A DNA stretch of 55,337 bases from Candidatus Woesearchaeota archaeon (lineage in GTDB: Archaea > Nanobdellota > Nanobdellia > Woesearchaeales > GW2011-AR4): NCBI GenBank assembly GCA_016192985.1, contig JACPTC010000024.1, forward strand, positions 1 to 55,337. The letters are read 5' to 3'. The position numbers were made by a program, and so were the translations under genes. The notes below the pieces were generated by a model. That model was not told where the DNA came from, did no database searches, and saw only the letters and a list, made by a program, of their open reading frames with translations. This document shows, in pieces, positions 1-55,337 of the stretch (the stretch's first letter is position 1; each line of letters begins with the position of its first letter).

Positions 1-191
1 ACCTTCTTGATAAAGACCGTGCCAAGCTTAGGCGTTGTTTTGACTATTATCCCTTTGCCTTCTTTCTTGTAGCGATAAAGCTGCAGAAATGAGCACAAGC
101 CGTCCTGGTCATCATCAAAGAAGAAGAGGGGCTTTTTGCAATTGTCGAGGTGCTCCCTTATTTGAAGTATTTGGTTATGGGACAGTGCCAT
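1..191 (-). CDS. partial CDS (N-terminal ~63 codons), possible DHH/RecJ-like phosphoesterase
   Basis: ATG at 189-191 on the minus strand. Hand translation: MALSHNQILQIREHLDNCKKPLFFFDDDQDGLCSFLQLYRYKKEG... The D-x-D-G type motif resembles DHH-family motif II. The ORF runs off the window edge. Confidence 0.35.
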   Translation of the reverse strand, partial: MALSHNQILQIREHLDNCKKPLFFFDDDQDGLCSFLQLYRYKKEGKGIIVKTTPKLGTVFIKK

Positions 192-246
192 AGTTAGCAA
201 GATTTTTATTAGTTATTTAAGGGTTTTTGTTTTGTAAATAAATAAA

Positions 247-2028
247 CTAGTCTCCTATTTTTGGATGATGTTGCTCCAAGAAATCTTTGAATAAACCTTT
301 TTTTCTTGATAATTCATTGAACTTGCCTTCTTGTACAATTTTGCCTTTGTCAAACACAAGTATCCTATCAGAATTCTTTAAAGTGGTTAATCTGTGTGCT
401 ACTATTATCATAATCTTATCTGAGAATATTTTTTCAATATTTTTTTGTATTATTATCTCATTTGTATTGTCCAATGATGATGTAGCTTCATCAAAAATCA
501 GTACATGTGGGGATTTTAAAATTAATCTGGCTAAGGCAATGCGCTGCTTTTGCCCGCCACTTAGATTGTTTCCATTCTCAGCAACCCATCCATTGATTCC
601 TCCAAGCTTATTCTGGATTTCATCATAGATATTTGCTTTCTTGGCGGCTTCAATTATTTCTTTCTCCTTGATTTTTCTAAAACAGCCATAGGAAATATTA
701 TCTTTTATTGTTCCGGCAAAAATATAAGTCTTTTGAGGAACGTAAGCAATTCTTTGAGATATCTCTTCTCTTGTCAAGTGCCTTAAATCCTTTCCAAAAA
801 GGAATATCTTTCCATCATAATTATGCACTAATCGCAGCAGAATTTTTATGAGTGTTGATTTTCCGCAGCCAGATGCTCCAGCAATGCCTATTTTCTCGCC
901 TGCTAATATTTTAAGGCTAATTTTGTCTAAAATTAAATCTTCATTTCCAAGGTATTTAAATGAAAGATTATGTACGTCTAAGATTGCTTTCGTTTCTTCG
1001 TTTATTTCAGCTTTTTCGGCATTAAACGATTCATCTAGCGGCTGTGTCGTCAATTCATGCAAATCCTCTACCTTGATAGAACTCTCATGTGCCTGATCTA
1101 AAATCCTATGAATCTCCCTTAGCGGGCTTATTACACTCATAAAAAGAATGGAATATGTTAGGATATCACCTTTTGTTATTACCCCATTAACAGAAAAATA
1201 AACAGAAATACTAATAACAAGAATATAAAAGATTGCTTCATTCAGATATTTTGCTGCATCATAAATTGCCATCCAAATATGGTGCCTTATCTCTATCTTT
1301 CTTAGGCATTCAGAAATATCTCCCACTTTCTTAACTTCAACATCAGTTGTGTTTTCTACCCTGATTGTTTCCAAGCCTCCCATCATTTCCACCACTTTTC
1401 CATCAATCTTTTCCTTTCCCCTCAGAAGAGAAACACGAATGCCCTTCTGTGAAGAAATTTGCTTGATTACAATAAACAAGCCGGCAGGTATCACAAGTAT
1501 CATAAATGAAGCCAGCAATGGCTTTTGATAAAAAGCAATGGCCAAAGCAGCTATAGCGGAAAAGAAGGTTGGGAATAAATCCAAGAAGCCAAGTTTGAGT
1601 AATCTAACCAATCCATCAATAGAGCGAAAAATCTTGCCATGCAATGCACCAATTTGGTACTTATTGATAAATTGGTTTATATCAGTTCTAAGCAGTCTGT
1701 CAATAATAGCCACAGTTTGTTTTTTCTCGGTCTGTGTCGCAACATTTTCTACTAGGTACTTCCTAACGACTGTTAAAGCCTCTTTGGAGAGAATTATAAT
1801 CACAATCCAAATCAGAAAGGGGATAGCTATGCTAAAAGTCGGGTTTTCTAAGCCGATAATTCTATCAACAAATCTTCCCAAAATCACCGCAGGCAGGTTC
1901 GTGAGAAAACCAGTAATAAGCATGATTATTGTTGCAAAAATTAAGCTTATTTTCTCATTTTTGTGCAACATTCGAGATACCATTCCAAACCCCAGAAGTA
2001 TCTCTTTAAATTCGTTAAAAATGCTCAT
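247..2028 (-). CDS. ABC transporter, fused permease/ATP-binding exporter (MsbA/MdlB-like)
   Basis: TM-rich N-terminal half. Walker A GASGCGKST, signature LSGGQKQR, Walker B LIFDEATSSLD. Start moved to the ATG at 2026-2028 (MSIFNEF...), because the upstream 107 codons of the tracked ORF overlap the divergent gene and look non-coding. Confidence 0.85.
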   Translation of the reverse strand: MSIFNEFKEILLGFGMVSRMLHKNEKISLIFATIIMLITGFLTNLPAVILGRFVDRIIGLENPTFSIAIPFLIWIVIIILSKEALTVVRKYLVENVATQTEKKQTVAIIDRLLRTDINQFINKYQIGALHGKIFRSIDGLVRLLKLGFLDLFPTFFSAIAALAIAFYQKPLLASFMILVIPAGLFIVIKQISSQKGIRVSLLRGKEKIDGKVVEMMGGLETIRVENTTDVEVKKVGDISECLRKIEIRHHIWMAIYDAAKYLNEAIFYILVISISVYFSVNGVITKGDILTYSILFMSVISPLREIHRILDQAHESSIKVEDLHELTTQPLDESFNAEKAEINEETKAILDVHNLSFKYLGNEDLILDKISLKILAGEKIGIAGASGCGKSTLIKILLRLVHNYDGKIFLFGKDLRHLTREEISQRIAYVPQKTYIFAGTIKDNISYGCFRKIKEKEIIEAAKKANIYDEIQNKLGGINGWVAENGNNLSGGQKQRIALARLILKSPHVLIFDEATSSLDNTNEIIIQKNIEKIFSDKIMIIVAHRLTTLKNSDRILVFDKGKIVQEGKFNELSRKKGLFKDFLEQHHPKIGD

Positions 2029-2139
2029 TTTGTTATAATGAAGAATTATATGGGATTTTATATATTTACCGAATTTAAACATTTGTTTACATCCGCATGA
2101 AAGAATAAGTTTATATTTGCCGTTTTCTTCTGAATTTCC

Positions 2140-3375
2140 ATGCAAATTCCATTCAGGCAGCACAAAGGATATGATCCTCTTGGAGATTGTGGAAAAGGCA
2201 AATGCCCGATTTGCGCAAGGAACAATGCTGTTTTTAGAGTTAAAAATTTCTTGAGTAAAGAGGAATTCACAAGCGACGGAGTAGCTCCATTTGTTGGAAG
2301 ATATGGCTATCCTTATGTTAATGTGGGTATTCTTGCCCCTCCTGAGCAAAGTGATGATTCATGGATTTATGATGCGCCAAAATATTGGTCTGCTGAAAAT
2401 TATGAAATTCCAAAAATTGTTGATTTTAGAAGTTCTTTGCTGAACTCAAGGTATAATATCAATATTAAAAAGAGGATAAAATTGCTGGGTTTATCGCAGG
2501 ATATTGCAATGTCCTCAAAGCCTGTTGATGTCGACATTCAATTAGCTGAAAAGCCAAAATTCCGCTTAAATCTTGATTCCCATATGGCTCCAACAGGCCC
2601 GAATGCCAAGCTGAAAAAAGCAACACTCACGGAAAACCCCAAAATACATACAAAAGTCTACAAGGTTTTTGATGATATTGACATGAAGGCAAATGACGCA
2701 GTCAACTATCTTTATGAAAACAATTTTGATGAAAACTTCCTGAGCAGGATATTGAGTGTTGGTACGCTAGGCTTGAAGGTTAATAGAAAACTTACACCGA
2801 CTAGATGGAGTATAGTTGCTGTCGATGATGTAATTGGAAAAAATTTGATTAATGAAATAAAAGACTACAGCGAGATTGATTCTTATTATTCATTCTTTGG
2901 AAACTATTTAGGCAATTATTATTTGATTTTAATGTTTCCAGAAGTGTGGAGTTATGAGTTATTTGAAACATACATTCCATCAAACTGGAATTTCAGCAGA
3001 GAGCTTAGGCGCAGCACTGATTTTGAGGATTATTTTGGAAGAAAAAGCTATGCCGAGATAACAGCAGGAGGGTATTATAGTACGCGCCTTGCGACTTTAG
3101 AGCATTTAGCAAAATTAAAACGACAAGCAAGTGTATTGGTGCTGCGATTCATAACAGATGAGTACACTATGCCCTTAGGTGTCTGGGTCACTCGTCAAAC
3201 TGCTAGGAAAGCATTTGAAAAAAATCCAATAGAATTCTCTTCAAAAGAACTAATGTTTGAATATGCAAGAAAATTAATCAAAAGAAAATTTAACTATAAC
3301 GTTGATTTTGTATTGAACAAAAGCAATTTACTGAAAAATATAAAACAGCAGACAAAGTTAGAAAGATTTATTTGA
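2140..3375 (+). CDS. NreA-like archaeal DNA repair protein (Nre family, tentative)
   Basis: N-terminal CGKGKCPIC followed by PFVGRYGYPYVNVGILAPP, as I recall for Nre_N. The C-terminus QTKLERFI fits a PCNA-interacting PIP box (Qxx[LIM]xx[FY][FYLI]). Confidence 0.55.
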   Translation: MQIPFRQHKGYDPLGDCGKGKCPICARNNAVFRVKNFLSKEEFTSDGVAPFVGRYGYPYVNVGILAPPEQSDDSWIYDAPKYWSAENYEIPKIVDFRSSLLNSRYNINIKKRIKLLGLSQDIAMSSKPVDVDIQLAEKPKFRLNLDSHMAPTGPNAKLKKATLTENPKIHTKVYKVFDDIDMKANDAVNYLYENNFDENFLSRILSVGTLGLKVNRKLTPTRWSIVAVDDVIGKNLINEIKDYSEIDSYYSFFGNYLGNYYLILMFPEVWSYELFETYIPSNWNFSRELRRSTDFEDYFGRKSYAEITAGGYYSTRLATLEHLAKLKRQASVLVLRFITDEYTMPLGVWVTRQTARKAFEKNPIEFSSKELMFEYARKLIKRKFNYNVDFVLNKSNLLKNIKQQTKLERFI

Positions 3376-4429
3376 TTTTCTCCGCAATCAAATTTCCCAT
3401 TTCTTTTGTCCCAACTTCCTTCATCCCTGTCTCAATTATGTCTTTGGTTCTATATCCATCTTCTAAAATTTTCTTGACAGCACCCTCTATTGATGAGGCA
3501 GGTTTCTCCATATTAAAAGAATACCTGAGCATTAATGCTGCACAAAGTATCTGCGCAATTGGATTTGCTATGCCTTTGCCGGCAATATCTGGAGCAGAGC
3601 CGCCTGCTGGCTCGTACAATCCAAAGCCGTTCTCATTAAGAGAAACTGAGGGCAGCATTCCAATGCTTCCCGTCAGCATCGCAGCTTCGTCGCTTAAAAT
3701 ATCTCCGAAAAGGTTAGTTGTTACAATAACATCAAAATCCATTGGCCTTTTTATTATCTGCATGGTTGCATTGTCTATATACATGCAATCCATCTTCACG
3801 TCCGGGTAGGTTTTTGAAACTTCTGTTACTGAATTTCTAAAAAATATGCTTGATGAAAGCACATTAGACTTGTCAACGCAAGTTACATGCTTTTTTCTTT
3901 TCATCGCTATTTCGAATGCTATTTTCGCGATTCTGCGGCATTGCTGTTTTGTGTATTTCATCTCATCAGATGCCCAATCCTCTTCCAGTATGCTGTTGCC
4001 AAAATATGCATCGCCGCTTAGCTCCCTTACTACCATTATATCAAAACCATTTAAAGAAATTCCCTTGATTGGAGATATATTCACAATCTGCGGATAAAGA
4101 ATCGCAGGGCGCAGGTTTGCATAAAATCCGAAATATTTTCTTAAAGCGAGAAGGGAGCTTCTCTCAATTTTCTTTTCTTTAGGCAGGTTATCCCATTTTG
4201 GGCCGCCGACAGAGCCAAACAATATAGCGTCTGAACTTTTGCAAACTTGCAATGTTTTGTCGGGAAGCGCTGTTCCGTGCTTATCATGCGCTGTGCCTCC
4301 AACATCAGCATACTCATAGTTAAAATCCAGGGAATGTTTTTTGGCAGTAGCATCCAGCACTTTTATTGCTTCGTGCATAACTTCTGGCCCTATTCCATCT
4401 CCAGGCAGCACGGCAATTTTTTTTCTCAT
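3368..4429 (-). CDS. leuB: 3-isopropylmalate dehydrogenase
   Basis: MRKKIAVLPGDGIGPEV..., NLFGDILSDEAAMLTGSIGMLPS, typical isocitrate/isopropylmalate dehydrogenase motifs. Sits in a leu cluster. Confidence 0.9.
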   Translation of the reverse strand: MRKKIAVLPGDGIGPEVMHEAIKVLDATAKKHSLDFNYEYADVGGTAHDKHGTALPDKTLQVCKSSDAILFGSVGGPKWDNLPKEKKIERSSLLALRKYFGFYANLRPAILYPQIVNISPIKGISLNGFDIMVVRELSGDAYFGNSILEEDWASDEMKYTKQQCRRIAKIAFEIAMKRKKHVTCVDKSNVLSSSIFFRNSVTEVSKTYPDVKMDCMYIDNATMQIIKRPMDFDVIVTTNLFGDILSDEAAMLTGSIGMLPSVSLNENGFGLYEPAGGSAPDIAGKGIANPIAQILCAALMLRYSFNMEKPASSIEGAVKKILEDGYRTKDIIETGMKEVGTKEMGNLIAEKIK

Positions 4430-4432
4430 AGT

Positions 4433-5041
4433 TTATTCAAAATTATTAAGATATGGCAACCGCGACATTGTTTTTTTGATTTCTTCCTTTGCTTCGAGCA
4501 ACAAAGAAGTCTGGTCCCACATCCCCTCCACCAAAGACTTTCTGATTGATTCATTTATCCCGAGTTTTAGTGTAGTTGCATCAAATCCTATCTTTCTATT
4601 TTTTATGTCTAGCTTGATGTTCTTATGCGAATTATTGTGAACAAAGCCCATTAGTTTCTCAACATCCTCCTTTGATGCTGTAACAGTTGGCAATCCTAGC
4701 ATTGAGCAGTTGCCTGCAAAAATGTCTGCAAAGCTCTCTCCTATAATTGCCTTGATGCCCCACCTCATCAATGACTGGGGGGCATGCTCTCTTGAAGAGC
4801 CGCAGCCGAAATTCTTATTAACAATTAATATTGACGCCCCTTCATATTTTTCATCATTAAATGGATGGATTTTCTTATTTCCATTCCCATCAAATCTTTC
4901 ATCATAAAAAGCATATTTGCCCATGTTGGCAAAAGTAACTTCTTTCATAAACCTTGCAGGGATAATCCTGTCTGTGTCTATGTCATTTCCCATGAGCACA
5001 ATTCCCCTACCAGTTACTTCCGTGATTTTTTGAAGCGGCAT
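4433..5041 (-). CDS. leuD: 3-isopropylmalate dehydratase small subunit
   Basis: Aconitase swivel-domain motifs (GNDIDTDRIIPARF, NFGCGSSREHAP). Adjacent to leuC and leuB. Confidence 0.9.
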   Translation of the reverse strand: MPLQKITEVTGRGIVLMGNDIDTDRIIPARFMKEVTFANMGKYAFYDERFDGNGNKKIHPFNDEKYEGASILIVNKNFGCGSSREHAPQSLMRWGIKAIIGESFADIFAGNCSMLGLPTVTASKEDVEKLMGFVHNNSHKNIKLDIKNRKIGFDATTLKLGINESIRKSLVEGMWDQTSLLLEAKEEIKKTMSRLPYLNNFE

Positions 5042-5057
5042 TTGATTAATTTTTATA

Positions 5058-6464
5058 TTACAAATAATCCCTTACATCGACAATCTTGCCGTTTATGGCA
5101 GCAACAACAACCATTGCAGGGCTCATAAGCAAGGTTCTTCCTTTTGGAGAGCCTTGCCTGCCTATAAAATTCCTGTTTGAAGATGATGCGCATATCTCGT
5201 TTCCTTCTAACTTGTCTTCATTCATTCCAAGGCACATTGAGCAGCCTGCATTTCTCCATTCAAACCCGGAATCCTCAAAGATACTGTCTAAGCCTTGCTG
5301 CTCTGCAGCTTTTTTAACTTGCTGCGAGCCCGGCACCACAATCGCCTTGACATTTTTGGCAACTTTTTTTCCCTCAACAACTCTTGCGCCTTCTTTCAAA
5401 TCAGAAAGTCTTGAGTTGGTGCACGAGCCAAGAAAAGCTACATCAATCCTTGTTCCTTTAATTTCCTGCCCCTGCGCAAATCCCATATGCTGCAATGCAA
5501 GCTTTGCATTTTCCTTTTCTTCAGGCGCCAGCTCGTCAACTTTGGGGATTTTACCGCTAATTGGAATTGCCTGGCCTGGGTTAATGCCCCATGTCACCAT
5601 AGGCTCAAGCTCTGATGCATTCATCTTGACAGTGTCATCATATTCAGAATTTTTATCGGATGTAATTGATTTCCAGTATTCAATGGCATTTTCAAACTTA
5701 TCACCATTTGGTGCGAATGCCTTGTTTTGTATGTAGTCAAAAGTTTTTTGGTCCGGGTTTGTATAGCCGCATTTTGCGCCGCCTTCAATTGACATATTGC
5801 ATATTGTCATCCTCTCTTCCATTGTCATTTCCTCAATTGATTGGCCGGCATATTCATAAGCATATCCAATTCCACCTTTCACACCCAGCTTTTTTATTAT
5901 TGCCAATATCACATCTTTTGCATAAACTCCTCTTGAAAGGCTGCCTTCAATGTCTATTTTCCTCACTTTAGGTTTGTCCAGTGCAAGGCATTGGGTTGCT
6001 AGAACATCTCTTACTTGGCTTGTTCCAATGCCCAAGGCTATGCAGCCAAATGCGCCATGAGTGCTTGTGTGCGAGTCACCGCAAGCAATTGTCATGCCTG
6101 GTTGTGTCAATCCAAGCTCAGGCCCGATGACATGGACAATTCCTTGGCTCATTGTTGATATGTCAAAAAGCCTTATTCCAAACTCCTTGGCATTTTTTTC
6201 AAGCTCAAACATCATCTGCTCAGCAAGAGTGTCTGTAAAGGGTCTTGACTGGGATTTTGTTGGAATTATGTGGTCAACAGTTGCAAATGTCCTTTCAGGG
6301 CAGGCAACCTTCAAGTTTCTTTCCCTCAGCATCTGGAATGCTTGTGGAGATGTCACTTCATGAATCAAGTGCAGCCCCACAAATAACTGAGTTTGCCCGT
6401 TAGGAAGCTCTCTTATTGAATGCAGGTCCCACACCTTATTGAACAAGTTTTTAGACATATTCAT
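5058..6464 (-). CDS. leuC: 3-isopropylmalate dehydratase large subunit
   Basis: Aconitase-family motifs ([31 protein letters not shown] Fe-S ligands). Confidence 0.9.
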
Positions 6465-7949
6465 CAGTTTTTTGCTTTTTCTTGAAAGTCAGCGCTTTAT
6501 TGGCGCCCTTGATAATTGCATTGACAGATGCCATTATCACATCAGGCTCAACTGCCTCGGAAATAAATACATTCTTCTTCTCATCTTCAAACTTTATTGA
6601 GACGCTTGCAAGCGCATTAGTGCCACCTGTAACCGCCCTTAGGTTGTATTCCTTAAGGTTGATAAACGGTCCCATGATTGATTTTATGGCATTAGAGGCT
6701 GCATCAACAGGCCCGACACCAGTCGCTGTGCCTAATTTTTTTTCTCCATTCACTATCAACCCAATTGTTGAGTTTGGCGTTATCCTGTTTCCCGTGATAA
6801 CAGTTAACTCATCGAGCTTTATTAAATCATCTTCTTTTTCCAATTCATGAACGACATCAAAGGCTAAAGCGATTATATCCTCTTTTTCAATCTCTTTCTG
6901 CTTGTCGGAAAGTTCCTTTACTTTTGCAGTAACCTTGTCAAGCTGGGCTTTGTCAAGATATATGCCTGCCTGCCCCAGCACCATGCTGACTGCATGCTTG
7001 CCTGAAAGCTTTCCAAAAACAATCTTATCCCCTATCCACCCAATGTCTTCCGGAACCATTATTTCATAAGTTTTTGCGTAAGAAATCACGCCATGCTGGT
7101 GTATGCCTGACTGGTGGGCAAATGCATTTCTGCCGACAATTGCTTTGTTCCTCTGTATGTCCATCTTGCTTAGCTTTGAAACAAGCTGGCTTGTATTGAA
7201 TATCTCCTTTGTGTTGGCATTTGTGTAAGCATTATAGTACTCTCTCCTTGTCTTTAAAGCCATTATCACTTCTTCCAAAGCTGTGTTGCCTGCTCTTTCG
7301 CCTATCCCATTGATTGTCCCTTCCACTTGTGTTGCGCCATTCATTATTGCTGCAAGGGAATTGGCAGTTGCAAGCCCGAGGTCATTATGGCAGTGGGCGC
7401 TCAAAACAATTCCTTGTAGGTTAGGCACATTCTCTAAGATATACCTAAATCTTGCTCCGAATTCATCCGGCTGAGCATACCCTACTGTATCAGGAATGTT
7501 GGTGGTTGTAGCTCCTGCAGCTACAGCTTCTTCTATAACATTGCACATGAAACCCATTTCTGTCCTAGAGGCGTCTTCTGGAGAAAATTCAATGTTATCA
7601 CAATAGGACTTTGCGTATTTGACCATGGTTCCAAATGTATTTGGGAGGTTGCAACAAACACATGTATTCTTGGCTTCTCGGCTTTTTTGACAGCGTTCCA
7701 TGCTGCATCTATGTCTTCCTTTGCTGTTCTCGCCAATGCGCAGATAACAGGAGCCTTTACTTCCTTGGATATTGATTCCACTGCCTCGAACGAGCCTTTA
7801 GACGCAATTGGAAATCCTGCTTCAATTATGTCGACATTGAGCTTCTCAAGCTGCTTTGCTATCATCAGCTTTTCATTTGGCGCGATGTTCGCGCCAGGGC
7901 TTTGCTCTCCATCCCTCAAGGTTGTATCAAAAATATAAATTTGTTTCAT
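6451..7949 (-). pseudogene. leuA: 2-isopropylmalate/(R)-citramalate synthase, disrupted by a frameshift with a short internal deletion
   Basis: The N-terminal ORF (7533-7949: [14 protein letters not shown]...[13 protein letters not shown]) and the C-terminal ORF (6451-7701: [23 protein letters not shown]...HCHNDLGLATANS...LeuA-dimer region) are in different frames. IHL ends at 7632 and MVKYAK starts at 7626. The ~15-17 residues normally between them are absent. Confidence 0.75.
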
Positions 7950-8219
7950 TTTGTTTCCATCTATAATTTTCGATTGGGTGTTCAGTATATTCTAGAATTT
8001 TGACCAAGCAATGAAAGCCCCCTGAATATACCAAAAATGGGGCTCATAACAGCAGTAGAATAAATAGAGTGAAAGCCAACAAGTACATGCTCAAGCTTTT
8101 ATTTCTAATAATATTGTGCATTCTAACTCGCTGTTATTGATAACTCTTATTTAAATGTTTTTGTTGGTGTTGATTGTTAATGTGTTATTGAATAGTATTT
8201 CGTGCTGAATTATTATTTT

Positions 8220-8225
8220 AAAAAA
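8220..8225 (-). terminator. oligo-T terminator after tRNA-Phe
   Basis: TTTTTT on the minus strand directly after the discriminator base. Archaeal terminators are T-runs. Confidence 0.4.
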
Positions 8226-8393
8226 TGGGGACGGAGGAATTTGAATCCTCGACATTCCGCATCAAAATATATTTTTGATTCCACGGTATCAAACATTCAT
8301 CGCCGATTTCTCAGCTCAGAATACCGCCTTCAGCCGTGTGCTCTATCCTGAACACAGGCAAGCCTGTTTTTACCCAGGCTGAGCTACGTCCCC
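8226..8393 (-). tRNA. tRNA-Phe: tRNA-Phe(GAA) with three putative introns (D-loop, canonical 37/38, variable region)
   Basis: - Acceptor GGGGACG (8393-8387) pairs with CGTCCCC plus discriminator A (8226).
- D-stem GCTC/GAGC.
- Anticodon stem CACGG/CCGTG with loop CU-GAA-G (anticodon 8331-8329).
- T-arm GAGGA-TTCAAAT-TCCTC.
- Gene length is 168 nt against ~74 nt expected mature length.
- TATA-like TATTTTAAAT lies ~30 nt upstream and a T6 run immediately downstream. Confidence 0.7.
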
Positions 8394-8585
8394 AATAAAA
8401 AGGACAGAACTAATAACAATTTAAAATAGTTTCGTTTCAAGTTAGTTTTTTCCTATAAAACCAACATCCAATAAATTCCTCTTGATTTACTTTCCATTTA
8501 ATTTTTCCATCTTTTCCGTAACCATTCATTTCCCAGAATTCAAGGACGCTGTTTTTGAAAAAATTATTCCTATAAGGATTATTTT

Positions 8586-9002
8586 TTATATCCCTTCATC
8601 ATCAGAATCTTCAACATCCTCTTCCTCAACATCCAGCTCTTCAAAACCCTCGCTTTTTTCTTCAGCTGGAATATTTGTCCTTATTTTAGAATCAGACTCA
8701 TTTTGAATGTCGGCTTTTCCTACAATCTCGAGCTTGCCCAACCTTCCAGTTGTCAGCTGCATTTCGCCTTGCCATTCGCTTACATAGCCGTTTGAGAGAT
8801 GAACTTTGTCGCCAGCTTTTATCTTTTCAATGTCATCATTCCACAATGTTAATTTAATGTCCCCGGTCTCATCTTTTGCGATTGCAGTAGCAACCTTGCC
8901 CGGTTTGCCAAATTTCTCGAATTCACGGGCAATTCCTACATCAACAACATCAACAACAATATCCACATTGCCATGCTTCGGCTTTAAGTCTTTTATCTGC
9001 AT
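8586..9002 (-). CDS. OB-fold single-stranded DNA-binding protein (SSB/RPA-like) with acidic C-terminal tail
   Basis: A single OB-like domain (GKVATAIAKDETGDIKLTLWND...GYVSEWQGEMQL) followed by the acidic tail EELDVEEEDVEDSDDEGI. The architecture matches short archaeal SSBs. Confidence 0.6.
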   Translation of the reverse strand: MQIKDLKPKHGNVDIVVDVVDVGIAREFEKFGKPGKVATAIAKDETGDIKLTLWNDDIEKIKAGDKVHLSNGYVSEWQGEMQLTTGRLGKLEIVGKADIQNESDSKIRTNIPAEEKSEGFEELDVEEEDVEDSDDEGI

Positions 9003-9346
9003 TTTATAGTTGATTTATTTAATTTATATATAAATCTATTGCATAAAAATCAAAAAAAGAAAAAGTAAATTTGAATATGCCAATTGCTTAGAATGGGTTA
9101 TTGCTGCTCTGTGGTTTGCTCTTTTTTCTTTTTTGCCATTAAACATCACCTCGCTTGCTTTAGGTATATTGCCGGCATAAGGAGTAACTTTTAGCGGTTT
9201 AAATGCATTGCGAAAAAGCTCGTAAAATCCATTTTTATTGTAATATTGAAAGAAAATAATTTGCGAGTAAAAATCCGAAATTCGTTTGCAATATGGAAAA
9301 TAATTTTCTTAGTAAATTTAAGGCGTCAATAATAAAACAAAAATTA

Positions 9347-10708
9347 TCACCATTCAATATTATTTACAGCCCTTTGGACTACTTCACTCAAGGCAGGGTG
9401 AATGTGCACTGCATCCTTTATTGCGTCTGTTGTCAATCCTGCCTTCATTGCAACAATCACTTCGTGTATCAATGTTGAGGCATGGGAGCCAAGAATATGG
9501 CAGCCGAGAATTTTTCTGGTTTTTTTGTCGGCAAATATTTTTACAAAGCCTTCATTGTCCTGCAGGGCAATTCCCATTCCAGACTTTATAAAATCGTACA
9601 TGCCTTTTGCATAATACATTTTTCTTTCCCTCAAATCCTGCTCCCTTAAGCCAACTCCTGCAATCTGGGGTGAGGTAAAAATTGCGTGGGGCATTGCCTC
9701 ATAATCCACTTTAACTCTCTTATCCAGAATGGCGTTGTAATAAACATGCTGCGACTCAAGATTCGCGCTGTGCTTGAACAGGAATTTTCCGGCTATGTCG
9801 CCTAAAGCCCAGATATTTTTGGCTGTTGTCTCTAGATATTCGTTCGTTTTTATGAATCCCTTATCATCAATCTCCACATTAGTCTTTTTGACATCAAGAA
9901 GGTCTGTATTGGGGATTCTGCCTGTAGCAACAAGAAGCTGGTCAGAAACAAGCTTTTTCTTTGATTTTTTGCCTTCTGCCTCAACAACAAATTTGCCTTT
10001 TTTCTTATGCACTTTTTTTGTATTAAATCCAGTCAGTACATTGTATTTGCCCTTAAAGATTTCAGTAAATTTGGAAGCTATTTCCTCATCTTCATTCGGG
10101 ATTAATATATTTCCTCTTTGAATTATGTTAATTTTTGTTCCTAAGGAGCCATAAAAATGGGCAAGCTCAGCAGCAATATAGCCGCCGCCAAGTATGGTCA
10201 TTGCCTTTGGTTGCTTTTTCAGCCTTAAGGCTTCGTCGCTTGTCATAAAATCAACCTCTTTCAGTCCTTCTATTAACGGCACTGATGGCCTTGTTCCTGC
10301 AGCAATAACCACTTTTTCTCCTTTAATTGTTTCATTGCCGGCTTTTAATGTCCTGTCGCCAATAAATTTAGCCTCAGTCTTAAACAGAGTTGTGTTTTTG
10401 TCCTCGATTATTGCCTCTTCTATTTCTTTTGCATCTTTGTCAACTATGCTTGAAGCCCTTGCCGTTATCTTTTTAAGATCGATAGAAGAAATTTTAGAAT
10501 TTATCCCAAATAATTTTGCTCTGTTTATTGTTTCAGCGACATCTGCACTATGAATTATTATCTTTGATGGGATACAGCCTCTGTTCAGGCAGGTGCCGCC
10601 CATTGGACCTTTTTCAACAACAGCAACTTTCATTCCCATTTCAGCAGCTGCAGAGGAAACATTCAAGCCTGAGCCTGCACCGATAACAATCAAGTCAAAA
10701 GTTTGCAT
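9347..10708 (-). CDS. class I pyridine nucleotide-disulfide oxidoreductase (dihydrolipoamide dehydrogenase / glutathione reductase family)
   Basis: FAD site IVIGAGSG, redox-active disulfide GGTCLNRGCIPSK, NAD site ILGGGYIAAE, C-terminal HIHPALSE dimerisation His-Glu motif. Confidence 0.8.
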   Translation of the reverse strand: MQTFDLIVIGAGSGLNVSSAAAEMGMKVAVVEKGPMGGTCLNRGCIPSKIIIHSADVAETINRAKLFGINSKISSIDLKKITARASSIVDKDAKEIEEAIIEDKNTTLFKTEAKFIGDRTLKAGNETIKGEKVVIAAGTRPSVPLIEGLKEVDFMTSDEALRLKKQPKAMTILGGGYIAAELAHFYGSLGTKINIIQRGNILIPNEDEEIASKFTEIFKGKYNVLTGFNTKKVHKKKGKFVVEAEGKKSKKKLVSDQLLVATGRIPNTDLLDVKKTNVEIDDKGFIKTNEYLETTAKNIWALGDIAGKFLFKHSANLESQHVYYNAILDKRVKVDYEAMPHAIFTSPQIAGVGLREQDLRERKMYYAKGMYDFIKSGMGIALQDNEGFVKIFADKKTRKILGCHILGSHASTLIHEVIVAMKAGLTTDAIKDAVHIHPALSEVVQRAVNNIEW

Positions 10709-10812
10709 TTTTAATTTAAATTTTCATTGCTGAAGTTTGATTATTCCATTAATTATCATAAAAATCTAATCAAGATTATTGTTGTTTTTATTTGTTGCGT
10801 TTTAGAATTAGG

Positions 10813-11994
10813 CTATTTTCTGACAACCCCAGTCTCTATCGCTGCCATTTTAACAGCCTCTGCCACTTTTGGCACTACCTCTTTGTCCAAAGTGTACGGC
10901 AATATCCTTTCTCTTGTCGGAGCTATGCAGTTTGCCAGCGCGTTGGCAGCGGCTATCTTCATTTCATTGTTTATGGCAATCGCCTTTGCATCCAAAGCGC
11001 CCCTGAAGACTCCTGGAAATGCCAATGAATTGTTAATCTGGTTTGGGAAATCGCTTCTTCCTGTGCCGACAACAGCAGCAATTTTTCTTGCTTCGCTGGG
11101 CATAATCTCCGGAACAGGATTAGCCATTGCAAAGACTATGGCATCTTTGTTCATTCCCTTCAATTCATCTGCAGTGAGCAGATTGCCTGTTGAAACGCCT
11201 ATAAAAGCGTCTGCTCCCTCCAAAGCGTCCCTCAAAGTGCCTCTTCTTCTTGAATTATTTGTTACCTTGGCCAATTGTTTCTTGAACTCGTTCAAATCAG
11301 GCCTGCCATCATAGACTATGCCTTTGCTGTCGCACACAACTATCTCCTTGACAGAAGTGCATATGCTCTTGTCAATGCCAAGGCAGAGCAAAAGCTTTGC
11401 TATAGCTGTTCCCGCCGCCCCTGCGCCATTGACAACAACTTTCATTTCCTCTAAATCCTTGCTAACTGTTTTTGCGGCATTCGTCAAGGCTGCAAGAATC
11501 ACGATTGCTGAGCCGTGCTGGTCATCGTGCATCACTGGAATCCCAATATTAAGCAATGCCTGTTCTATTGTAAAGCACCTTGGCGCCGCTATGTCCTCAA
11601 GATTAATGCCGCCAAACGCTGTAGCAATATTCTTTACAATGCTTATTACCTCTTTGTCGTCCTGCGTCTTTATGCATATTGGAAAAGCGTCTATATTCGC
11701 CAGCTCCTTAAAAAGAACACATTTTCCCTCCATTACCGGCAAGGAAGCTTCTGCACCTATGTTGCCTAAACCTAGCACAGCGCTTCCATCTGTGACAACA
11801 GCTACAGAATTTGATTTTATTGTGTAATCGTATATTTTGCTTTTGTCTGCTGCAATCTCCCTACAAACCTCAGCAACTCCTGGTGTGTAAACCAAGCTCA
11901 AGTCGTCTTTTGTTTTGACGCTTACTTTGGATTTTGTTGCAAGCTTTCCCTTATTAAGCCTATGGAGCCTTAAAGCCTCTTCTTTTAGATCCAT
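10813..11994 (-). CDS. NAD(P)-dependent malic enzyme
   Basis: LSLVYTPGVA, VVTDGSAVLGLGNIG, MHDDQHGSA, NGAGAAG motifs. Start moved to the ATG at 11992-11994 (MDLKEEALRLH) to remove the overlap with pyk. Confidence 0.85.
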   Translation of the reverse strand: MDLKEEALRLHRLNKGKLATKSKVSVKTKDDLSLVYTPGVAEVCREIAADKSKIYDYTIKSNSVAVVTDGSAVLGLGNIGAEASLPVMEGKCVLFKELANIDAFPICIKTQDDKEVISIVKNIATAFGGINLEDIAAPRCFTIEQALLNIGIPVMHDDQHGSAIVILAALTNAAKTVSKDLEEMKVVVNGAGAAGTAIAKLLLCLGIDKSICTSVKEIVVCDSKGIVYDGRPDLNEFKKQLAKVTNNSRRRGTLRDALEGADAFIGVSTGNLLTADELKGMNKDAIVFAMANPVPEIMPSEARKIAAVVGTGRSDFPNQINNSLAFPGVFRGALDAKAIAINNEMKIAAANALANCIAPTRERILPYTLDKEVVPKVAEAVKMAAIETGVVRK

Positions 11995-12064
11995 TATTTG
12001 TGTATGGAACTTGGGCCTCTTTTTAAAGCTTATCCCAACAGAATTTATAATCTTTATTAAAAAC

Positions 12065-13468
12065 TTAGTCAATAGTCCTTATTTCAAGAATGTCCACATC
12101 ATTCCTTGGGTTTACGTCTGATACAATGACAACTCTGTCATCTTTCACTAGAAAATTCTTTTCCTTCAGCATTAAAATTGCACTATTCAGCATCTCCTCA
12201 AAATCATCGCTAAAGCTTATCTTAAGTGGAAAGGAACTCCAATAGAGCATAAGCCTTTTTCTCACTTCCTCATTGTTGGTAAATACAAAAATGTCGTTAT
12301 TTGGCCTTTGCTTTGTAACCATGCTGAGCAGTTTCCCTGTCTTTGAAAATACAATAATAGCTTTTGCATCGAGATTTTCAGCATTTATGCAGGCGCCTAA
12401 TGTTATGGCTTCTTTTACATTTTTTGTTTTAAGTCCGTCGCTCGGCATTTCAAACTTAAGTTTTGTCTGGACATTTTTTGCTATTTTATGCATTGTTTCA
12501 ACGCATTCAACAGGATACTCGCCTTTTGTTGTTTCGCCCGAAAGCATAATGCAGTCTGCCTTTTCAAAAACAGCATTTGCAACATCTGTAACCTCTGCAC
12601 GTGTTGGCCTTGGATTTTGTATCATTGACTCCAGCAAATGCGTGGCAATTATCACAGGCTTGCCAGTTTCGACACACCTCTTTACCATATATTTTTGCAC
12701 GATTGGTATTTGCTCAAATGGAATCTCAACGCCAAGGTCGCCTCTCGCTACCATGACACCATCTGCCTCTTCTATTATCTCATCCATATTGTCAATACCT
12801 TCTTGGTCTTCTATCTTTGCGATTATCATGGCATTTGAGCCCAAGCTGCTGAGAATCTCCTTCATTTCTTTGATATCCTGTTTGCCCCTTACAAAAGACT
12901 GGGCAACATAATCAATTCCATTAGACACTCCCAGCTTTATATCTTCAATGTCTTTTTTCGTGATTGAAGGCAAGCCGGTCTTTATACCGGGAATGTTAAC
13001 GCTTTTCCTTTTGCCAAGATTTCCTCTGTTTAACACTTTACATGTTACATTGTAAGGCTCAACATTTAATACTTCAAGCGCTATCAACCCGTCGTCAATA
13101 AGTATTATCTGCCCTTTTTTAACTTTCTTTATTAAATGCGCATAATCAATGAAAGTGTGCTTTTCCCCTTCCTGTATATCGCAGGCGCTGCTCACTGCAA
13201 TCTTAAAGGTGTCCCCTTCCTCCAAGCCAACTTCTGTTTTTGCGCTTGTCCTTATCTCAGGACCCTGTGTGTCAAGCATCAGGCCTATTGGGAATGTGCT
13301 TTGCTGGCTTATTTTCCTTATCCGCTTCATTACAATTTCGTTCCAGGCTGGCTCGCCATGGGACATATTGATTCTTGCAATGTTCATTCCAGCCTCAGCC
13401 AGTTGCCTTATCATTTCCTCGCTTTCAGTTTTAGGCCCTATGGTGCAGATTATCTTGGTTCTTCTCAT
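12065..13468 (-). CDS. pyk: pyruvate kinase
   Basis: MRRTKIICTIGP, NMSHG, MVARGDLGVEIP, ATHLLESM motifs. Confidence 0.9.
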   Translation of the reverse strand: MRRTKIICTIGPKTESEEMIRQLAEAGMNIARINMSHGEPAWNEIVMKRIRKISQQSTFPIGLMLDTQGPEIRTSAKTEVGLEEGDTFKIAVSSACDIQEGEKHTFIDYAHLIKKVKKGQIILIDDGLIALEVLNVEPYNVTCKVLNRGNLGKRKSVNIPGIKTGLPSITKKDIEDIKLGVSNGIDYVAQSFVRGKQDIKEMKEILSSLGSNAMIIAKIEDQEGIDNMDEIIEEADGVMVARGDLGVEIPFEQIPIVQKYMVKRCVETGKPVIIATHLLESMIQNPRPTRAEVTDVANAVFEKADCIMLSGETTKGEYPVECVETMHKIAKNVQTKLKFEMPSDGLKTKNVKEAITLGACINAENLDAKAIIVFSKTGKLLSMVTKQRPNNDIFVFTNNEEVRKRLMLYWSSFPLKISFSDDFEEMLNSAILMLKEKNFLVKDDRVVIVSDVNPRNDVDILEIRTID

Positions 13469-13522
13469 AGCTAGAAAGGCAGGAGAGAATGTTTTTTAAA
13501 GGTTTCTTGTAAAGTTAATTTT

Positions 13523-13927
13523 TCACAATCTTTTAAAAAATTCCATCTTGTTCAGCTGCAATATTACTAATATTAACATAACGGCAATCAGCATAATAAT
13601 ATAGTATCCCATGCCTATTGTCAAGCCGACCGCTGCAACCGCCCAGATTGAGGCTGCTGTTGTAAGCCCATGAACCTCGTCTTTTGATTTAAAGATGGTT
13701 CCTGCCCCTAAAAAGCCAACTCCTGTCGCTATGCCTGCAATGATTCTTGCAGCCTCGTTTGGCAGTGCTTCAATGGTTACAAGCACGAACAATGCAGAGC
13801 CCAAGCAGACAAGCATGTGTGTCCTCACGCCTGCAGGCTTGTGAAGAACTTCCCTTTCCAATCCAATCAAGCCGCCCGCCACAACCGCAAGAACCAACCT
13901 TAGGAATATTTCTGTGTATTCCAGCAT
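13523..13927 (-). CDS. MgtC/SapB family membrane protein
   Basis: RLVLAVVAGGLIGLEREVLHKPAGVRTHMLV signature and four predicted TM helices. Confidence 0.75.
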   Translation of the reverse strand: MLEYTEIFLRLVLAVVAGGLIGLEREVLHKPAGVRTHMLVCLGSALFVLVTIEALPNEAARIIAGIATGVGFLGAGTIFKSKDEVHGLTTAASIWAVAAVGLTIGMGYYIIMLIAVMLILVILQLNKMEFFKRL

Positions 13928-13928
13928 C

Positions 13929-14147
13929 TTATCCCTTCTTCCTTTCCATCTTCAGCGGCCAGTCGCTTGGCGCGTAAGTCATAGAGATCATCGCAGCAAC
14001 AAACATCAAGGTAAAGAACAAAACCAATGTGAAGCCCCATGTCATTGACTTTGGCAGGATATAGAAAGCAGAAATCAAAAATCCTACAATGCTGGTAATC
14101 ATATACCCTCCAGATAATGGAGCGACATTAAATTCCTTCTGATGCAT
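13929..14147 (-). CDS. small membrane protein, unknown function
   Basis: Two hydrophobic helices. The tracked start (14156) is a GTG, so the first ATG at 14145-14147 is used. It abuts the MgtC gene. Confidence 0.35.
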   Translation of the reverse strand: MHQKEFNVAPLSGGYMITSIVGFLISAFYILPKSMTWGFTLVLFFTLMFVAAMISMTYAPSDWPLKMERKKG

Positions 14148-14182
14148 AAAAATCACCTTTTTTGCATATTCTTAGCTTGGGT

Positions 14183-15274
14183 TTATTTAAACTTAACGAA
14201 ATTGAGCTTGTCGATATGTTTTCTCGCCTGCCCTATATTTCTTGTAAAATTATTCATAAATTCTTCCATCATACTTGATGCAATCTCTTTTAGCTCACCG
14301 CTTGTCATTTCACCAGATTTGTAATTACGATAAATTTTATTTAGCTCATTATCGTCTTCAACAATATGCTGCTTCATCAATTCAAAAATCATATCTTTTT
14401 CTATAACTGCTCCAAGCTTTCTATGCTCATTTAGAGTGTCTCTTCCCCCAGATAAAGCATTCTTAATTTTTCTTTTAACTGATTTGATGTCCTCAGGCAA
14501 TTCTATGCAACTTTCAGGCTTTGACTTGCTCATTTTAATGTCGCCATCTAAAGATGGAGTATATTTATGATAAAGCCCAGCTGGCAAAAAGAATTTTCTT
14601 TCCTTAAACCTTCTTACAATATCTCTTGTCAATCTAATGTGTGGATCTTGGTCAACTCCTACTGGGATTATGCCTGGCATTCTTTCCTTAAATTGAGGGT
14701 AAAGTATATCAGCAACCTGTGTCATTGCAGCCATTATCTTGCCAGGATCTGCAGAGCCATAAATTGCCTCAAATTCGTTAAGCGTAATTTTCTTTGCAAA
14801 TTCATATGCATTGTTCATAACTTCTTTATTTTCTGATTGAAAATAAAATACTGTTTTTTTAACATCAAGACCCAGAGCTACATAAGCTGGAATGTGGAAG
14901 TCTAGGGCCCTTTTCCTTGCTTCTTCTAAAGTAACACCTCTTGTTGATGCTGCTTCTAAATCCGCTACAAGAATATAAGTTTGAGCGCCATGCTCCTGAA
15001 AGTATTTGATGTTCTCCACCACCATTTTTGTACCAAAGTGTATTTTTTCATTAGAAGGCATTATTCCGCTAAGAACATAGTATTCTTTCCTGTGCTTGAT
15101 AGCGTCAGCTATGATTTTTAAGTCTCTTCCAGCAAAAACAACATTCCTTCGCATTATTCTATTTGGCTGTGGAAACAACTTACTGTCAAAAATCTCCAAT
15201 CCGAAATCTTTTATTATTTTCTCGTAATCTTCCAATAAGCCAGAACCCCATGGATCGATAATTTTTTGTTTCAT
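14183..15274 (-). CDS. trpS: tryptophanyl-tRNA synthetase (archaeal/eukaryotic type)
   Basis: N-terminal IDPWGS...DYEKIIKDFG, a HIGH-like KIHFGT, a KMSKS motif, and class Ic length. Confidence 0.8.
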   Translation of the reverse strand: MKQKIIDPWGSGLLEDYEKIIKDFGLEIFDSKLFPQPNRIMRRNVVFAGRDLKIIADAIKHRKEYYVLSGIMPSNEKIHFGTKMVVENIKYFQEHGAQTYILVADLEAASTRGVTLEEARKRALDFHIPAYVALGLDVKKTVFYFQSENKEVMNNAYEFAKKITLNEFEAIYGSADPGKIMAAMTQVADILYPQFKERMPGIIPVGVDQDPHIRLTRDIVRRFKERKFFLPAGLYHKYTPSLDGDIKMSKSKPESCIELPEDIKSVKRKIKNALSGGRDTLNEHRKLGAVIEKDMIFELMKQHIVEDDNELNKIYRNYKSGEMTSGELKEIASSMMEEFMNNFTRNIGQARKHIDKLNFVKFK

Positions 15275-15308
15275 GACATTAAATTTTTTATAGGTTATTT
15301 AAATCTTC

Positions 15309-16169
15309 TCAAAACAAAGTTATAAGAATGCCTCCAATTAGCATTATGATAGTGCCTATCAATGCGTTTTTTATATTTTTCTCATCAAAAAATAGATAGC
15401 CGAAAAGTATGGCAAAAATAACACTGCTTCTCTTTAAAGATATGACATAAGGCACTATGGCAATTAGCATTGCATATGCAGAAGTCACCATCATGAAGGC
15501 AGATGAAATTCCCAATAATCCAAGAGCGCTGAAATCAGCTTTTATCTCTTTTATTTTTTTATTGAAATCAAGAATTATCAATGGAGCCATCACTACTGAC
15601 GCAAAAAGATATACGGCAAAAGCATAAAACATTGGGCTGGAGTTTATAATCCCCATCTTACCTAAATTTGCAGAAATGCTGAATATAAATGCCACAATAA
15701 GAACATAAAATGAGCCTTTGTCCTTGAGCAACGCTCTGAAAGGATAAAAAAATCCCTTTTTGTAGTCTTTAATATGGATTGAGTATGCACCTATTACAAT
15801 AAGAAAAATTCCTATAAATCCGTAAAATGTCGGCATTTCATCAAGCATAAGATAAGATGTAAAGACTAAAAACAAGGGTGTTACACTAAGCATAGGCATT
15901 GAAATTGACAAATCGCTTATTTTTATTGCTTTGAACAGCAAATAAGTTGAAAGCGTCAGCAGTATCCCATTCAATGCGGCAATCCAATATACATTTGAGT
16001 TAATTCTTTGAGGGTAATTAATGTACAAAAAAATTAGCATGAATGGCAGCGCGAAAGCATACTGCGCCCACACCACAATTGAATTACTGACTTTCTTAAG
16101 TTTTTTCATTGATGCAAACATTGTTGCATCTCCAAGTCCTGATATAATGGAAAGAAGTGCCCATAACAT
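15309..16169 (-). CDS. EamA/DMT family transporter
   Basis: About 10 TM helices and a duplicated EamA-like architecture. Confidence 0.7.
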   Translation of the reverse strand: MLWALLSIISGLGDATMFASMKKLKKVSNSIVVWAQYAFALPFMLIFLYINYPQRINSNVYWIAALNGILLTLSTYLLFKAIKISDLSISMPMLSVTPLFLVFTSYLMLDEMPTFYGFIGIFLIVIGAYSIHIKDYKKGFFYPFRALLKDKGSFYVLIVAFIFSISANLGKMGIINSSPMFYAFAVYLFASVVMAPLIILDFNKKIKEIKADFSALGLLGISSAFMMVTSAYAMLIAIVPYVISLKRSSVIFAILFGYLFFDEKNIKNALIGTIIMLIGGILITLF

Positions 16170-16170
16170 T

Positions 16171-16812
16171 TTATTTCAGGCTCTGAAGCATCTCTTGTAT
16201 CGCAGCAGTCCTGTCTTTTTTGCCAAATATTGAAGTGCCTGCCACAAATACATTGGCGCCTGCTGCATATGCAAGAGGGGCTGTGTATGGGTTGATGCCG
16301 CCATCCACTTCAATATCAAGTTTTGGCTTTAGCTTCCTCAATTCTTCTATTTTAGGCATTGCTGAGGCAATGAATTTCTGACCAGCGTAGCCTGGCTCAA
16401 CAGTCATAATAAGCACCATATCAACTAAGTCAAGATATTTCTTAATTCTTCCCAGTGGGGTTTTAGGTTTAATGGAAATGCACGCTTTAACGTTACTTTT
16501 CTTTATTAAGTCAATTTGCCTTAAAGGGTCTCTGCACGCCTCTTCATGAATTGTTATTGAATGAGCGCCTGCATCAAAAAATCCTTTCAGATAAGCCTCA
16601 CTGGGCTCATGAACCATCAAATGCACATCTAAAGGAACATGGGTTTTTATGGCCTTTACGAAGTCAGCATCAACAGTTGTTGGCGAAACAAAAATACCAT
16701 CCATTATATCAATATGGATCAGGTCGGCATATTTCTCAACTTCTTTAATTTCGCGATTGATTCTTGATATATCAGCTGAAAGAATTGATGGCGCTATTTT
16801 TATTTTCGGCAT
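16171..16812 (-). CDS. rpe: ribulose-phosphate 3-epimerase
   Basis: IAPSILSAD, HIDIMDG, MTVEPGYAGQKF, VDGGIN motifs. Start moved to the ATG at 16810-16812 (MPKIKIAPS). Confidence 0.85.
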   Translation of the reverse strand: MPKIKIAPSILSADISRINREIKEVEKYADLIHIDIMDGIFVSPTTVDADFVKAIKTHVPLDVHLMVHEPSEAYLKGFFDAGAHSITIHEEACRDPLRQIDLIKKSNVKACISIKPKTPLGRIKKYLDLVDMVLIMTVEPGYAGQKFIASAMPKIEELRKLKPKLDIEVDGGINPYTAPLAYAAGANVFVAGTSIFGKKDRTAAIQEMLQSLK

Positions 16813-16839
16813 TTTTGTAGTTCCTTCCAATATCACTTC

Positions 16840-17313
16840 TTAAATTTTATTTAAATTTAATTGTTCAGAAAACAGCTCTTTAAGGGCGTTTAAAGCTATT
16901 TCCCTTCTTTTTGGAAAAGCGGCAACGCTCATTTTCATATGAAAGCACTTTCCAGAATCTGTAAGTACCAGTTTTTTTTCATTGAGCCACGAGTGCTTGT
17001 CAAATCTCAGAAAAAAATTCATGTCCTTGTCGAGTCTTGATGCAATTTGCTGCAATATTCTTTGCTTTTGAATTTCTTCCAAATTTTCTATTAGTTTTTT
17101 AAGAAACAGGTTTATAAAACTGTCTTTTGTCAGCTTTGCTTCAATCACAAGTATTTTCCTTTCGTTAAACCCAGCAGCCTCTTTTTTTTTAAGCTCAATT
17201 TTGTTTTCTTCAAGATTGAAGGGAAAAAGCCTTAAATACGCATCTAAAATTGCTTCCTTGTCCTCATCTTCATAAGAAAAAACAGTCAGTTTGATTAAGT
17301 GGGCATATTTCAT
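16840..17313 (-). CDS. hypothetical protein, possibly the DUF54/COG1931 RNA-binding protein of the archaeal exosome-translation superoperon
   Basis: Assignment rests on size (157 aa) and position downstream of L37ae/prefoldin/UPF0147. No motif was verified by me. Confidence 0.35.
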   Translation of the reverse strand: MKYAHLIKLTVFSYEDEDKEAILDAYLRLFPFNLEENKIELKKKEAAGFNERKILVIEAKLTKDSFINLFLKKLIENLEEIQKQRILQQIASRLDKDMNFFLRFDKHSWLNEKKLVLTDSGKCFHMKMSVAAFPKRREIALNALKELFSEQLNLNKI

Positions 17314-17582
17314 TTAGCATGATTCAGCTTTTCAAGCACGCTCATAACATTCCACAACTGAGTTCTTGTATACGGCTGAAGATTGACGTCGTTAACTATC
17401 TCGTCCAGATCATTTAATGCCTTATTAACCTTGATTGATACTTCTATACTATCCTTCAGGGTATTTACAATAGATTCTATTTTTGTCCTTACATTTCTTG
17501 GCACAGTGATATCTTCATGTATCTCTTCCAAGCTGTTTGCTACATTGTCTACTTCGCTTAGTTGCTCTGCCATGTTATTCAT
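17310..17582 (-). CDS. UPF0147 family protein
   Basis: ITVPRNVRTKIE...LNDLDEIVNDVNLQPYTRTQLWNVMSVLE matches the remembered UPF0147 pattern (VPRN.R...LDEISNDPN.P.H.RT.IW). The tracked start is TTG, so the first ATG at 17580-17582 is used. Confidence 0.65.
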   Translation of the reverse strand: MNNMAEQLSEVDNVANSLEEIHEDITVPRNVRTKIESIVNTLKDSIEVSIKVNKALNDLDEIVNDVNLQPYTRTQLWNVMSVLEKLNHAK

Positions 17583-17584
17583 GT

Positions 17585-17920
17585 TCAATCTTCCTTTTTT
17601 ATTTTCTTAAGAATTTCAGACTGCAGCTTTGAGGCTCTTTCCCTCACTTGAGCTTCCTGCTTCTCCATTGTCCTTATTCTCAACTCGAGCATCTCTTTCT
17701 TTGACTGCAAATCGGCTTTTAGCTCATTCTTATCTGATTCAACCATAATATTGCCGACAATTTTGTATGCCTTGTCAGTGTTTTCCAGCTCGCTCAAAGC
17801 GGAATCAACCTCTACAAGCTGCACTTGAAATTGCTGCTTTTGACCCAAAAAATTCTGCAGGCTTTGCTCAAACATCTGCAACTGGCTTATTTTTTGCTCT
17901 GTTTCTTTTGAAACTTCCAT
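17585..17920 (-). CDS. pfdB: prefoldin beta subunit
   Basis: Coiled-coil / beta-hairpin / coiled-coil pattern (QLQMFEQSLQ...KAYKIVGNIMVE...LELRIRTMEKQE). Start at the ATG 17918-17920. Confidence 0.8.
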   Translation of the reverse strand: MEVSKETEQKISQLQMFEQSLQNFLGQKQQFQVQLVEVDSALSELENTDKAYKIVGNIMVESDKNELKADLQSKKEMLELRIRTMEKQEAQVRERASKLQSEILKKIKKED

Positions 17921-17925
17921 TTTGC

Positions 17926-18063
17926 CTATTTCGCTTTTATTTTTGTAGAAACACTTCTTTGCTTGAAAAGTATTTTGCTTCCGCAATACGGGCACCTTAT
18001 CCTTTTTCTTAGATACTCCATAGATACTTTTTTATTGCAGTCAAAGCACTTGTACTCTGCCAT
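17926..18063 (-). CDS. rpoP: DNA-directed RNA polymerase subunit P (Rpo12)
   Basis: Not in the ORF track (45 codons). Hand translation: MAEYKCFDCNKKVSMEYLRKRIRCPYCGSKILFKQRSVSTKIKAK, a CxxC...CxxC zinc ribbon typical of RpoP. Its ATG (18061-18063) overlaps the L37ae stop (TAATG). Stop TAG at 17926-17928. Confidence 0.75.
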   Translation of the reverse strand: MAEYKCFDCNKKVSMEYLRKRIRCPYCGSKILFKQRSVSTKIKAK

Positions 18064-18374
18064 TATGCCTCCTCTGAAGCTTCTTCAGTTTCCATTTCTT
18101 CCTTAATGAGCTGCAACTCTTCATCAGGCACCATTGCCTCTTCTTTTACTAGTATTTTCTTTGAAACAGAATAGGCTTTACCTGTGAATTTGGAGTTGCA
18201 TTTCCTGCACTGCCATATTCCGACAGCCAATCTCTTTACAGCCATTTTGCTGCAGTAAGGGCATTTATGTAGCTTCCTCTGCTCTGCCTCAATTTTAGAA
18301 AATTTAAGCTTTAGTTTTCTGCCGTATCTTGCTCCAAATCTCTTAACAGAGCCGAGTTTTTCTTGAATCTTCAT
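18063..18374 (-). CDS. rpl37ae: 50S ribosomal protein L37Ae (eL43) with acidic C-terminal extension
   Basis: RFGARYGRKLK...CPYCSK...WQCRKCNSKFTGKAY zinc-ribbon signature. Confidence 0.9.
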   Translation of the reverse strand: MKIQEKLGSVKRFGARYGRKLKLKFSKIEAEQRKLHKCPYCSKMAVKRLAVGIWQCRKCNSKFTGKAYSVSKKILVKEEAMVPDEELQLIKEEMETEEASEEA

Positions 18375-18423
18375 TTTAAGCTATACAATCCAATTTTTTA
18401 CTCATTAAATGGGGCTGCCCGGA

Positions 18424-18545
18424 ATTTCATCAACCGTTTGCATTCGTCAAAAGTTTTCATTCGAGGGACTTTATGTCCCTACCAGTTTTCTTTTGGTCAA
18501 GCTTTTCTTTGCGAGGCTCTCTTGAGCGAGCAAAGAAAAGGTTGT
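18424..18545 (-). other. putative 122-nt intron in the T-loop (about position 59/60) of tRNA-Pro
   Basis: Flanks fold as T-stem CCCGG:CCGGG, 3' bulge ATT, 4-bp helix TTCA:TGAA, 5' bulge AAA, helix CAACC:GGTTG (relaxed bulge-helix-bulge). Homologous to the insert at 54788-55081. Confidence 0.65.
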
Positions 18546-18601
18546 TTTGAACCGGGGTCTTCTGGTCCCAAACCAGAAAGGATGTGTCCAAGCTACCCTA
18601 C

Positions 18602-18663
18602 AGCTTCATGCAGTGAGTTTTGTTGTGTTTTAATGTCACTAGTCCCATGCTTGGTAGCTTTCT
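18602..18663 (-). other. putative ~62-nt intron in the 5' acceptor stem of tRNA-Pro
   Basis: GGGGCT / insert / G is needed to pair with CAGCCCC. The junction is ambiguous by up to 3 nt because GCT is repeated at both ends. The intron 5' part AAGCTACC is complementary to the D-arm GGTAGCTT. Confidence 0.55.
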
Positions 18664-18861
18664 AGCCCCGCCTACGAGTATTAATACCTTGTTTTTAAAT
18701 CTATCGTTGGAAAGATAATTTTGAAGCAAATTCATAAAAATAAAACTGGCAAAGAATGTGGGCAAGAGATTAAAAAAGTTGTTTTAAAGATACCATAAAA
18801 GCCCATTTTGAGTTAACAGCTGGAAAATATCTTAATCTTTATAAATCATCATTAATTCTAC

Positions 18862-21483
18862 ATGGATATGGCACTAACAGAAGCGCAGAGGTTTCATTTA
18901 AAGAAGTTCATTAAGGAATTGGAACGGCATAGGGGCAGGCATACTGAGTTAGTCAGTGTTTACATTCCGAAGGATTATGATATGAACAAGATAATCAACC
19001 ATCTTGCTCAGGAGCAGGGTACAGCATCAAATATTAAATCATCAGCAACAAGGAATAATGTGACAGACGCCCTTGAAAGGATGATTCAGCACTTAAAGCT
19101 ATTCAAGACAACGCCAGCAAATGGGTTAGCTGTGTTTTCCGGCAATGTGGCTGAAAGAGAGGGGCAGCAAGACTTTAAGGTTTGGAGCCTAGAGCCGCCT
19201 GTGCCGTTAAAGACAAGGATTTACAGGTGTGACAAGGAATTTGTTCTTGATATACTAAGAGACATGCTTGAGGCTAAAGAGGTTTATGGATTGGTTGTCA
19301 TGGACAGGAGAGACGCCAATCTGGCTCTTCTCAAAGGAAAGACAATTATTCCAATCGTTAAAACTCATTCAGAGGTGCCTGGAAAATTTAAAGCGGGGGG
19401 ACAATGTCTTGTAAAAGGTACTTTAATTCAATCAACTGATGGCCTCGTCCTGCCAATTGAAAATTTTCATAATCCAAAAAGTGTCAAAAGTATGATTACA
19501 GAAAATTTATCAATGTCGGACTCAGCAATAGCTGATAAATGGAATGTAAATAAGGAAGAAGTTTACAAGATAATTACAAGATATCCTAGACTTGAAGTAC
19601 AATCCTCTAAAGACCACATATTTTTTGTCTCAACTCCAAATGGGCTTATTGAAAGAGCTGCTGAAGAGCTTAAAGTAGGAGATTTCTTAATTATGCCTGA
19701 AAAAATTGATATAAAGGGTGATGTACAGAGTATTAATTCTAAAAAATACTATAATTCATTTATAGTTACTAAAGAAGGTCAAGAACTTCTAAAACAAGCA
19801 CGTTTAAAAATGAAATCGCTTCAAAGAGAACTAGCTAAAAGAATTGGTGCAACACAAACAACAATCTCTTCTTATGAAATTGGCAAACTCCATGCTGAAA
19901 AAGAGCCGTTAAAGCGCTTATGCGAAGAATTAGGCATAGATTTTGAAGGATTTATACAAAAATACACTAAACAGCATCATCACCAGAATGTAAGTATAAG
20001 ATTACCTGAAACCTTAAATCCAGATTTTGCACAATTTCTCGGTTATTTTATAGGTGATGGCTGTTTAGAGACCGATAGACTTACGTTCTTCGAACAGGAT
20101 AAACAAGTTGCTTTAGCTTATAAAAAGAGGTATGAAAAATATTTTAATCTAAGAATAAGTTATCGTTTCAGAAAAAGTAAGAGTTATCATCAATTAAGAT
20201 TCACCAGTAGGCCGCTTGTTAGATTAATTATAAATGAATTTCCAGAAATTAGAAAAGCATTGGATACTGAGATTCCAGAAAAAATTCTTAAGTCAAAAGA
20301 TGAAGTAATTGCGGCTTTTCTAAGGGGGTTATTTGACGCAGAAGGGTATATCTCAGGAAAATTAGCTATTGGGATGAACAATAAAAAAATAATTCAACAA
20401 ATACAAATGGCTTTGCTTAGATTTGGAATAATATCTTCTATGCTTGAATATGACAACAAACAAAATCCTTATAGTAGAAAACATAGATTCACATTAGAAA
20501 TGTCGGAAAAAGAATCTTTAGAATTATACCAAAAGTTTATAGGTTTCTCGTCTAAAATGAAGTCAGAAAAATTAGAAACAGGCATAAAAAATAGAACACT
20601 TAGGAGCAATGTGCGACAGATTATTATTCCAGGTAAAATGATTGGTAAATTGCTAAAAGAAGCTGAGTATAGTTTAGGAAACTTCCGAGTTTCTTTGTTT
20701 TTTACAAACAAAAGAATGATGAGTAAAGCAGTTTTTTACAATAAGTTTGTACCTCAAATAAAAAATAGTAAACTTAAAAAAGAATTACTTAGAATTTATA
20801 ACATACCTATTTTGCCTGTAAAAATACATAAAATTGAATTTGTAAAAGAAAATATGGAGATGATTGACATTTCTGTAAAAGATAAGAGTTTTATAGCAAA
20901 TGGGTTAATAGTTCATAATTCAGCCCAAAGATTCCATCGCCTTATAGAAGGGGCAGCGAAAGACCATTATAAGAAAGTGGCTGAATATATGAAAGAAGCC
21001 TTTCTTAATATGGAAGGGTTGAAGGGAATAATTGTTGGCGGCCCAGGCCCCACGAAATATGATCTTGTTGAAGGTGGCTACATAACAAATGAAGTGAAGA
21101 AGAAAATAATTGCAATAAAGGATTTAAGCTATACCGGCGAATTTGGCCTTGAGGAGTTGCTTGAGAAAAGCCATGATGTTTTGGCTCAGGAAGATGTAAT
21201 TGAGGAGAAGAAAATAGTTGGCAAGTTCTTTGAGATGCTTGCAACGAAACAGAATATGGTTGCTTATGGAGAATCTGATGTAATGAAAAAGCTTAAAATG
21301 GGCGTTGTTGATATCCTGATTTTATCAGAAGACTTGCCTGATGAGAAAATTGAGGAGTTTGAGGCAACTTCAAAGCCAGTTGGAACAGAAATAAGGATTA
21401 TTTCAACGCAAACAAGGGAAGGAGTCCAGCTCCGTGATTTGGGAAAAGTAGCTGCTATTTTAAGGTATGAGGTTTACGTATAA
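18862..21483 (+). CDS. prf1: peptide chain release factor aRF1, interrupted by an intein
   Basis: Exteins: 181 aa ending ...GKFKAGGQ and 187 aa starting SAQRFHRLIEGAAK..., which rejoin as the universal GGQSAxRF motif. NIKS motif at TASNIKS. The true start may be the second ATG (18868), given the TATA at 18838-18845. Confidence 0.9.
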   Translation: MDMALTEAQRFHLKKFIKELERHRGRHTELVSVYIPKDYDMNKIINHLAQEQGTASNIKSSATRNNVTDALERMIQHLKLFKTTPANGLAVFSGNVAEREGQQDFKVWSLEPPVPLKTRIYRCDKEFVLDILRDMLEAKEVYGLVVMDRRDANLALLKGKTIIPIVKTHSEVPGKFKAGGQCLVKGTLIQSTDGLVLPIENFHNPKSVKSMITENLSMSDSAIADKWNVNKEEVYKIITRYPRLEVQSSKDHIFFVSTPNGLIERAAEELKVGDFLIMPEKIDIKGDVQSINSKKYYNSFIVTKEGQELLKQARLKMKSLQRELAKRIGATQTTISSYEIGKLHAEKEPLKRLCEELGIDFEGFIQKYTKQHHHQNVSIRLPETLNPDFAQFLGYFIGDGCLETDRLTFFEQDKQVALAYKKRYEKYFNLRISYRFRKSKSYHQLRFTSRPLVRLIINEFPEIRKALDTEIPEKILKSKDEVIAAFLRGLFDAEGYISGKLAIGMNNKKIIQQIQMALLRFGIISSMLEYDNKQNPYSRKHRFTLEMSEKESLELYQKFIGFSSKMKSEKLETGIKNRTLRSNVRQIIIPGKMIGKLLKEAEYSLGNFRVSLFFTNKRMMSKAVFYNKFVPQIKNSKLKKELLRIYNIPILPVKIHKIEFVKENMEMIDISVKDKSFIANGLIVHNSAQRFHRLIEGAAKDHYKKVAEYMKEAFLNMEGLKGIIVGGPGPTKYDLVEGGYITNEVKKKIIAIKDLSYTGEFGLEELLEKSHDVLAQEDVIEEKKIVGKFFEMLATKQNMVAYGESDVMKKLKMGVVDILILSEDLPDEKIEEFEATSKPVGTEIRIISTQTREGVQLRDLGKVAAILRYEVYV
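19405..20919 (+). mobile_element. 505-aa intein with LAGLIDADG homing-endonuclease domain and an HTH segment
   Basis: - Starts with Cys (CLVKGTLIQ) and ends with ...GLIVHN, followed by Ser+1.
- Block-B-like SSKDH.
- LAGLIDADG motifs FLGYFIGDGC and FLRGLFDAEGYI.
- Cro/C1-like HTH LQRELAKRIGATQTTISSYEIGK (about 19810-19950). Confidence 0.85.
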
Positions 21484-21510
21484 ATATTTTAACCACATAA
21501 AAAAAAGCAT

Positions 21511-22176
21511 ATGAGCATTGTAGAAGAGGCTTTCCAGCAGCTGTATCGGAACAATGAAACAAAATACAACTTCTCCCTAAAATATTCCAGAAAATTCAAG
21601 CCTTACAATGCAAATGTAAAGCGATACGGGAGTAACTTGGTTTTTAGTCTTAGCAAGGAATGGAAAAAGATAAGCAAAGAGATTCAGATAGGACTTGTTC
21701 AGGAGCTGCTGGTTAAGACTTTTAATGATAAAAAACAAACAATTAATATGGAGCTTTATAATTTGTTCATTAAAAATATACATTTAGCTGTTCCAAAAAC
21801 AAAGACGGATGAGGTTCTTGAAGCGTCGTTTGAAAGGGTCAACGAGGCGTATTTCAATGGAATGCTAGAAAAGCCAAATCTGCAGTGGGGAAATGCCTCA
21901 ACAAGCAAGCTAGGCTCTTATGAGTACGGCTCAGACACAATAACGATAAGCACGATTTTCAAAAATGAAAGGCGTGAATTGCTTGACTATGTTATACACC
22001 ACGAGATGCTCCACAAAAAATTCAAGTTCCAGAGCAAAAACGGAAGGAATGTGCATCACAGCAACGAGTTCAGGAGAATGGAAGCTAAGTTTGAAAATCA
22101 TGATTTGATGGAAAAGGATATATCAAAATTAGCAAGAAAATATCGTTTTGGCTCAAAGCTATTTTTGAATTTTTGA
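21511..22176 (+). CDS. SprT/DUF45-like zinc metalloprotease (HExxH)
   Basis: VIHHEMLHKKF...NVHHSNEFRRMEAKF resembles the HExxH...H..xF pattern of SprT/YgjP-type hydrolases. Confidence 0.5.
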   Translation: MSIVEEAFQQLYRNNETKYNFSLKYSRKFKPYNANVKRYGSNLVFSLSKEWKKISKEIQIGLVQELLVKTFNDKKQTINMELYNLFIKNIHLAVPKTKTDEVLEASFERVNEAYFNGMLEKPNLQWGNASTSKLGSYEYGSDTITISTIFKNERRELLDYVIHHEMLHKKFKFQSKNGRNVHHSNEFRRMEAKFENHDLMEKDISKLARKYRFGSKLFLNF

Positions 22177-22255
22177 TTTCTAATATACATATTTCATACT
22201 GCTCAGATTAAAAAACTTTAAATACATCACATTTTAACCTTTATATAGATGTTGA

Positions 22256-22465
22256 ATGGCTGAAAAAATATTTCCCCTTGCGGCGATGGAAAAATTGATT
22301 AAGGAAGGCGGCGCTGACAGGGTATCTGACAAAGCAAAGGTCGCATTGAGAAATGCTATTGAGGAAATAGCGCACGAAATTGCCGTGAAATCCATTAAGC
22401 TTGCTGTTCATGCGGGAAGAAAAACAATCAAGGCAGAAGACATTAAACTTGCTGTTAAGGAATAG
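22256..22465 (+). CDS. archaeal histone (HMf family)
   Basis: 69 aa: PLAAMEKLIKEGGADRVSDKAKVALRNAIEEIAHEIAVKSIKLAVHAGRKTIKAEDIKLAV, a histone fold. TTTAAATA at 22217-22224 lies upstream. Confidence 0.9.
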   Translation: MAEKIFPLAAMEKLIKEGGADRVSDKAKVALRNAIEEIAHEIAVKSIKLAVHAGRKTIKAEDIKLAVKE

Positions 22466-22500
22466 TTTTTTAGGCAGGCAAACACAATCAAATAACAAAC

Positions 22501-22508
22501 TTTAAATA
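22501..22508 (+). promoter_or_regulatory. TATA box (TTTAAATA) for the 22533 gene
   Basis: The octamer lies 32 nt before the ATG at 22533 and only 14 nt before the tracked ATG at 22515. This suggests a leaderless mRNA starting at 22533. Confidence 0.45.
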
Positions 22509-22532
22509 TATTTAATGGCAAAATTTCAGTTA

Positions 22533-24437
22533 ATGTACTGCATCTTTAAAAACAGGAGAAAGGTTACAAGGAAAAAAGAGAACAAAGCTCAGGTTACCTT
22601 TTACGCAATTCTTGGCTTATTCTTGTTTATGTTTCTAATTATAGGGGTGTTTTACTATAATAATGTTAAAGAGCAGCGGGCTAGAGAAGAAGCTGCTAAG
22701 ATACAGGAAATAAACCTTAATGCTCAGGAAATAGAGAGATTAGTAAGCGACTGCATAAGAAAGGAATCGTTTGATGGCTTAAAAATACTTGGACGGGCAG
22801 CTGGATATTTTGAGATTCCAATGCTTATAGACTATAAAGGCACTGCAATGTGGCAGTTCGATCAGGCAAACATTCAGCCATTTCTCAACCAAACTCAGGA
22901 AAGATTGATTGAGTATGTTGATAAGAATGTTCCAAAATGCTTTGAAAATGCAAATGTTACCCAGTACGGGTTTTTAATAGAGAAAAAAGAGCCAAAAACC
23001 TTTATGGAATTTGGCGCAAGCGATGTCACAATAAAAGTTATTTACCCAATAAAGGTAAGCAAAGGGCAGTTTACAAAGGAATTTTCTGAATTTTTTAACA
23101 CTTTTAACATAAGGTATCGTGCTATTTATGAGGCTGCAACTGAGGTTAATGAAAGGCTTTTTGACGCTGATTTTGACATAAAGAATCCACTGAAGAAACT
23201 TGATTACTTAAAGGGCATGGATTTTGACATTAGCTACAAGATGCTGCAAGAGGATATTATAACTTTTACAGTTACAGATAAAAGGTCAATAACTCCTGAA
23301 AACCAAAATTATATGTTCAGCTTTGCGGCAAAGCTTGGAAACTCCACATTGAAAAAGTTAACCACTTTGCAGAACAGAAGCGCAACGAATCCTGCGGTGC
23401 TGCCTTATACAATTTATTCTGTTGACAAGAAAGCGCAGCTTGATATTTTTGCAGGAACAACAGTAAATCTGGATGGCAAGGATGCAGAATATATTAGCGT
23501 GCAGCAGGCTTATCCAAATAATTTGACAACAAAGGATATCCCGCAGCATAAGAAAAACGACCAAATTGTAAGGAGAGGTGATGACAGCTATGTGATTGAC
23601 AATCCTGTTTACAACTTCGAGCCGACAGGAATAAGGTTCAACAAGCCAGAAAAATTGACTATTTATTATGAGGATGAAGCAAAGGCAGGCAAAGGCGTTG
23701 GAATTTTGATGGGCAAGAAAGACGCAAAGAAAAAAGGAAGCGGTGAAGGAAAAAAATATGGTTATGAAGATTTCTTCTGGGTTCCTATTCCCTCAAGCCA
23801 TGACATTCAGAATAAAAGAGTTATAGCAAACATACTTGGCTTTACATCCTTCACAGCAGTAAACTGCGCTTCACAGCAATTAAAGGACAAAATAGGAGAG
23901 CATTTTTTTGAGCCGGAAACTACTTGTTATGTTAGTTTGGCGATAATGATTTTGGCAATTTTGTTGGTTGTAGTTACATTTGGTGCTGGACTGGCTGTTG
24001 CCGCTCTTGGAGCTACTGCTGCACCCGGAAGTGCTTTGGCCGTGGGGGCTGGCGCTCTTAGTAGTGGATATATGGCAGCCGGTGCTTCAGCAATTGGTAC
24101 TGCTATTGGAGTAGGTGCTGGAGTAGTCACTGGTGTGGTCGCTGCTGTATCTGTTATTAGTACAGGTATGTCAGTCATCGGCTCAACCACAGACGCTTAC
24201 TGGGGAACATCAGGAGATAATTGCGTAACATTTTACCCATTGTGCGACCAGAATGTTGAAATTGTTATGGAGAAATCAACCGATGAGGCAGAAGGGCAAT
24301 GCGTTCCTGAAAAAGGGCAAAGAGTTGCTGCAGGCACTGCTTCTATGGTATGCGCACAAGTTGAGGGTTGCGGCAATTTCTTAGACAAGACTCTGTGCAA
24401 ATCTTGCAGCATCAAGTGCACTGCCAAGGTTTATTGA
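22533..24437 (+). CDS. membrane/surface protein with pilin-like class III signal peptide, Gly/Ala-zipper TM region and Cys-rich tail
   Basis: - N-terminus ...KENKAQVTFYAILGLFLFMFLIIGV fits [KR][GA][Q..][ILV..] prepilin-peptidase sites.
- The N-terminal ~100 aa are paralogous to the 27989 gene.
- C-terminus has GAGLAVAALGATAAPGSALAVGAGAL...
- Terminal CGNFLDKTLCKSCSIKC. Confidence 0.6.
   Translation: MYCIFKNRRKVTRKKENKAQVTFYAILGLFLFMFLIIGVFYYNNVKEQRAREEAAKIQEINLNAQEIERLVSDCIRKESFDGLKILGRAAGYFEIPMLIDYKGTAMWQFDQANIQPFLNQTQERLIEYVDKNVPKCFENANVTQYGFLIEKKEPKTFMEFGASDVTIKVIYPIKVSKGQFTKEFSEFFNTFNIRYRAIYEAATEVNERLFDADFDIKNPLKKLDYLKGMDFDISYKMLQEDIITFTVTDKRSITPENQNYMFSFAAKLGNSTLKKLTTLQNRSATNPAVLPYTIYSVDKKAQLDIFAGTTVNLDGKDAEYISVQQAYPNNLTTKDIPQHKKNDQIVRRGDDSYVIDNPVYNFEPTGIRFNKPEKLTIYYEDEAKAGKGVGILMGKKDAKKKGSGEGKKYGYEDFFWVPIPSSHDIQNKRVIANILGFTSFTAVNCASQQLKDKIGEHFFEPETTCYVSLAIMILAILLVVVTFGAGLAVAALGATAAPGSALAVGAGALSSGYMAAGASAIGTAIGVGAGVVTGVVAAVSVISTGMSVIGSTTDAYWGTSGDNCVTFYPLCDQNVEIVMEKSTDEAEGQCVPEKGQRVAAGTASMVCAQVEGCGNFLDKTLCKSCSIKCTAKVY
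24373..24437 (+). repeat. direct repeat copy 1 (last 65 nt of the 22533-24437 CDS)
   Basis: 60/65 identical to 25074-25138. All 5 differences are third-position or synonymous (gac/gat, gcc/gcg, aag/aaa, tat/tac, tga/taa). Confidence 0.9.
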
Positions 24438-24453
24438 AATTTTTTCAGCAAGA

Positions 24454-24461
24454 TTTAAATA
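24454..24461 (+). promoter_or_regulatory. TATA box (TTTAAATA) for the cassette genes
   Basis: 30 nt upstream of the ATG at 24484 and too close (12 nt) to the tracked ATG at 24466. Confidence 0.45.
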
Positions 24462-24483
24462 TATAATGAATATAATATTCCCC

Positions 24484-24711
24484 ATGGAACTCAAAATTGA
24501 GGAAGCAAATAAATTATTTGAGGAAATAAGTAAAGAATTGACTAGCAAATATAAAGGAAAAATAGTGGCTATAGATACAGATACTGGCAGTTATTTTATT
24601 GGCGACTCTGAGCTTGATGCTTACAAAAAAGCTACGAAAAAATATCCCGATAAAAAATTTGTATTCAAGAGAATTGGCTTTGGCTCTACATACTTTGTCG
24701 GTGCTTTATAA
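24484..24711 (+). CDS. small DUF5678-like protein (partner of the DTGF protease)
   Basis: MELKIEEANKLFEE...GKIVAIDTDTGSYFIGDSELDAYKKATKKYPDKKFVFKRIG. The pattern is as I recall for DUF5678. Its stop overlaps the next start (TAATG). Confidence 0.5.
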   Translation: MELKIEEANKLFEEISKELTSKYKGKIVAIDTDTGSYFIGDSELDAYKKATKKYPDKKFVFKRIGFGSTYFVGAL

Positions 24712-25064
24712 TGAGGGGCTTCTTTAAATTTGGGAGCCCTGTTATAGATTTGTCTATTGAAGGAAGAAGAATTGGGACATTATTGGATACAGGTTTTAAC
24801 GGGCATATTATGCTGCCATTGCCAATAATCAGGGAACTTGCCTTGGACAAAATTGGAATTTCTGATTATTTGACAGCAAGCGGGGATGGCAAAATAACAG
24901 AAGTGTACAAAGGTAAAATAATTTTTTTGAATGAAAAAATAGAAGTGCCTATATTGTCAACAGATGCAGATTTTTCATTAGCAGGAATGGAGTTGTTTCA
25001 TGAGTGTAAGATAATTATTGAAAGGAATAAAGATTTTGTTGAAGTTAGTAAATCTGTAAAGTGA
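24711..25064 (+). CDS. retropepsin-like clan AA aspartic protease (DTGF, AF_0612-type)
   Basis: LLDTGFNGHIMLP active-site motif, ~117 aa, size typical of single-lobe retropepsins that act as homodimers. Confidence 0.7.
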   Translation: MRGFFKFGSPVIDLSIEGRRIGTLLDTGFNGHIMLPLPIIRELALDKIGISDYLTASGDGKITEVYKGKIIFLNEKIEVPILSTDADFSLAGMELFHECKIIIERNKDFVEVSKSVK

Positions 25065-25073
25065 ATTGTGTCT

Positions 25074-25138
25074 GCAATTTCTTAGATAAGACTCTGTGCA
25101 AATCTTGCAGCATCAAGTGCACTGCGAAAGTTTACTAA
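25074..25138 (+). repeat. direct repeat copy 2 (orphan copy of a coding 3' end)
   Basis: Reads ...CNFLDKTLCKSCSIKCTAKVY* in its own frame. That frame is open only from 25052, so it is a remnant without a gene body. Confidence 0.9.
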
Positions 25139-25146
25139 ATAAAATA

Positions 25147-25389
25147 TAGTGCCTAATATTTATCTATTATTGTATTCCTTTTTAATTTATTGTAATGCCT
25201 AAATTAAGTAGTGCCTAAATCTATTAACTATAATAGTGCTAATATATTATGTAATGCCTATTATTTATGGCATTTTTACATAAATAAAGCTATAATTTTC
25301 TAGTAGTGTCTAAAATTAACTAATAATAGTGCCTAAAATAACTAAAGTTAGCGTAAATCAAAACATTTAAATACTAAAGTAGTGCCTAA
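25147..25389 (+). repeat. array of eight same-orientation TAGTGCCTAA-like 10-mers
   Basis: Copies at 25147, 25193 (TAATGCCTAA), 25209, 25234 (TAGTGCTAA), 25252 (TAATGCCTAT), 25304 (TAGTGTCTAA), 25327 and 25380. Spacing is irregular, 16-53 nt. Confidence 0.8.
25366..25373 (+). promoter_or_regulatory. TATA box (TTTAAATA) for the 54-codon ORF
   Basis: 31 nt upstream of the ATG at 25397. The last 10-mer copy (25380-25389) sits between the TATA box and the start. Confidence 0.4.
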
Positions 25390-25396
25390 TTATTTT

Positions 25397-25561
25397 ATGG
25401 TATTCCTCAGGGTAAAAAAAATCAACAACAATCATTATTATTATCTTGTCAAAAGCGTCAGGATTAATGGAAAAATAAGGCAGAAGGTTGTCAAGTACAT
25501 AGGCAAGTCAAAGAAACTAGCTTCTATAATCGAAAATGCTGAGCAAAAGGAAGATAGATAA
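25397..25561 (+). CDS. small basic protein (54 aa), possible DNA-binding protein
   Basis: Not in the ORF track. Hand translation: MVFLRVKKINNNHYYYLVKSVRINGKIRQKVVKYIGKSKKLASIIENAEQKEDR*. TATA box at leaderless distance. Overlaps the next gene start by 26 nt in another frame. Confidence 0.3.
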   Translation: MVFLRVKKINNNHYYYLVKSVRINGKIRQKVVKYIGKSKKLASIIENAEQKEDR

Positions 25562-27161
25562 AAAACTAAAGAAATATGTAAAGGACCATTTAAGTAAAGG
25601 CCACTCTAATAGTGCGGTAAAGAAAGTTCTAGTCGAGCATGGCTACGATGAAAATTATGTAGAAGGGCTTTTTAAAAAGCATTACGAGCTGCAATTTATC
25701 AAAAAATATGCCATTATTGTTTCAATGTTGTTCATAATTTCATTTTTTTCATTTAATTTTATTATGATGGGCAGTCAGAACCAAGAAATAACAGCTTATG
25801 CTCCTCTAAAAACAGAAAGCTTGGCAGAAGGATGCTGCTTGTCAGTATGCCAGCAGATTCCAAAGCAGGATTGCTATGGGGAATTTGTTGAAAAGAAGGA
25901 ATGCAATGAAATCGATGAATGTGTTATTGGATGCTGCATTGACAAAGAAGGATATTGCCTGACAAATTACCTGCTTGGGAATTGCATAGGGAATTATGGG
26001 AAATTCATAAAGAACGATTGCAGTAATTTATTATTTTGCAGGAACCTTACTGATAAATCATATTCAGCAAGGCTGTATAATGTCAAAAACAAAAAGGGCA
26101 GCGGTTTCTCCAGCGTGATGACCTCTACCGATTACCATAAATCCTCGTTTATAATTAACTATTTCCTTTATGACAAAACAGATGTTGTGGGGGTTATTGG
26201 TGAGATAAAAGACAATGAAAAAATCCTTGATATGATAAATCTTTACGACGATGGCTTCCACAACGATGGAGTAAGCAACGACAATCTTTACGGCAACAAT
26301 TGGCAAAGTTCAAATGTGAAAGAGTTTAATGGCATAAAAAAACTTGAAGTTTATGTAACTATAAAATATGCAGATGGAAAAGAGCAAAAAACAAACAAGA
26401 CCCAAACAATAATCCTAGTAAGAGGAAAATGCCCTCCCATCTACAGTGAATGGAGCGAAATAAAAGATAGCAACATAATATTTGCAGCTAATAATTACGA
26501 AAATATAAGCAACGGATACGATAAATTTGCAGCTGACGTTCAAAATTTCCTTAATTTGTTTTTTTCTGTAAACGACTTTTCCGACTATCTTGATGAATTC
26601 AATATTTACAGGCTGGAGCAGTCATTGTCCTATTTCAATACGCCGACCTTGCTGAGTGTTGTTGCAAATTCTTGCCAATCCTACAATAAGAAGACAGATC
26701 TGGTCGTTATTTTGGATAATGCTGAGCAATATTGCAATTATGATGGGGAAAATGTAGTCAGGGTAAGCCCGCAAGTTATGTTTTATAATAACATGACATA
26801 CGAAGAAATCAATGAAACTTTTGATAAATTCTGCGATTATGTGCTGACTCCAAGGAAGATTGCTGACCAGATATTGAGCTTCGCCACACCTCCGGAAGTT
26901 AATATAAACACAGCGCAAGATATAACTTACAATTCCAGCAGCATAATTATTTCATTTGAAGTGTCTGGGGTTAATTATCCAATTAATTACTCGGTTTTTG
27001 ATAAAGGAGGATTATTGCAGCGCAATGTTGCATTTAGTAAATTTTCAGCTGATATTAATGTGAATCTTACAAACGGCACAAACGATTTTATGATAGTTGC
27101 TCTGGACAAAAACAGAAACAGGGCTGTAACATATATTTCGCTAAATGCCACAATAGAATAA
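25536..27161 (+). CDS. type II membrane protein, Cys-rich extracellular region, unknown function
   Basis: Cytoplasmic N-terminal module KGHSNSAVKKVLVEHGYDENYVEGLF, a single TM helix (IIVSMLFIISFFSFNFIMM), then a Cys-rich segment and beta-rich domains. Confidence 0.6.
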   Translation: MLSKRKIDKKLKKYVKDHLSKGHSNSAVKKVLVEHGYDENYVEGLFKKHYELQFIKKYAIIVSMLFIISFFSFNFIMMGSQNQEITAYAPLKTESLAEGCCLSVCQQIPKQDCYGEFVEKKECNEIDECVIGCCIDKEGYCLTNYLLGNCIGNYGKFIKNDCSNLLFCRNLTDKSYSARLYNVKNKKGSGFSSVMTSTDYHKSSFIINYFLYDKTDVVGVIGEIKDNEKILDMINLYDDGFHNDGVSNDNLYGNNWQSSNVKEFNGIKKLEVYVTIKYADGKEQKTNKTQTIILVRGKCPPIYSEWSEIKDSNIIFAANNYENISNGYDKFAADVQNFLNLFFSVNDFSDYLDEFNIYRLEQSLSYFNTPTLLSVVANSCQSYNKKTDLVVILDNAEQYCNYDGENVVRVSPQVMFYNNMTYEEINETFDKFCDYVLTPRKIADQILSFATPPEVNINTAQDITYNSSSIIISFEVSGVNYPINYSVFDKGGLLQRNVAFSKFSADINVNLTNGTNDFMIVALDKNRNRAVTYISLNATIE

Positions 27162-27162
27162 A

Positions 27163-27987
27163 ATGAAGAAAAAGATAGCCTTATGCATATTTTTAGCGAT
27201 TTTGTCAGTTATACCTGCAAACGCTGCTAAGTATTTCGTTTTAGATATAAACAATATATTTGACTCTGTGACATTCAATGGTGTGAATGTAAAAGAAATT
27301 GAGAGGCAGATTAACTATGGTGACAAATCTGGATTTTTAATCAAAACACTCACTTTTGCAAATTCAGATATTGAAAAAGTCTATTACAACATTTCTGAAA
27401 ACAGGAATTATCAAATATACCTTCCTTATGATGCAAAAGCGGCGCGAATAGAAGTTTACAATACAAGAAACTCCAAGATAATGGACATAGACGTAAGCTC
27501 TTTTGCAAATACCTGCGGCAATAATGCATGTGAAGAGCATGAGTCATACGAAAGCTGCACAAAGGATTGCAAATCCGGCAGCAAAGACGATTTTTGTGAC
27601 AGCTTAGCAGACGGCACTTGCGACCCAGACTGCTCACCAAAAACAGACACAGACTGCTCTCAAGTGAGCTATAAAGGCGCAAATGAAAACCTGACAAAAA
27701 CAAGTGCCGGCAGTGTTGTAAATCCAAATAAATCGCCAAAAATACCCAAAGAGCGCAAGACAAGCCTGATTTATTTTATATTGATGCCCATTACTTTGGT
27801 TTTGGTTGTAGGTGGCTTGGTTTTTATAGCAATCAAAAGAAAGAGGGAAAACCAAATTGCTAGCTCATTAAAACAATATATTATTGAAAATATTAAGAGA
27901 GGATTTACATTGCAGCAAATTAAGGATGTCTTGTACAGGGAAGGATATTCTGAGAGAGAGATTGACAAGGCTGTGAAAACCATTTAA
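27163..27987 (+). CDS. type I membrane protein with Sec signal peptide and Cys-rich module, unknown function
   Basis: Signal peptide MKKKIALCIFLAILSVIPANA, Cys-rich CGNNACEEHESYESCTKDCKSG...CDPDCSPKTDTDC, TM helix near the C-terminus, cytoplasmic tail RGFTLQQIKDVLYREGYSEREIDKAV. Confidence 0.6.
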   Translation: MKKKIALCIFLAILSVIPANAAKYFVLDINNIFDSVTFNGVNVKEIERQINYGDKSGFLIKTLTFANSDIEKVYYNISENRNYQIYLPYDAKAARIEVYNTRNSKIMDIDVSSFANTCGNNACEEHESYESCTKDCKSGSKDDFCDSLADGTCDPDCSPKTDTDCSQVSYKGANENLTKTSAGSVVNPNKSPKIPKERKTSLIYFILMPITLVLVVGGLVFIAIKRKRENQIASSLKQYIIENIKRGFTLQQIKDVLYREGYSEREIDKAVKTI

Positions 27988-27988
27988 A

Positions 27989-29092
27989 ATGAGATTAAAC
28001 AAAGCGCAGATTTCGTATTTTCTGATATTGGGATTGATATTGGTTTTTGTGCTTGGAATAGGGGTTTATTTTGTCGGAGACTTGGAAGGGCAGAAAGCAA
28101 AAAAAACAACTGAAAAAGTTCAGCAAATTAGTTTAGAGGCGCAACCCGTAAAAACTTATATCGATGAATGCATTAAAAAGGTTGCTGTTGAGACAGCATA
28201 TGAATTTGGGCAAAGACAGGGTTATCATGATGTGCCTAAACCAAACCTTAATACTGATTATTCTAATGTCGCTTACTATTACTATAAAAGCAAAAATATA
28301 GTCCCTACTAAAAATACTCTAAAAAAAGAATTCTCAAAAATATTGGATGAAAATCTATTAATTGACTGCACTGATTTTTTGATATTTGAAAATCTTGGAT
28401 ACAGTATAGAGTTTAAAGATTTAAACTCAACAGTTCAGATATTTGAGGATAAATTAATTATTAACGTTAATTACCCGCTGCTTATTGGAAAAGGAGATTT
28501 AAAGAGTTCTATCAATACTTTTTCTTACGCACTTCCGTTCAGAATAGGGCACATAATTGATATTTCTAATGACCTAGTGAATTCAGTTGTTAGTGAGCCT
28601 TATGCTTTAGACCTTACATTATTATTAAATTTTGATGTAGGTGTTTCAGTTATACATTATGATAATTGCAATGATGTTTATATTATTGTAGACAATGAAT
28701 CAAAAGTAAAGTCTAGCGATGATGATTATGTTTTTACTTTCGCTGCTGGATTGGAAGATCAGTATTGTAGGACAAATACAAGTTATCAAGAAACCAAACT
28801 TGTTATAACCTACCCTACTGTTGAAAATCATGGCCCGATATTAGAGCCAGTATATTATCTTATTGCTCATATAAATCAAGAATTTACTTACAGGTTAAAT
28901 GCTTCTGATGAGGATAATGATACTTTATTTTATCTCACGGATGGTATTTTACAAAACTATACTAATGTTTTGTCCGGATTTATTAATTTTACTCCTAAGC
29001 GTGAGCAAATCGGCATTTACCAAGTCAATACAACAGTAGTTGACATAAACAGCGGACTGGATGTTAAGCAGTTTTATCTTGAAATAAAATGA
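27989..29092 (+). CDS. pilin-like (class III signal peptide) surface protein with C-terminal cadherin/Ig-like domain
   Basis: MRLNKAQISYFLILGLILVFVLGIGV. The N-terminal region is paralogous to the 22533 gene. The C-terminus NQEFTYRLNASDEDNDTLFY...FINFTPKREQIGIYQVNTTVVD resembles dystroglycan-type cadherin-like repeats. Confidence 0.6.
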   Translation: MRLNKAQISYFLILGLILVFVLGIGVYFVGDLEGQKAKKTTEKVQQISLEAQPVKTYIDECIKKVAVETAYEFGQRQGYHDVPKPNLNTDYSNVAYYYYKSKNIVPTKNTLKKEFSKILDENLLIDCTDFLIFENLGYSIEFKDLNSTVQIFEDKLIINVNYPLLIGKGDLKSSINTFSYALPFRIGHIIDISNDLVNSVVSEPYALDLTLLLNFDVGVSVIHYDNCNDVYIIVDNESKVKSSDDDYVFTFAAGLEDQYCRTNTSYQETKLVITYPTVENHGPILEPVYYLIAHINQEFTYRLNASDEDNDTLFYLTDGILQNYTNVLSGFINFTPKREQIGIYQVNTTVVDINSGLDVKQFYLEIK

Positions 29093-32000
29093 CCAAAAGG
29101 ACATTTTCAATATTTGTAATTTATCTTTTATTATTTTCAGCAATAAGCATTCAAATTAATGCAGACGCCCCTTCTGCTGATAATCAATACCCCTTAGATG
29201 ACAAGCCTGAAGTGCAGGAAAAATGGATTTTAGAGCATCCATCTTCATTTAATCCGGATAATCCAAATCAAAAAGACGCTTTTATCCGAGCTTATAATAA
29301 GGGTCAAATAAAATATCCAGACCACATAGAAGCAACGAGCAAATATGTTTCTACTTTAAATAATGGATTTGCAAATGACAAAGACAGGCAAATTGCCGCT
29401 AAATATGTTTCTTACTTGATGAATCAAAAGGGTGCAGATTTCAAGCAAGGCGATATAAAGATAACTGTAGAAGGAAACTACAGGTTAACTTATATTATCA
29501 CAAGCGACGGTGTAAGATGGGATTTAAATCAATTAAGCAAAGATGAAAAATTAAAGGCTATTAAGTCAAGGCAAGATGGAACTTTAGAGCTTATATACAA
29601 TGAAGGGACTGTAAATGCAAGGGGAACTTCATTGACAAAAAATCAAAATAACGAATTTGTAACAAGCAGTGGACAAACTTTTTCTGTGGAAAGTCTTAAT
29701 GGAAAAACTGCAACAGTAAGCGCAAGCGGAAGCTCTTTGAACATTAAATGTGATAATGGCTGCGTTTTGAGCAAAGGCTATATGGTCACAACTTTAAATC
29801 CAAATGGAGCATTCTGGGATTTTGGGAACAATAGATTTCAAGTTGAAGACGGCGCTACACGGCTTGGACAAAATGTCCTGGCAGGAAAATACAGTTTTAG
29901 CTTAAACATAGACAAGGATGGACACACCACTTTAGACACGTCAAAAAAAATCGAACTATTCAAATTTGGGAAAATTGACAATTTAAGGAATAGTTTTATT
30001 CATCTTGAGGATCCACAAGTTAATGATGGAAAATTGCACTTTGGCACTGTTGATGTGGCAACAAGCAGAGTTGATCCAACAACAGGACTAGGAGCAGGAA
30101 AGGTAGTGGCGTGCTTTGATTGCAAGGATTTTGATAAATCTCGCCAAGGAGGAATAAATGGTTATGTGGATTTTAAATCATATCAAAACAGCAACTGCGA
30201 TTCTGCCACTTGCGAAACAGTTTACAAGGCTGAGATGAAAGGATTGGTTGCTGCAAGATTTGAAAAAGATGCTTTCCATGAAGGATTTGACAGAAATTTA
30301 GTTGCTTCCTATTATCCAAACGGAAAAGATGCAAGTAAAACAGACATGGGTATTTTTACATTGGAAAGCTGCAAAGGCTGCAAAGTTGGTGCTGGTCAAA
30401 TTGTAGGAATACAAACCCTCAACAATAACTTTTTCCAAATACAGAACAACTATTATTCAGACGCAAAGCAAGAACCACAATTAAGATATAAACAAATAAC
30501 AACAGCACCGCAAGTAATACCTTATTTGCAGTATGCAAAGTTCAATCAAGAAGGAATAACCTTTTTCGATAAAGATATTTACAAAGAAGGAAGATTATCC
30601 GACACATTAAATACTGGCATGTATAAGTCTGACGTCTTGACCGGCAGAGATAATGCAGGCAAAAATGTCAAGAAATACATTGAGGATTTTTACACAAAAG
30701 AATACAAAGGAAATATTAGAGATGCAGTAGATAGAACAAATAGTGTATTAAGGGATAATCTAAACCCCCAATATTCGCGCAATCTGTACGTCATTGATAA
30801 TACTGCATTTAACTATGATAAAAATGGCAACAAGATTAATGTTCAGAATTTGTATGTAACCACAAAAAACAATGAAGTAATAATAGACCAATTGCGTGCG
30901 GTCGAATCAGGAATTTACTCAAATTTCTTTCAAAGGGAATCCACAAAAGAAATTCTTGATATTTTGGACAGAAAAGGAATCACTGATCCACAAAAAAGGC
31001 AAGAAGAATTTGAAAGGTTAAATGCCTTAAAATCGGATGAAATCTTTTTTAAAACAAGATTGCAATTTTTATCTGCCATTATTGATGGCGGAAGAGCGAT
31101 TCACGAAGACCATCCAGCAGTTTCAGAATTTATTAGGAAGCATATTTTAAATACCTTTCCAAGAGACGAAGCTGAATTGTTTTTAGGCAATTATAAAGTA
31201 AAGTATGCAGGTTCAAAAAAGATATTTGAGTGGCGTTCTGAGGGTAAAAGTTTAGAGGAGATATACAAGAATAGCGGCAGCTCTCCACAAATAAAAGCTG
31301 CTTTCCAGGAGCCTTATTTAGTCCATGCTTTGAATTCTGAAATGATATACAAAGCCAAACTTTACAATGAACCAACCTTATCAATTTATTATTTGGAAAA
31401 TGGAGAGATAAAAACAAAAAACATTGACGCTTCTTTAGCAAGCAGAACGTCTGCGTTGGATGCTTCAAGAGCCTATATTAAAGACAGCAATTCATATTTT
31501 TCAGATACAAGATTAGCTTTTGATATTTACACAGGCCAAATTACCAATGAACTCATTTTGGACAAAGACAAAGAAACATTCCAGAAGTATGTTAAAAATA
31601 TTCTTGGAACGGGCAAGCTGCATCCAAATTCAAGATACTATGAAGGCACGATTTACTTTTCAAACGCAGGACTGTCAGAAAAAAACTATATCCGGATTGG
31701 AGAAGGAAAATATTTTGTTGCATCAAATGAAATTATACAAATGGCAAAGAATGGAAAACTTGATGTCAATCAACTTATAGAACTATCCCAGATAAACCAA
31801 AAATACCAGCAGGATGCAAAAGCACAACAACTAAAATTATTTGCGGAAGCATTTATTCCAAAAAGCATGGCAGAATTAGCGATAAACATAGTGCCAGAGG
31901 CGGGAAGCTTGGCAAAAGGAGCGCAGGCAGTTTATAAGGCTGGAAGTGTTCTAAGGGCAACGGCTGCGTTTGGAGAGTTAAGTGGCAATATTGCATTTGC

Positions 32001-33684
32001 TGGATTGGTCGGAATATCTGTAACACCAAGAACACAACTAAAGAAAGCATTATTAGAAAGACCAGAAGTTGTGAGAGTATCCTTATTACCAGGTGCAGAA
32101 ATTAAATTAGTTCAAGATGCAAATCAAGAGCTTAAGTTGTTAAATGATGCTAAGAGACTTGCGGGAGGTTCAGAATTTCCAGCTGATGTAGTCGTTCATC
32201 AAGTTGGTATAACGACAAAGGAAGGTACTTATATCTCTCCAAAAGTCGGAGAAGATATTGTAGTCTTTGGAGATGCCCCTAAAGACATTATATACGATTT
32301 TATGGCTATAAAACAAAGCCATGGAAAAATTCGAGAAACTATTGACATAGTTGATTTACAAAAAAGCTTTCCTGAAATAAGTGAGAGATTCAAAGGTATG
32401 AGCTGGAGTTTCGCTGACTTATCAATAGAGGAACAGCAGGGAGTAATTGAAGCCATATCTAAAGCGTCCGCTTTTAAAGGAAATATTGAAAGGAGTTTGG
32501 GCGGGGATGGAAGAATAATCTGGATAGCACAACCGCAAGAGGGCGATGCAGATAGATTGGCAAATGCAGTTGGGCTAGGTAAAAAGGCTAGAGATAGTTT
32601 AATACAATCACAGAGCTTGACAAAGGTTGATTTAAGAAAAAATTTAGGTATGGAGACAAAATTTGAAGATTTAACAAGGCCTCAAATTGATGAGGTAATA
32701 GATAGAATTGCAAGATTTAATATTCATTCACAAGAAGGCACAGTGGTTTCTTATGAAGGTGCAAGAGAGTTAAGAACGGGATATGATGTGCATACTCATC
32801 CTATAAGTTTTGAACTTGGCTCACAAGCTGTTAGAGATGAATTAAAGAAACAAATTGATAAAGGATATAGGATACGATGGGATGCGGAAACATCTGCAAG
32901 AATAAAGACCAAGGTCGCTCCAGAACTGCAAAAAGACGTTAGGCAATACGAAGGATTCATTGAAAGTCACAGAGATGAGTTAAGTCAACTAAAAGAAGAT
33001 GCAGGTTTATATTATATGTCCGACGTAAAATATAGATTTTTAAATTTGCAATTCAAGAATGATGCCAAAGGAATGCAAGAACTAACTGAATCTATTAGAA
33101 ATGATGGTTTTGATTTGCCTCGATTTGATGGTCAAACAGGAAAACCATTGACTCCTGAGGTACAATTAAAATTATTTACTGAAAGACCTGTAGAGGTGAG
33201 AATATACCAAGATGCTTTTGATGCACTCGTAAAAAGGAAAGCTGGGGAAATCCAGGCAGATATTGATTTTTGGACAATAGAAAGAGATTCAAGCCAAAGG
33301 CTACTGGATTTAATAGAAGGAGGAGCGCCAGATATTAAGCTTTATTATTCTAGTTTAGATGTTGGCACCATATTACCCTCTTTTGGCCCCGTAGGTGATA
33401 TCAATACTTTGGTAAATCTTCAAAAAGAATGGTTAACACACCCAAGTGGAATAAGGTATAGGGTAGGCAGGAACGTTTATCTTTTTGGAGGAACAACTTA
33501 CATATATGTTGAAGGCTCTGATAAAGTTATAATAGTTCCGGTAATTGGAAAAAACAGTCTTCAAATTGATATACCATTATCTACTGCTACAAAAGGTCTT
33601 TTTAATGAAAATAAAGAACTAGATTTGGAACATTTGTATCCATATTGGAGTAAACTTAAGAATTGGATTGCTACTATAGAATAA
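29089..33684 (+). CDS. giant secreted protein (1531 aa), unknown function
   Basis: Sec signal peptide MTKRTFSIFVIYLLLFSAISIQINA. Uninterrupted 4.6-kb ORF. Start overlaps the upstream stop (ATGA). I recognise no confident domain. Confidence 0.7.
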   Translation: MTKRTFSIFVIYLLLFSAISIQINADAPSADNQYPLDDKPEVQEKWILEHPSSFNPDNPNQKDAFIRAYNKGQIKYPDHIEATSKYVSTLNNGFANDKDRQIAAKYVSYLMNQKGADFKQGDIKITVEGNYRLTYIITSDGVRWDLNQLSKDEKLKAIKSRQDGTLELIYNEGTVNARGTSLTKNQNNEFVTSSGQTFSVESLNGKTATVSASGSSLNIKCDNGCVLSKGYMVTTLNPNGAFWDFGNNRFQVEDGATRLGQNVLAGKYSFSLNIDKDGHTTLDTSKKIELFKFGKIDNLRNSFIHLEDPQVNDGKLHFGTVDVATSRVDPTTGLGAGKVVACFDCKDFDKSRQGGINGYVDFKSYQNSNCDSATCETVYKAEMKGLVAARFEKDAFHEGFDRNLVASYYPNGKDASKTDMGIFTLESCKGCKVGAGQIVGIQTLNNNFFQIQNNYYSDAKQEPQLRYKQITTAPQVIPYLQYAKFNQEGITFFDKDIYKEGRLSDTLNTGMYKSDVLTGRDNAGKNVKKYIEDFYTKEYKGNIRDAVDRTNSVLRDNLNPQYSRNLYVIDNTAFNYDKNGNKINVQNLYVTTKNNEVIIDQLRAVESGIYSNFFQRESTKEILDILDRKGITDPQKRQEEFERLNALKSDEIFFKTRLQFLSAIIDGGRAIHEDHPAVSEFIRKHILNTFPRDEAELFLGNYKVKYAGSKKIFEWRSEGKSLEEIYKNSGSSPQIKAAFQEPYLVHALNSEMIYKAKLYNEPTLSIYYLENGEIKTKNIDASLASRTSALDASRAYIKDSNSYFSDTRLAFDIYTGQITNELILDKDKETFQKYVKNILGTGKLHPNSRYYEGTIYFSNAGLSEKNYIRIGEGKYFVASNEIIQMAKNGKLDVNQLIELSQINQKYQQDAKAQQLKLFAEAFIPKSMAELAINIVPEAGSLAKGAQAVYKAGSVLRATAAFGELSGNIAFAGLVGISVTPRTQLKKALLERPEVVRVSLLPGAEIKLVQDANQELKLLNDAKRLAGGSEFPADVVVHQVGITTKEGTYISPKVGEDIVVFGDAPKDIIYDFMAIKQSHGKIRETIDIVDLQKSFPEISERFKGMSWSFADLSIEEQQGVIEAISKASAFKGNIERSLGGDGRIIWIAQPQEGDADRLANAVGLGKKARDSLIQSQSLTKVDLRKNLGMETKFEDLTRPQIDEVIDRIARFNIHSQEGTVVSYEGARELRTGYDVHTHPISFELGSQAVRDELKKQIDKGYRIRWDAETSARIKTKVAPELQKDVRQYEGFIESHRDELSQLKEDAGLYYMSDVKYRFLNLQFKNDAKGMQELTESIRNDGFDLPRFDGQTGKPLTPEVQLKLFTERPVEVRIYQDAFDALVKRKAGEIQADIDFWTIERDSSQRLLDLIEGGAPDIKLYYSSLDVGTILPSFGPVGDINTLVNLQKEWLTHPSGIRYRVGRNVYLFGGTTYIYVEGSDKVIIVPVIGKNSLQIDIPLSTATKGLFNENKELDLEHLYPYWSKLKNWIATIE

Positions 33685-33723
33685 AGCTTAATTTGATTTT
33701 TATACTCAAAATGTTTATTGATT

Positions 33724-34089
33724 CTAAGTCAAAGCTTTTCCACACTGACTGCAAAACTTAGAATTAACCAATATATCTGCATGACAATGAGGACATTTTT
33801 TCTCCTTTGCTATGTGCAAGTGTGGCGTTTCTTCCTCGAGCTTAGCGTTAATTTTTTCACTTAGCGATTTTAATATTGTATCAGCTTCATTTCTTTTTCC
33901 TTGTGTTAAAAGCTCTGCAAATTGTTGTGCCTGCATTGCCATATCATCAAGGGCTAAATTCGATAAAACGGTTACGAGTTGTCGTGCATTTTTAACAGCT
34001 CCTTTTATATCACTTTTAGCTAGTTTGTATAGAATACCGGTAACAAGTTGACTAGCTTGTATTAGAAAATCTCTTGCTTGTGAACTCAT
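33724..34089 (-). CDS. helical protein with C-terminal zinc ribbon, unknown function
   Basis: C-terminal CPHC-x12-CSQC zinc-ribbon pattern. Last gene of the four-gene cassette. Confidence 0.5.
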   Translation of the reverse strand: MSSQARDFLIQASQLVTGILYKLAKSDIKGAVKNARQLVTVLSNLALDDMAMQAQQFAELLTQGKRNEADTILKSLSEKINAKLEEETPHLHIAKEKKCPHCHADILVNSKFCSQCGKALT

Positions 34090-34144
34090 AAAAGATAAAC
34101 CTATGCTGTCTTTTTATATTTTTCTAAATCAAAACAGTAACATT

Positions 34145-34960
34145 TTATCCATTTAGCTTAACAAGATTCAATGCAGCCATTTGCCTAACCTCTTTTTGAG
34201 CTTGTTCGATAGGAATGGTAAATATTTTTGAATAATCATCAACAGTGACTGCCTGGCCAGCTTTTCGCAGACGAGTTAGATAAAAAGCTTGCCTGGCCAA
34301 AGGTTGCGGATTATTTTCCATAAAAAGATAGGCATTATCGTATCTTCTACCGTTTGCAAAGACAGCTCCTACTCTTAAAATATCATCTGAGGTTTTAGCT
34401 CTCAGCTCAAGATCAACAGGTTCTATGCGAGGTGTATCGAAGATTCCTCCCACAAGATTGTTAGGTCCAGGGTATAAAACGCTAATTCCATAGCCTGATG
34501 GTAGATCCTCTTTGATTCTTTGTATTAAGTCTAGCCTTTTTGAATATGCTATCTCTCTTTTATTAGAAGGAGTACCATCATCTTTTAACGGTGCTACGTA
34601 AAATTCCGGCGTAGGTATTAAATGCATTTGTAATTTGAATTGTACAACTTCTTCGGGTTTTGTAAAAAGAAACTTCAAATCGCTTTCTTGAAATGATCTT
34701 ATTAAGTCATCAATTGCTCTGCTCTTATCAGTTGCTGTAAATATATCATCAATTCTTTTTAAAGTAAAGTCCGTTCTAAATTCATTGGAGTCATTTCTTG
34801 CCAACATTTCCACAATAGATCTGATATGCTCGGCAAAAGCTGCTGCATTATGACACTCTTGAAATTCGGTTGGTATCGTTTCACCTAAATACCTAGAAGG
34901 TTCTGATAGCAAAGGCAAAGTCCACTCAGCTTCTTTTCCAGGTTGGATTACTAGCTTCAT
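34145..34960 (-). CDS. hypothetical protein (271 aa)
   Basis: Long ORF with no recognisable motif. The tracked start (34969) is a TTG, so the ATG at 34958-34960 is used, 9 nt after the upstream stop. Confidence 0.55.
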   Translation of the reverse strand: MKLVIQPGKEAEWTLPLLSEPSRYLGETIPTEFQECHNAAAFAEHIRSIVEMLARNDSNEFRTDFTLKRIDDIFTATDKSRAIDDLIRSFQESDLKFLFTKPEEVVQFKLQMHLIPTPEFYVAPLKDDGTPSNKREIAYSKRLDLIQRIKEDLPSGYGISVLYPGPNNLVGGIFDTPRIEPVDLELRAKTSDDILRVGAVFANGRRYDNAYLFMENNPQPLARQAFYLTRLRKAGQAVTVDDYSKIFTIPIEQAQKEVRQMAALNLVKLNG

Positions 34961-34969
34961 AAGAATCAA

Positions 34970-35647
34970 TTATCTATTTCCTATTCCTGCATAAATTCTA
35001 TTCAATTCGCTTGCTGCATATTTTAATGTCTCCCTTTGCAGCGCATTTAAAGCCTCGTCCGATGGCAATTGAATGCCACTAGAAACCATTTTTTTCCCAA
35101 TAGGGTCTGGAAGGGCAAAAAAATCTCGTACAACTTTCATTGCCCCATTATTAGCTCTTTGTGAGAGTTCAATATACCGTTGAGCATCCTGTCGCGTTGG
35201 AAAAACTCTTCTGGTAACTTCATCCATGTATACCTGATTATCTATAACTTGATTAGTATCAATCTGCTTTTCAGCCGCAATTGCGCGTACTGTATTTGCT
35301 TTTTCTATAGAAGTTCTCTGCCGAACTTGAGAAAAGCCATACCACAATGTGATTGCGGTTTCAGTATCCCGTATCATACGAGCGACATCAGTTACATCGG
35401 AACCTGCATCCATTCTTGCAATCAATTGATCAAGTCCTTCCCTAATTTCAGTTAATTCGGCAATCACCTCTCTGTCTTTTTCGATCGGATCGTAACCATC
35501 CATCGTATTTTTTATAATTTCACCTAATGTCGAATAGCTGAATTGGAGATGTCTAATTGCATGACCAGCTCTGCGCATCTCTGCATTGTGATATGCTACA
35601 ATAATAGCCCTTGTGGTTGGGTCGTCAATTTCCAAAGTTCTTGTCAT
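34970..35647 (-). CDS. hypothetical helical protein, paralog A (225 aa)
   Basis: Shares RAII.(A/S)Y.NAE.RR, V.RRVFPTR..A..Y, PS..AL.ALQ and .RIYG blocks with the next gene. Confidence 0.55.
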   Translation of the reverse strand: MTRTLEIDDPTTRAIIVAYHNAEMRRAGHAIRHLQFSYSTLGEIIKNTMDGYDPIEKDREVIAELTEIREGLDQLIARMDAGSDVTDVARMIRDTETAITLWYGFSQVRQRTSIEKANTVRAIAAEKQIDTNQVIDNQVYMDEVTRRVFPTRQDAQRYIELSQRANNGAMKVVRDFFALPDPIGKKMVSSGIQLPSDEALNALQRETLKYAASELNRIYAGIGNR

Positions 35648-35662
35648 TTTTATTAATCACCT

Positions 35663-36346
35663 TCAAGCTCTTTGACCATAAATTCTATCTATCTGTTGTT
35701 TCCAATATAATGCATCAGCTTTTTGTAAAGCATCAAGTGCAGCATTTGAAGGAAACATGTTTTTTCCTCGGTCTTGCCAAAATGGGTCTTTCGAGATTCG
35801 ACCGGCTAAAGCAAAAGTTCCTAGCTCTACATCAATAAGCTGTCTAAAAGCAGTCTGTAACATTGTAAGATATTTTTCCGCTTGTTCGCGTGTCGGGAAA
35901 ACTCTTCTCATCACTTGATCACTATAGATATAACTGCCAGCAATTGACTGAGGAGATAAACCTTGTTCTGAAGCAATTTTTTTAATTGCTTTTGCTGTTG
36001 CTAAGTAAATCCCCTGCTGTATTTGCCAAAATCTATTTAAGGAATCATAAGTTGCGTTTATTCCTTGCATCATTGATCTAATTTCTTCTCTATCGGGTCT
36101 TTCGTCTATTACTATTGCATTAATTGATTCAGCTCTTAATTTATCTCTACTCTCAAGTAAATCTCGGTCTGCAACCTCAATATTTTCAATTGGATCGCTT
36201 TCAGTATGGGGAAAAACACTCTTCAATTCTGGAAATTGACTCAAAACAGCGCTAAAAGAGTCCTCCCTTCTACGAAGTTCTGCATTATTATATGAAATAA
36301 TTATCGCTCTTACTACTGGTTCATTGAGTTCTTGTGGTGTAAGCAT
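35663..36346 (-). CDS. hypothetical helical protein, paralog B (227 aa)
   Basis: Same conserved blocks as 34970-35647. The tracked start is a TTG at 36355, so the ATG at 36344-36346 (MLTPQELNEPVVRAIIISY) is used. Confidence 0.55.
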   Translation of the reverse strand: MLTPQELNEPVVRAIIISYNNAELRRREDSFSAVLSQFPELKSVFPHTESDPIENIEVADRDLLESRDKLRAESINAIVIDERPDREEIRSMMQGINATYDSLNRFWQIQQGIYLATAKAIKKIASEQGLSPQSIAGSYIYSDQVMRRVFPTREQAEKYLTMLQTAFRQLIDVELGTFALAGRISKDPFWQDRGKNMFPSNAALDALQKADALYWKQQIDRIYGQRA

Positions 36347-36525
36347 TTTGTCCAATTTTATATTTATAGATTAAAAATGTAAACAATTTCACTATTTAAA
36401 TCTTTCTATTTGTTACTACCCATAAGTTATTCTATCTAACCCTTGTCTCACCCTTGACTTTTTCAATTCCCACATTCTCATTTTCTGTTTTTAACTAATC
36501 CCATCAATAACCAAAGCTGCATTTT

Positions 36526-37218
36526 TTATGTATTATTCTGAGTTTTTAATTTTTTCATAAGCTTGACGGCTTCCCCAATATTGCCCTTGGGAAGCTTTTC
36601 AATGGAAAAAACCCCCTTGAAAGAATCTTTGAAATTATCGCTTTTAAAATATGAGAGAAGATTGTCCAAATTTTCCTGAACATTTTTGTTTTTATCCATA
36701 AACTCTGCGACCATGCCAAAGTCCACATTTTGGCATAAAGCAACTATATCCCTTGCATCTGTCAGCCTTGCAGAATTTATTTTCAATGCTATTAAAATTT
36801 CCTTTGCAGGAATTCTTGCATTAATTGTTTTTTCTATGCCAACAATCTTTTTAATGGCAGAATTTTCATACAGCTTACCAAAACTTATTGAAGCGTTTGT
36901 TTGCCTGCTTGCAACGCTTCCAATCATCAAATCAATAGTGACTGGCAATTTGACTTTTTTTGTATAGCATTCAAATGAACCTTTGTAAATATCCTCTAAA
37001 TCTTTTCTCTTTGCCAAATCAAAACACTTTGTTTTTAATATTTCCTTGAATAACACAAGGTCATTCTTGTCTATGCAAACATCCGCATCTACTGAAAATC
37101 TGCGCATGTATGCTGAAACTGCATAGCCTCCTATCAGAACATACTTTAAGCCTTCCTTGTTAAAGATATCCAAAATGTCAAAAATTTCATTCTCCCTTTC
37201 TATAAATGCCTTCATCAT
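36526..37218 (-). CDS. nucleotidyltransferase-fold protein, AbiEii/DUF1814-like toxin candidate
   Basis: LIGGYAVSAYMRRFSVDADVCI resembles the GG...R.S.D.D NTase motif of AbiEii. Overlaps the upstream wHTH gene by 32 nt. Confidence 0.45.
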   Translation of the reverse strand: MMKAFIERENEIFDILDIFNKEGLKYVLIGGYAVSAYMRRFSVDADVCIDKNDLVLFKEILKTKCFDLAKRKDLEDIYKGSFECYTKKVKLPVTIDLMIGSVASRQTNASISFGKLYENSAIKKIVGIEKTINARIPAKEILIALKINSARLTDARDIVALCQNVDFGMVAEFMDKNKNVQENLDNLLSYFKSDNFKDSFKGVFSIEKLPKGNIGEAVKLMKKLKTQNNT

Positions 37219-37861
37219 GTTGAGAATATTTAATGCCGATTTTTAAATTATACATTTCATCCAACATCTCCAATGCAGGCTGGAAGTTAAAGCTGTATTT
37301 TTTAGCCCATTCAATAGTTTTTGTTAATGGCAAAATAGGCATATTTTCGCAATACTCTTTTTCAATAGACTTGCTAAATGAAATAATAAAATAAATCCCT
37401 TTTTTTCTTTCATTCTTGAATGTGTAATCTATGTTAAACTTCGAGAAATATTTTGTCCATGCATTTTTGTCTTTTTCCAAAATCTCAATGAATATTGGAT
37501 AGGAATCTTTGTTTCTTCCAATATTATAGCCGCCTTTTGTCCAGACAAATACAGCGTCTATGCCAGTAAAGAGATACTCTAATCCTGTTAAATTCGGCAA
37601 CAAATAGGAGTCATTTAAGCTTAAATTGTATTTTAATGAAGATACAATAAAACTTAATATTTTTTTATAGAATATACTATTTTTGTTTATGTAAACTTCT
37701 TGTTTTTTTCTTTTTAAAGCTCCTATTTTCTCCAACTCTAACACCCATTTGTGCGTCCATCCATACGATTCCTGTATTTTTTGAGAGATTTGTCTAATTG
37801 AATCTCCATTATTTGCTGATACTAAGATTTTTGCTATGTAAGGGTTTATTAATTCAAACAT
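37187..37861 (-). CDS. winged-helix protein, AbiEi-like antitoxin/regulator candidate
   Basis: N-terminal wHTH-like DSIRQISQKIQESYGWTHKWVLELEKIGALKRKK. Sits upstream of, and overlapping, the NTase gene. Confidence 0.4.
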   Translation of the reverse strand: MFELINPYIAKILVSANNGDSIRQISQKIQESYGWTHKWVLELEKIGALKRKKQEVYINKNSIFYKKILSFIVSSLKYNLSLNDSYLLPNLTGLEYLFTGIDAVFVWTKGGYNIGRNKDSYPIFIEILEKDKNAWTKYFSKFNIDYTFKNERKKGIYFIISFSKSIEKEYCENMPILPLTKTIEWAKKYSFNFQPALEMLDEMYNLKIGIKYSQHDEGIYRKGE

Positions 37862-38058
37862 ATTATCATTATAATGATAACTTGTATATAAATATTACTA
37901 TTTTTTTAGCTACATTGCGTTTTTACTCAATTTTAAAGAAATAGTTTCACGCCAAAAGAGTTTTATAATTATTATCTGGGCATCATCCATCTATCAGTGC
38001 TAAAATTTATAAATAAAACTACTATTCAATAAATAAACAAAACACGAGTTGATAAGCA

Positions 38059-38652
38059 ATGTACATGAAATCATCTTATATTGTTGGTATTGTTGGCGCA
38101 TTGGGATTATTTTTTGCTTCTGAAGCTTTAGCAGCCGATATTGGCTTAGTCAGAACTGCAAGAGAATACACAATATCGCGCGGGGAAAAGGAGAATATTA
38201 AGAATCAAGCTGGTGGTATAACTGGTACAATTCATACTTTGGTTTTAGATGGAAAGCAACTTGGCTATCCTAGACCCCCCCATATCACAAGTGGCAACTA
38301 TTCGGTACAAATAATCGTAACAACATTGTCAGGAAATGGTATTGATGACAGCGGTGTTAATAACGGCTTGACTGTGAAAATTAAGGAAATGTATGATACA
38401 ACAACAGAAGAATTGATAATGAAAGACGGAGGTTCGCCTGCGCAAGCATTAGACGGAATAGTTGATATGGCTATGAAAGGAAAAGAAACTAAAAAAAAAG
38501 ATGGCCCAATTGATGGTGGAATGAAATGGGTTGACTTGAAAGATCGGGCTTCCAATGAGAGAGTCGATAAAACTTACGATACGGTTATCAAGTTAATAAA
38601 CGCAATTGCCGAAACAGAAGCCAGCGCAGGAATTCCAGTGCCGAGCAAATAA
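38059..38652 (+). CDS. secreted protein, unknown function
   Basis: Sec signal peptide (IVGIVGALGLFFASEALA|AD). No recognisable domain. Confidence 0.5.
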   Translation: MYMKSSYIVGIVGALGLFFASEALAADIGLVRTAREYTISRGEKENIKNQAGGITGTIHTLVLDGKQLGYPRPPHITSGNYSVQIIVTTLSGNGIDDSGVNNGLTVKIKEMYDTTTEELIMKDGGSPAQALDGIVDMAMKGKETKKKDGPIDGGMKWVDLKDRASNERVDKTYDTVIKLINAIAETEASAGIPVPSK

Positions 38653-38660
38653 TCTTAGCA

Positions 38661-40751
38661 TCATCTTACCTTTGCCCCGTCATTGACTTTTTCTGCCATT
38701 ATCGTTTCTTTGTCCGTCTTCAACTCCTTGTTTTCAAAATAGACTTTTTTATTTTTAACTTCCATTTTGGTCTTCAGGAAATCCTCAAACGAAATCTCTT
38801 TATTGGAATATTGATACCCTTCAAAATATGCTTTGTCGCCCGGATTGCTTTCATCAGCAGTCAGTACACCAACATTGCTTCCATCATCACCTGCCAAAAG
38901 CATTCCTTGGCTCTCAACACCCCTTAATTTTGCATATTTGAGGTTTGTTAAAACCACTATCTTCTTATTCTTCAGCTCTTCTGGTGTGTAATGGCCTTTT
39001 AACCCTGCAACCAACTGCCTTTTTTCTGCGCCTAAATCTATATCCAGAATATAAAGCTTATCGGCATTTGGATGCCCCCTAACATCCAATATCTTTGCCA
39101 CTTTAAGGTTTAGCTGGAATTTTTGCTCTGGTTTTTCTTCAATTTTTCTTACCAAAATCTCATCCCTTCCAACTTTATGATTTTTTAATTCAAAATTAAT
39201 GTCCTGCCATTTCAGATTGCTGACATCTAATTGTTTTTGAAGATTTGATGAGACATTTGGAAGAATTGGCTCAATCAAAATGCTTAGATTTTTTGCTATG
39301 TTAACGCACAAGCCGAGAATTTTATGCACCTTTTCCCTGTCATCATTAATCAGTTTCCAAGGCTCGTTGTCCTGGAAGTACTTGTTGCCAAGAGAAGAAA
39401 TATGCAGGATTCCTTTTAAAGCCTCATTAAAATTCAATTCATGATAATTTTTTTCAATATCCTTTGCTTTTTGCTTTACTTCATTTATCAATTCCTTGTT
39501 CGTGTCAATATCCTTAATATTGCCATCAAAATTTTTATTCAAAAAATTCAAGACCCTGTAGCAAAAATTACTAATGTTTGCAACTAGTTCATTATTTATT
39601 TTGTTGCCAAATTCATTGAAATTCAAATCTATGTCAGACATTGTCTTGCTAATCAAACTGGCATAATAAAACCTAAGATGCTCTGGATTTCGCTTCTGCA
39701 AAAATTCTCTTGCAGTAAAAAACGTGCCCCTGCTTTTGCTCATCTTCTCGCCATTAACTGTCAGGAAGCCGTGTACTGGAATGTCATAGGGCAGTTGAAA
39801 ATCAGACCCTAGAAGCATTGCAGGCCAAAACAAGAAATGAAAATAAATAATGTCCTTACCGATAAAATGGTAAATTCTTGAGTCTTTGCTATTCCAATAG
39901 TCCTCTGTATTTAAGCCGTGATTTTTGCAATAGTTATCGGTGCTTGCTATATAGCCAATCGGCGCATCCAGCCATACATAATAGTACTTATCCTCTTCCC
40001 CTGGAATTTTAAATCCAAAATAAGGGCCATCTCTTGATATATTCCAGTCTTCAAGTCCATTTTTTATCCAGTTGAATACAAAATTCTTGATTTCTGGCTG
40101 TAAGTTTTTGTTTTTTGTAAGCCATGACTCAAGCTTATTTGAGAATTTGCTTAGCTTAAAGAAGTAATGCTTTGAGATTTTTCTTACTGGTTTATTTTTA
40201 CATATCGCGCAGTAAGGCTCTATAAGGTCTATTGTTTTGTAGGCGGCGTTGCAGCTTTCACAAACATCGCCATATTGGTCAGGGGCATTGCACTTTGGGC
40301 ATTTTCCTTTTACGTACCTGTCAGGCAATGTTCTTTTGCAATGCCCGCAATAAGTAACCTCAATGTCTTTTGTGTAAATAAAGCCTTTTTCCTTTAATCT
40401 TGCAAAAATCAAGTCGCTGTAATGCTTGTTCTCAGGGCTGTTTGTTGTGTAGTAATTGTCAAAGCTTATCAAAAAATCCTTGAAGTCTTGAACGTGCTCA
40501 TTGTAAACCTTTGAAATCATCTCTTCCGGCGATATGCCAAGCTCTGCTGCCTTTATCTCGATAGGAGCGCCATGAGTGTCGTCTGCACAGACAAATAATA
40601 CGTCTTCGCCAATAAGCCTAAGAAACCTGACAAATATGTCTGTTTGTATGTATTCAACCAGATGCCCCAAATGAATTGGCCCGTTACTATATGGTAATGC
40701 CGATGTTACTAGGATTCTGTTTTTTTGTTTTGATGATTTGAATTTTGTCAC
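38661..40751 (-). CDS. metG: methionyl-tRNA synthetase with C-terminal tRNA-binding (Trbp111/EMAP-like) domain
   Basis: ALPYSNGPIHLGH (HIGH), zinc knuckles CGHC/CPKC, KMSKS, C-terminal LKVAKILDVRGHPNADKLYILDIDLG. The start codon is a GTG at 40749-40751. Confidence 0.9.
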   Translation of the reverse strand: MTKFKSSKQKNRILVTSALPYSNGPIHLGHLVEYIQTDIFVRFLRLIGEDVLFVCADDTHGAPIEIKAAELGISPEEMISKVYNEHVQDFKDFLISFDNYYTTNSPENKHYSDLIFARLKEKGFIYTKDIEVTYCGHCKRTLPDRYVKGKCPKCNAPDQYGDVCESCNAAYKTIDLIEPYCAICKNKPVRKISKHYFFKLSKFSNKLESWLTKNKNLQPEIKNFVFNWIKNGLEDWNISRDGPYFGFKIPGEEDKYYYVWLDAPIGYIASTDNYCKNHGLNTEDYWNSKDSRIYHFIGKDIIYFHFLFWPAMLLGSDFQLPYDIPVHGFLTVNGEKMSKSRGTFFTAREFLQKRNPEHLRFYYASLISKTMSDIDLNFNEFGNKINNELVANISNFCYRVLNFLNKNFDGNIKDIDTNKELINEVKQKAKDIEKNYHELNFNEALKGILHISSLGNKYFQDNEPWKLINDDREKVHKILGLCVNIAKNLSILIEPILPNVSSNLQKQLDVSNLKWQDINFELKNHKVGRDEILVRKIEEKPEQKFQLNLKVAKILDVRGHPNADKLYILDIDLGAEKRQLVAGLKGHYTPEELKNKKIVVLTNLKYAKLRGVESQGMLLAGDDGSNVGVLTADESNPGDKAYFEGYQYSNKEISFEDFLKTKMEVKNKKVYFENKELKTDKETIMAEKVNDGAKVR

Positions 40752-40870
40752 CTGAATATTGTATCAATAGATGATTTAAAAATGTTGTTGTTTTCCAATG
40801 AATCCAAGTTAAAAACAAAAAAATTTATATATCATTAGAAATGTGCAACATTTGTCAGGGGTGCTATGAA

Positions 40871-41179
40871 ATGCCAAATTTCGTAAAAATTGCCAGTGCT
40901 AGCGATTTAAAGCCTGGCGAAAACAAGGTTGTGAATGTTAATGGGACAGAAATTGCCCTGTTCAATGTTGACGGTGAGTTTTTTGCAACCACAAATACAT
41001 GCCCGCATCGCGGCGGCCCTTTAGGAGAAGGAATGCTCGACAGTGATGTGGTAACATGCCCGTGGCACGGATGGCGCTTTAATGTCAAGACTGGAGTATC
41101 GCCTGTTGTCCCGACTGCAAAGGTGCCGACATATCAGGTTAAGGTAGAGGGAAATGACGTGATGGTTGCTTTGGATTAA
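40871..41179 (+). CDS. Rieske [2Fe-2S] domain protein (NirD-like small ferredoxin)
   Basis: CPHRGGPL...CPWHGWRF Rieske ligands. Start placed at the second ATG (MPNFVKIAS), which is preceded by GGGGTG. The tracked ATG at 40841 is also possible. Confidence 0.8.
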   Translation: MPNFVKIASASDLKPGENKVVNVNGTEIALFNVDGEFFATTNTCPHRGGPLGEGMLDSDVVTCPWHGWRFNVKTGVSPVVPTAKVPTYQVKVEGNDVMVALD

Positions 41180-41181
41180 GC

Positions 41182-42165
41182 TCAGATTTTTTTCTTGTTT
41201 ATTTTTACATTAAGCGTTTTCATTGCTTTCATAGCTTGATTAAAAGTCAATAAAATGTTCTTTGCCCCATAATGCATTATCACAGACGCGGAGTTTACCA
41301 GCCCAAGCTTTATCGCAAACTCTATGCCCTTTTTCCTTAAAATGCCGCTGAGAAAAGAGGATGCAAATGCGTCCCCAGCTCCTGTTGTATCCACAACCTT
41401 GACAATTGGGGGAGTTGCCTCATAAATATAATTCTCATCAATAACATAAAAATTATTTTTGCCGTCAGTAATCACAACAACCTTTGGCCCCAATCCCCTG
41501 AGCTTAAACAAAAGCCCTTCTACCGGCTCTTGGCCCACAAGCAAGCATGCCTCTTCCTTGTTTAAAACGAGCAATTCTGTTCTGCTTATAATATGCTTTA
41601 AATTGAGGCTTCCCTTCTCTGCAAGATAAGTGCTTGGGTTGAAAGCTATCTTGATGTTGTGCTGCTGTGCAAACTCTGCAATCCTCTCAAGCGTGTGGAA
41701 TGATTCCCCCATCATTGCGCAGAAATAAAACCACTTTGCCTTTAGTCTATTAAGTGGAATATCTTTAAGTCCCAATTCATCATTAACACCCTTATAGGTC
41801 AGAATTGTCCTGTCATGCTCCAAAGTGTCCAGAATCACGGAGTAGCCTGCTTTTCCTTTGCCATGTGCACACAGCAATTCTATCTTTTCTTTTTTTAAGT
41901 TTTTATGTATAAAATCCGAGTTTGTGCCTTCTCCAAGCTTGCCAAGAAAAGCGACCTTATGGCCAAGCCTTGACAATGAGACCGCAGTGTTAGTTCCTCC
42001 ACCGCCTGTTGTAAACTCAAGCTCGTCTATCAATATCTTGGAGCCGCTGGGAAATGCAAGCAAATCTGTTTCGCCTTTTGGGTCTATTATCTTTATCAGC
42101 TCAGAAAATCTTGTTCTTGCAAAGACATCAAGGGTTGCGCTACCGACAGTTATGACATCATACAT
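41182..42165 (-). CDS. PfkB-family carbohydrate kinase (ribokinase-like)
   Basis: TTGGGGTNTA and DTTGAGDAF motifs. The tracked start is a TTG, so the ATG at 42163-42165 is used. Confidence 0.8.
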   Translation of the reverse strand: MYDVITVGSATLDVFARTRFSELIKIIDPKGETDLLAFPSGSKILIDELEFTTGGGGTNTAVSLSRLGHKVAFLGKLGEGTNSDFIHKNLKKEKIELLCAHGKGKAGYSVILDTLEHDRTILTYKGVNDELGLKDIPLNRLKAKWFYFCAMMGESFHTLERIAEFAQQHNIKIAFNPSTYLAEKGSLNLKHIISRTELLVLNKEEACLLVGQEPVEGLLFKLRGLGPKVVVITDGKNNFYVIDENYIYEATPPIVKVVDTTGAGDAFASSFLSGILRKKGIEFAIKLGLVNSASVIMHYGAKNILLTFNQAMKAMKTLNVKINKKKI

Positions 42166-42188
42166 GACCAATTCATTTTTTTCCCTAT

Positions 42189-43226
42189 TTAAAAACTTAT
42201 CCTATCAAGAATTTCGTGTGCGTTTACCGAGTTTATGTAACTCTCAATATCCTTACCTCTTAATCTAGCCAGAAACATTGTTCTCAGAGACTCTTTTTCC
42301 GCATTGCTTATTCTTGCAATCCTATCGGCGTCAATAAGCCCGTAAGGGTAGCCTAAAAAAACAGGATCTGCACAATTGCCTGCTAACCCGTTTATTGCTT
42401 CCTCCGCCTTTGCTTTCTGGTTATTGAAGACTTCAAACTTGAATATATGATTTGCCTTGCCATGAAGCTTGACAAAAAACATCTCTGCCTTGTGGCTTTG
42501 GCTTTTGATGTCTGCAATTGGATGGTAATACCAAGAAGGAAACGGGCTCATGTTAGCAAGCGCAACACTAAGCAAATCACCGTTGTCTGTGAACAAAGAG
42601 GTTGTCTTGCTCAATGCCCCGAGAACTATCTTGTTTTTCATGCATGATTCATAAAGCTCTGCAAGATATTTGCTTTCATGAGTCATGGTGCATTGCAAGT
42701 CGCCATCCAAAATGATTATGTTGGATGCATTCTCATCAGCTATAATCTTCGCCATTTTTAATTCAGCAAACCTTCTTATCGCATTCGCAGCGCTGCCGAT
42801 TTCCGCCCTGTTTGAGCCAAGCATCAATGTAGTGTCAAATGAGCTGAAGGATATCTCTTCCATGCCTATGCTATTGTTGATGTCAAAGAAAGCGGCTTTA
42901 TAATGTATCTCATTGTTTTTGTTCATAGCTTGCACGAATACAAATATGTCAAATTTTTTTTGTAAGATTTTTTTATTGTCTTGGTGCACTAAGCAAGCCA
43001 CTCTCATAATGCTAAGGGAAAAATTTGCAGAGCTTATTATTTCGGCATTGCCGCCGTCCACAAAGGCAATTTTTCTGTTAAAGGAGCTTTTTTTAATTTC
43101 ATGGAAATTTTTTACGTCAAGATGGTATGGCTTGTAGCCTTCTCTGGAGAATTTTGGATATGCTTCCGTTATTATAGATTTTTGACCTATTAATTCAAGA
43201 ATTTTATTGATGATTTCGTCGTACAT
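42189..43226 (-). CDS. NurA-like 5'-3' nuclease (tentative)
   Basis: IAFVDGGNAEI and IIILDGDL acidic motifs with NurA-like spacing and size. No HerA, Mre11 or Rad50 gene is adjacent. Confidence 0.4.
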   Translation of the reverse strand: MYDEIINKILELIGQKSIITEAYPKFSREGYKPYHLDVKNFHEIKKSSFNRKIAFVDGGNAEIISSANFSLSIMRVACLVHQDNKKILQKKFDIFVFVQAMNKNNEIHYKAAFFDINNSIGMEEISFSSFDTTLMLGSNRAEIGSAANAIRRFAELKMAKIIADENASNIIILDGDLQCTMTHESKYLAELYESCMKNKIVLGALSKTTSLFTDNGDLLSVALANMSPFPSWYYHPIADIKSQSHKAEMFFVKLHGKANHIFKFEVFNNQKAKAEEAINGLAGNCADPVFLGYPYGLIDADRIARISNAEKESLRTMFLARLRGKDIESYINSVNAHEILDRISF

Positions 43227-43322
43227 AATCTAATGTAATTCAAGTCAATTTTTAATACTATTGTTTATTTATTTTCTGTCTTGAAATAAAGAGAAATATG
43301 CGAGTGTATTAGCAGAAAAAAG

Positions 43323-43508
43323 TTGGAAAGACTTTTGAATAAATTTGGAAACATAAAAAACATTGTTATTGCAGATAAAAAAGAATTTAGGAAAATAAAT
43401 GGAATAGGAAAGAAAACTGTTAAGAAAGTGAAAAATGTTTTAGAGCATAATCTTTTTGAGGAAGAAACTGTGAGTTTAGACGTTGTTAAAAATACTAAGC
43501 ATCATTAA
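43323..43508 (+). CDS. small helix-hairpin-helix protein (XPF/ERCC1 C-terminal-like), possibly a remnant
   Basis: LLNKFGNIKNIVIADKKEFRKINGIGKKTVKKV HhH pattern. TTG start and only 61 codons. Confidence 0.3.
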   Translation: MERLLNKFGNIKNIVIADKKEFRKINGIGKKTVKKVKNVLEHNLFEEETVSLDVVKNTKHH

Positions 43509-44557
43509 ATCCCATAAATAGTCTGCCTTGCGTCGGCAAAATGAGGTTGGTGGGTTATCAGGCCCTTTTTAAGCAACATATTCAAGGCATGCCTTACAGT
43601 TCTTTCCGGCAGCAAAGAAGCGCTTATTAAATCTTTCTGTGTCATACTGCCTTCATGAACAAATATTTTGTAAATCAATTTCGAGCTTGCCGGCAAACCC
43701 TTTAAATTGTCCAGATTAAGCTTTATTGTTCTTTTCTTAAGCCTGCTTTCAAGCTGATATTCTTTTGAGAATATGACAAAGTTGCCATAGTGGGGAGATT
43801 TTTCAATTATCAGCTCATTAACATTCAGCGGAATCCTGACTTCACCGTCAATTACAAGAATCGGCTTATACCCTCTTATATCAGTTATTTTTATTCTCAT
43901 GCTGTCAGAAACAACAAATGGGGAATGTTTTTCCAGGGAAGATATGGAAGTAACTGACAGTGTCTGGGGCTCGCCTAATATTATAGGGCCGCCTGCAGAT
44001 AAAGAGTAGCCGGTGCTCCCAGTCGGAGTTGCAACAATAATGCCATCGCTTGAATCTTTCCAGAAAACTTCGCCATTCAATACTAATGTGTATTTAAGAA
44101 GGGATGCGCTCTTGGAAGAAAACAGCCCTATATCATTTAATCCTACAGGAGTTGTTGTTTTATTAAATCTTCCAACCAATCTTGATCTCCTGAAAATCCC
44201 GTATTTATTCTTTCTTATTAAGTTGAGGTAATACTTAAGATTGAGCGCATTTGCCTGTGCCAGAAAGCTTTGCGCTGATGCCACGGCAAAAACAGGAATC
44301 TGCTTTTTCCCCAGCTTTCTGAAAGTTTCTAGTATAAACCTGTCATCCCCAATTGCCATTACCATGTCATAATCTGATTCTTTTATCTCTTTACTATGCC
44401 CGATTGGGCTTATTTCTCTGCTAGTTGCGAATTTCATGTTATTTTCTTTAAGGTGATGAGCTGCAAATTTTGCAAGTTCCAGTGAATCCCTATCCATCTT
44501 TGACGTTATTAAATACATACGATGGAAGAAGATTAATCCATTAATATATTTTTCCAT
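43505..44557 (-). CDS. nadK: NAD kinase fused to a C-terminal winged-helix domain
   Basis: ATPTGSTGYSLSAGGPI and LNDIG motifs. The GGDGT motif is replaced by GDDRF (44336-44350). C-terminal MarR-like LIYKIFVHEGSMTQKDLISASLLPERTVRHALNMLLKKGLI. Confidence 0.7.
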   Translation of the reverse strand: MEKYINGLIFFHRMYLITSKMDRDSLELAKFAAHHLKENNMKFATSREISPIGHSKEIKESDYDMVMAIGDDRFILETFRKLGKKQIPVFAVASAQSFLAQANALNLKYYLNLIRKNKYGIFRRSRLVGRFNKTTTPVGLNDIGLFSSKSASLLKYTLVLNGEVFWKDSSDGIIVATPTGSTGYSLSAGGPIILGEPQTLSVTSISSLEKHSPFVVSDSMRIKITDIRGYKPILVIDGEVRIPLNVNELIIEKSPHYGNFVIFSKEYQLESRLKKRTIKLNLDNLKGLPASSKLIYKIFVHEGSMTQKDLISASLLPERTVRHALNMLLKKGLITHQPHFADARQTIYGI

Positions 44558-44648
44558 TTATGGGCAAAATTTGCCGCTTTTTTAACTTGCCAAAATGATT
44601 GTTGCCTATTTACTTAACTATTTAAACAAAACCACAACAGCTGGCAAC

Positions 44649-45596
44649 ATGGAGCAAAAGCTATCGCCACAAACCATGATGAACGAAACACAAAAGCTGA
44701 TAGAGCTTGTTCTGGAATTAAAAAAACAAAGAAATGCAGTAATACTTGTGCATAACTATCAAAGACCAGAGATGTTCAGGATAGCTGACTACATAGGTGA
44801 TTCCTTAGGTTTGTCTGTAAAAGCAGCTGAAACAGATGCAGATGTAATACTTTTCTGCGGGGTCAAGTTTATGGCGGAAACTGCAAAAGTGCTAAGTCCA
44901 AAAAAAACAGTTTTATTGCCGACTTTGGATGCAGGCTGCTCACTTGCGGATATGGCAACAGTTCAAAGTTTGAAAGAGGTCAAAAAGCAATATCCAGATG
45001 CCGCTGTTGTAAGCTATGTAAATACAACTGCCGATGTAAAGGCGTTATCAGACATATGCTGCACTTCTGCAAATGCCGTTGAGGTTGTAAACTCGCTTCC
45101 GCATAAGCAAGTAATATTTTTGCCTGATAAGAATCTGGGAAGGTATGTCCAGCAGCATACAGATAAAGAGGTTATTTTATGGGACGGATACTGTTTTGTG
45201 CATGACAAGCTTGACTCCGACACTCTGATGGAGTTCAAGCAGCGCTATCCAGACGCTAAGATTGTAGCCCACCCAGAGTGCAGAGACGATTTGCTGAAGT
45301 TGGCTGATCATGTGTGTGGAACAGGGGGAATGGCAAAATTTGCAAAATTGGATGGCTCAAAGAATTTTATAGTTGTCACAGAATGCGGGATGACTGAAAA
45401 GCTGAGGCAGGATGTGCCAAACAAGAATTTCCTGTCATTCTGCAACATATGCCCTTACATGAAGTCTACAACCTTGCCATTAGTAGTCAGGTCTTTAATC
45501 CACAATGTGCACGAGATAAAGCTGCCAAGAGATGTAATAGTGAATGCTGGAAAAGCAATAGACAGGATGCTTGCAATTTCAAAAAATGCAACGTAG
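44649..45596 (+). CDS. nadA: quinolinate synthase
   Basis: AVILVHNYQ, GDSL, FCGVKFMAE, YVNTTA, CTSANAV, HPEC motifs. TTTAAACA at 44621-44628 lies 28 nt before this ATG. Confidence 0.85.
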   Translation: MEQKLSPQTMMNETQKLIELVLELKKQRNAVILVHNYQRPEMFRIADYIGDSLGLSVKAAETDADVILFCGVKFMAETAKVLSPKKTVLLPTLDAGCSLADMATVQSLKEVKKQYPDAAVVSYVNTTADVKALSDICCTSANAVEVVNSLPHKQVIFLPDKNLGRYVQQHTDKEVILWDGYCFVHDKLDSDTLMEFKQRYPDAKIVAHPECRDDLLKLADHVCGTGGMAKFAKLDGSKNFIVVTECGMTEKLRQDVPNKNFLSFCNICPYMKSTTLPLVVRSLIHNVHEIKLPRDVIVNAGKAIDRMLAISKNAT

Positions 45597-46506
45597 ACTT
45601 GACAGAGTTCTGGATTTTTGGGATAAGGGGAAGGCGTTAAGCGCAAATAACATTGAATATAGGGATTTTGTCAATAAACTTTTCGATGTATTGCTAAAAA
45701 ATGATTTAAAAGAAGAGGATCTTACTACAGATTCAATAATAAATGACAATAAAAATATTACTGCTTATATTGTTGCAAAAGAAGATGGAATTATAGCAGG
45801 TTTAGAAGAATTCTCATTATTAAACAAAGATTTGAAATTAAATGTTTTAAAAAAAGACGGAGACAAAATAAGAAAAGATGATATCCTACTGGAGATTAAT
45901 GGAAATGCAAAAAAGATTCTTAAAAAAGAAAGACTGAATTTAAATTTATTGCAAAGGATGAGCGGCATTGCAACATTGACAAATTCTTTAAATGAAAAAT
46001 TGAAAGGAAAAACCAAAATTGCTGCCACAAGAAAAATATTATGGGGATTATTGGACAAAAAGGCAGTAAGTGTTGGAGGAGGTTTGACGCATAGACTAAA
46101 CCTCAATGACGGCGTTATTATCAAGGACAACCATTTGAAAGTGATGAATTATGATTTTGAAAAAATAATAGACACAGCAACAAATAATTCAAAATATATT
46201 GAAATAGAAGTAGAAAATAGGCTGCAGGCAATAAGCGCTGCATCAGCTATAAAAAATTCAATAAAAAAATGCAGGGCAAAAAATGTTTTTGCAATTATGT
46301 TCGACAAGATAAAACCATTAGAAATAAAATCAATATTAAATGAATTGAAAAAAATTAGACTTTACGGCGAAATATTGTTTGAGGCATCCGGTAATATAAC
46401 TAAGGATAATTTAAATAAATATAGAGATTGCGGTGTTGATGTTATATCAATGGGTTTTATAACGAATTCTGCAAAACCCCTTAATATTTCTCAGGAGATA
46501 AGATGA
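45586..46506 (+). CDS. nadC: nicotinate-nucleotide pyrophosphorylase (quinolinate phosphoribosyltransferase)
   Basis: ERLNLNLLQRMSGIAT, ATRKILWG, VSVGGGLTHRLNL.DGVIIKDNH motifs. The tracked start is a TTG, so the ATG at 45586 is used. Confidence 0.8.
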   Translation: MQRRLDRVLDFWDKGKALSANNIEYRDFVNKLFDVLLKNDLKEEDLTTDSIINDNKNITAYIVAKEDGIIAGLEEFSLLNKDLKLNVLKKDGDKIRKDDILLEINGNAKKILKKERLNLNLLQRMSGIATLTNSLNEKLKGKTKIAATRKILWGLLDKKAVSVGGGLTHRLNLNDGVIIKDNHLKVMNYDFEKIIDTATNNSKYIEIEVENRLQAISAASAIKNSIKKCRAKNVFAIMFDKIKPLEIKSILNELKKIRLYGEILFEASGNITKDNLNKYRDCGVDVISMGFITNSAKPLNISQEIR

Positions 46507-47294
46507 AAGTCGGCATTATAGGATGCGGATTAATCGGAAGCGAGATAGCATCATTCCTTGATAATAATAAAAATTTTGAATTAATAGGATTGACTGACAT
46601 TGATAAAAATAAAAGCTTTGAATTAATCAAAAATCTAAAAAACAGCAAGCCAAAATTGATGGGCATAAATGAAATAATTAAAAAATCGGATTTAATTGTA
46701 GAGTCTGCAGCAAAGAATGCAGTTAGAGGAATATTGTCCAATGAGAATCTGGATAAAAAAAATAAAAAATTGCTGATTATGAGCACCAGCGGCATAATAA
46801 GTAGCCTAAGACTATTAAAAGAAATAAAAAACTGCGAAATTTTGCTACCGTCAGGCGCAATTGTTGGCTTGGACGGAATAAAATCCGTTTCAGAAAAAAT
46901 AGAATCGCTCACTTTAACAACAACAAAGCCTGTCCAGGGGCTTGAAGATGCACCTTACATAATAAAAAATAAAATAAACATTAAAAATATAAAAAATAAA
47001 AAAGTCATTTTTGAAGGAACTTTGATTGACGCAATAAATGAGTTCCCACAAAATATCAATGTAGCGGCAACCTTGTTTTTAGCATCAAAATCTAACAACC
47101 TAAGACTAAAGATTATTGCAGACCCTAAGACAAGATTTAATACACATGAAATTCAAGCAGAAGGTGACTTTGGCGTAATAAAAACAACTGCAATTAATTT
47201 CCCAAGCAAAAATCCAAAAACAAGCTATCTGGCTGTTTTAAGTGCTATACAGACCATAAGAAACATAGAAAGTAATATAAAAATAGGGAATTAG
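46503..47294 (+). CDS. nadX: L-aspartate dehydrogenase
   Basis: MKVGIIGCGLIGSEI Rossmann N-terminus, ~263 aa, ATGA overlap with nadC. This is the NadX-type start of de novo NAD synthesis seen with nadA/nadC in archaea and Thermotoga. Confidence 0.75.
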   Translation: MKVGIIGCGLIGSEIASFLDNNKNFELIGLTDIDKNKSFELIKNLKNSKPKLMGINEIIKKSDLIVESAAKNAVRGILSNENLDKKNKKLLIMSTSGIISSLRLLKEIKNCEILLPSGAIVGLDGIKSVSEKIESLTLTTTKPVQGLEDAPYIIKNKINIKNIKNKKVIFEGTLIDAINEFPQNINVAATLFLASKSNNLRLKIIADPKTRFNTHEIQAEGDFGVIKTTAINFPSKNPKTSYLAVLSAIQTIRNIESNIKIGN

Positions 47295-47344
47295 CCCAGT
47301 TTTTCAAAAACCTTTAAATACACAATAACAACCCTTTCTTTAAA

Positions 47345-47776
47345 ATGATTGTTGGATTTGGATTCACAAAACTCAGTGCTGAAAAGAACGAGAAAGCAAA
47401 AGGCAAGATTGACATAAACAATAATGTGACTATCAAAGATGTTCAGGAAGACAGCTTCTCATTGGGAAAGGACAAGCAGCAAAATGTTTTAAGATTCGTC
47501 TTTGAGTTTACATCAAAATATGAGCCTTCTGTTGGTGTTGTTCTAATAGAAGGAGAGCTTTTATACCTTGAAGAGTCAAAAAAGGTTAAGGAAATAACAG
47601 CTTCTTGGAAAAAAGACAAAAAATTGCCCAAAGAGCTGATGGCAGGTCTGCTGAATACTATCTTATCCAAATGCAATGTTCAGGCACTAATCTTGAGCCA
47701 AGAAATCAATCTGCCACCCCCAATACCCTTGCCAAAGGTGCAGATGGCTGCTCCTGACAAGAACTATATAGGGTGA
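47345..47776 (+). CDS. conserved hypothetical protein (143 aa)
   Basis: Clean ORF with TTTAAATA at 47313-47320, 32 nt upstream of the ATG. A faint SecB-like pattern was not verified. Confidence 0.45.
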   Translation: MIVGFGFTKLSAEKNEKAKGKIDINNNVTIKDVQEDSFSLGKDKQQNVLRFVFEFTSKYEPSVGVVLIEGELLYLEESKKVKEITASWKKDKKLPKELMAGLLNTILSKCNVQALILSQEINLPPPIPLPKVQMAAPDKNYIG

Positions 47777-47869
47777 ATAAACTTTTTCTAGTCAAACCAT
47801 CCTCAAATTCTCAATCAAAAGATTTATAAAATACATGCGCTTATTTTCTGTATTTTCAAGTTGCACAAA

Positions 47870-50491
47870 ATGGTTGAAAAGGAACTCAAGCTTAAAGTTG
47901 CAGAAGCCATACAAGATGATGTAAATAAAGGCATAGTCAGGATAGATTCTGGCTACTTGGCTGAAGTTGATATCAAGCCAGGCGATATAGTTGAGATAGA
48001 AGGCGAAAGAAAAACAGTGGCTATAGCTGACAGGTCTTATCCCGGCGATATTGGCTTAAATATAATAAGGATGGATGGCATAATAAGGAAGAATTCTAAA
48101 ACAGGCATAGGCGAAATTGTCAGAGTAAGAAAAGCGCAGGTTAAGGAAGCAAAAAAGATTGTGATAGCTCCTGCAAGAAAGGGCATTGTTATAAGGGCTT
48201 CTCCTGAAATCTTCAAGCAGGGGCTGCTGGGCAGGGCAGCTGTGAGGGGCGACATAGTTGCTTTAGGCGGAGCAAGAAGAAGAAAAACCACAATGATGAA
48301 CAATCCTTTCTTTGACGAAGACATCTTTAGCATTCTTGATGAGAGCATGATGGGAATTGGCTTCGGAGACATTAAGTTTGTTGTGGTTGACACAAACCCA
48401 AAGCAGGCTGTAATTATCATTGATTCAACAGAAATTGAATTCAGGTCGGAAGCTGTTGAAATAGAGGAAGAACGAGTGCCTGAAGTTACCTATGAGGATG
48501 TAGGCGGCTTAGAAGATGAAATAAAGAAAGTGAGAGAAATGGTTGAACTGCCGTTAAAGCATCCAGAGATCTTTGAAAGGCTTGGCATTGAAGCTCCAAA
48601 AGGCGTATTGCTTCATGGCCCTCCAGGAACCGGTAAGACACTGCTTGCCAAGGCAGTTGCAAATGAAACAAACTCGCATTTTATACTTATTAATGGACCT
48701 GAGATAATGAGCAAGTACTATGGCCAGTCAGAAGAAAATCTGAGGAAAAAGTTTGAGGAGGCTGAGAAGAATGCGCCTTCCATAATATTTATCGATGAAA
48801 TAGACGCGATTGCTTCAAAGAGAGAAGAGACAAGGGGAGAAGTTGAAAGAAGGGTTGTCGCACAGATGCTTGCCTTGATGGACGGCTTACAGTCAAGGGG
48901 CAAGGTTGTTGTTATAGCGGCAACAAATGTACCCAACATACTTGATCCTGCGCTAAGAAGGCCCGGCAGGTTTGACAGGGAAATTGAAATAGGAGTTCCA
49001 AGCAAGGAAGGCAGGCTGAATATTCTTAAAATTCATACAAGAAATATGCCGATGTATACAAGGGAAAGCGCAGTTAAGGAAATTGACTTTGAGCCTGAGT
49101 ACAAGGAAGCGATTACGAATTTATTAAGGCACAAAGACGCCAATTCAAGAAGCCTTGAAAAGTCAATAAACAAGTATCTTGTTGACAATCCTGAAAAAAA
49201 TGATTTATTCAAAAAGGTGGAAATATCAAAACTTAAAAAATACATAGAAAAGATAAATTATGACTCTAAGGTTGTTATACTAAAGGAGCTTGCTCAAATC
49301 ACGCATGGTTTTGTAGGTGCTGATTTGGCTTCGTTGGCGAAAGAAGCAGCAATGATTGTGCTGAGAAAAGTCCTTCCGGATATAAAGCTAAAAGAAGATG
49401 AGCCCTTGCCAAAAGAATTGCTTGAAAAGCTTGTCATAACTCAAATTGATTTTAAGGAAGCTTTGAAAGTTGTAAGACCATCTGCTTTGAGGGAAGTTCT
49501 TGTTGAAATTCCAAACGTGAAATGGATGGACATAGGAGGATTAGCTAATGTAAAGCAGGAGCTTATCGAGGCAGTTGAATGGCCTTTAAAGCATCCAGAG
49601 GCTTTCAAGAGACTTGGCGTTAAGCCTCCAAAAGGTATTTTGCTTTTTGGGGCTCCAGGAACCGGTAAGACACTGCTTGCCAAGGCAGTTGCAAATGAAA
49701 GCGAAGCTAATTTCATACTTGTAAAGGGTCCTGAATTGCTGAGCAAATGGGTAGGCGAGAGTGAGAAAGCAGTAAGGGAAGTGTTTAAAAAAGCAAGGCA
49801 AGTGAGCCCATGCATCATATTTTTTGATGAGGTAGACGCATTAGCGCCAAGGCGCGGCTTAAGCTCAGACAGCCATGTGAGCGAAAGGGTCGTAAATCAA
49901 TTGCTCACGGAAATTGACGGGTTGGAGGATTTGCATGATGTGGTTGTGATTGCAGCCACCAACAGACCAGACATTGTGGACACCGCACTGCTAAGGCCAG
50001 GAAGATTTGACAGAATGATTTTGACACCGATTCCAGACCAGAATACGCGGCTTGAAATATTTAAAGTGCATACAAAAGGAATGCCGATTGCTGTTGAGGA
50101 AGAGGCGAAAATAAAGACAAAGAAAATGGTTGCTGTGAAAACAATAAATGGTGCTAGCGAAGTTGAAGGAGGAAATGAAAAGCAACGCAATAAAATATTG
50201 AAAAAAGAAGACATAAACTCTAGGGATGACCTATTAAAGTATTTTGCTAATAAGACGGAAGGTTATGTTGGCGCTGACATTGAGGCTGTATGCAGGGAAG
50301 CCGCAATATTAGCTTTAAGAGAGGACATTGAGTCTAGAGAAATTGATATAACTCATTTTGACAATGCTCTTGAAAAAGTAAGGCCAAGCGTGACAAAAGA
50401 TGTTGAAAAAGCATATGAAGAATTGCAACAGCACTTTACCGCTGCAAGGGCCAAGCAGATGCTTGATGAAAAGCCAGGCTACATGGGCTAA
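47870..50491 (+). CDS. cdc48: CDC48/VCP-type AAA+ ATPase (double AAA) with two lineage-specific insertions
   Basis: N-domain (IVRIDSG...GDIVEIEG), D1 [17 protein letters not shown] / IIFIDEID, D2 [17 protein letters not shown] / IIFFDEVD. The tracked start is a TTG, so the ATG at 47870 is used. Confidence 0.9.
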
Positions 50492-50518
50492 ACACACAGC
50501 CCCCTGGAAATTGAGAAA

Positions 50519-52384
50519 TCAAACCATCAGCGTCAACTTCTCTTTTCTGTTTAAACCATCTATCAATCTTCTTCCAATGTTGTTGTTTTTCTTTATCTTG
50601 ATGATGCCTGTTTTGCCAGCTTTTGCGCTTAGAATAAACTCATCTCCAACATAGATATCCACATCCCTGTTTTGCATTTCAATCCCCATATCCACCAATA
50701 GCTGATTTTTCTTAAAATCTATTTTGAATTGCACTTCTCTCTGCTCTTTTGCAGCCCCCTTTACTGGATACCTTTCATTCAAGCTTTTAACATCAATTCC
50801 TATGCCCAGCCTCTCTTCGATTCTTGTTATGTTCGCGCCTTGCTTGCCTATTATTCTCGCGATGTCTTCATCAGGCACATAAACAGCACACTTATTGTCA
50901 GACAGCATCTCAACCTCAACATTTCTTGAGTATTTTTGGAATTCCTGTACAATTGTATTTTCAGCCAGTTTATGTGCAGAGCTCTTTTCCCTTCCTTCTT
51001 GGACAGGCACAACCACTGTCTGCTCACCATAGCTGTATATCTCGTACTCGAGCTTGCCTGTTTCAAAATCATTGACAACAACAACAGGCCTTGCCAAATC
51101 AGCTTCTGTCATTCCTGACGGGACTTTTACAGTCATCTTTAAGGCAAGGACTTTGTTGATAAATCCATTTTTTATGAAAATAACTGTGTCAATCACTTGC
51201 GGGATAACTCCCATCTCAATCCTTCCAATAAACCTTTGTATAGCATCTACTGGTGACGTTGCATGAACAACCCCAACCATTCCAACCCCCGCCAATCTTA
51301 AATCTGCAAAAAGTTTGAAGTCATCGGTGTTGCGCATCTCGTCAAAGATAGTATAATCCGGCCTAGAAAGAAGCAATATGTCGTGAATTTCCTGCGCATC
51401 TCCATAGGAAATTGAATATTGGGTTATTCGCTCAGGCAAAATCAAGTCTCTTGGGGCTTCAACTGTTTTCACAATCTTATTTTGGAAAGCATAATATTCA
51501 GCCAATCCCTGTGCAAAAGTTGTCTTTCCCATTCCTGGTGCGCCTGCAACAAGAACCCCTTCAGCTTGCTCAGCAATCCTTTTCATCAGCTTCTCGCTCA
51601 GCTTGTAGTCTTCAAGATTCAGCTTCTTTACAGGCCTGACAGCTGTTATTTCCCAGCCATCCGAAAACGGCGGCCTTGTTATTACAATCCTGAAGCTGCC
51701 AAGCTGCACTATTGTTGAGCCTGCTCTTTCAATCTCTATAAAACCATCTTTTCGCAGCTTTGCATCTTCTATGATTTCTCTTGACATATCCTGGATTTCC
51801 TCCTGCTTTAAAAGAGCTTTTCGTAGCTCCTTAAACTGCCAGTTTCCAGGCATGCCTTTCTTCGCATACGGCGGCACATTTTCCCTTAAATGAACGCTCA
51901 TTGTTGTTTCGTCAAAAAACCTTTCAAGCTTAAGCTTTCTCAGCCCTTTTTCAGGTCTTTTATAATAGTAAATTTTCATCCCTTTTGCAAGGCCAACCTC
52001 GCTTTGCACTTTATCAGATGTTATTAAAGTGGCATCTTCATCATAAGCAAGCTGCCTTATTAAGGAATCAATCTCTCCAAGAGAAGCATGCCTTATCTCA
52101 GCAGCCTTTGGCCTTTGCCCTTTAAATGAAAGAATAAATTCCTTGCCTTCTGAAATACTTTTTATCCTTTTTATCTCATCAAGACCAAGAAAGCCAATTG
52201 CTTTGCCAAGATTGGCTTGATGCTCAAGCTCAGCAATTACAGCTTCATGTATTATTATTTCATTTGCCTTGATATGGTTTTGCCTTATCTTTTCTGACAA
52301 AAGCCCTTCAATTATTACTGACGTATCAGGCACTACCTTATCCATCACTTGGGTTTGAGGATTAATTGGCTTCATGCTGTTCAT
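50519..52384 (-). CDS. PIN-domain / PilT-like ATPase / KH-domain protein (COG1855-type)
   Basis: N-terminal PIN (VVPDTSVII), Walker A GAPGMGKTT, C-terminal KH-like IARIIGKQGANITRIEERLG. Confidence 0.8.
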   Translation of the reverse strand: MNSMKPINPQTQVMDKVVPDTSVIIEGLLSEKIRQNHIKANEIIIHEAVIAELEHQANLGKAIGFLGLDEIKRIKSISEGKEFILSFKGQRPKAAEIRHASLGEIDSLIRQLAYDEDATLITSDKVQSEVGLAKGMKIYYYKRPEKGLRKLKLERFFDETTMSVHLRENVPPYAKKGMPGNWQFKELRKALLKQEEIQDMSREIIEDAKLRKDGFIEIERAGSTIVQLGSFRIVITRPPFSDGWEITAVRPVKKLNLEDYKLSEKLMKRIAEQAEGVLVAGAPGMGKTTFAQGLAEYYAFQNKIVKTVEAPRDLILPERITQYSISYGDAQEIHDILLLSRPDYTIFDEMRNTDDFKLFADLRLAGVGMVGVVHATSPVDAIQRFIGRIEMGVIPQVIDTVIFIKNGFINKVLALKMTVKVPSGMTEADLARPVVVVNDFETGKLEYEIYSYGEQTVVVPVQEGREKSSAHKLAENTIVQEFQKYSRNVEVEMLSDNKCAVYVPDEDIARIIGKQGANITRIEERLGIGIDVKSLNERYPVKGAAKEQREVQFKIDFKKNQLLVDMGIEMQNRDVDIYVGDEFILSAKAGKTGIIKIKKNNNIGRRLIDGLNRKEKLTLMV

Positions 52385-52466
52385 TTAATCGATATTTATT
52401 TATTAAACTTTCTTATTTACAATATTGAAAGATAATTTTATTTTTAAAATTGAAGCTTTGACAACT

Positions 52467-54536
52467 TTATTGCATACCTTTATCTCTTCTAAACAATACC
52501 ATCACCACAAAAATAAACACAATTGCAGCAACTATGACCATTATTATTATAGTGTTTATAGTGTTCCAGCTTATACTTCCAACTTTATTCGACAACAAGA
52601 GCAGTCTTTGCATTAAATTGACATTCGAAAGCAATATTGAAAATTCCTTATAGGCATGGTATTCTTTTTTTAATCCGTCATAATACCAAACATCCATTTT
52701 ATAATTGTTATTTCCATAAACTAATTGTTTTCCTTCAAACCTCAGCGCAAATTTTCTGCTTTCTGTTAAATTGCTGATAATCCATTTTTTTTCAATGCCG
52801 TTTAATGCAAGCGCAATCTCAACATCTTTTGGATTCGAATATGATTTCTTTGCAATTGTAAAGGAAATAGTGAAATTGTCCCCATAGGAAATGTTTACCG
52901 GAAATTCAAGCTCTTCAATCTCAATCTTTGGAGCATCGTTAATCTTGAAACTAGCATAAGAAACTTTTGAAACCAACTCATTTCTGGCTGTGACAGGAGA
53001 CTGAATGCTGCCAATTTCTGACTTGTTTATTGCAAATGCCGCGTTTTTTACTTGAGAAATTCCAAGGCTTATCCTTTTGCAGCTGTTTTTAAAGCAAACA
53101 TCAACATCTTCCAAAAAAATATTGCCCGTGTTCCTTACGTTGCAGTACAATTCAGCATCTTCATACTCATAAAATTCGCTTTTCTCGGTTTTGCAATCAA
53201 GAATCACATTACCTGAATATTCCTTTTCTTTTTCCTCATCCAGCAGCTTTGCAGTCTGCCCAATCTCTTCCAGAGGAACATATTTCTCTCTTACATTGGC
53301 CGTGAAGCTTGTCTGCGATGATATGTTATTTGAAGAGCTTACAATTAAAGGGAATGTGTAAGAGTATTTGCTTTCAAGATTGCTGTCAACTTTCATTATC
53401 CAGAACACTTTCTTTTTTTCCATCGGCAGCAGCAAAATACCCTTATCTTGGCTTCCGGAAATTTTCACTTCTTTTGGTTTGCTCAGATGAAGCTCGGTTG
53501 CATAGTAAAAATCATTGAGGTTTTCTATGGTAGCTTCAACCAAATTAAACGAGCCAAGATTGACAGCCTCTTTTAAGACAGAAGCTTCAAGTTTGAGTGG
53601 TGTTCTATAATATCCCATTTTGTCAATCAAATTTGTTTTAATATCCAGCTTTCTTGTTTTTAAGTCCGCATTTCTGCCGAGCCAATTGTAATAGGTGGAA
53701 GGCTCATCAGAATCAACAGAGTCCCTGAACTTTACGTGAGTCGGATCAATCCATCCCAATTGGCCATACGTTGCATCAAAAGGCAGCCAGCCATATCCTG
53801 GAAAATAGACTTCTGCCCATCCATGAGGTCCCCATTTTTCCGTGAATAATTCTGAGTTTGTGTATGCAATCCCTGATACAAATCTTGCCGGGATTCCAAC
53901 AGCCCTTAACATTGCTATAAACAAGGAAGTCAGCTCGTCGCATACGCCCTGCCTGTTCTCCAGAACCCATGAAGCTTTTTGGCTGACCTCTGCAGTGAGT
54001 GTGCTTAAATTGTAGTTGATGTTGTTTTTTGTCCAGTCAGCTATTTTGAATACCGCTTGGTATAAATCGTCTTCTCCCTTTACAAGCTCAGATGCAAGCC
54101 TTATAATATTTTCATTGCCTGAATCTATGGTTTCACTTGGTTTTGTGTAGGCTGCAACATCTTCTGGAAGCTCCTGAATAGGAAAAGTTATTTTTTCCTT
54201 TATTTTAGTGATTGTGTTTGTTGTTTTAACATCCGCATTAACCTTAAATCCAATCTTTGCCTCCGGCATTTTCCATGTAAATTTCAGGGTTTTGTCTGTA
54301 AGCTCCCCTTTTGGGTTTGTGTAGAAATTTAGCAGCTCTTGCGTGCCTGTTTGCTTTGGAAAGAAAGTCATGTTCACTGTTGCTGTATCCACATATCCAT
54401 TCGATGTCAGAGGCACTACCTCAATTTCAGATGAAAGGTCTATGTTGACCAAAATGTTTTGGCTGTTGTAGAACCAGTCTGCAAGAACAGAAGGAACACA
54501 AATCAATAAAAAGACAAACATCACAACTTTTTTCAT
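52467..54536 (-). CDS. transglutaminase-like surface protein with signal peptide and C-terminal TM anchor
   Basis: Signal peptide MKKVVMFVFLLICVPSVLA. Transglutaminase core QGVCDELTSLFIAMLRAVGIPAR...GPHGWAEVYF...FDAT (Cys-His-Asp). C-terminal helix IIMVIVAAIVFIFVVMVLF. Confidence 0.75.
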   Translation of the reverse strand: MKKVVMFVFLLICVPSVLADWFYNSQNILVNIDLSSEIEVVPLTSNGYVDTATVNMTFFPKQTGTQELLNFYTNPKGELTDKTLKFTWKMPEAKIGFKVNADVKTTNTITKIKEKITFPIQELPEDVAAYTKPSETIDSGNENIIRLASELVKGEDDLYQAVFKIADWTKNNINYNLSTLTAEVSQKASWVLENRQGVCDELTSLFIAMLRAVGIPARFVSGIAYTNSELFTEKWGPHGWAEVYFPGYGWLPFDATYGQLGWIDPTHVKFRDSVDSDEPSTYYNWLGRNADLKTRKLDIKTNLIDKMGYYRTPLKLEASVLKEAVNLGSFNLVEATIENLNDFYYATELHLSKPKEVKISGSQDKGILLLPMEKKKVFWIMKVDSNLESKYSYTFPLIVSSSNNISSQTSFTANVREKYVPLEEIGQTAKLLDEEKEKEYSGNVILDCKTEKSEFYEYEDAELYCNVRNTGNIFLEDVDVCFKNSCKRISLGISQVKNAAFAINKSEIGSIQSPVTARNELVSKVSYASFKINDAPKIEIEELEFPVNISYGDNFTISFTIAKKSYSNPKDVEIALALNGIEKKWIISNLTESRKFALRFEGKQLVYGNNNYKMDVWYYDGLKKEYHAYKEFSILLSNVNLMQRLLLLSNKVGSISWNTINTIIIMVIVAAIVFIFVVMVLFRRDKGMQ

Positions 54537-54633
54537 TTTATGTCAAGCAGTTACATTTGTTTATAAGTTTAATCGTTTTAAATTAAACCAAATCAACAAA
54601 TTTTATAAAGGTAAAGATACTCTTTTTCTATAT

Positions 54634-55095
54634 GCCGCGGTCGCATAGCCCGGCCATTGCGGTGATTTGCTGACAATTGTGAGCGAGGTAAATCTCATAT
54701 GTCACACAAACTGCAAGATTGCTAAGGGCTATAGCCTTGAACAATGGCTGTAAAGATCCACTGTCCGCAAGGATACGGGAGTTCAAAAACAACCTTTTCT
54801 TTGCTCGCAAGAGCCTCGCAAAGAAAAGCGTGACCAACAACGGTAGCCCGTTGACATCTGTGGGTTTCGCAACTTCGTTGCTCAAGCCCACGAAAATTCG
54901 TTGGATTAAGCAGTGAGATGGTGAGCGAGGTTCGACGAGCTCACCTCGCATGTCACGCGAAATCCAACTTGATTAAGACGTCAACTGACTTTGCAGTTGT
55001 GACCAAAAGAAAACGTGGGAGGGATTTTCTGATAAAATCCCTCAATAGAAATATCTTGGGAATGAAAGGGTTGTGTGAAAGTCTCCCCCGCGGCG
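54634..55095 (+). tRNA. tRNA-Ser: class II tRNA, probably tRNA-Ser(GCU), with three putative introns
   Basis: - Acceptor GCCGCGG pairs with CCGCGGC, plus discriminator G.
- D-arm GCA-TAGCCCGGCCAT-TGC.
- Anticodon stem GTGAT...GTCAC with loop TT-GCT-G (anticodon 54669-54671).
- Long variable arm T-GTCC-GCAA-GGAT-AC.
- T-arm GGGAG-TTCAAA|T-CTCCC.
- 462 nt minus inserts of about 27, 56 and 294 nt gives 85 nt.
- TTTTATAAAG lies ~27 nt upstream and a T7 run downstream. Confidence 0.65.
54788..55081 (+). other. putative 294-nt intron in the T-loop of the Ser-like tRNA
   Basis: Flanks fold as GGGAG:CTCCC, 3' bulge AGT, helix TTCA:TGAA, 5' bulge AAA, helix ACAACC:GGTTGT. The 5' and 3' modules are homologous to the tRNA-Pro T-loop insert. 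Confidence 0.6.
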
Positions 55096-55102
55096 TTTTT
55101 TT
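55096..55102 (+). terminator. oligo-T terminator after the Ser-like tRNA
   Basis: TTTTTTT directly after the discriminator base. Confidence 0.45.
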
Positions 55103-55110
55103 AATCAAAA

Positions 55111-55337
55111 ATGCCAACCGCCACTGAATTGGAGAGAGGAAATTACTTCATCTACAACAACGAGCCAGTCAGGGTTTTAAGAAAAGAAGTGATTGTTGTA
55201 GGAACGCACTCCCACAGCAAGCTGAAAATTTATTTTCAGGGCTTAAATGAGAAAGTGGAAAGAACTGTGAATTTGAAGCATGAAGACAAGGTTGAAATTG
55301 TTGATATTGTCAGAAAATTGGGGCAGATTATTGCCAA
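55111..55337 (+). CDS. eif5a: translation initiation factor 5A (aIF5A), partial (N-terminal 75 codons)
   Basis: Hand translation: MPTATELERGNYFIYNNEPVRVLRKEVIVVGTHSHSKLKIYFQGLNEKVERTVNLKHEDKVEIVDIVRKLGQIIA. It aligns with the aIF5A N-domain and runs off the window. Confidence 0.75.
   Translation, partial: MPTATELERGNYFIYNNEPVRVLRKEVIVVGTHSHSKLKIYFQGLNEKVERTVNLKHEDKVEIVDIVRKLGQIIA

Follow-up and report, generated by a model that had tools for sequence, protein, structure and literature searches.

Homologous introns of the bulge-helix-bulge type in the T-loops of two tRNA genes of a Woesearchaeota archaeon, probable members of one translocatable family

Results and discussion

Two tRNA genes with several introns

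The stretch of 55,337 nucleotides analysed here (the window) yielded zero tRNAs by ARAGORN and Rfam in its raw form. It contains two inserts built on a common module, one of 122 nt (18424-18545, minus strand) and one of 294 nt (54788-55081, plus strand), each located between positions 59 and 60 of a tRNA gene, tRNA-Pro(UGG) and tRNA-Ser(GCU), respectively. After in silico removal of the inserts, ARAGORN called both tRNAs with standard cloverleaves. The inserts had been described in an earlier note, and their coordinates, lengths and common sequence were as given there; its gene models were incomplete and missed three other introns, at position 3/4 of the Pro gene and at 29/30 and 37/38 of the Ser gene, the totals being two introns in Pro and three in Ser.

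The tRNA-Pro(UGG) gene is encoded on the minus strand behind a TATA-like box, TTTAAAAA (18692..18699), which lies 23-30 nt upstream of the leader start and is invariant in an alignment with the orthologous loci L128, L130, and L131. The 5' leader of the pre-tRNA, GGGGCTAGAAAGCTACCAAGCAT (18647..18669), contains a motif conserved in the same three loci, and in the folds its AGCTACC pairs with GGTAGCT of the D-arm to form the outer helix of the first splice motif. A comparative model of bulge-helix-bulge (BHB) junctions, which gives a perfect cloverleaf once spliced, places a 3-nt exon 1 (G1-G3) at 18644..18646 and a 39-nt intron 1 at position 3/4 (18605..18643), with the central helix CATG:CATG, the bulges GG|A(C) and AA|G, and the inner helix TAGTGA:TCACTG. 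The same junction architecture was found in L128 (20 nt, a strict BHB) and L130 (17 nt), and comparison of orthologs showed intron 1 to be absent from L131, L132, and L137. A 62-nt version of intron 1, starting after an upstream GGGGCT, was rejected: it has no splice motif, comparison of L128, L130, and L131 led to the 39-nt intron, and the upstream GGGGCT is part of the leader. Exon 2 (positions 4-59; 18546..18604) carries the anticodon TGG, ends in TTCAAA of the T-loop, and is identical in sequence to the exon of the ortholog L128. Intron 2, the 122-nt insert at position 59/60 (18424..18545), is a full-length member of the module family, and its core, CAACCTTTTC...CGGTTG at 18431-18544, matched the covariance model with 113 bits (E = 8e-26). 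Near its 3' end, UGAA (18426..18429) pairs with UUCA of the T-loop (18548-18551) as the 4-bp central helix, both in the minimum-energy and centroid folds and in a junction table of 18 introns, and the 3' bulge is A18425 U18424 | U18423. Exon 3, TCCGGGCAGCCCCA (18410..18423), supplies positions 60-73 of the spliced cloverleaf.

The tRNA-Ser(GCU) gene, on the plus strand, has a TATA-like box, TTTTATAAA (54601..54609), 25-33 nt upstream of G1. Exon 1 (positions 1-29; 54634..54664), placed with the orthologs L126 and L135, is followed by the 52-nt intron 1 at position 29/30 (54665..54716), which is conserved in both orthologs and has the central helix GCGG:CUGC (GCGG:CCGU in L126) and the inner helix UUUG:CAAA. 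Within this intron, together with the core of a second repeat family (GTGAGCGAGG..ATGTCAC), lies the sequence TTGCTGA that the earlier note had taken for the anticodon loop. It is a decoy; the real loop is GATTGCTAA at 54717-54725 and is conserved in L126 and L135. Exon 2 consists of only 8 nt, GATTGCTA (54717..54724), with the anticodon GCT, in agreement with the ARAGORN call of Ser(GCU) on the spliced sequence, and intron 2 (31 nt; 54725..54755) occupies the canonical position 37/38 with the central helix UUGC:GUAA. Exon 3 (54756..54787) comprises the 3' strand of the anticodon stem, the long variable arm, the T-stem, and TTCAAA, and is followed at position 59/60 by intron 3 (294 nt; 54788..55081), a module family member with a nested insertion, and by exon 4, TCTCCCCCGCGGCG (positions 60-73; 55082..55095), in the spliced model. 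A call of tRNA-Ala(UGC), made by ARAGORN on the partly spliced gene, was replaced by the three-intron Ser(GCU) model that is conserved in L126 and L135.

The extra length of Ser intron 3 relative to the Pro insert is accounted for by a 161-nt nested insertion (54838..54998), and the covariance model matched the intron as two halves, 54790-54867 and 54982-55073. The nested insertion carries the core of the second repeat family and is flanked by an 8-bp direct repeat, GTGACCAA (54830-54837 and 54999-55006), that resembles a target duplication. It has no splice motif of its own, and we rejected a nested BHB intron as its explanation, GTGACCAA having neither a palindromic 4-mer nor splice-motif pairing. 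The insertion is absent from the ortholog L126, whereas the near-identical contig L133 contains its 3' end. The second repeat family, which enters these introns at the DNA level and is found between genes as well, resembles MITEs, small non-autonomous transposable elements with inverted-repeat ends.

A common splice motif

The motif ACAACCTTTTCTTTGCTCGC occurred exactly twice in the window and in none of 100 shuffles. Searches of the window with an HMM and a covariance model found no further module copy, and the two copies in this one genome are 36 kb apart on a single contig. In both loci the minimum-energy and centroid folds contained the relaxed splice motif proposed in the earlier note, composed of the T-stem, the helix TTCA:UGAA, 3-nt bulges, and the helix CAACC:GGUUG, with z-scores of -3.3 and -5.7 and no shuffle as stable. 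The start of the Ser insert is AACAACC, a correction to the earlier note. In the introns tested the BHB motif is relaxed by 1-2 additional nt facing the 5' bulge, and processing of such junctions would therefore need a broad-specificity enzyme; a Pfam scan of the 46 ORFs of the window gave no match to a splicing endonuclease or ligase. The analysis supports the reading of both inserts as BHB-type introns at 59/60 and their homology to each other, and we consider it probable that both are genuine archaeal BHB introns and members of one translocatable family.

We infer from the known pathway how these introns would be spliced. The TATA-box promoter would drive transcription of each pre-tRNA, in which the T-stem would serve as the outer helix of the splice motif, nucleotides 54-57 of the T-loop (UUCA) would pair with UGAA near the 3' end of the intron in the 4-bp central helix, and the intron ends CAACC(UUUUC) and (GAAAA)GGUUG would form the inner helix, so that both splice sites would fall within 3-nt bulges. 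The tRNA splicing endonuclease would then cut after A59 and before U60, and joining of the exons by an RtcB-type ligase would restore UUCAAAU and release an intron that is probably circular.

The wider intron family

The search of related contigs that the earlier note had suggested, carried out with sequence patterns and the covariance model, gave at least 12 further full module copies of about 105-120 nt in Woesearchaeota-like contigs, all of them in tRNA genes. The hosts were Glu(UUC), Ala(UGC), Ser(GCU), Pro(GGG), Pro(CGG), His(GUG), and the ARAGORN-called Phe(GAA) and Ile(UAU), and in silico splicing restored a standard cloverleaf in 11 other host genes as well (ARAGORN). Covariance-model scores were 82-130 bits for 11 intact copies from 8 tRNA identities, with matches also to L081 and the two Ser halves. 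The module is located at 59/60 in Pro(UGG), Ser, Glu, Ala, and, with less certainty, Phe and Ile, at 37/38 in Pro(GGG) and Pro(CGG), and at 38/39 or 37/38 in His. In one copy an inverted core lies between unchanged flanks, and the orientation is sense at 8 of the 9 independent host sites. A reduced copy, an intron of about 70 nt without an ORF, was found in a T-loop-like hairpin with a GGUUC loop in an archaeal LSU (23S) rRNA gene, where it has an identical 18-mer and both ends in common with the module; the Rfam model has 1 nt at that spot.

The insertion point is the same in every copy, directly behind nucleotide six of a hairpin loop of 7 nt with a 5-bp stem, the site classes being tRNA T-loops (59/60), anticodon loops (37/38 or 38/39), and the T-loop-like 23S rRNA hairpin. 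A rule of a 3-nt bulge, a 4-bp central helix, and a 3-nt bulge, applied to 18 introns, gave central helices matched to the host (UUCA:UGAA, UUCG:UGAA, UUGG:CUAA, UUGG:CCAA, and UUCG:CGAA), with the four nucleotides that pair with the host loop varying by host sequence. The core consists of two hairpins and enclosing helices, and the ends are 10-bp inverted repeats, CAACCTTTTC/GAAAAGGTTG, the same bases of which make the inner RNA helix of the splice motif. We found no target-site duplication, the flanks TTCA and TGAA being complementary to each other and not direct repeats. The concern that the module might be a generic repeat was not borne out, with no intergenic copy among the roughly 15 copies in the matches listed and no match in viral contigs, phage records, or plasmid records. 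The contig scan listed at least 117 loci, and copies outside RNA genes are possible beyond these matches; the contig pattern CCTTTTCTTTGC..GCAAAGAAAAG was too generic, returning mostly bacterial terminator-like hairpins, with 4 of the 117 listed loci relevant.

In the covariance-model alignment, hairpin 2 showed compensatory double changes in three of its six pairs, a level reached by none of 500 shuffles. With a MAFFT alignment, in which hairpin 2 was misaligned, RNAalifold detected no covariation for that reason. Conservation of the 5' strand of hairpin 1 and of the GCTTGACCAAAAG linker went beyond what the search patterns forced, the rRNA copy included; since most copies were gathered by exact sequence patterns, the near-invariance of hairpin 1 is partly an ascertainment effect, and both L135 and the rRNA copy have a shorter hairpin 1. 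L135 is also an example of the diverged members, which neither the patterns nor the covariance model picked up. The module had no Rfam match, either at the gathering threshold or at E <= 10, and its alignment contained no conserved C/D (RUGAUGA, CUGA) or H/ACA boxes. A group I or group II ribozyme core likewise had no Rfam match, and 106-122 nt is also too small for one.

Gain, loss, and exchange of the module

Introns at position 59/60 are common in this lineage. Five related lineages carry at this position of tRNA-Pro(UGG) a mini-intron of 20-21 nt with the same ends, AACC..GGTT(G)-N-(T/C)GAA, and among the Pro(UGG) orthologs compared the 122-nt form was found only in the window. Orthologous Ser and Ala hosts contain different module subfamilies. 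The family comprises three size classes: mini forms of about 20 nt, which consist of the ends only, maxi forms of about 110 nt, and expanded forms of about 300 nt with other repeat elements. From these forms we conclude that introns of different genes have gained or lost an interior of about 100 nt or exchanged it with one another.

The distribution of the module over numerous non-homologous tRNA genes and two loop positions, with a 23S rRNA hairpin in addition, excludes vertical descent, and to this extent the intron transposition suggested in the earlier note stands. At Pro(UGG), however, the same-ended mini-introns of the five related lineages make the intron site older than the module. The unit that moved may therefore have been the interior of about 100 nt, or a whole intron replacing a mini-intron, and not an intron that entered an empty site. 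On balance we favour DNA-level exchange or insertion among same-ended introns as the route by which the module moved.

Routes of spread

A reading confined to the route of spread, and overlapping with our best explanation, is that of a MITE-like DNA cassette, in which the interior of about 100 nt either inserts in the apical loop of a short BHB intron that is already present or reaches it by recombination from another such intron, and is tolerated because the host intron is spliced out. At Pro(UGG) a single gain in the window is more parsimonious than several losses among the mini-intron lineages, and both the inverted-repeat ends and the copy with an inverted core in unchanged flanks are in keeping with this reading. 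The second repeat family, moreover, does insert in these introns, with its 8-bp target-duplication-like repeat and intergenic copies. The module, however, lacks such a duplication, was not seen between genes among the listed copies or in the viral, phage, and plasmid data, is strongly biased in orientation, and always fills the entire intron up to the nucleotides of the splice motif, and no transposase partner was identified for it. We regard this route as a serious possibility, somewhat short of an even chance. The bias in orientation and the lack of target duplication would also fit spread at the RNA level by reverse splicing, the UGAA tail of an excised intron pairing with the UUCR that opens a 7-nt loop, the endonuclease and ligase inserting the intron, and a DNA copy being made afterwards. 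The constant insertion point in the 7-nt loops, behind nucleotide six and above a 5-bp stem, corresponds to the geometry recognised by the RNA enzyme, UGAA matches every T-loop as well as the anticodon loop of Pro(CGG), and splice motifs formed in trans can, in the summary given by PMC8707768, drive RNA recombination. This process would nevertheless require a reverse transcriptase and recombination, neither of which was seen in the window or found documented for the lineage, the inverted copy and the mini-introns would need additional DNA-level events, and selection for spliceability after random insertion would give the same positional pattern; we consider it unlikely.

The sense bias, the compensatory changes in hairpin 2, and the conservation of the hairpin 1 strand and the GCTTGACCAAAAG linker where the patterns did not force it, even in the rRNA copy, would also fit a functional excised RNA (a stable circular, protein-binding, or guide RNA), with the module kept and spread by selection rather than by selfish mobility, in analogy with the box C/D guide RNAs in some euryarchaeal tRNA-Trp introns. 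A function of this kind appears quite improbable to us, given the absence of Rfam matches and of conserved C/D or H/ACA boxes, the shortening of hairpin 1 in L135 and the rRNA copy, the existence of an antisense copy, and orthologous genes that manage with 20-nt mini-introns. Decayed pseudogenes or assembly artefacts carrying a generic repeat, with the loci left unspliced, would account for the silence of standard tRNA finders in the window and for fragmentation so extreme that exons of 3 nt and 8 nt result. Such an origin is hard to reconcile with perfect cloverleaves after in silico splicing, conserved promoters, syntenic loci in independent assemblies from several projects, a splice motif at every junction with the pairing maintained between orthologs (GCGG:CUGC versus GCGG:CCGU), and a module never found between genes among the matches listed, and we give it very little credence. 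A more far-reaching reading, possible rather than probable, is that the module is a non-autonomous mobile element specialised for T-loop-like 7-nt hairpin loops of stable RNAs, which would carry its own half of the archaeal splice motif and be erased at the RNA level by the tRNA splicing enzymes of the host. Its spread would rely on reverse splicing guided by RNA or on DNA transposition targeted to hairpins. If this were true, the module would be a parasite of the BHB splicing pathway, with the mini, maxi, inverted, and nested forms as its intermediates.

Comparison with known systems

The euryarchaeal pre-tRNA-Trp intron is a box C/D guide RNA located at 37/38 of a single tRNA and has recognisable C/D boxes. 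The module resembles it in being a folded intron of an archaeal tRNA gene, about 100 nt in size and excised through the BHB pathway, and differs in having no C/D boxes, no Rfam match, and many host genes. With MITEs the module shares a size of about 100 nt, the lack of coding capacity, inverted-repeat ends, strong secondary structure, and one reversed copy; unlike them, it has no target-site duplication, no intergenic copy among the matches listed, a biased orientation, and ends that are always placed to complete a splice motif. The BHB introns known from archaeal rRNA, some with homing endonuclease genes and some lacking them (PMC4496867), are like the present rRNA copy insertions of the BHB-spliced type that vary in presence and absence between lineages. 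Most of them are either long introns that bear an ORF or mini-introns of unrelated sequence, whereas the ORF-less rRNA intron of about 70 nt found here is homologous to tRNA introns.

For the Thermoproteales, the literature describes introns that were transposed from one tRNA gene to another (Fujishima et al. 2010, summarised in PMC4033280 and PMC4090602). [quoted passage not shown] The present host, in contrast, is a DPANN Woesearchaeota with about 37% G+C. As far as the summaries go, the present introns also appear much larger, at about 105-120 nt and up to about 330 nt, and they share a conserved fold of several hairpins. Relative to the phenomenon as summarised, the family is further distinguished by its mini and maxi forms, by the copy with an inverted core, by nested insertions of repeats, and by a 23S rRNA member. 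In these respects the module family is a new variant beside the transposition of introns in Thermoproteales. Within DPANN, the 59/60 introns of ARMAN-2 are cleaved in vitro by a broad-specificity endonuclease (PMC3239211), and the T-loop introns of ARMAN-2 / Micrarchaeota share with ours the non-canonical position, the relaxed BHB motif, and highly disrupted tRNA sets, but are short and were not reported as a common family (PMC3239211).

The window and its relatives provide a new and well-resolved case for the study of archaeal intron spread. One folded cassette recurs in rRNA and across many tRNA genes, where it occupies two loop positions, with its pairing nucleotides matched to the host, and orthologs with and without the cassette are available along with an inverted copy and nested repeat insertions; this set of states makes the question of how the introns spread testable. 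DPANN genomes have been suspected to hide disrupted tRNA genes (PMC5829648), a suspicion supported by the absence of any tRNA call from ARAGORN and Rfam in the raw 55-kb window, and the blind spot in annotation also touches completeness estimates and codon-usage inferences for these genomes. A custom scanner for T-arm introns returned many A+T-rich false positives and one new mini-intron, in L121.

Results

The raw window gave no tRNA by standard detection (ARAGORN with or without its anticodon-intron mode, and the Rfam tRNA models), yet it holds at least two tRNA genes, so that tRNA counts probably fall short for such genomes. In tRNA-Pro(UGG), an insert of 122 nt (18424-18545, minus strand) lies immediately 3' of GGTTCAAA, and in tRNA-Ser(GCU), one of 294 nt (54788-55081, plus strand) lies immediately 3' of AGTTCAAA. 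An earlier note had described these as T-loop inserts with shared blocks, and alignment bore this out, with a 5' block ACAACCTTTTCTTTGCTCGC..GCCTCGCAAAGAAAAGC[T/G]TGACCAA and a 3' block AAGAAAAC..GGGA-hairpin-TCCC..GGTTG..TGAAA; the 20-mer ACAACCTTTTCTTTGCTCGC occurred exactly twice in the window and never in 100 shuffles. No third copy of this module was found in the window by profile HMM and covariance model. Folded without constraints, the T-arm plus insert of each gene gave, in both minimum-energy and centroid structures, a 5-bp T-stem, a 4-bp UUCA:UGAA helix, 3-nt bulges on opposite strands, and an inner helix of the paired insert ends (z-scores -3.3 for Pro and -5.7 for Ser, with no shuffle folding equally well). 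Cuts after nucleotide 2 of each bulge in the predicted fold would regain the T-loop UUCAAAU. With the inserts deleted, ARAGORN called tRNA-Pro(UGG) and tRNA-Ser(GCU), and the bulge-helix-bulge splice motif and restored tRNAs that had been proposed thus held for both genes.

The module belongs to a larger family. An exact-pattern scan of genome contigs yielded at least four relevant loci among the matches listed, which were mostly bacterial hairpins, and a scan of metagenome contigs with a more specific 21-mer yielded 10 loci, comprising eight true copies and two chance matches in coding-like DNA; viral contigs and the phage and plasmid records gave no copy. Every host was checked by in-silico splicing and ARAGORN, and all true full copies sit within tRNA genes, not mainly outside them as the earlier note had envisaged for a generic repeat. 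Besides the window copies, the module occupies position 59/60 of Glu(UUC) (two genes), Ala(UGC) (two genes), Ser(GCU), and genes called Phe(GAA) and Ile(UAU), position 37/38 of Pro(GGG) (two genes) and Pro(CGG), and 38/39 or 37/38 of His(GUG), the host identities at two collected loci (L081 and L118) being ARAGORN calls alone. Six copies were used to build a covariance model, with which eleven intact copies scored 82-130 bits. Intron content varies strongly among orthologous tRNA-Glu(UUC) genes: in that of L118 (~2440-2620, minus strand), two introns apparently lie in the D-loop and a short one of 31 nt in the T-loop, and those of L044 (3989-4238) and L121 (6900-7130) have one D-loop intron and the module.

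The family also reaches beyond tRNA, into rRNA. On contig L125, collected on other grounds, the covariance model matched 68 nt of a reduced copy, which is a 76-nt insertion inside an archaeal LSU rRNA gene (Rfam). It interrupts the loop of a conserved hairpin (consensus cccggGUuCAnccggg) at a point where the Rfam model expects 1 nt, and is predicted to fold as a relaxed splice motif. The module ends are kept, the 18-mer GAAAAGCTTGACCAAAAG is identical to the module, and hairpin 1 is cut down to CTTTT-GCG-AAAAG. This 23S rRNA gene (1174-5133) measures 3960 nt against a 2987-position model, and so carries about 1 kb of insertions, including the module-like intron (model match 3092-3159) and another ~100 extra nt near 3220-3340.

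In every copy, the host loop has 7 nt on a 5-bp stem and is interrupted after its sixth nucleotide. We applied the 3-4-3 rule (3-nt bulge, 4-bp central helix, 3-nt bulge) to 18 family introns, 13 of the maxi form (~110 nt) and five of the mini form (~20 nt, ends only). The central helix follows the host loop, being UUCA:UGAA in 11 of the 18 and elsewhere the host-matched UUCG:UGAA, UUGG:CUAA, UUGG:CCAA, or UUCG:CGAA, with one mismatched case (UUCA:CGAA). The core ends in 10-bp inverted repeats, CAACCTTTTC/GAAAAGGTTG. In the model-based alignment, three of the six pairs of hairpin 2 showed compensatory double changes, a level reached by none of 500 shuffles, and slid controls gave 0-1. Hairpin 1 and the terminal helix were invariant in the sample, an outcome due in part to the exact patterns with which copies were collected. 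The tip of hairpin 1 varies among copies through stem-preserving indels, as had been noticed in the two window copies, and in L135, a locus found via synteny and missed by both search patterns and the covariance model, hairpin 1 is shortened to CTTTT-GAG-AAAAG. By these sequence comparisons, the cassette is under structural selection.

Both window genes carry further introns. For tRNA-Pro(UGG), a second intron emerged from comparison with orthologous loci adjoining the eL43 gene (L128/L129, L130, L131/L132, and L137), which keep the TATA box and leader (GGGGCT..AGCTACC..). The comparative splice-motif model places a 39-nt intron at 3/4 (18643-18605, minus strand), leaving G1-G3 as a 3-nt exon; the 23-nt leader pairs with the D-arm as the outer helix, and in the window, L128, and L130 two occurrences of the palindrome CATG pair with each other as the central helix. 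An alternative model, in which a 62-nt intron follows the upstream GGGGCT, was dropped, as it has no splice motif. The 3/4 intron is absent from L131, L132, and L137, and looks as if it was born by local duplication. In L130 (~1040-1095), the unit AAGCATGGG, comprising the leader end and G1-G3, recurs 7 nt downstream, the central helix is made by the CATG of one copy with that of the other, and the 5' end would be expected to be identical whether or not the RNA is spliced. The downstream copy has decayed to GCATGAA in the window (18605-18669, minus strand) and L128 (~1040-1100), which would make splicing obligatory there.

The tRNA-Ser(GCU) gene has introns at 29/30 (52 nt), 37/38 (31 nt), and 59/60 (294 nt), and this three-intron architecture recurs, with an identical micro-exon, in L126 and L135. 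The anticodon sits in that exon of only 8 nt (GATTGCTA); TTGCTGA, which the earlier note had read as the anticodon loop, lies inside intron 1. The start of intron 1 (ATTTGCTGAC, 54665-54680) mimics the true anticodon loop region (GATTGCTAAG, 54717-54727), which explains the misreading, and this mimicry may be another trace of a duplication-born intron. The closest homologues of the window's eL43 and aIF5A are labelled Candidatus Woesearchaeota.

Discussion

Since the hosts are tRNAs of different identity as well as an rRNA, the insertion sites cannot derive from a common ancestor. Transposition between tRNA genes, as originally proposed, accords with homologous copies in non-orthologous tRNAs, but the Pro(UGG) orthologs hold mini-introns at the very site: five contig sets gave four different 59/60 sequences of 20-21 nt (TAACCGCTTGGTTGCGAAAC, AAACCATGAGGTTATGAAAA, AAACCATCAGGTTATGAAAG, and GTAACCAAAAGTTTTTGAAAC) with the module ends present and the interior missing. 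Exons of one such ortholog (L128) are identical to those of the window gene, and one tRNA of L121 has a similar mini-intron. The 3' halves define two subfamilies that cut across host identity, with the window Pro and Ser copies in different ones, as are orthologous Ser (window and L126) and Ala (L120 and L125) genes; because the identity differences are modest, this pattern is suggestive only.

The window Ser copy, of the expanded form (~300 nt with other repeat elements), holds a 161-nt insertion between 8-bp direct repeats (GTGACCAA); the near-identical contig L133 breaks inside this insertion. The insertion's core (GTGAGCGAGG..CCTCGCATGTCAC) is a member of a second repeat family. Further members lie in Ser intron 1, in the L120 anticodon intron (inverted), in L135 (shortened), and intergenically in L120 and L125. 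This family (GTGAGCGAG(G)..hairpin..C(C)TCGCATGTCAC) lies inside tRNA introns in either orientation, and its intergenic copies are flanked by long, MITE-like inverted repeats (cggcgaaaatt...aattttcgcc). Its sites are 54679-54710 and 54921-54960 in the window, ~800-900 and ~280-380 in L120, ~1-100, 400-500, and 500-600 in L125, and ~330-375 in L135.

We infer that the inserts are spliced, on the strength of the splice-motif geometry and of a precedent in which a DPANN endonuclease cleaved a 59/60 intron in vitro (PMC3239211). Following the established archaeal pathway, the endonuclease would cut at the two bulges, RtcB would ligate the exons, and the intron would be released. As to how the cassette spread, we rank somewhat higher a DNA-level process, either cassette insertion or ectopic conversion among introns sharing the ends GGTTCAAA(N)CAACC and GGTTG(N)TGAAA. 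It is favoured by the mini/maxi differences, by the demonstrably DNA-level nested insert, and by the L118 copy, whose core is inverted relative to the tRNA with the flanks UUCAAAA / A-UGAA-AAU unchanged. RNA-level reverse splicing, ranked somewhat lower, draws support from the strict loop geometry, the sense orientation in eight of nine independent host sites, and the absence of target duplication. Under either route, selection for spliceability could explain the positional pattern. One need not invoke a trans-acting function of the excised RNA, though it may have one: orthologs manage with mini-introns, and one copy is antisense. A Pfam scan of the 46 window ORFs tied no endonuclease, ligase, reverse transcriptase, or transposase to the family.

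Non-canonical and multiple tRNA introns, including 59/60 introns in ARMAN-2, are already established (PMC3239211, PMC4033280, PMC4090602, PMC4390854), and DPANN archaea, Woesearchaeota among them, have been suspected of harbouring disrupted tRNA genes that escape detection (PMC5829648). "Large-scale intron transposition" is established in Thermoproteales (PMC4033280, PMC4090602). We regard our family as the same phenomenon in a new lineage, but with a cassette that is much larger, folded, and under structural selection, that has mini, maxi, and expanded forms, and that reaches 23S rRNA. In the literature searched, Woesearchaeota were nowhere described as having a shared intron family.

Other features of the window

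The aRF1 (peptide chain release factor) gene adjoining tRNA-Pro (18862-21483, plus strand) is interrupted by an intein bearing LAGLIDADG and HTH domains; its ortholog has an intein match in L130 and none in L131. A 2-isopropylmalate / homocitrate synthase-like gene (6451-7949, minus strand) is split into two overlapping ORFs, 7533-7949 with the N-terminal HMGL part and 6451-7701 with the remainder, which could reflect a frameshift, a sequencing error, or a pseudogene. The 16 kb of consecutive ORFs at 22515-38652, one of 1531 aa, gave a single zinc ribbon as their sole Pfam match; an integrated element and a lineage-specific block of surface proteins are both conceivable. At the 3' ends of two neighbouring ORFs without known domains lies a direct repeat of 81 nt (85% identity; 24358-24438 and 25059-25139).

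Follow-up and report, generated by a model that had tools for sequence, protein, structure and literature searches.

A LAGLIDADG intein with a Cro/C1-type helix-turn-helix domain in the GGQ loop of aRF1, an archaeal class-I release factor

Described inteins and DNA-binding proteins with related domains

Inteins with an endonuclease are known to possess accessory DNA-binding domains, some of them helix-turn-helix (HTH)-like, and these domains modulate DNA recognition (PMC8966425). TliVMA and PhoVMA (7QSS, 7QST), located in the P-loop of the V-ATPase A-subunit, share with the aRF1 intein described here a class-1 HINT fold, a double LAGLIDADG motif and an accessory domain in front of C-HINT (PMC8966425). 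Among solved structures they match it best (7qss, TMt 0.75, E = 5e-22), but sequence identity is only 12-17%. The accessory domain of TliVMA is HTH-like and changes DNA cleavage, and in both inteins an unstructured loop of 28-32 residues connects N-HINT to the nuclease (PMC8966425). PI-PfuI (1DQ3) and PI-TkoII (2CW7) are likewise archaeal, endonuclease-bearing inteins with extra domains, a Stirrup in the former and an HTH-like accessory domain plus a domain IV in the latter, but in these two the extra domains follow the nuclease, without a Pfam HTH_3 score for any of them. The hosts are RNR (PI-PfuI) and DNA polymerase (PI-TkoII). PI-SceI (1VDE, 1LWS), from a eukaryotic host, resembles the aRF1 intein in possessing an extra domain N-terminal to the nuclease that contributes to the binding of a long target. 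Its DNA-recognition region, however, is inserted in the HINT fold and is not a Cro/C1 HTH, and global superposition is poor (TMq ~0.42).

The phage 434 repressor and Cro, P22 c2 and the controller C-proteins of restriction-modification systems share with the HTH domain of the aRF1 intein a five-helix fold and the signature Q-x-x-L-A-x-x-x-G-x-[ST]-Q-x-x-I-S-x-x-E-x-G-K. They are free-standing dimers on palindromic operators, whereas the intein HTH, unlike XRE regulators, is a single copy embedded between splicing domain and nuclease. WhiA is a known regulator combining LAGLIDADG and HTH. Its structure (3HYI, rank 22 among the fold matches) shares the LAGLIDADG scaffold and the HTH, but WhiA is a bacterial transcription factor with a C-terminal HTH, without HINT and with its nuclease residues lost, while the aRF1 intein retains the catalytic Asp and Glu.

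No paper on an aRF1 or eRF1 intein, or on the layout N-HINT/HTH/nuclease, was found in a full-text literature search, an absence that is not proof. The main text of a 2015 intein survey contains no release-factor entry, and a paper on Bodo saltans virus mentions eRF1 and inteins, each separately. An earlier note on this DNA did not know the GGQ site of aRF1 as a catalogued intein site. This agrees with the papers found, but in public metagenome data the intein is common: at least 150 clusters hold an aRF1 intein, with the JGI automatic annotation 'eRF1/intein/homing endonuclease'. Precursors are named 'helix-turn-helix domain-containing protein' or 'LAGLIDADG family homing endonuclease' at NCBI, so that the release factor is hidden from annotation and marker-gene pipelines.

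Host gene and domain order of the aRF1 intein

The stretch of DNA analysed, a contig of 55,337 nucleotides from a Candidatus Woesearchaeota archaeon (hereafter the window), possesses in its ORF list an 873-aa frame on the + strand (18862..21483), which comprises aRF1 plus an intein insert. Besides the upstream ATG at 18862 there is an ATG at 18868, the likely start of aRF1, because homologues open with MALTE or MSLTE. The N-extein (18868..19404, +) matches eRF1_1 and TIGR03676 and contains domain 1, with NIKS and YxCxxxF, and the start of domain 2; it ends in KAGGQ. The C-extein (20920..21483, +), with matches to eRF1_2 and eRF1_3, opens with S-A-Q-R-F, continues through the rest of domain 2 and domain 3, stops with TAA, and is joined to the N-extein in intein-free homologues. 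The TIGR03676 aRF1 equivalog profile reaches 399 bits (cut-off 234.7, E = 1.9e-119), eRF1_1, eRF1_2 and eRF1_3 match as well, and the motifs NIKS, YRCDKEF and GGQ are all present. Its neighbourhood of housekeeping genes is conserved. The 55-kb window contains neither another aRF1 nor a Pelota gene nor a further intein; within what is visible there, the release factor would therefore depend on splicing, just as the earlier note had proposed.

An intergenic element of the window scored as tRNA only once an intron was manually taken out. ARAGORN returned no tRNA in the window, and Rfam, run with its gathering thresholds, gave no match anywhere in the window and none for the intergenic region at E ≤ 1.

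The insert is 505 codons long (19405..20919, +; ORF residues 182-686) and interrupts the peptidyl-tRNA-hydrolysis loop GGQ-S-A-x-R-F after its Gln and before its first Ser, with junctions reading ...PGKFKAGGQ|CLVKGT ... GLIVHN|SAQRFHRL. It is a complete class-1 intein, beginning with Cys1 and ending with His504-Asn505 ahead of Ser+1, and matches Intein_splicing (PF14890, E = 6e-15). C1, S68, H71, D311, H504 and N505 are invariant across 76-120 homologues, Ser+1 is conserved in at least 90% of these, and D488 and F496 of C-HINT are also invariant (76 homologues). Given these E-values and invariant residues, the identification as an intein is far beyond chance. Both the position directly after GGQ and the splicing residues (Cys1, a block-B SxxH, terminal HN, Ser+1) had been named in the earlier note; the boundaries agree to the base and the residues are all conserved across homologues. 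Excision in silico yields GGQSAQRF, the same contiguous stretch as in the intein-free homologues (L003-L007 and 116 clusters, with GGQSANRF, GGQSAPRF and the like), and the reconstructed intein-free site of the window aRF1 is GTGCCTGGAAAATTTAAAGCGGGGGGACAA|TCAGCCCAAAGATTCCATCGCCTTATAGAA.

The AF2 model of the full intein (pLDDT 94.3, pTM 0.92) possesses a HINT fold, with a Foldseek probability of 1.0 against five solved endonuclease-bearing inteins. Best matches are TliVMA (7qss, E = 5e-22), PI-PfuI (1dq3, E = 3e-20) and PI-TkoII (2cw7, E = 1e-19), and the best PDB match by sequence is PI-PfuI (E = 8.5e-13). Domains are arranged in the order N-HINT, Cro/C1 HTH_3, double-motif LAGLIDADG, second helical accessory domain and C-HINT. 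The N-terminal HINT sub-domain (intein aa 1-118; 19405..19758, +) is all β-strands in the model and contains Cys1 as block A and S68-K-D-H71 (nt 19606-19617) as block B. The C-terminal HINT sub-domain (aa 471-505; 20815..20919, +) contains blocks F and G, matches TIGR01443 intein_Cterm and ends in IVHN.

The endonuclease core (aa 197-400; 19993..20604, +), identified by fold and by LAGLIDADG_3 (PF14528, E = 1e-15 to 2e-16), possesses two LAGLIDADG motifs, as noticed earlier: LGYFIGDGC, with D218 at nt 20056-20058, and LRGLFDAEGY, with D311 and E313 at nt 20335-20343. These acidic residues are conserved among 76-120 homologues, D218 (GDG) and E313 (FDAEG) in at least 90% and D311 without exception. 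The order of secondary structures in the AF2 model is αββαββα, a pseudo-dimeric core with matches to I-DmoI and I-Tsp061I (TMt 0.64-0.73, about 0.7 for I-DmoI). A second accessory domain, absent from the earlier description, is located between endonuclease and C-HINT (aa 401-470; 20605..20814, +), with model helices at intein residues 410-419, 430-433, 441-451 and 455-465. It occupies the canonical accessory position, as in the TliVMA and PhoVMA inteins (PMC8966425), and diverges more than any other part of the intein.

The Cro/C1 domain (XRE, Pfam HTH_3; aa 119-196; 19759..19992, +) is supported by profile, AF2 and Foldseek. HTH_3 (PF01381) matches intein residues 129-182 (nt 19789-19950) with a score of 33.6-34.8 bits, where the cut-off is 23. 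Five helices (123-135, 140-147, 151-159, 166-175, 180-187) are present in the models of the full intein and of the domain alone, the second and third of them forming the HTH, and the domain model is closest to 434 repressor, C.BclI, P22 c2 and 434 Cro in Foldseek. It aligns to residues 6-59 of the 434 repressor, the invariant Q140 and the near-invariant Q151 corresponding to Q17 and Q28, which contact DNA in the repressor. Profile, fold and this alignment agree with the earlier note, which had placed a Cro/C1-type HTH after the N-terminal splicing region and ahead of the endonuclease. The further suggestion that such a domain lies outside standard intein architecture stands for its position and type, not for the principle, because accessory DNA-binding domains are already known in endonuclease-bearing inteins (PMC8966425). 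Its placement at the junction of N-HINT and nuclease differs from the canonical accessory site between nuclease and C-HINT, so that the HTH would be an accessory domain by function but at another site; as a folded Cro/C1 domain lies where TliVMA and PhoVMA have their loop, the aRF1 intein possesses two accessory domains.

Occurrence among relatives and signs of mobility

The same aRF1-intein architecture occurs in at least 120 protein clusters of Woesearchaeota and Nanoarchaeota, and also in Aenigmatarchaeota and Micrarchaeota. Its presence on more than 150 independent contigs led us to reject a mis-assembly or a fused ORF. Intein-bearing precursors are of uniform length (868-880 aa in at least 100 clusters), and four clusters possess mini-inteins of 137 aa at the same site. 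Empty GGQ|S alleles, for which the earlier note had proposed a survey of related genomes, are present in L003-L007 and in at least 116 intein-free clusters with 75-92% extein identity, among the closest aRF1 relatives; L003 is ~90% identical to the window aRF1 in its exteins. Occupancy is given in minimum counts only, since the extein-only homologue search omits the known intein-bearing relatives P0002-P0009. Because most of the closest relatives are without it, the intein is dispensable for the lineage. In relatives, the stop-codon-recognition motif YxCxxxF is the site of a second intein. A GGW variant of aRF1 also occurs in some genomes.

A precomputed HTH_3 match is present in nearly all of 120 listed homologues. 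It is missing from the close relative P0005 (L011), which has lost the HTH alone by a 216-bp deletion of 72 residues between 8-bp repeats (~19744-19959 in window numbering), and the otherwise closely related aRF1 inteins P0132-P0135 also lack the module. Related inteins whose hosts are FttA/aCPSF1, a β-CASP protein and a DHHA1 protein have the module in the same place, as does the intein of P0250, another host than aRF1. A part for the HTH in the function of aRF1 was rejected on account of these unrelated hosts, and we infer that the HTH is an optional module of the intein lineage, separate from the biology of aRF1. Its natural loss shows that it is not needed for intein persistence and fits an accessory role without proving it.

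GC3 of the intein is 0.21 versus 0.41 in the extein (0.355 ± 0.06 in 36 window genes), a difference of the same sign in all six of six loci. Between the window and L010/L011, third-position identity is ~0.45 in the exteins, 0.8-0.97 in codons 181-480, i.e. the N-terminal 300 codons of the intein, and ~0.5 in codons 481-645. The low GC3 inflates chance identity at third positions in the intein, and its C-terminal half serves as a composition-matched internal control; the tract of high identity is also borne out in the protein comparison. Values of dN/dS for the intein are 0.10-0.22, well below 1 in every sub-domain as under purifying selection, but rough, with extein synonymous sites saturated (pS ~0.75), and third-position identity profiles were therefore preferred.

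Averaged over pairs among 107 homologues, identity reaches 0.57 in the intein and 0.62 in the extein, and the two are only weakly correlated (Spearman 0.26). Against the window, the Woesearchaeota sequence L001 shares 61% of the extein and 43% of the intein, versus 42% and 49% in the Aenigmatarchaeota sequence L002. Sporadic occurrence and an intein history unlike that of the host gene are indirect evidence of homing at the population level, and from sequence comparison the intein looks recently exchanged and mobile.

Probable splicing and homing, and a proposed role of the HTH domain

Judged from the sequence, aRF1 is very probably interrupted at GGQ|S by a LAGLIDADG intein that is mobile and able to splice. 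Conserved residues and fold suggest that the 871-aa precursor would fold its HINT domain, Cys1 would undergo an N-S acyl shift, the N-extein would pass to Ser+1, Asn505 would cyclise with the aid of His504, and an O-N shift would restore the Gln-Ser bond, so that the 505-aa intein is set free and aRF1 regains its normal form of 366 aa. Unspliced precursor, with a ~58-kDa insert in the GGQ loop, is expected to be inactive in termination. Distribution and DNA patterns suggest in turn that the free intein would act as a homing endonuclease, cutting aRF1 alleles that lack the intein at the site coding for GGQ, after which repair templated by the intein-bearing allele would copy the intein in. The HTH and the second accessory domain would lengthen or strengthen recognition of the target site, which is the least secure step. 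As the HTH is shared with inteins of FttA/aCPSF1, β-CASP and DHHA1 proteins, it probably helps the endonuclease to bind its target, and we lean towards regarding it as an auxiliary DNA-binding module of this kind. The account as a whole, with a class-1 LAGLIDADG intein at GGQ|S, splicing, homing and the HTH as accessory domain, appears likely.

The HTH could alternatively be that of a domesticated regulator, with the free intein acting as a transcription factor or conditional splicing tuning the supply of release factor. HTH_3 is a classic repressor fold, the domain is under purifying selection (dN/dS 0.06-0.14, a rough value with extein synonymous sites saturated), WhiA (3hyi) is among the fold matches of the intein model, and intein and aRF1 are produced 1:1. 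However, most of the closest relatives are intein-free, so that no host function relies on the intein, and close relatives lose the HTH with the rest intact. The acidic residues of the nuclease are kept, unlike in a domestication of the WhiA type, the same module is present in inteins of unrelated host genes, and no operator-like target was identified; we consider this reading improbable. As a further alternative, the HTH might be directed to the ribosome or to RNA in the manner of MBF1/EDF1, whose HTH binds the small ribosomal subunit, tethering precursor or free intein to ribosomes and linking the element to termination. The host is itself a ribosome-binding factor, Foldseek matches ribosome-bound EDF1/Mbf1 (7o81, 6zvh, 9f9s; TMq 0.72, rmsd 1.1 Å), TIGR00270 aMBF1 matches with E = 1.7e-5, and MBF1 chains are among the weak PDB sequence matches. 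DNA-binding repressors score at least as well, though, and the conserved residues align with the DNA-contacting Gln of the 434 repressor. Inteins of FttA, β-CASP, DHHA1 and P0250 hosts, none a release factor, possess the HTH as well, and it is dispensable in close relatives, which makes a ribosomal role highly improbable.

A degenerate, immobile intein was rejected. The insert may still have been inherited vertically and be immobile now, kept because imprecise loss kills an essential gene, with endonuclease and HTH as relics. The uniform lengths (868-880 aa in at least 100 clusters) and the conserved housekeeping context of the gene would fit, but the motifs of the nuclease stay conserved, as do the catalytic residues, and dN/dS remains well below 1 in each sub-domain. 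Patchy presence among the nearest relatives together with mini-inteins, discordant similarities of intein and extein, and a near-identical synonymous tract restricted to the intein render such immobility unlikely. A mobile, splicing intein with an accessory HTH is the reading we retain.

That the Cro/C1 HTH is a portable targeting module defining an undescribed intein lineage of DPANN archaea is a more doubtful proposal. If true, sequence-specific affinity for DNA added outside the LAGLIDADG core would allow a single lineage to spread into essential genes that are unrelated to each other (aRF1 at GGQ, FttA/aCPSF1, β-CASP and DHHA1 proteins, with one further host or more), while a fast-evolving second half of the nuclease and the second accessory domain would re-tune specificity. 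The module would then drive ectopic intein transposition and provide a natural template for retargetable meganucleases.

The loop interrupted by the aRF1 intein is the catalytic one of the release factor and is conserved universally. A folded HTH of phage-repressor type, at what is a mere linker position in solved inteins, represents a natural experiment on endonuclease specificity, and as an accessory domain it is relevant to meganuclease engineering. One narrow clade spans every stage of the homing cycle, with empty sites, complete inteins, one intein that has lost its HTH, mini-inteins and evidence in the DNA of recent exchange, and so lends itself well to the study of how inteins come and go in uncultivated DPANN archaea.

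The aRF1 gene and its intein

A single open reading frame (18862..21483, plus strand, 873 aa) spans aRF1 and the intein; the start is more likely at 18868 (MALTE), as the homologues and the contig's own gene call begin two codons downstream of 18862. The frame matches eRF1 domains 1-3 and the families Intein_splicing and LAGLIDADG_3 (Pfam/NCBIfam), and scores 399 bits with the aRF1 equivalog TIGR03676 (cut-off 234.7). Its junctions, ...VPGKFKAGGQ|CLVKGTLIQ...FIANGLIVHN|SAQRFHRLIEG..., place the intein at 19405-20919 (505 codons), with limits identical to those of the earlier note, and intein removal would recreate the universal GGQ-S-A-x-R-F loop. That note had seen no other release factor, and local HMMs built from homologues likewise detect no second aRF1, Pelota or further intein in the 55-kb window.

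In an alignment of the window intein with 75 homologues, Cys1, S68 and H71 (block B, read as SxxH), D311, D488, F496, H504 and N505 are invariant, while D218 (LGYFIGD218GC), E313 (LFDAE313GY) and Ser+1 are at least 90% conserved. The splicing hallmarks named in the earlier note (Cys1, SxxH, terminal HN and Ser+1) and its two LAGLIDADG motifs are thereby borne out. The AlphaFold2 model computed with the homologue alignment (pLDDT 94.3, pTM 0.92) consists of a β-rich N-terminal splicing (HINT) domain (intein residues 1-118), five helices forming the HTH domain (123-187), a nuclease core with two αββαββα units (about 197-400), a second helical domain (about 405-465) and a β-rich C-HINT (469-505). 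Foldseek groups the whole model with the archaeal inteins bearing homing endonucleases TliVMA (7qss, E 5e-22), PI-PfuI, PI-TkoII and PhoVMA, followed by PI-SceI and I-DmoI. Every computational membership test returns a class-1 intein, a double-motif LAGLIDADG endonuclease and an HTH_3 domain; alignment and model show the residues and predicted folds needed for class-1 splicing and LAGLIDADG catalysis to be all present and conserved. As modelled, the intein possesses two accessory domains, the HTH_3 and one at the canonical place between nuclease and C-HINT.

Distribution, empty sites and exchange

A search with the precursor recovers at least 120 clusters (90% identity clustering) of 868-880 aa, 54-77% identical and with the architecture in common, which their sources name Woesearchaeota or Nanoarchaeota. 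The intein by itself, searched against 1.84 billion cluster representatives, gives 3735 matches, 85 of them below 1e-30; Aenigmatarchaeota and Micrarchaeota are among the named intein-bearing members, and JGI auto-annotation labels part of these public sequences 'eRF1/intein/homing endonuclease'. Two proteins, P0181 (1187 aa) and P0192 (1452 aa), are aRF1 with two inteins, one at GGQ|C and the other in the stop-codon-recognition motif YxCxxxF, directly ahead of its Cys (YLYM|C...HN|CDDHY), so that inteins occupy aRF1 at each of its two key functional motifs.

Empty GGQ|S alleles, which the earlier note proposed to look for in related genomes, are present: five species-representative genomes (loci L003-L007) carry uninterrupted GGQS..RF, L003 with an extein about 90% identical to that of the window, and the spliced extein recovers at least 116 intein-free clusters at 75-92% identity. 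Stages of decay occur as well. Four clusters (P0359, P0372, P0377, P0378; extein identity 88-91%) possess a 137-aa mini-intein at GGQ|C...HN|S without HTH, nuclease and second accessory domain, whose C-terminal block IDISVKNQNFIANGLIVHN is close to that of the window. P0005 (L011:1273-3681; extein 87%) has lost the HTH alone: 216 bp (window equivalent ~19744-19959) were deleted in frame between 8-bp direct repeats AAAAATAC, and its other intein features are intact.

Extein and intein identities are weakly correlated (Spearman 0.26, 107 homologues): a woesearchaeotal locus (L001) is 61% identical to the window in the extein and 43% in the intein, an aenigmatarchaeotal one (L002) 42% and 49%. 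GC3 is 0.21 in the intein and 0.41 in the extein (mean of 36 window genes 0.355 ± 0.06, minimum 0.221), and the difference has one sign in all six loci examined. Rough Nei-Gojobori dN/dS estimates are 0.10-0.22 for the intein, 0.06-0.14 for the HTH and 0.01-0.05 for the exteins.

Codon alignments with two intein-bearing loci, L010 and L011, give third-position identities of about 0.33-0.60 in the exteins, which rise to 0.8-0.97 from the first intein codon and stay high until about codon 270 (L010) or 480 (L011). Codons 481-645 (about, counted along the 871-aa protein; 20308-20802; second nuclease half and second accessory domain), an internal control with the same base composition as the high-identity part, are back at about 0.3-0.6. 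Protein identity across codons 181-480 is 78-85% to P0002 and P0005 (85% to P0005); across codons 481-645 there is no close relative, identity reaching 64% in the best of 120 homologues. From this high identity and its drop, the window intein reads as a recombinant mosaic, with the DNA-recognition half as the fast-evolving part; judged by sequence, its N-terminal 300 codons share with L010 and L011 a far more recent ancestor than the host genes do.

The HTH domain and a predicted homing cycle

The earlier note had placed a Cro/C1-type HTH between the N-terminal splicing region and the nuclease, and its identity holds: intein residues 129-182 match HTH_3 (34.8 bits, cut-off 23), and the five-helix domain modelled alone (pLDDT 85.6) has as best Foldseek matches the 434 repressor DNA-binding domain, C.BclI, P22 c2 and 434 Cro, besides the HTH of ribosome-bound EDF1/Mbf1. 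Phmmer aligns the domain to 434 repressor residues 6-59 and pairs the invariant Q140 with Q17, Q151 with Q28, E158 with E35 and G160 with G37; Q17 and Q28 of the repressor contact operator DNA. Among aRF1-hosted representatives, local domain HMMs detect the HTH in 32 and miss it in 16. It occurs in the same position in related inteins of FttA/aCPSF1 (P0215), a β-CASP protein (P0179), a DHHA1 protein (P0193) and P0250, whose host is other than aRF1. In TliVMA and PhoVMA, by contrast, the N-HINT/nuclease junction is only an unstructured loop of 28-32 residues (PMC8966425).

The unspliced precursor would be inactive, and splicing would yield aRF1 and a free homing endonuclease targeting the GGQ-coding site of intein-free alleles. 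Together with the second accessory domain, the HTH would probably lengthen the stretch of DNA recognised. This role of the HTH is the weakest link; it is suggested by the repressor-like fold and sequence, the kept residues aligned with DNA contacts, the presence in inteins of unrelated hosts and the published modulation of cleavage by intein accessory domains (PMC8966425). The EDF1/Mbf1 fold matches suggest an MBF1-like, ribosome-binding role instead, which is no better supported than DNA binding and leaves the same module in inteins of non-release-factor proteins unexplained.

A domesticated regulator of the WhiA kind, or a switch by conditional splicing, is disfavoured, as the intein is missing from most close relatives, the nuclease residues are kept and the HTH is dispensable. 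An immobile relic is contradicted by the empty sites, decay stages, incongruence, composition, exchange tract and selection, which together argue for a mobile rather than a fixed element.

Gene surroundings and GGW release factors

The housekeeping gene order around aRF1 (ribulose-phosphate epimerase, RNA-binding protein, prefoldin, L37ae, aRF1, SprT-like protein) is matched on a 306-kb Woesearchaeota contig (L008), where an IS110-family transposase pair, not found in the window, lies between L37ae/tRNA-Pro and aRF1 (L008:4794-5819). In L010 the gene directly downstream of the intein-bearing aRF1 has an intein too (L010:4401-6428; 675 aa, weak Mg_chelatase match plus Intein_splicing). Four consecutive plus-strand frames of the window, 640 aa (22515-24437), 541 aa (25536-27161), 367 aa (27989-29092) and 1531 aa (29089-33684), match nothing in Pfam at E ≤ 1e-4, and two of them rank among the lowest-GC3 window genes.

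The 490-bp L37ae-aRF1 gap contains a minus-strand tRNA-Pro(UGG) gene (18410-18607) with a non-canonical T-loop intron of 121 nt (18424-18544; 22 nt in L003). With the intron in place the gene escapes both ARAGORN and Rfam; with the intron taken out, ARAGORN calls tRNA-Pro(tgg). The window acceptor stem has two A·C mismatches unless a second intron, which follows position 6 and is about 57 nt long, is removed as well, and a possible extra 5' piece lies at 18664-18669. A 59-nt block is 100% identical to L003, while synonymous sites of the adjoining aRF1 exteins are saturated between close relatives.

Outside the window, GGW replaces the universal catalytic GGQ in a large aRF1 clade that lacks inteins (loci L012:5001-6218 and L013:778-1989); several of its members bear the name Candidatus Aenigmatarchaeota. 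These proteins are otherwise normal, with NIKS and YxCxxxF intact and about 400-410 aa (P0395-P0514, P0147); GGW occurs in 118/120 of the closest clusters to P0147 among the matches listed, and a 1.1-Mb contig encodes the W as TGG. The variants GGF, GGM and GGS are found among intein-bearing aRF1 representatives. P0491, with GGQ, shares 70% identity and a neighbouring KaiC-like ATPase with a GGW member, which points to orthologues rather than old paralogues.

Full-text searches of the available literature found no paper on GGW aRF1, on the aRF1 GGQ insertion site or on a Cro/C1 domain between N-HINT and nuclease. Novelty is limited because public data contain these intein sequences in abundance, catalytic motifs of essential proteins are expected intein sites and intein accessory domains are already known. 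Worth recording are the aRF1 site, the layout with two accessory domains and the unusually complete picture of a homing cycle; the GGW clade may surprise more than the intein of the window.

Follow-up and report, generated by a model that had tools for sequence, protein, structure and literature searches.

A putative recombinase-less cassette at the 3′ end of a membrane-protein gene conserved in Woesearchaeota

The duplicated gene end and the two genes between its copies

The window, i.e., the whole 55,337-nt stretch of Candidatus Woesearchaeota DNA analyzed here (GCA_016192985.1, JACPTC010000024.1), harbors a membrane-protein gene whose 3′ end recurs downstream of two small overlapping genes. 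The locus comprises the following features, given with their basis.

22515..24437, + strand: target gene, 640-aa membrane protein (ORF call; about 50 Woesearchaeota orthologues with conserved tail)
24373..24437, + strand: left repeat copy, the functional 3′ end of the target gene (NFLDKTLCKSCSIKCTAKVY, stop TGA) (sequence, repeat search)
24387..24424 (second copy 25088-25125), + strand: 38-nt core, identical in both copies (exact-match count)
24438..25073, + strand: cassette body (alignment of the window with L035)
24454..24461, + strand: TTTAAATA, TATA-box-like putative cassette promoter (sequence, alignments)
24484..24711 (mechanical ORF from 24466), + strand: DUF5678-like small protein, 75 aa, candidate antitoxin or partner (weak Pfam match, homologues)
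24711..25064, + strand: 117-aa aspartic protease of retropepsin-like type carrying a DTGF motif, candidate effector or toxin (TIGR03698, AlphaFold model)
25074..25138, + strand: right repeat copy, a displaced gene tail without gene body, stop TAA (sequence, repeat search)
25147..25389 (25147, 25193, 25209, 25304, 25327, 25380), + strand: array of six TAGTGCCTAA-type motifs (motif count)
25397..25561, + strand: conserved 54-aa protein (MVFLRVKKINNNHYYYLVKSVRINGKIRQKVVKYIGK...) (ORF call, orthologous loci)

The C-terminal tail of the target-gene product is Cys-rich and conserved (VCAQVExCGNF..K..CKSCS.KCTAKxY), and its N-terminus, where KAQ precedes a hydrophobic segment, resembles the class III (pilin-type) signals of archaea; no family was matched in a Pfam search. 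The 65-nt repeat described in the first-pass annotation (24373-24437 and 25074-25138) was recovered with 60 of its 65 positions identical and all five differences synonymous in the gene frame (GAC/GAT, GCC/GCG, AAG/AAA, TAT/TAC, TGA/TAA). The second copy, as had also been stated, lacks a gene body, its frame opening at 25052 because TAA at 25049-25051 closes it. The repeat search extended the similarity to an 81-nt direct repeat (24358-24438 and 25059-25139; 85% identity, spacing 701), which beyond the 65 nt is weaker and reaches 24358, 15 nt upstream. The 38-nt core, a candidate crossover interval, has exactly two matches in the window and none in 100 shuffles.

The 701-bp unit consists of a single tail copy and two genes that overlap, preceded by a putative TATA-type promoter of their own; the stretch conserved with L035 runs in the alignment from just past the stop codon to about 25075. 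The promoter-like TTTAAATA and the two translationally coupled genes noticed earlier between the repeat copies, with the TAATG overlap at 24709-24713, proved to be as described. TTTAAATA lies 23 nt upstream of the ATG at 24484 and is kept as (C)AGCAAGATTTAAATA in all cassette copies. The first gene most likely starts at this ATG on a leaderless transcript, since the ATG at 24466 lies only 5 nt past the TATA box and the homologues are all 75 aa long and start with MELKIEEANK.

The first protein has a weak match to DUF5678 (Pfam PF18929; E 3.2e-4), its 20.9 bits falling short of the 23.2 cut-off, and has 75-aa homologues in L035, L043, L046, L049, L050, L052 and L055. Its single-sequence model (pLDDT 79) gave no fold match, the comparison with PDB sequences no match and the literature search no mention; none of the known toxin, antitoxin or defense families in Pfam, NCBIfam and PADLOC matches it. 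The second protein scores E 2.3e-12 and 47.2 bits against TIGR03698 (clan_AA_DTGF), below the 57.35 cut-off, and only E 0.07-0.2 against the Pfam aspartyl protease models. Its DTGF motif occupies residues 26-29; among 42 homologues, D26, G28 and F29 are invariant and T27 is present in at least 90%. The AF2 model (pLDDT 94.8) resembles PDB 5c9f (Foldseek TM 0.75, probability 1.00) and the XMRV protease (TM 0.71). With the catalytic D-T/S-G motif and a predicted retropepsin fold, the protein is, by its model, a clan AA protease. No known toxin or antitoxin family was found for it in Pfam, NCBIfam or PADLOC; the clan AA assignment and a weak PADLOC match to PEPT_D were obtained instead. The literature searched contains no description of a retropepsin-like toxin, and a 2009 toxin-antitoxin survey mentions no aspartyl protease pair.

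The layout is of the toxin-antitoxin type, i.e., two small overlapping genes with their own TATA box and a patchy, mobile distribution. By association, the pair may be toxin-antitoxin-like, and this guess is strengthened because the same slot holds recognized toxin-antitoxin pairs in other genomes. The DUF5678-like protein would then neutralize the protease, and the pair would operate as an addiction or defense module like its neighbors in the arrays described below.

Empty and occupied sites in related genomes

An empty site, which the first-pass reading called for, was found in the close relative L061: here the gene ends once and leads straight into the motif array, with no cassette. This locus is collinear with the window over 25074-25435, and its small downstream protein is 96% identical to that of the window. 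In at least 14 further empty orthologous loci, the gene end is directly followed by the TAGTGCCTAA motif array, and the right repeat copy of the window joins the array just as the gene end does in the empty sites. Relative to these sites, the alignments show the cassette to be an insertion. The window contains 14 TAGTGCCTAA-type motifs (3.1 expected), six of them in 25147..25389; judging from the orthologous loci, the array is a host feature marking the right border of the insertion site. The 54-aa protein, the first gene product of the downstream operon with its own TATA box at 25366-25373, is likewise part of the site, not of the cassette. Its family (48-93 aa) is confined to Woesearchaeota and has no Pfam match or annotation; it may resemble the N-terminus of IS1634-type transposases or arm-binding domains.

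The gene end is occupied in nine related contigs by at least seven different two-gene cassettes, each followed by a displaced tail copy of 25 to about 260 nt. According to Pfam, the cassettes encode TumE+DUF7342, ParE-like (ParE/RelE-like), PIN+MazE, PIN+RHH and ParE_like+wHTH proteins; PADLOC adds PDC-S70, and the DUF5678-like/retropepsin-like pair is itself one of the occupants. Downstream tail copies are present in 7 of the 32 loci with enough downstream sequence (the window, L002, L005, L009, L035, L037 and L040), most orthologous loci having no extra copy; direct repeats matching the target-gene 3′ end also occur at eight other contigs. L035 carries five tail copies in one array plus a 31-nt remnant, which lies between two cassettes in both L059 and L035; L059 and L060 represent array fragments with tail copies. 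In the small-cassette arrays of L035, L059 and L060, the cassettes bear TATA boxes and lie in both orientations. The contigs compared show that different toxin-antitoxin cassettes reuse the same gene end and form arrays, which are known from metagenome contigs only.

Repeats of this kind break de Bruijn assemblies, and many protease homologues sit on contigs of 0.6-1.8 kb, so mis-assembly has to be considered together with a diversity-generating retroelement (DGR), whose variable and template repeats the two copies might be; DGRs are common in DPANN archaea, and a reverse transcriptase gene does lie near one unrelated cassette copy (L046). Taken together, these two explanations are hardly credible. 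The assembly artefact was rejected: in four independent groundwater runs, a single unitig spanning 24395-25117 runs through the two unique junctions, and its depth is that of the flanks on either side (unitig vs. flanks: 11.3 vs. 12 and 9.2; 22.8 vs. 32.4 and 23.8; 11.7 vs. 13 and 11.7; 8.2 vs. 9.2 and 7.7), and the same architecture recurs in independent assemblies from other sites. No circular or excised form turned up in the Logan contigs used, in which the 38-nt core exceeds k=31 and the flanking differences are 40 nt apart, so the path of an empty site would be indistinguishable. The 31-nt remnant is shorter than the assembler k-mers (L059, record name k141; L035), and this speaks against k-mer chimeras as the source of the arrays. 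The DGR was rejected as well: the mismatches (C/T, C/G, G/A, T/C, G/A) are not adenine-specific, with A in the second copy at only two of the five differences, all five of which are synonymous, and the searches of the window turned up no reverse transcriptase among the families listed.

Additional cassette copies, sought to follow up the first-pass reading, were found with borders of the same type in L035, L059 and L060, where they sit at the tail of this gene. The cassette coding DNA of the window is 88.6% identical to that of L035, whereas the host genes share 44.7% aa identity; the ParE-like cassette is 80-86% identical in four hosts. In L049, the same DUF5678/protease cassette family lies behind a GSDH-family gene, whose own 3′ end is duplicated (52 nt, 87% identical, with five synonymous and four non-synonymous changes). 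The protease family as a whole occurs in at least eight different genomic contexts. At four of them (L043, L046, L052, L055), no flanking repeats were detected; in L050 (YdjM), a repeat in T-rich sequence scored 35 vs. a null maximum of 30, a marginal result that is possibly real. These identities in distant hosts show, at the level of the genomes compared, that the cassette has moved horizontally. Viral contigs scanned with the target-gene profile and the protease revealed no viral or plasmid vehicle.

Tail copies and the mode of insertion

The tail copies 1, 3 and 4 of L035 yield dN/dS of 0.06-0.13 at dS of 0.36-0.77, and the differences are synonymous in 5/5 cases in the window and 4/4 in L040. 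Since the differences are mostly synonymous, comparison of the copies shows them to be diverged functional alleles, not products of decay in place.

This pattern is unexpected in a dead copy, as would have been left by in-place duplication or by a decayed neighboring paralog, with the two genes merely lying in between. The window does contain paralog-like genes of similar N-terminal architecture (27989-29092), and the weak similarity running on 15 nt upstream of the 65-nt repeat could be read in the same way. Still, a decayed adjacent paralog is contradicted by L061 and the other empty loci, which contain no paralog remnant, and by the purifying selection on the extra copies; the slot holds different cassettes in different genomes, and the tail motif occurs only twice in the whole window. 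Such an origin is thus very improbable. Only slightly better placed, and improbable in its turn, is the suggestion that the tail copies are silent C-terminal cassettes, i.e., a stock from which a surface protein could exchange its C-terminus by recombination, in the manner of pilin or orphan toxin-tip cassettes, while the toxin-antitoxin genes hitch-hike and stabilize the array. The target resembles a surface or membrane protein, and the long L035 copies stay in frame over 60-86 codons under purifying selection and form two haplotypes. However, the peptides encoded by the copies are almost alike (4-17 changes in 81 residues), many copies are just 25-65 nt long and one is frameshifted (L060); the extra copy is absent from most orthologous loci, and the same architecture is seen at the ordinary enzyme gene of the GSDH family.

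The stop codon is TGA in 8 of 11 tail copies preceding a cassette and TAA in 8 of 8 preceding the motif array (Fisher p about 0.002, by the author's count), which points to different origins of the two ends. In the same vein, the copies in L009 and in L035 (c1/r vs. c4) show no difference until the T of the stop codon. At the variable sites of the window, L061 matches the functional copy on the left side of the core and shares two sites on the right side with the displaced copy; this comparison, covering four sites only, suggests that the present gene end may be a mosaic, although the L061 stop codon (TGA) does not fit a simple one. Even where distant hosts carry the same cassette, the tails on either side of it are host-specific; therefore, a simple one-step Campbell model requires donors closely related to each host or later gene conversion. 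Tails within an array are closer to each other than to any sampled foreign tail, and comparison of the L035 tails with the other sampled lineages revealed no match to a foreign donor.

The empty sites, the occupied sites and the mobility of the cassette support the first-pass proposal of integration at the 3′ end of a protein-coding gene with a replacement end supplied. The 701-bp unit is probably a small mobile recombinase-less cassette inserted at the stop codon of the conserved Woesearchaeota membrane-protein gene. The incoming DNA, in a circular or repeat-flanked form, would carry a homologous copy of the gene tail and recombine with the chromosome within the last 25 to about 260 nt of the gene in a Campbell-type event. 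As the crossover would fall within the tail and the incoming DNA would supply a homologous one, the gene would keep an intact end; the second tail copy would remain after the cassette and adjoin the DNA that lay downstream before the insertion. The reaction may be driven by the homologous recombination of the host or by a recombinase acting in trans.

That no integrase is present had been noted before and holds for what was searched: the two small cassette genes are not recombinase-like, the Pfam search of the window ORFs tested yielded no integrase or transposase among the families listed (25 of 76 in one search), and scanning 59 loci (about 495 kb, with array contigs being short) for a tyrosine-recombinase motif gave no hit.

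An alternative with a smaller, still appreciable chance of being correct is an integron-like system, in which a dedicated recombinase encoded elsewhere would treat the gene end (around ...TGCACTGCnnAnnTTTAyT|rA) as an attI-like site and the cassette tails as attC-like sites, with precise insertion and excision at the stop codon. Archaea, Nanoarchaeota among them, have been reported to carry integron arrays (PMC9668308). At least seven unrelated cassette families at the same gene end in distant hosts, toxin-antitoxin-rich arrays resembling those of integrons and the split between TGA before cassettes and TAA before host DNA fit such a system; so do the 9 of 11 junctions at which the cassette begins no more than about 6 nt past the stop codon, the five different cassettes that begin with TGAAA after the tail and the repeats of L009 and L035 that end at the T of the stop. 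The negative searches for an integrase speak against it, as does the variation of both junctions: the displaced copy has no fixed left border, its length being anywhere from 25 to about 260 nt, and members of a single cassette family already differ in this respect; the left junction inside the cassette varies too. Single-stranded DNA folds of both strands of the tail regions, compared with shuffles, revealed no attC-like hairpin in the window and L015 (z -0.6 to +0.2), only L035 reaching -2.7, and the tail sequence contains no GTTRRRY core. In addition, the cassettes have their own promoters and both orientations, and the same cassette sits at the end of another gene in L049.

The integron-like alternative departs from the Campbell-type explanation solely in which enzyme acts and in how precise the crossover is.

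On a broader scale, it is conceivable, if doubtful, that Woesearchaeota (DPANN) possess an integron-like cassette capture built from different parts, with a coding 3′ end as the reusable docking site. Toxin-antitoxin or defense cassettes, small and with promoters of their own, would each bring a copy of the gene tail and be gained, stacked and exchanged between lineages via host homologous recombination alone or an unrecognized recombinase, and the pair described here would represent a protease-effector toxin-antitoxin or defense module. DPANN archaea have tiny genomes, are mostly uncultured, and their mobile elements are poorly known. If correct, this scheme would provide a recombinase-less route by which toxin-antitoxin and defense cassettes pass between lineages and pile up at one chromosomal address, and cassette arrays could arise without integron machinery. 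The duplicated coding 3′ end with synonymous differences could serve as a footprint for finding mobile cassettes in metagenomes, and the DUF5678-like/retropepsin-like pair is a candidate for a new type of toxin-antitoxin or defense module. A practical warning is that gene-tail repeats break short-read assemblies at this locus.

Comparison with known systems

Like type II toxin-antitoxin modules, the cassette contains a pair of small genes that overlap and have a promoter of their own, the shorter gene coming first, and ParE, PIN and TumE pairs occupy the same slot; the known families of these modules, however, match neither cassette protein. The second protein shares the DTG motif and the retropepsin fold with clan AA retropepsin-like proteases (TIGR03698; Rickettsia APRc, PDB 5c9f), but its HMM scores stay below the curated cut-offs.

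The prophages e14 and 21 target the 3′ end of the E. coli icd gene and restore it, and the duplicated icd end reportedly differs mostly synonymously, as do the cassette tails. Integrative elements of this kind have in common with the cassette the direct repeats of a target-gene end, the intact gene, the empty sites and tandem re-use. They are multi-kb in size and encode their own integrase, whereas the cassettes described here span 0.6-1.4 kb and contain a toxin-antitoxin-type gene pair only; besides, in the cassette system, repeats at a single target range in length between 25 and about 260 nt, and the cassette family also uses the ends of other genes. In Thaumarchaeota, 14 of 68 integrated elements lie in 3′-distal parts of protein genes (PMC6563490).

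A further likeness is to modules exchanged between relatives without a recombinase of their own: they are small and cargo-only like the cassette, often carry toxin-antitoxin pairs and are bounded by repeated sites or conserved flanks, as here. Such modules include CIMEs and tandem ICE accretion, the Xer-dependent pdif modules of Acinetobacter plasmids and the minimal mobile elements of Neisseria. The dif-like inverted repeat of pdif modules is not evident in the cassette tail, and the Neisseria elements, unlike the cassette, replace one another without flank duplication. To our knowledge, none of these systems uses the coding end of a protein gene as the repeated site.

With integrons, the arrays share small one- or two-gene cassettes that are rich in toxin-antitoxin genes and carry no recombinase, and the tail copies are comparable to the recurring recombination-site-like separators beside a fixed anchor. 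Unlike in integrons, no intI lies nearby and the separator is a coding 3′ end without an attC hairpin or R″/R′ core; the cassettes have their own promoters and occur in both orientations, integron cassettes being mostly promoterless and co-oriented, and each separator shows homology to the gene of its host and tracks the lineage of that host.

The duplicated gene end and its empty site

The 640-aa membrane protein encoded by the target gene has about 50 orthologues (29–68% identity), and the same Cys-rich tail ends them all. In the window, the end of this gene is present twice, with a small gene pair (the cassette) in between:

22515–24437 (+): target gene
24373–24437: tail copy at the functional gene end
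24454–24461: TATA box, between the tail copies
24484–24711: DUF5678-like gene
24711–25064: retropepsin-like DTGF protease gene
25074–25138: displaced tail copy, lacking a gene body
25147–25389: array of TAGTGCCTAA motifs
25397–25561: tiny conserved gene (54 aa)

The repeat search returned an 81-nt direct repeat (24358–24438 and 25059–25139; 85% identical, spacing 701), the 38-nt exact core of which occurs twice in the window and in none of 100 shuffles. The 65-nt repeat of the gene 3' end described in the first-pass annotation was recovered at 60/65 identical positions; as described there, all five differences (GAC/GAT, GCC/GCG, AAG/AAA, TAT/TAC, TGA/TAA) are synonymous when read in the target-gene frame, and the frame of the second copy is shut upstream by TAA at 25049–25051. 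A single unitig spans 24395–25117 at the depth of both flanks in four groundwater runs, which rules out an assembly artefact. At 25117, a minor contig of run X2 bears G>A (AAG to AAA, synonymous in the displaced-tail frame), which could be strain variation or come from a co-occurring relative's tail.

The first ORF of the pair is DUF5678-like only by a weak Pfam match (E 3.2e-4, under the cut-off), so that this part of the earlier annotation stands as a likeness; the TAATG overlap joining it to a 117-aa DTGF-motif protein was found as proposed. The first ORF most likely starts at ATG 24484 (75 aa), since all homologues are 75 aa long and ATG 24466 lies only 5 nt past the TATA box. The 117-aa protein matches TIGR03698 (E 2.3e-12, score under the cut-off), and the retropepsin-like fold ascribed to it is borne out by its AlphaFold model (pLDDT 94.8), which matches the Rickettsia protease 5c9f (TM 0.75) and retroviral proteases.

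For comparison, 38 orthologous loci were fetched, with that of a close relative, L061, added later; all are metagenome contigs, those with arrays included, and the sampling was anchored on the target gene and one protease family. In L061, the target gene ends once (…CKSCSVKCTAKYY, stop TGA) and is directly followed by the TAGTGCCTAA motif array, aligning collinearly with window 25139–25435; the small downstream proteins of L061 and the window are 96% identical. The empty site expected from the earlier reading of the cassette as an integration was thus present in L061 and in at least 14 further loci, where the stop codon is followed after 4–60 nt by the motif array and then, where the sequence reaches, by a 51–54-aa gene and a 536–541-aa gene. 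The displaced tail copy of the window joins the motif array just as the gene end does in the empty sites; therefore, the cassette and one tail copy (701 bp) are an insertion relative to these sites.

The array comprises 6–8 TAGTGCCTAA motifs between the target-gene stop and the tiny gene (51–54 aa, ...YYYLVKSVRINGKIRQKVVKYIGK...); besides the window, array and gene are seen in L002 (3100–3340), L014, L015, L039, L042 and L061. The tiny-gene protein family occurs only in Woesearchaeota and has no Pfam domain. The last motif lies between the TATA box (25366–25373) and the ATG of the tiny gene, a position that would suit a putative operator for autoregulation. In L010, a lone PIN-like 164-aa ORF (9897–10391) separates the target gene from the 540-aa gene; its clade lacks the motif array and the small gene, and L010 has no convincing tail copy.

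The window, with an archaeal histone gene (22256–22465) and TTTAAATA promoters, is from a Woesearchaeota-type DPANN archaeon; the homologues of the studied genes are all in Woesearchaeota/Nanoarchaeota MAGs. The gene at 18862–21483 (873 aa), judged from its translation, is a putative aRF1 (peptide chain release factor) gene, in which an intein with LAGLIDADG-type endonuclease motifs (…FLGYFIGDGC…, …LRGLFDAEGY…) appears to reside. The target gene heads a co-oriented run (22515–33684) of genes whose large products (640, 541, 274, 367 and 1531 aa) lack Pfam domains; the run may be an operon for a cell-surface apparatus. At the start of two of the proteins (genes 22515 and 27989), KAQ precedes a hydrophobic stretch, reminiscent of archaeal pilin-type signal peptides. 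No Pfam match was obtained for six neighbouring ORFs of 197–274 aa either: five are on the minus strand (34145–37861), four of these being about 225–230 aa long and possibly paralogs, and one is on the plus strand (38059–38652). Two ORFs of the window match the HMGL-like family, 7533–7949 among them; an HMGL-like gene appears to be split into the overlapping ORFs 6451–7701 and 7533–7949, which may be due to a frameshift or a sequencing error.

Different cassettes at one gene end

Of the 32 loci whose downstream sequence was long enough, 7 have extra downstream tail copies (the window, L002, L005, L009, L035, L037 and L040); L059 and L060, contigs found via the protease, carry fragments of the same kind of array. 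Each interval between tail copies is occupied by a single small gene pair, and the gene end is thus reused as an insertion site by different cassettes.

Gene pairs between tail copies and the loci where they occur
ParE/RelE-like pair (67 + 96–99 aa): L002, L005, L040, L035
TumE + DUF7342: L035
PIN + MazE/AbrB: L035
ParE_like + winged helix: L035
PIN + RHH: L009
PDC-S70 candidate defence pair: L037
DUF5678-like/protease pair: window, L035, L059, L060

In the multi-cassette array of L035, four to five cassettes are interspersed with five tail copies (154–246 nt) and a 31-nt remnant. Such a 31-nt remnant separates two cassettes both in L035 and in L059, the record name of which carries k141; being shorter than the k-mers of such assemblers, it argues against the arrays being k-mer chimeras. 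In the ParE-like cassette of L035 (2354–2640), the antitoxin gene is intact and the toxin frame is interrupted, its start lost; toxin loss with an intact antitoxin is a common fate of toxin-antitoxin pairs.

The fetched loci (approximately 495 kb) contain only three short-range direct repeats of another kind, namely one inside a gene of the window, a weak pair in L046/L047 and, in L018, a 45-nt repeat corresponding to a gene 5' end. Within the 876-aa ORF 47861–50491 of the window, a 174-nt direct repeat (48542–48714 and 49574–49746; 80% identical, 48-nt exact core) is probably an internal protein repeat. The L018 repeat (124–168 and 770–814; 84% identical) surrounds a 168-aa gene and matches the beginning (start codon and about 13 codons) of the gene that comes next on that strand, possibly as a mirror image of the 3'-end footprint.

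The cassettes have moved horizontally. The DUF5678/protease coding DNA is 88.6% identical between the window and L035, whose host genes share only 44.7% protein identity, and the ParE-like cassette is 80–86% identical across four hosts. The conserved part runs from just past the stop codon to about window 25075, and the flanking tails track the host rather than the cassette. Across Woesearchaeota, the protease family is widely distributed and occurs in at least eight different contexts. Further copies with the same kind of border, to be expected of a self-contained cassette as first proposed, were located at the same gene tail (L035, L059, L060) and at another gene: in L049, a GSDH-family gene precedes the cassette, and the final 52 nt of that gene are repeated directly after the protease gene (87% identical; five synonymous and four non-synonymous differences). 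Hence, the footprint belongs to the insertion mode of the cassette, not only to the target gene. Behind a YdjM-family gene (L050), the flanking repeat is marginal, and none was found at the cassettes of L043, L046, L052 and L055. In L049, about 190 nt inserted between the two genes (~1600–1790) break their overlap; in L046 and L047, an RVT_1 reverse-transcriptase gene (2409–3479) lies two genes from an unrelated copy of the cassette.

The DUF5678-like/protease pair is organised like a type II toxin-antitoxin module, with a small gene first, overlapping genes, an own promoter and a patchy mobile distribution, and at one site it alternates with recognised toxin-antitoxin pairs. Because of this layout and shared slot, there is, by association, about an even chance that it serves in addiction or defence, the protease being the effector and the DUF5678-like protein either inhibiting it or being its substrate. 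Neither protein matched a toxin-antitoxin family, and a literature search returned no paper on the pair.

Origin of the tail copies and proposed mode of insertion

Among L035 copies 1, 3 and 4 (81 codons, no stops), dN/dS is 0.06–0.13 at dS 0.36–0.77. In the window (5/5) and in L040 (4/4), every difference between the tails is synonymous. Hence, the copies represent functional alleles of the gene end that have diverged, and not a duplicate decaying in place. A search for the tail donors among the sampled lineages identified none. At the variable sites of the window, L061 shares GAC, left of the core, with the functional copy and, at two sites on the right, AAA and TAC with the displaced copy; the stop does not fit this pattern. 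This mosaic, of four sites only, suggests a crossover inside the tail.

In the simplest reading, incoming DNA bearing a cassette and a homologous tail fragment would recombine inside the chromosomal tail (a Campbell-type event), leaving the gene end intact and a second tail copy attached to the original downstream DNA. Repeated events would stack cassettes, and recombination between neighbouring tail copies could release a circle with one tail copy, able to enter the gene of a relative. This generic model is considered probable, its intermediate and enzyme being presumptive.

The borders bear on a version of this model in which a dedicated site-specific recombinase would act in trans. In L009 and L035 (c1 and the remnant vs. 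c4), the copies are identical through the T of the stop codon and diverge beyond it, so the right border of the repeat is the stop codon. The stop is TGA in 8/11 tail copies preceding a cassette and TAA in 8/8 preceding the motif array (Fisher p ~0.002, by our own count); the empty sites have 7 TGA, 7 TAA and 1 TAG. This sharp border, the TGA/TAA split and the common gene end of seven cassette families would suit such an enzyme. However, the left border is variable (25 to about 260 nt), even inside one cassette family, the tails are host-like, the end of another gene is also used, and no integrase or other recombinase was found in the searches of the window and of the related contigs, the latter being shorter than a genome. 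These features speak for homologous recombination, and a dedicated enzyme seems rather unlikely.

Relation to known integrative systems

Prophages at E. coli icd integrate into the 3'-distal part of a protein gene, with att duplication and tandem reuse of the site. Likewise, archaeal integrated elements that carry an integrase combine 3'-distal insertion into protein genes with short att duplications and tandem site reuse (PMC6563490), and toxin-antitoxin-rich integron arrays occur in Archaea (PMC9668308). Unlike integrons, the arrays described here have no attC hairpin, and, in contrast to both kinds of system, no integrase was found with them. The elements described here also differ from both in being cargo-only mini-cassettes, separated by a coding gene end that tracks the host lineage.

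Follow-up and report, generated by a model that had tools for sequence, protein, structure and literature searches.

The question raised by this locus is why the T-loop intron of a tRNA-Ser gene reaches 294 nt, and what the block of helices within it represents. Positions 29/30, 59/60 and 3/4 are known sites of non-canonical tRNA introns, and eukaryotic tRNA introns span 6-133 nt (review, PMC4090602). The window considered here is the whole stretch of DNA that was analysed, 55,337 nt in length. Protein homology shows its source to be a Candidatus Woesearchaeota (DPANN) archaeon, the group that supplies the best named homologues of both MetRS and the neighbouring transglutaminase-domain protein. 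The window sequence is present in four groundwater metagenome runs (X1-X4), and a search among RNA runs recovered none that contains the locus. The protein encoded next to the tRNA-Ser gene is 689 aa long; an exact copy is not on record, and homologues were found. Orthologous tRNA-Ser loci (L096-L105) were collected via this neighbouring protein and then read. One of them, L100, belongs to another Woesearchaeota genome (GCA_016185915.1) and is the source of the orthologous tRNA-Ser intron used below.

The gene that hosts the block is invisible to standard tools in its unspliced form: neither ARAGORN nor Rfam finds it at 54634-55095, and together they detect no tRNA anywhere in the 55-kb window (1-55337). 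Removal of all three introns yields a perfect 85-nt cloverleaf, with a 7-nt T-loop (UUCAAAU), that ARAGORN reports as tRNA-Ser(gct). The gene is organized as follows.

54634-55095, + strand: tRNA-Ser(GCU) gene with three introns and an 85-nt mature product (ARAGORN after intron removal; orthologues L096-L105).
54665-54716, + strand: intron 1, anticodon stem 29/30, with a BHB-like junction (GCGG:CUGC, bulges UGA and AAG).
54725-54755, + strand: intron 2, canonical 37/38 (cloverleaf after splicing, BHB scan).
54788-55081, + strand: intron 3, T-loop 59/60, 294 nt (BHB scan: H1 5, H2 4, H3 6).
54777-54781/55083-55087, 54782-54785/55076-55079 and 54789-54794/55069-55074: helices H1, H2 and H3 of the intron 3 BHB, with bulges at 54786-54788 and 55080-55082.

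The three helices of the intron 3 BHB pair as GGGAG/CUCCC, UUCA/UGAA and ACAACC/GGUUGU (the last with one extra G), with a 5' bulge AAA and a 3' bulge AGU. The motif scores 15/15 in the scan and recurs in the MFE fold; as modelled, the host T-loop intron is a textbook archaeal BHB tRNA intron. Its 59/60 position is kept at eight orthologous loci (seven other genome types), with interiors ranging from ~20 to 294 nt: ~20 nt in L097-099, L102 and L104, ~140 nt in L096 and ~190 nt in L101 and L105. The interiors of the other orthologues are unrelated or only partly related to that of the window. The T-loop intron of tRNA-Ser(GCU) is shown by these comparisons to combine a conserved BHB with an interior that is free to vary.

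Intron 1 is more erratic, being short in L097 and L100 and missing from L104. The true anticodon loop, TTGCTAA, consists of 54719-54724 plus A54756, and in L104 the corresponding UUGCUAA is uninterrupted. A different heptamer, TTGCTGA, had been taken for the anticodon loop in a preliminary description of this DNA; it falls within intron 1, and it must be intron sequence because L104, without intron 1, reads UUGCUAA directly. The same description had noticed that the word GTGAGCGAGGT...ATGTCAC occurs twice, at 54679-54705 and 54921-54956. Both copies are present, but the first sits in the 29/30 intron rather than in an anticodon-loop intron, since the supposed anticodon loop is itself inside intron 1.

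A second tRNA gene in the window, tRNA-Pro(UGG), is also undetected by ARAGORN and Rfam. It has a T-loop intron paralogous to that of tRNA-Ser, and a ~62-nt intron in the 5' acceptor stem whose position is ambiguous (3/4 or 6/7). At least two functional-looking tRNA genes (Ser and Pro) are thus present in the window despite zero tool detections. Standard tRNA finders miss such genes entirely, and because they are blind to both genes here, tRNA counts of such DPANN genomes are likely to be underestimates, which matters when DPANN tRNA complements are judged. In the same region, the aRF1 gene (18862-21483, + strand) contains a large insert, presumably an intein, with matches to intein-containing proteins and to an HTH domain.

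The tRNA-Pro gene, the intron scaffold that it has in common with tRNA-Ser and the limits of the extra block are as follows.

18410-18669, - strand: tRNA-Pro(UGG) gene, with a paralogous 122-nt T-loop intron (18424-18545) bearing an empty site, plus the ~62-nt acceptor-stem intron.
54788-54837, + strand: left scaffold, common to the tRNA-Pro intron and the L100 Ser intron, with hairpin CTTTTCTTTGC/GCAAAGAAAAG.
54831-54837: TGACCAA, the duplicated target, left copy (the contig joint is ambiguous by 7 nt).
54838-54999: the insert, 162 nt, a mosaic of palindromic repeat units (A and B, with C inside B).
55000-55006: right copy of the duplicated target TGACCAA.
55007-55081, + strand: right scaffold, with hairpin GAGGGATTTT/AAAATCCCTC and the 3' half of the BHB.

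Alignment of the two introns, with Pro on the minus strand, matches 54786-54837 to 18548-18493 at 89% and 55000-55014 to 18499-18485 at 100%, with no Pro sequence between the matched parts. The proposal that the Ser T-loop intron equals the Pro scaffold plus one extra block at the Pro junction is borne out by these flanks. Left scaffold identity is 89% to Pro and 96% to L100 (2345-2510), though the protein adjacent in the window and L100 is only 68% identical, and it may be that the intron scaffold has itself spread recently or is under selection.

The block had been described as 169 nt long and bounded by an 8-nt direct repeat. That repeat exists, as GTGACCAA at 54830-54837 and 54999-55006 with a spacing of 169 nt. 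However, the empty site in Pro and L100 reads TTGACCAA, and only the 7 nt TGACCAA are duplicated; the match at the eighth base is coincidental, given that T stands there in the empty sites. The insert proper is 162 nt. The L100 Ser intron has the same scaffold and reads ..AAAAGCTTGACCAAAAGAAAAC.., a junction identical to that of Pro. Three empty sites with a single TGACCAA each are available in total: the orthologue L100, the paralogue Pro, and a related contig found in X1 and X3, in which 54830 is joined to 55000 with 7 bases ambiguous. The X3 contig continues beyond the joint through the Ser 3' exon, and over 105 nt of this 3' part only ~7 mismatches and 8 gaps are seen. It represents a fairly close relative with an empty site, as the Pro intron would differ far more. 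The earlier reading of the flanking repeat as a target-site duplication agrees with these single copies in L100, Pro and the related contig.

The block is single-copy within the window and is absent from all seven other orthologous genome types. The comparisons support a gain of the insert by the tRNA-Ser intron and not a loss by Pro; the empty sites of the orthologous L100 locus and the related contig speak against the converse possibility, deletion from the Pro intron. The insert begins with CAACGG..GTTGACATCT and ends with AGACGTCAAC..CAGTTG, and each end also forms a hairpin of its own. Subterminal inverted repeats (54845-54859/54976-54990, 15-nt arms, 80% identity) are weak and partly reflect these two end hairpins. 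The left end (54838) and the right end (54999) each recur elsewhere but were never seen together in one contig, and the contigs examined yielded no further full-length A+B that had both ends together with a target duplication of its own.

Every one of the perfect helices listed for the block in the preliminary description is present. For the 162-nt insert, the computed folding energy is -62.8 kcal/mol (z = -4.9 relative to shuffled sequences), and its reverse complement also folds (z = -5.65). Since both strands fold, the signal is that of palindromic DNA and is not strand-specific. In the ensemble, 50.9 pairs are expected within the insert versus 2.0 across its boundary, and the host BHB is untouched; the insert is, in this model, a self-contained folding domain. 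Rfam returns no family for it at the gathering threshold or at E<=10. Inspection for C/D or H/ACA boxes gave no usable arrangement, only an isolated CUGA in a region that is fully base-paired.

An intron within an intron had also been suggested, and in such a twintron the splicing endonuclease would excise the block first or separately from its host. Pairing is possible between the termini CAACGG and CAGTTG, a relaxed GUAG:UUGC candidate lies inside the block, and a BHB-like GUGA:UCGC arrangement surrounds the repeat designated unit C below. The BHB scan, however, finds none formed by the block's two ends, in contrast to the 15/15 motif of the host intron. GUAG:UUGC is the best candidate inside the block, with a total score of 11 that falls within the background of other scans (8-11; the real intron scores 15), and it does not lie at the block's ends. 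The candidate around unit C (bulges GAU and AUG) has the right topology and was rejected, as its H2 helix is lost when the 5' strand varies. RNA splicing, moreover, yields no target duplication. Nested splicing is highly improbable on these grounds. One-step excision of the whole intron is expected instead, because the insert pairs with itself and the exon-intron BHB stays intact.

The composition of the insert is more informative. It can be divided into units that occur independently of one another, a degenerate relative of one of which is found in intron 1.

54838-54893: unit A, with hairpins CAACGG-TAGC-CCGTTG and GTGGG..CCCAC; found alone in other contigs, where it starts exactly at 54838.
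54894-54999: unit B, with the 8-bp stem GTTGGATT/AATCCAAC and the terminal hairpin CAACTG-ACTTTG-CAGTTG; found alone at ~90% identity.
54909-54960: unit C, with its core at 54918-54956 and the form ..GTGAGATGGTGAGCGAG-loop-ACCTCGCATGTCAC; it sits within the unit B loop.
54677-54710: degenerate short copy of unit C within intron 1 (match to model R1, 14.2 bits).

A search for further copies, as the preliminary description had proposed, was productive for the parts: units A, B and C were each seen alone with unrelated flanks in contigs from the same aquifer. Contig depth in X1-X4 rises from ~10 in unique flank to ~100-170 in unit A and 200-400 in unit C, and loose contig ends are seen as well. 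On its right, unit B is followed by at least five different flanks, each of which breaks at 54999-55001; on its left, at least four different flanks occur. Unit C is absent from some A+B copies, which have GAA in its place. In a putative tRNA-Pro(GGG), a canonical intron with a good BHB (UUGG:CCGA, AACGG:CUGUU) has a copy of unit A as its 5' part; another copy adjoins the 3' end of a tRNA on the opposite strand; and a hairpin homologous to unit A occurs in the T-loop intron of L101 and L105. The sequence GAGGTAA flanking another copy of B was considered as a 7-bp target duplication and rejected, being a separate hairpin unit on both sides; a unit D flanks B' on both sides. A hairpin resembling the block's ends, CAACGG-TTTCGC-CCGTTGAC, is found in L042 (1491-1570), just past a stop codon and upstream of an RNA polymerase B gene. 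It is followed by two more hairpins, and the group looks like a REP-like or terminator-like cluster.

Unit C is the most widely dispersed component. A metagenome scan with the pattern TGGTGAGCGAG N3-22 ACCTCGCATGTC returned 60 loci in 47 distinct contexts, with Hainich and JGI groundwater sets among the sources. A scan of GTDB with GGTGAGCGAGGN7GAGCTCACC gave 34 chance matches only, in GC-rich bacteria, and scans of viral contigs gave one chance match in one case and zero in the other. The core is far more conserved than its surroundings, with an invariance that is partly forced by the search pattern. Four contigs break inside unit C, as assemblies do at repeats.

The contexts are diverse. Unit C lies sense-oriented in the Ser introns of L096 and L102, and antisense in the canonical intron of a tRNA-His(GUG) in L057, where it adjoins a CAACGG..CCGTTGAC hairpin like the block's ends. 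In L074 (1771-2451, - strand), a 226-aa rpS6e-like ORF contains unit C in frame (..TKNQSNGERGEPRMSQDLL..) within its K/E-rich tail. In L035 it occupies an AT-rich spacer ~90 nt upstream of the SRP RNA gene, on the opposite strand. Across the loci it caps host helices of differing yet complementary sequence (GGAUUUCAG/CUGAAAUCC in L049, GCUUGCGA/UCGCAAGC in L043). It also joins other units in intergenic mosaics, in either orientation, bounded by TTCAATCCG..CGGATTGAA (L072, L075, L047, L058). L075 has two copies (1-260 and 1081-1290) of an element of ~200-300 nt that carries unit C, and in copy 2 inverted terminal repeats (GTTATTATTTAGC/GCTAAAGTATTAC) are accompanied by a direct repeat of 9 bp (GTTTTACCG). 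The two carrier copies flank two small ORFs with an HHVN..KNDFS.W motif, and copy 2 is without ~85 nt of copy 1. In L053 (4930-5070; also L045, L054 and L055), unit C is part of a conserved, structured-looking non-coding stretch (GGGUACUUG..CAAGUAC..) that has no recognised RNA family.

The best explanation, to which we would assign a probability of about 0.6, is DNA-level insertion of palindromic repeat units of a MITE- or REP-like kind, tolerated as a passenger of the intron. In this model, 162 bp of DNA composed of short imperfect palindromes (A and B) would have entered the scaffold at a staggered cut, duplicating the 7-bp TGACCAA. Unit C, a ~40-50-bp palindromic repeat dispersed in many Woesearchaeota genomes, would have entered or left the unit B loop. 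The splicing endonuclease would then remove all 294 nt in one step, with the insert as a neutral passenger; because the whole intron is cut out, the insert is most likely harmless. From their discrete ends, many contexts, both orientations and nesting in hairpin loops, we infer that units A, B and C act in the manner of non-autonomous DNA repeats that move or recombine (the MITE, REP-BIME or RPE kind). The target duplication, the two orientations relative to host tRNAs and the in-frame copy in an ORF all suggest events at the level of DNA. The small mobile RNA element envisaged in the preliminary description thus survives insofar as its parts are mobile or dispersed, but not as regards mobility through RNA.

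The block could instead have been assembled without a transposase, as introns recombined or underwent gene conversion with one another, TGACCAA being left as a microhomology scar. Unit A, as the 5' part of a working-looking intron elsewhere (the putative canonical intron of tRNA-Pro(GGG)), makes such exchange an alternative source of sequence. The tRNA-His intron of L057 is made of the same kinds of units, and the scaffold is common to Ser and Pro and better conserved in L100 (96%) than the neighbouring protein (68%). DNA-level transposition of introns has also been described in Thermoproteales (PMC4090602). However, units B and C are not confined to introns but turn up in intergenic DNA and in an ORF, both orientations are found, and a host site duplicated cleanly over 7 bp would more typically result from insertion at a staggered cut. 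Exchange of this type is possible but clearly less probable than DNA-level insertion of repeat units. In order of likelihood, it is followed by an RNA function of unit C and, last, by the unlikely nested intron.

The structure of unit C bears on that RNA function. Two mutually exclusive folds fit the data. In fold (a), GGU / GA / GC..GC / GA / ACC, the helices enclose tandem G-A pairs, and in the window type they are Watson-Crick (GGUGAGC:GCUCACC); this fold is backed by the compensatory variants GGC:GCC (L096) and AGU:ACU (L072) and by loop inserts that extend the helix. Fold (b) pairs GUGA+GCGAGG with CCUCGC(AUG)UCAC, and it is the only one possible in the short intron 1 copies (L096, L102) and in contexts without the 5' GUGA. 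The + strand of unit C folds better than its complement in 37 of the 47 contexts, a bias that is only a hint because the constant core makes the 47 cases non-independent. Several known motifs were considered and rejected. For a k-turn (by eye), the 5' strand of the would-be C stem varies without compensation; for a C/D box, AUGGUGA does not qualify as the C box and the D box partner is missing. No match to a hammerhead or hairpin ribozyme core was seen by eye, the lower helix is too short for group II domain V, and a CRISPR repeat is at odds with a single copy per contig.

The conserved core and strand bias could point to an RNA or protein-binding function of unit C rather than to purely selfish DNA. 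The insert, or at least unit C, might then be a functional RNA module that, for example, binds a protein as a hairpin or stabilises the intron after its excision and circularisation. The core words of 11 and 16 nt are invariant beside variable loops, host helices vary yet stay complementary, two compensatory changes keep the GGU:ACC helix, and tandem G-A is favourable on the + strand only. The C/D box sRNA carried by the tRNA-Trp intron of Haloferax volcanii is a precedent, as a structured RNA within an archaeal tRNA intron. The present insert is without C/D boxes, guide-like single strands, an Rfam match or conservation among orthologues, the block being missing from 7/7 other orthologous genome types. 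The antisense copy in the tRNA-His intron, the translated copy in the ORF, the core invariance partly imposed by the search pattern and the coexistence of two exclusive folds also weigh against such a function, and we regard it as doubtful. It is similarly doubtful that unit C, and perhaps A and B, constitute an undescribed structured RNA module of Woesearchaeota that caps the helices of introns, leaders and spacers. Were this so, candidate roles would be a binding site for a lineage-specific protein or the stabilisation of excised circular introns, and T-loop introns would be evolutionary landing pads where such modules accumulate.

If the units are inserted DNA repeats, they can be compared with several known families. 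MITEs are known in bacteria and archaea (PMC10969869). Like the block, they are small, lack an ORF, show presence/absence polymorphism and have target-site duplications; TGACCAA occurs twice here and once at the empty sites. They also have (sub)terminal inverted repeats, which are clear in the related L075 elements, where the duplication is 9 bp long. The block differs in the weakness of its own inverted repeat, its composite nature and the lack of a second complete copy among those seen. The SM elements of Sulfolobus are archaeal MITEs.

Mosaics of REPs and BIMEs are known from bacteria, including REPs nested in longer palindromes (PMC2817692, PMC3733652). They resemble the present units as imperfect palindromes of 30-50 nt in high copy number and both orientations, forming mosaic clusters of different units and inserting at the centre of other palindromes. 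Here, unit C is found in 47 contexts and is oriented one way in the tRNA-His intron and the other way in the tRNA-Ser introns, and the mosaic has the form A+B(+C). The host, however, is archaeal, the GTAG or CGTC tag of REPs is absent from the unit C consensus, and the block has a 7-bp target duplication. REP-type elements normally make no target duplication, and the assignment to a MITE- or REP-type family is therefore mixed. Rickettsia palindromic elements (RPE), as cited in PMC3733652, insert in frame in ORFs; unit C is likewise read through in frame in the rpS6e-like gene of L074. RPE differ from unit C in sequence and lineage, and the copy in the window lies in an intron.

On the side of the host introns, tRNAs with multiple introns, introns at 59/60 and DNA-level intron transposition are already known (PMC4090602). 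The non-canonical BHB introns of Thermoproteales (Fujishima et al. 2010), as that review presents them, are similar in having multiple introns per tRNA with BHB junctions, positions at 29/30, 59/60 and 3/4, and near-identical introns in different tRNAs (here Ser and Pro). The present case differs from those in its DPANN lineage (Woesearchaeota) and its 294-nt intron. Growth by insertion of dispersed repeats with target duplication, as seen here, is not described for Thermoproteales in the review's account of that work. In the literature searched, no description was found of T-loop intron growth to 294 nt via nested repeat insertion, and neither Rfam nor the literature searched describes a widespread, highly conserved Woesearchaeota palindromic unit of ~40 nt.

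The locus may thus offer a concrete and datable case of archaeal tRNA intron growth by nested, dispersed palindromic repeats, from the ~20 nt of several orthologues to 294 nt. It also introduces a new Woesearchaeota repeat family for which a selfish and an RNA-level role can be tested against each other. Related elements, ~150-300 nt in length, occupy the TGase-tRNA spacer upstream of tRNA-Ser in L097-L101 and L105 and are absent from the window (54537-54633) and from L096. These elements consist of TTCAATCCG.. / AATAGGCGAGG..CCGAGCAC..GATTGAA units, which occur in either orientation.
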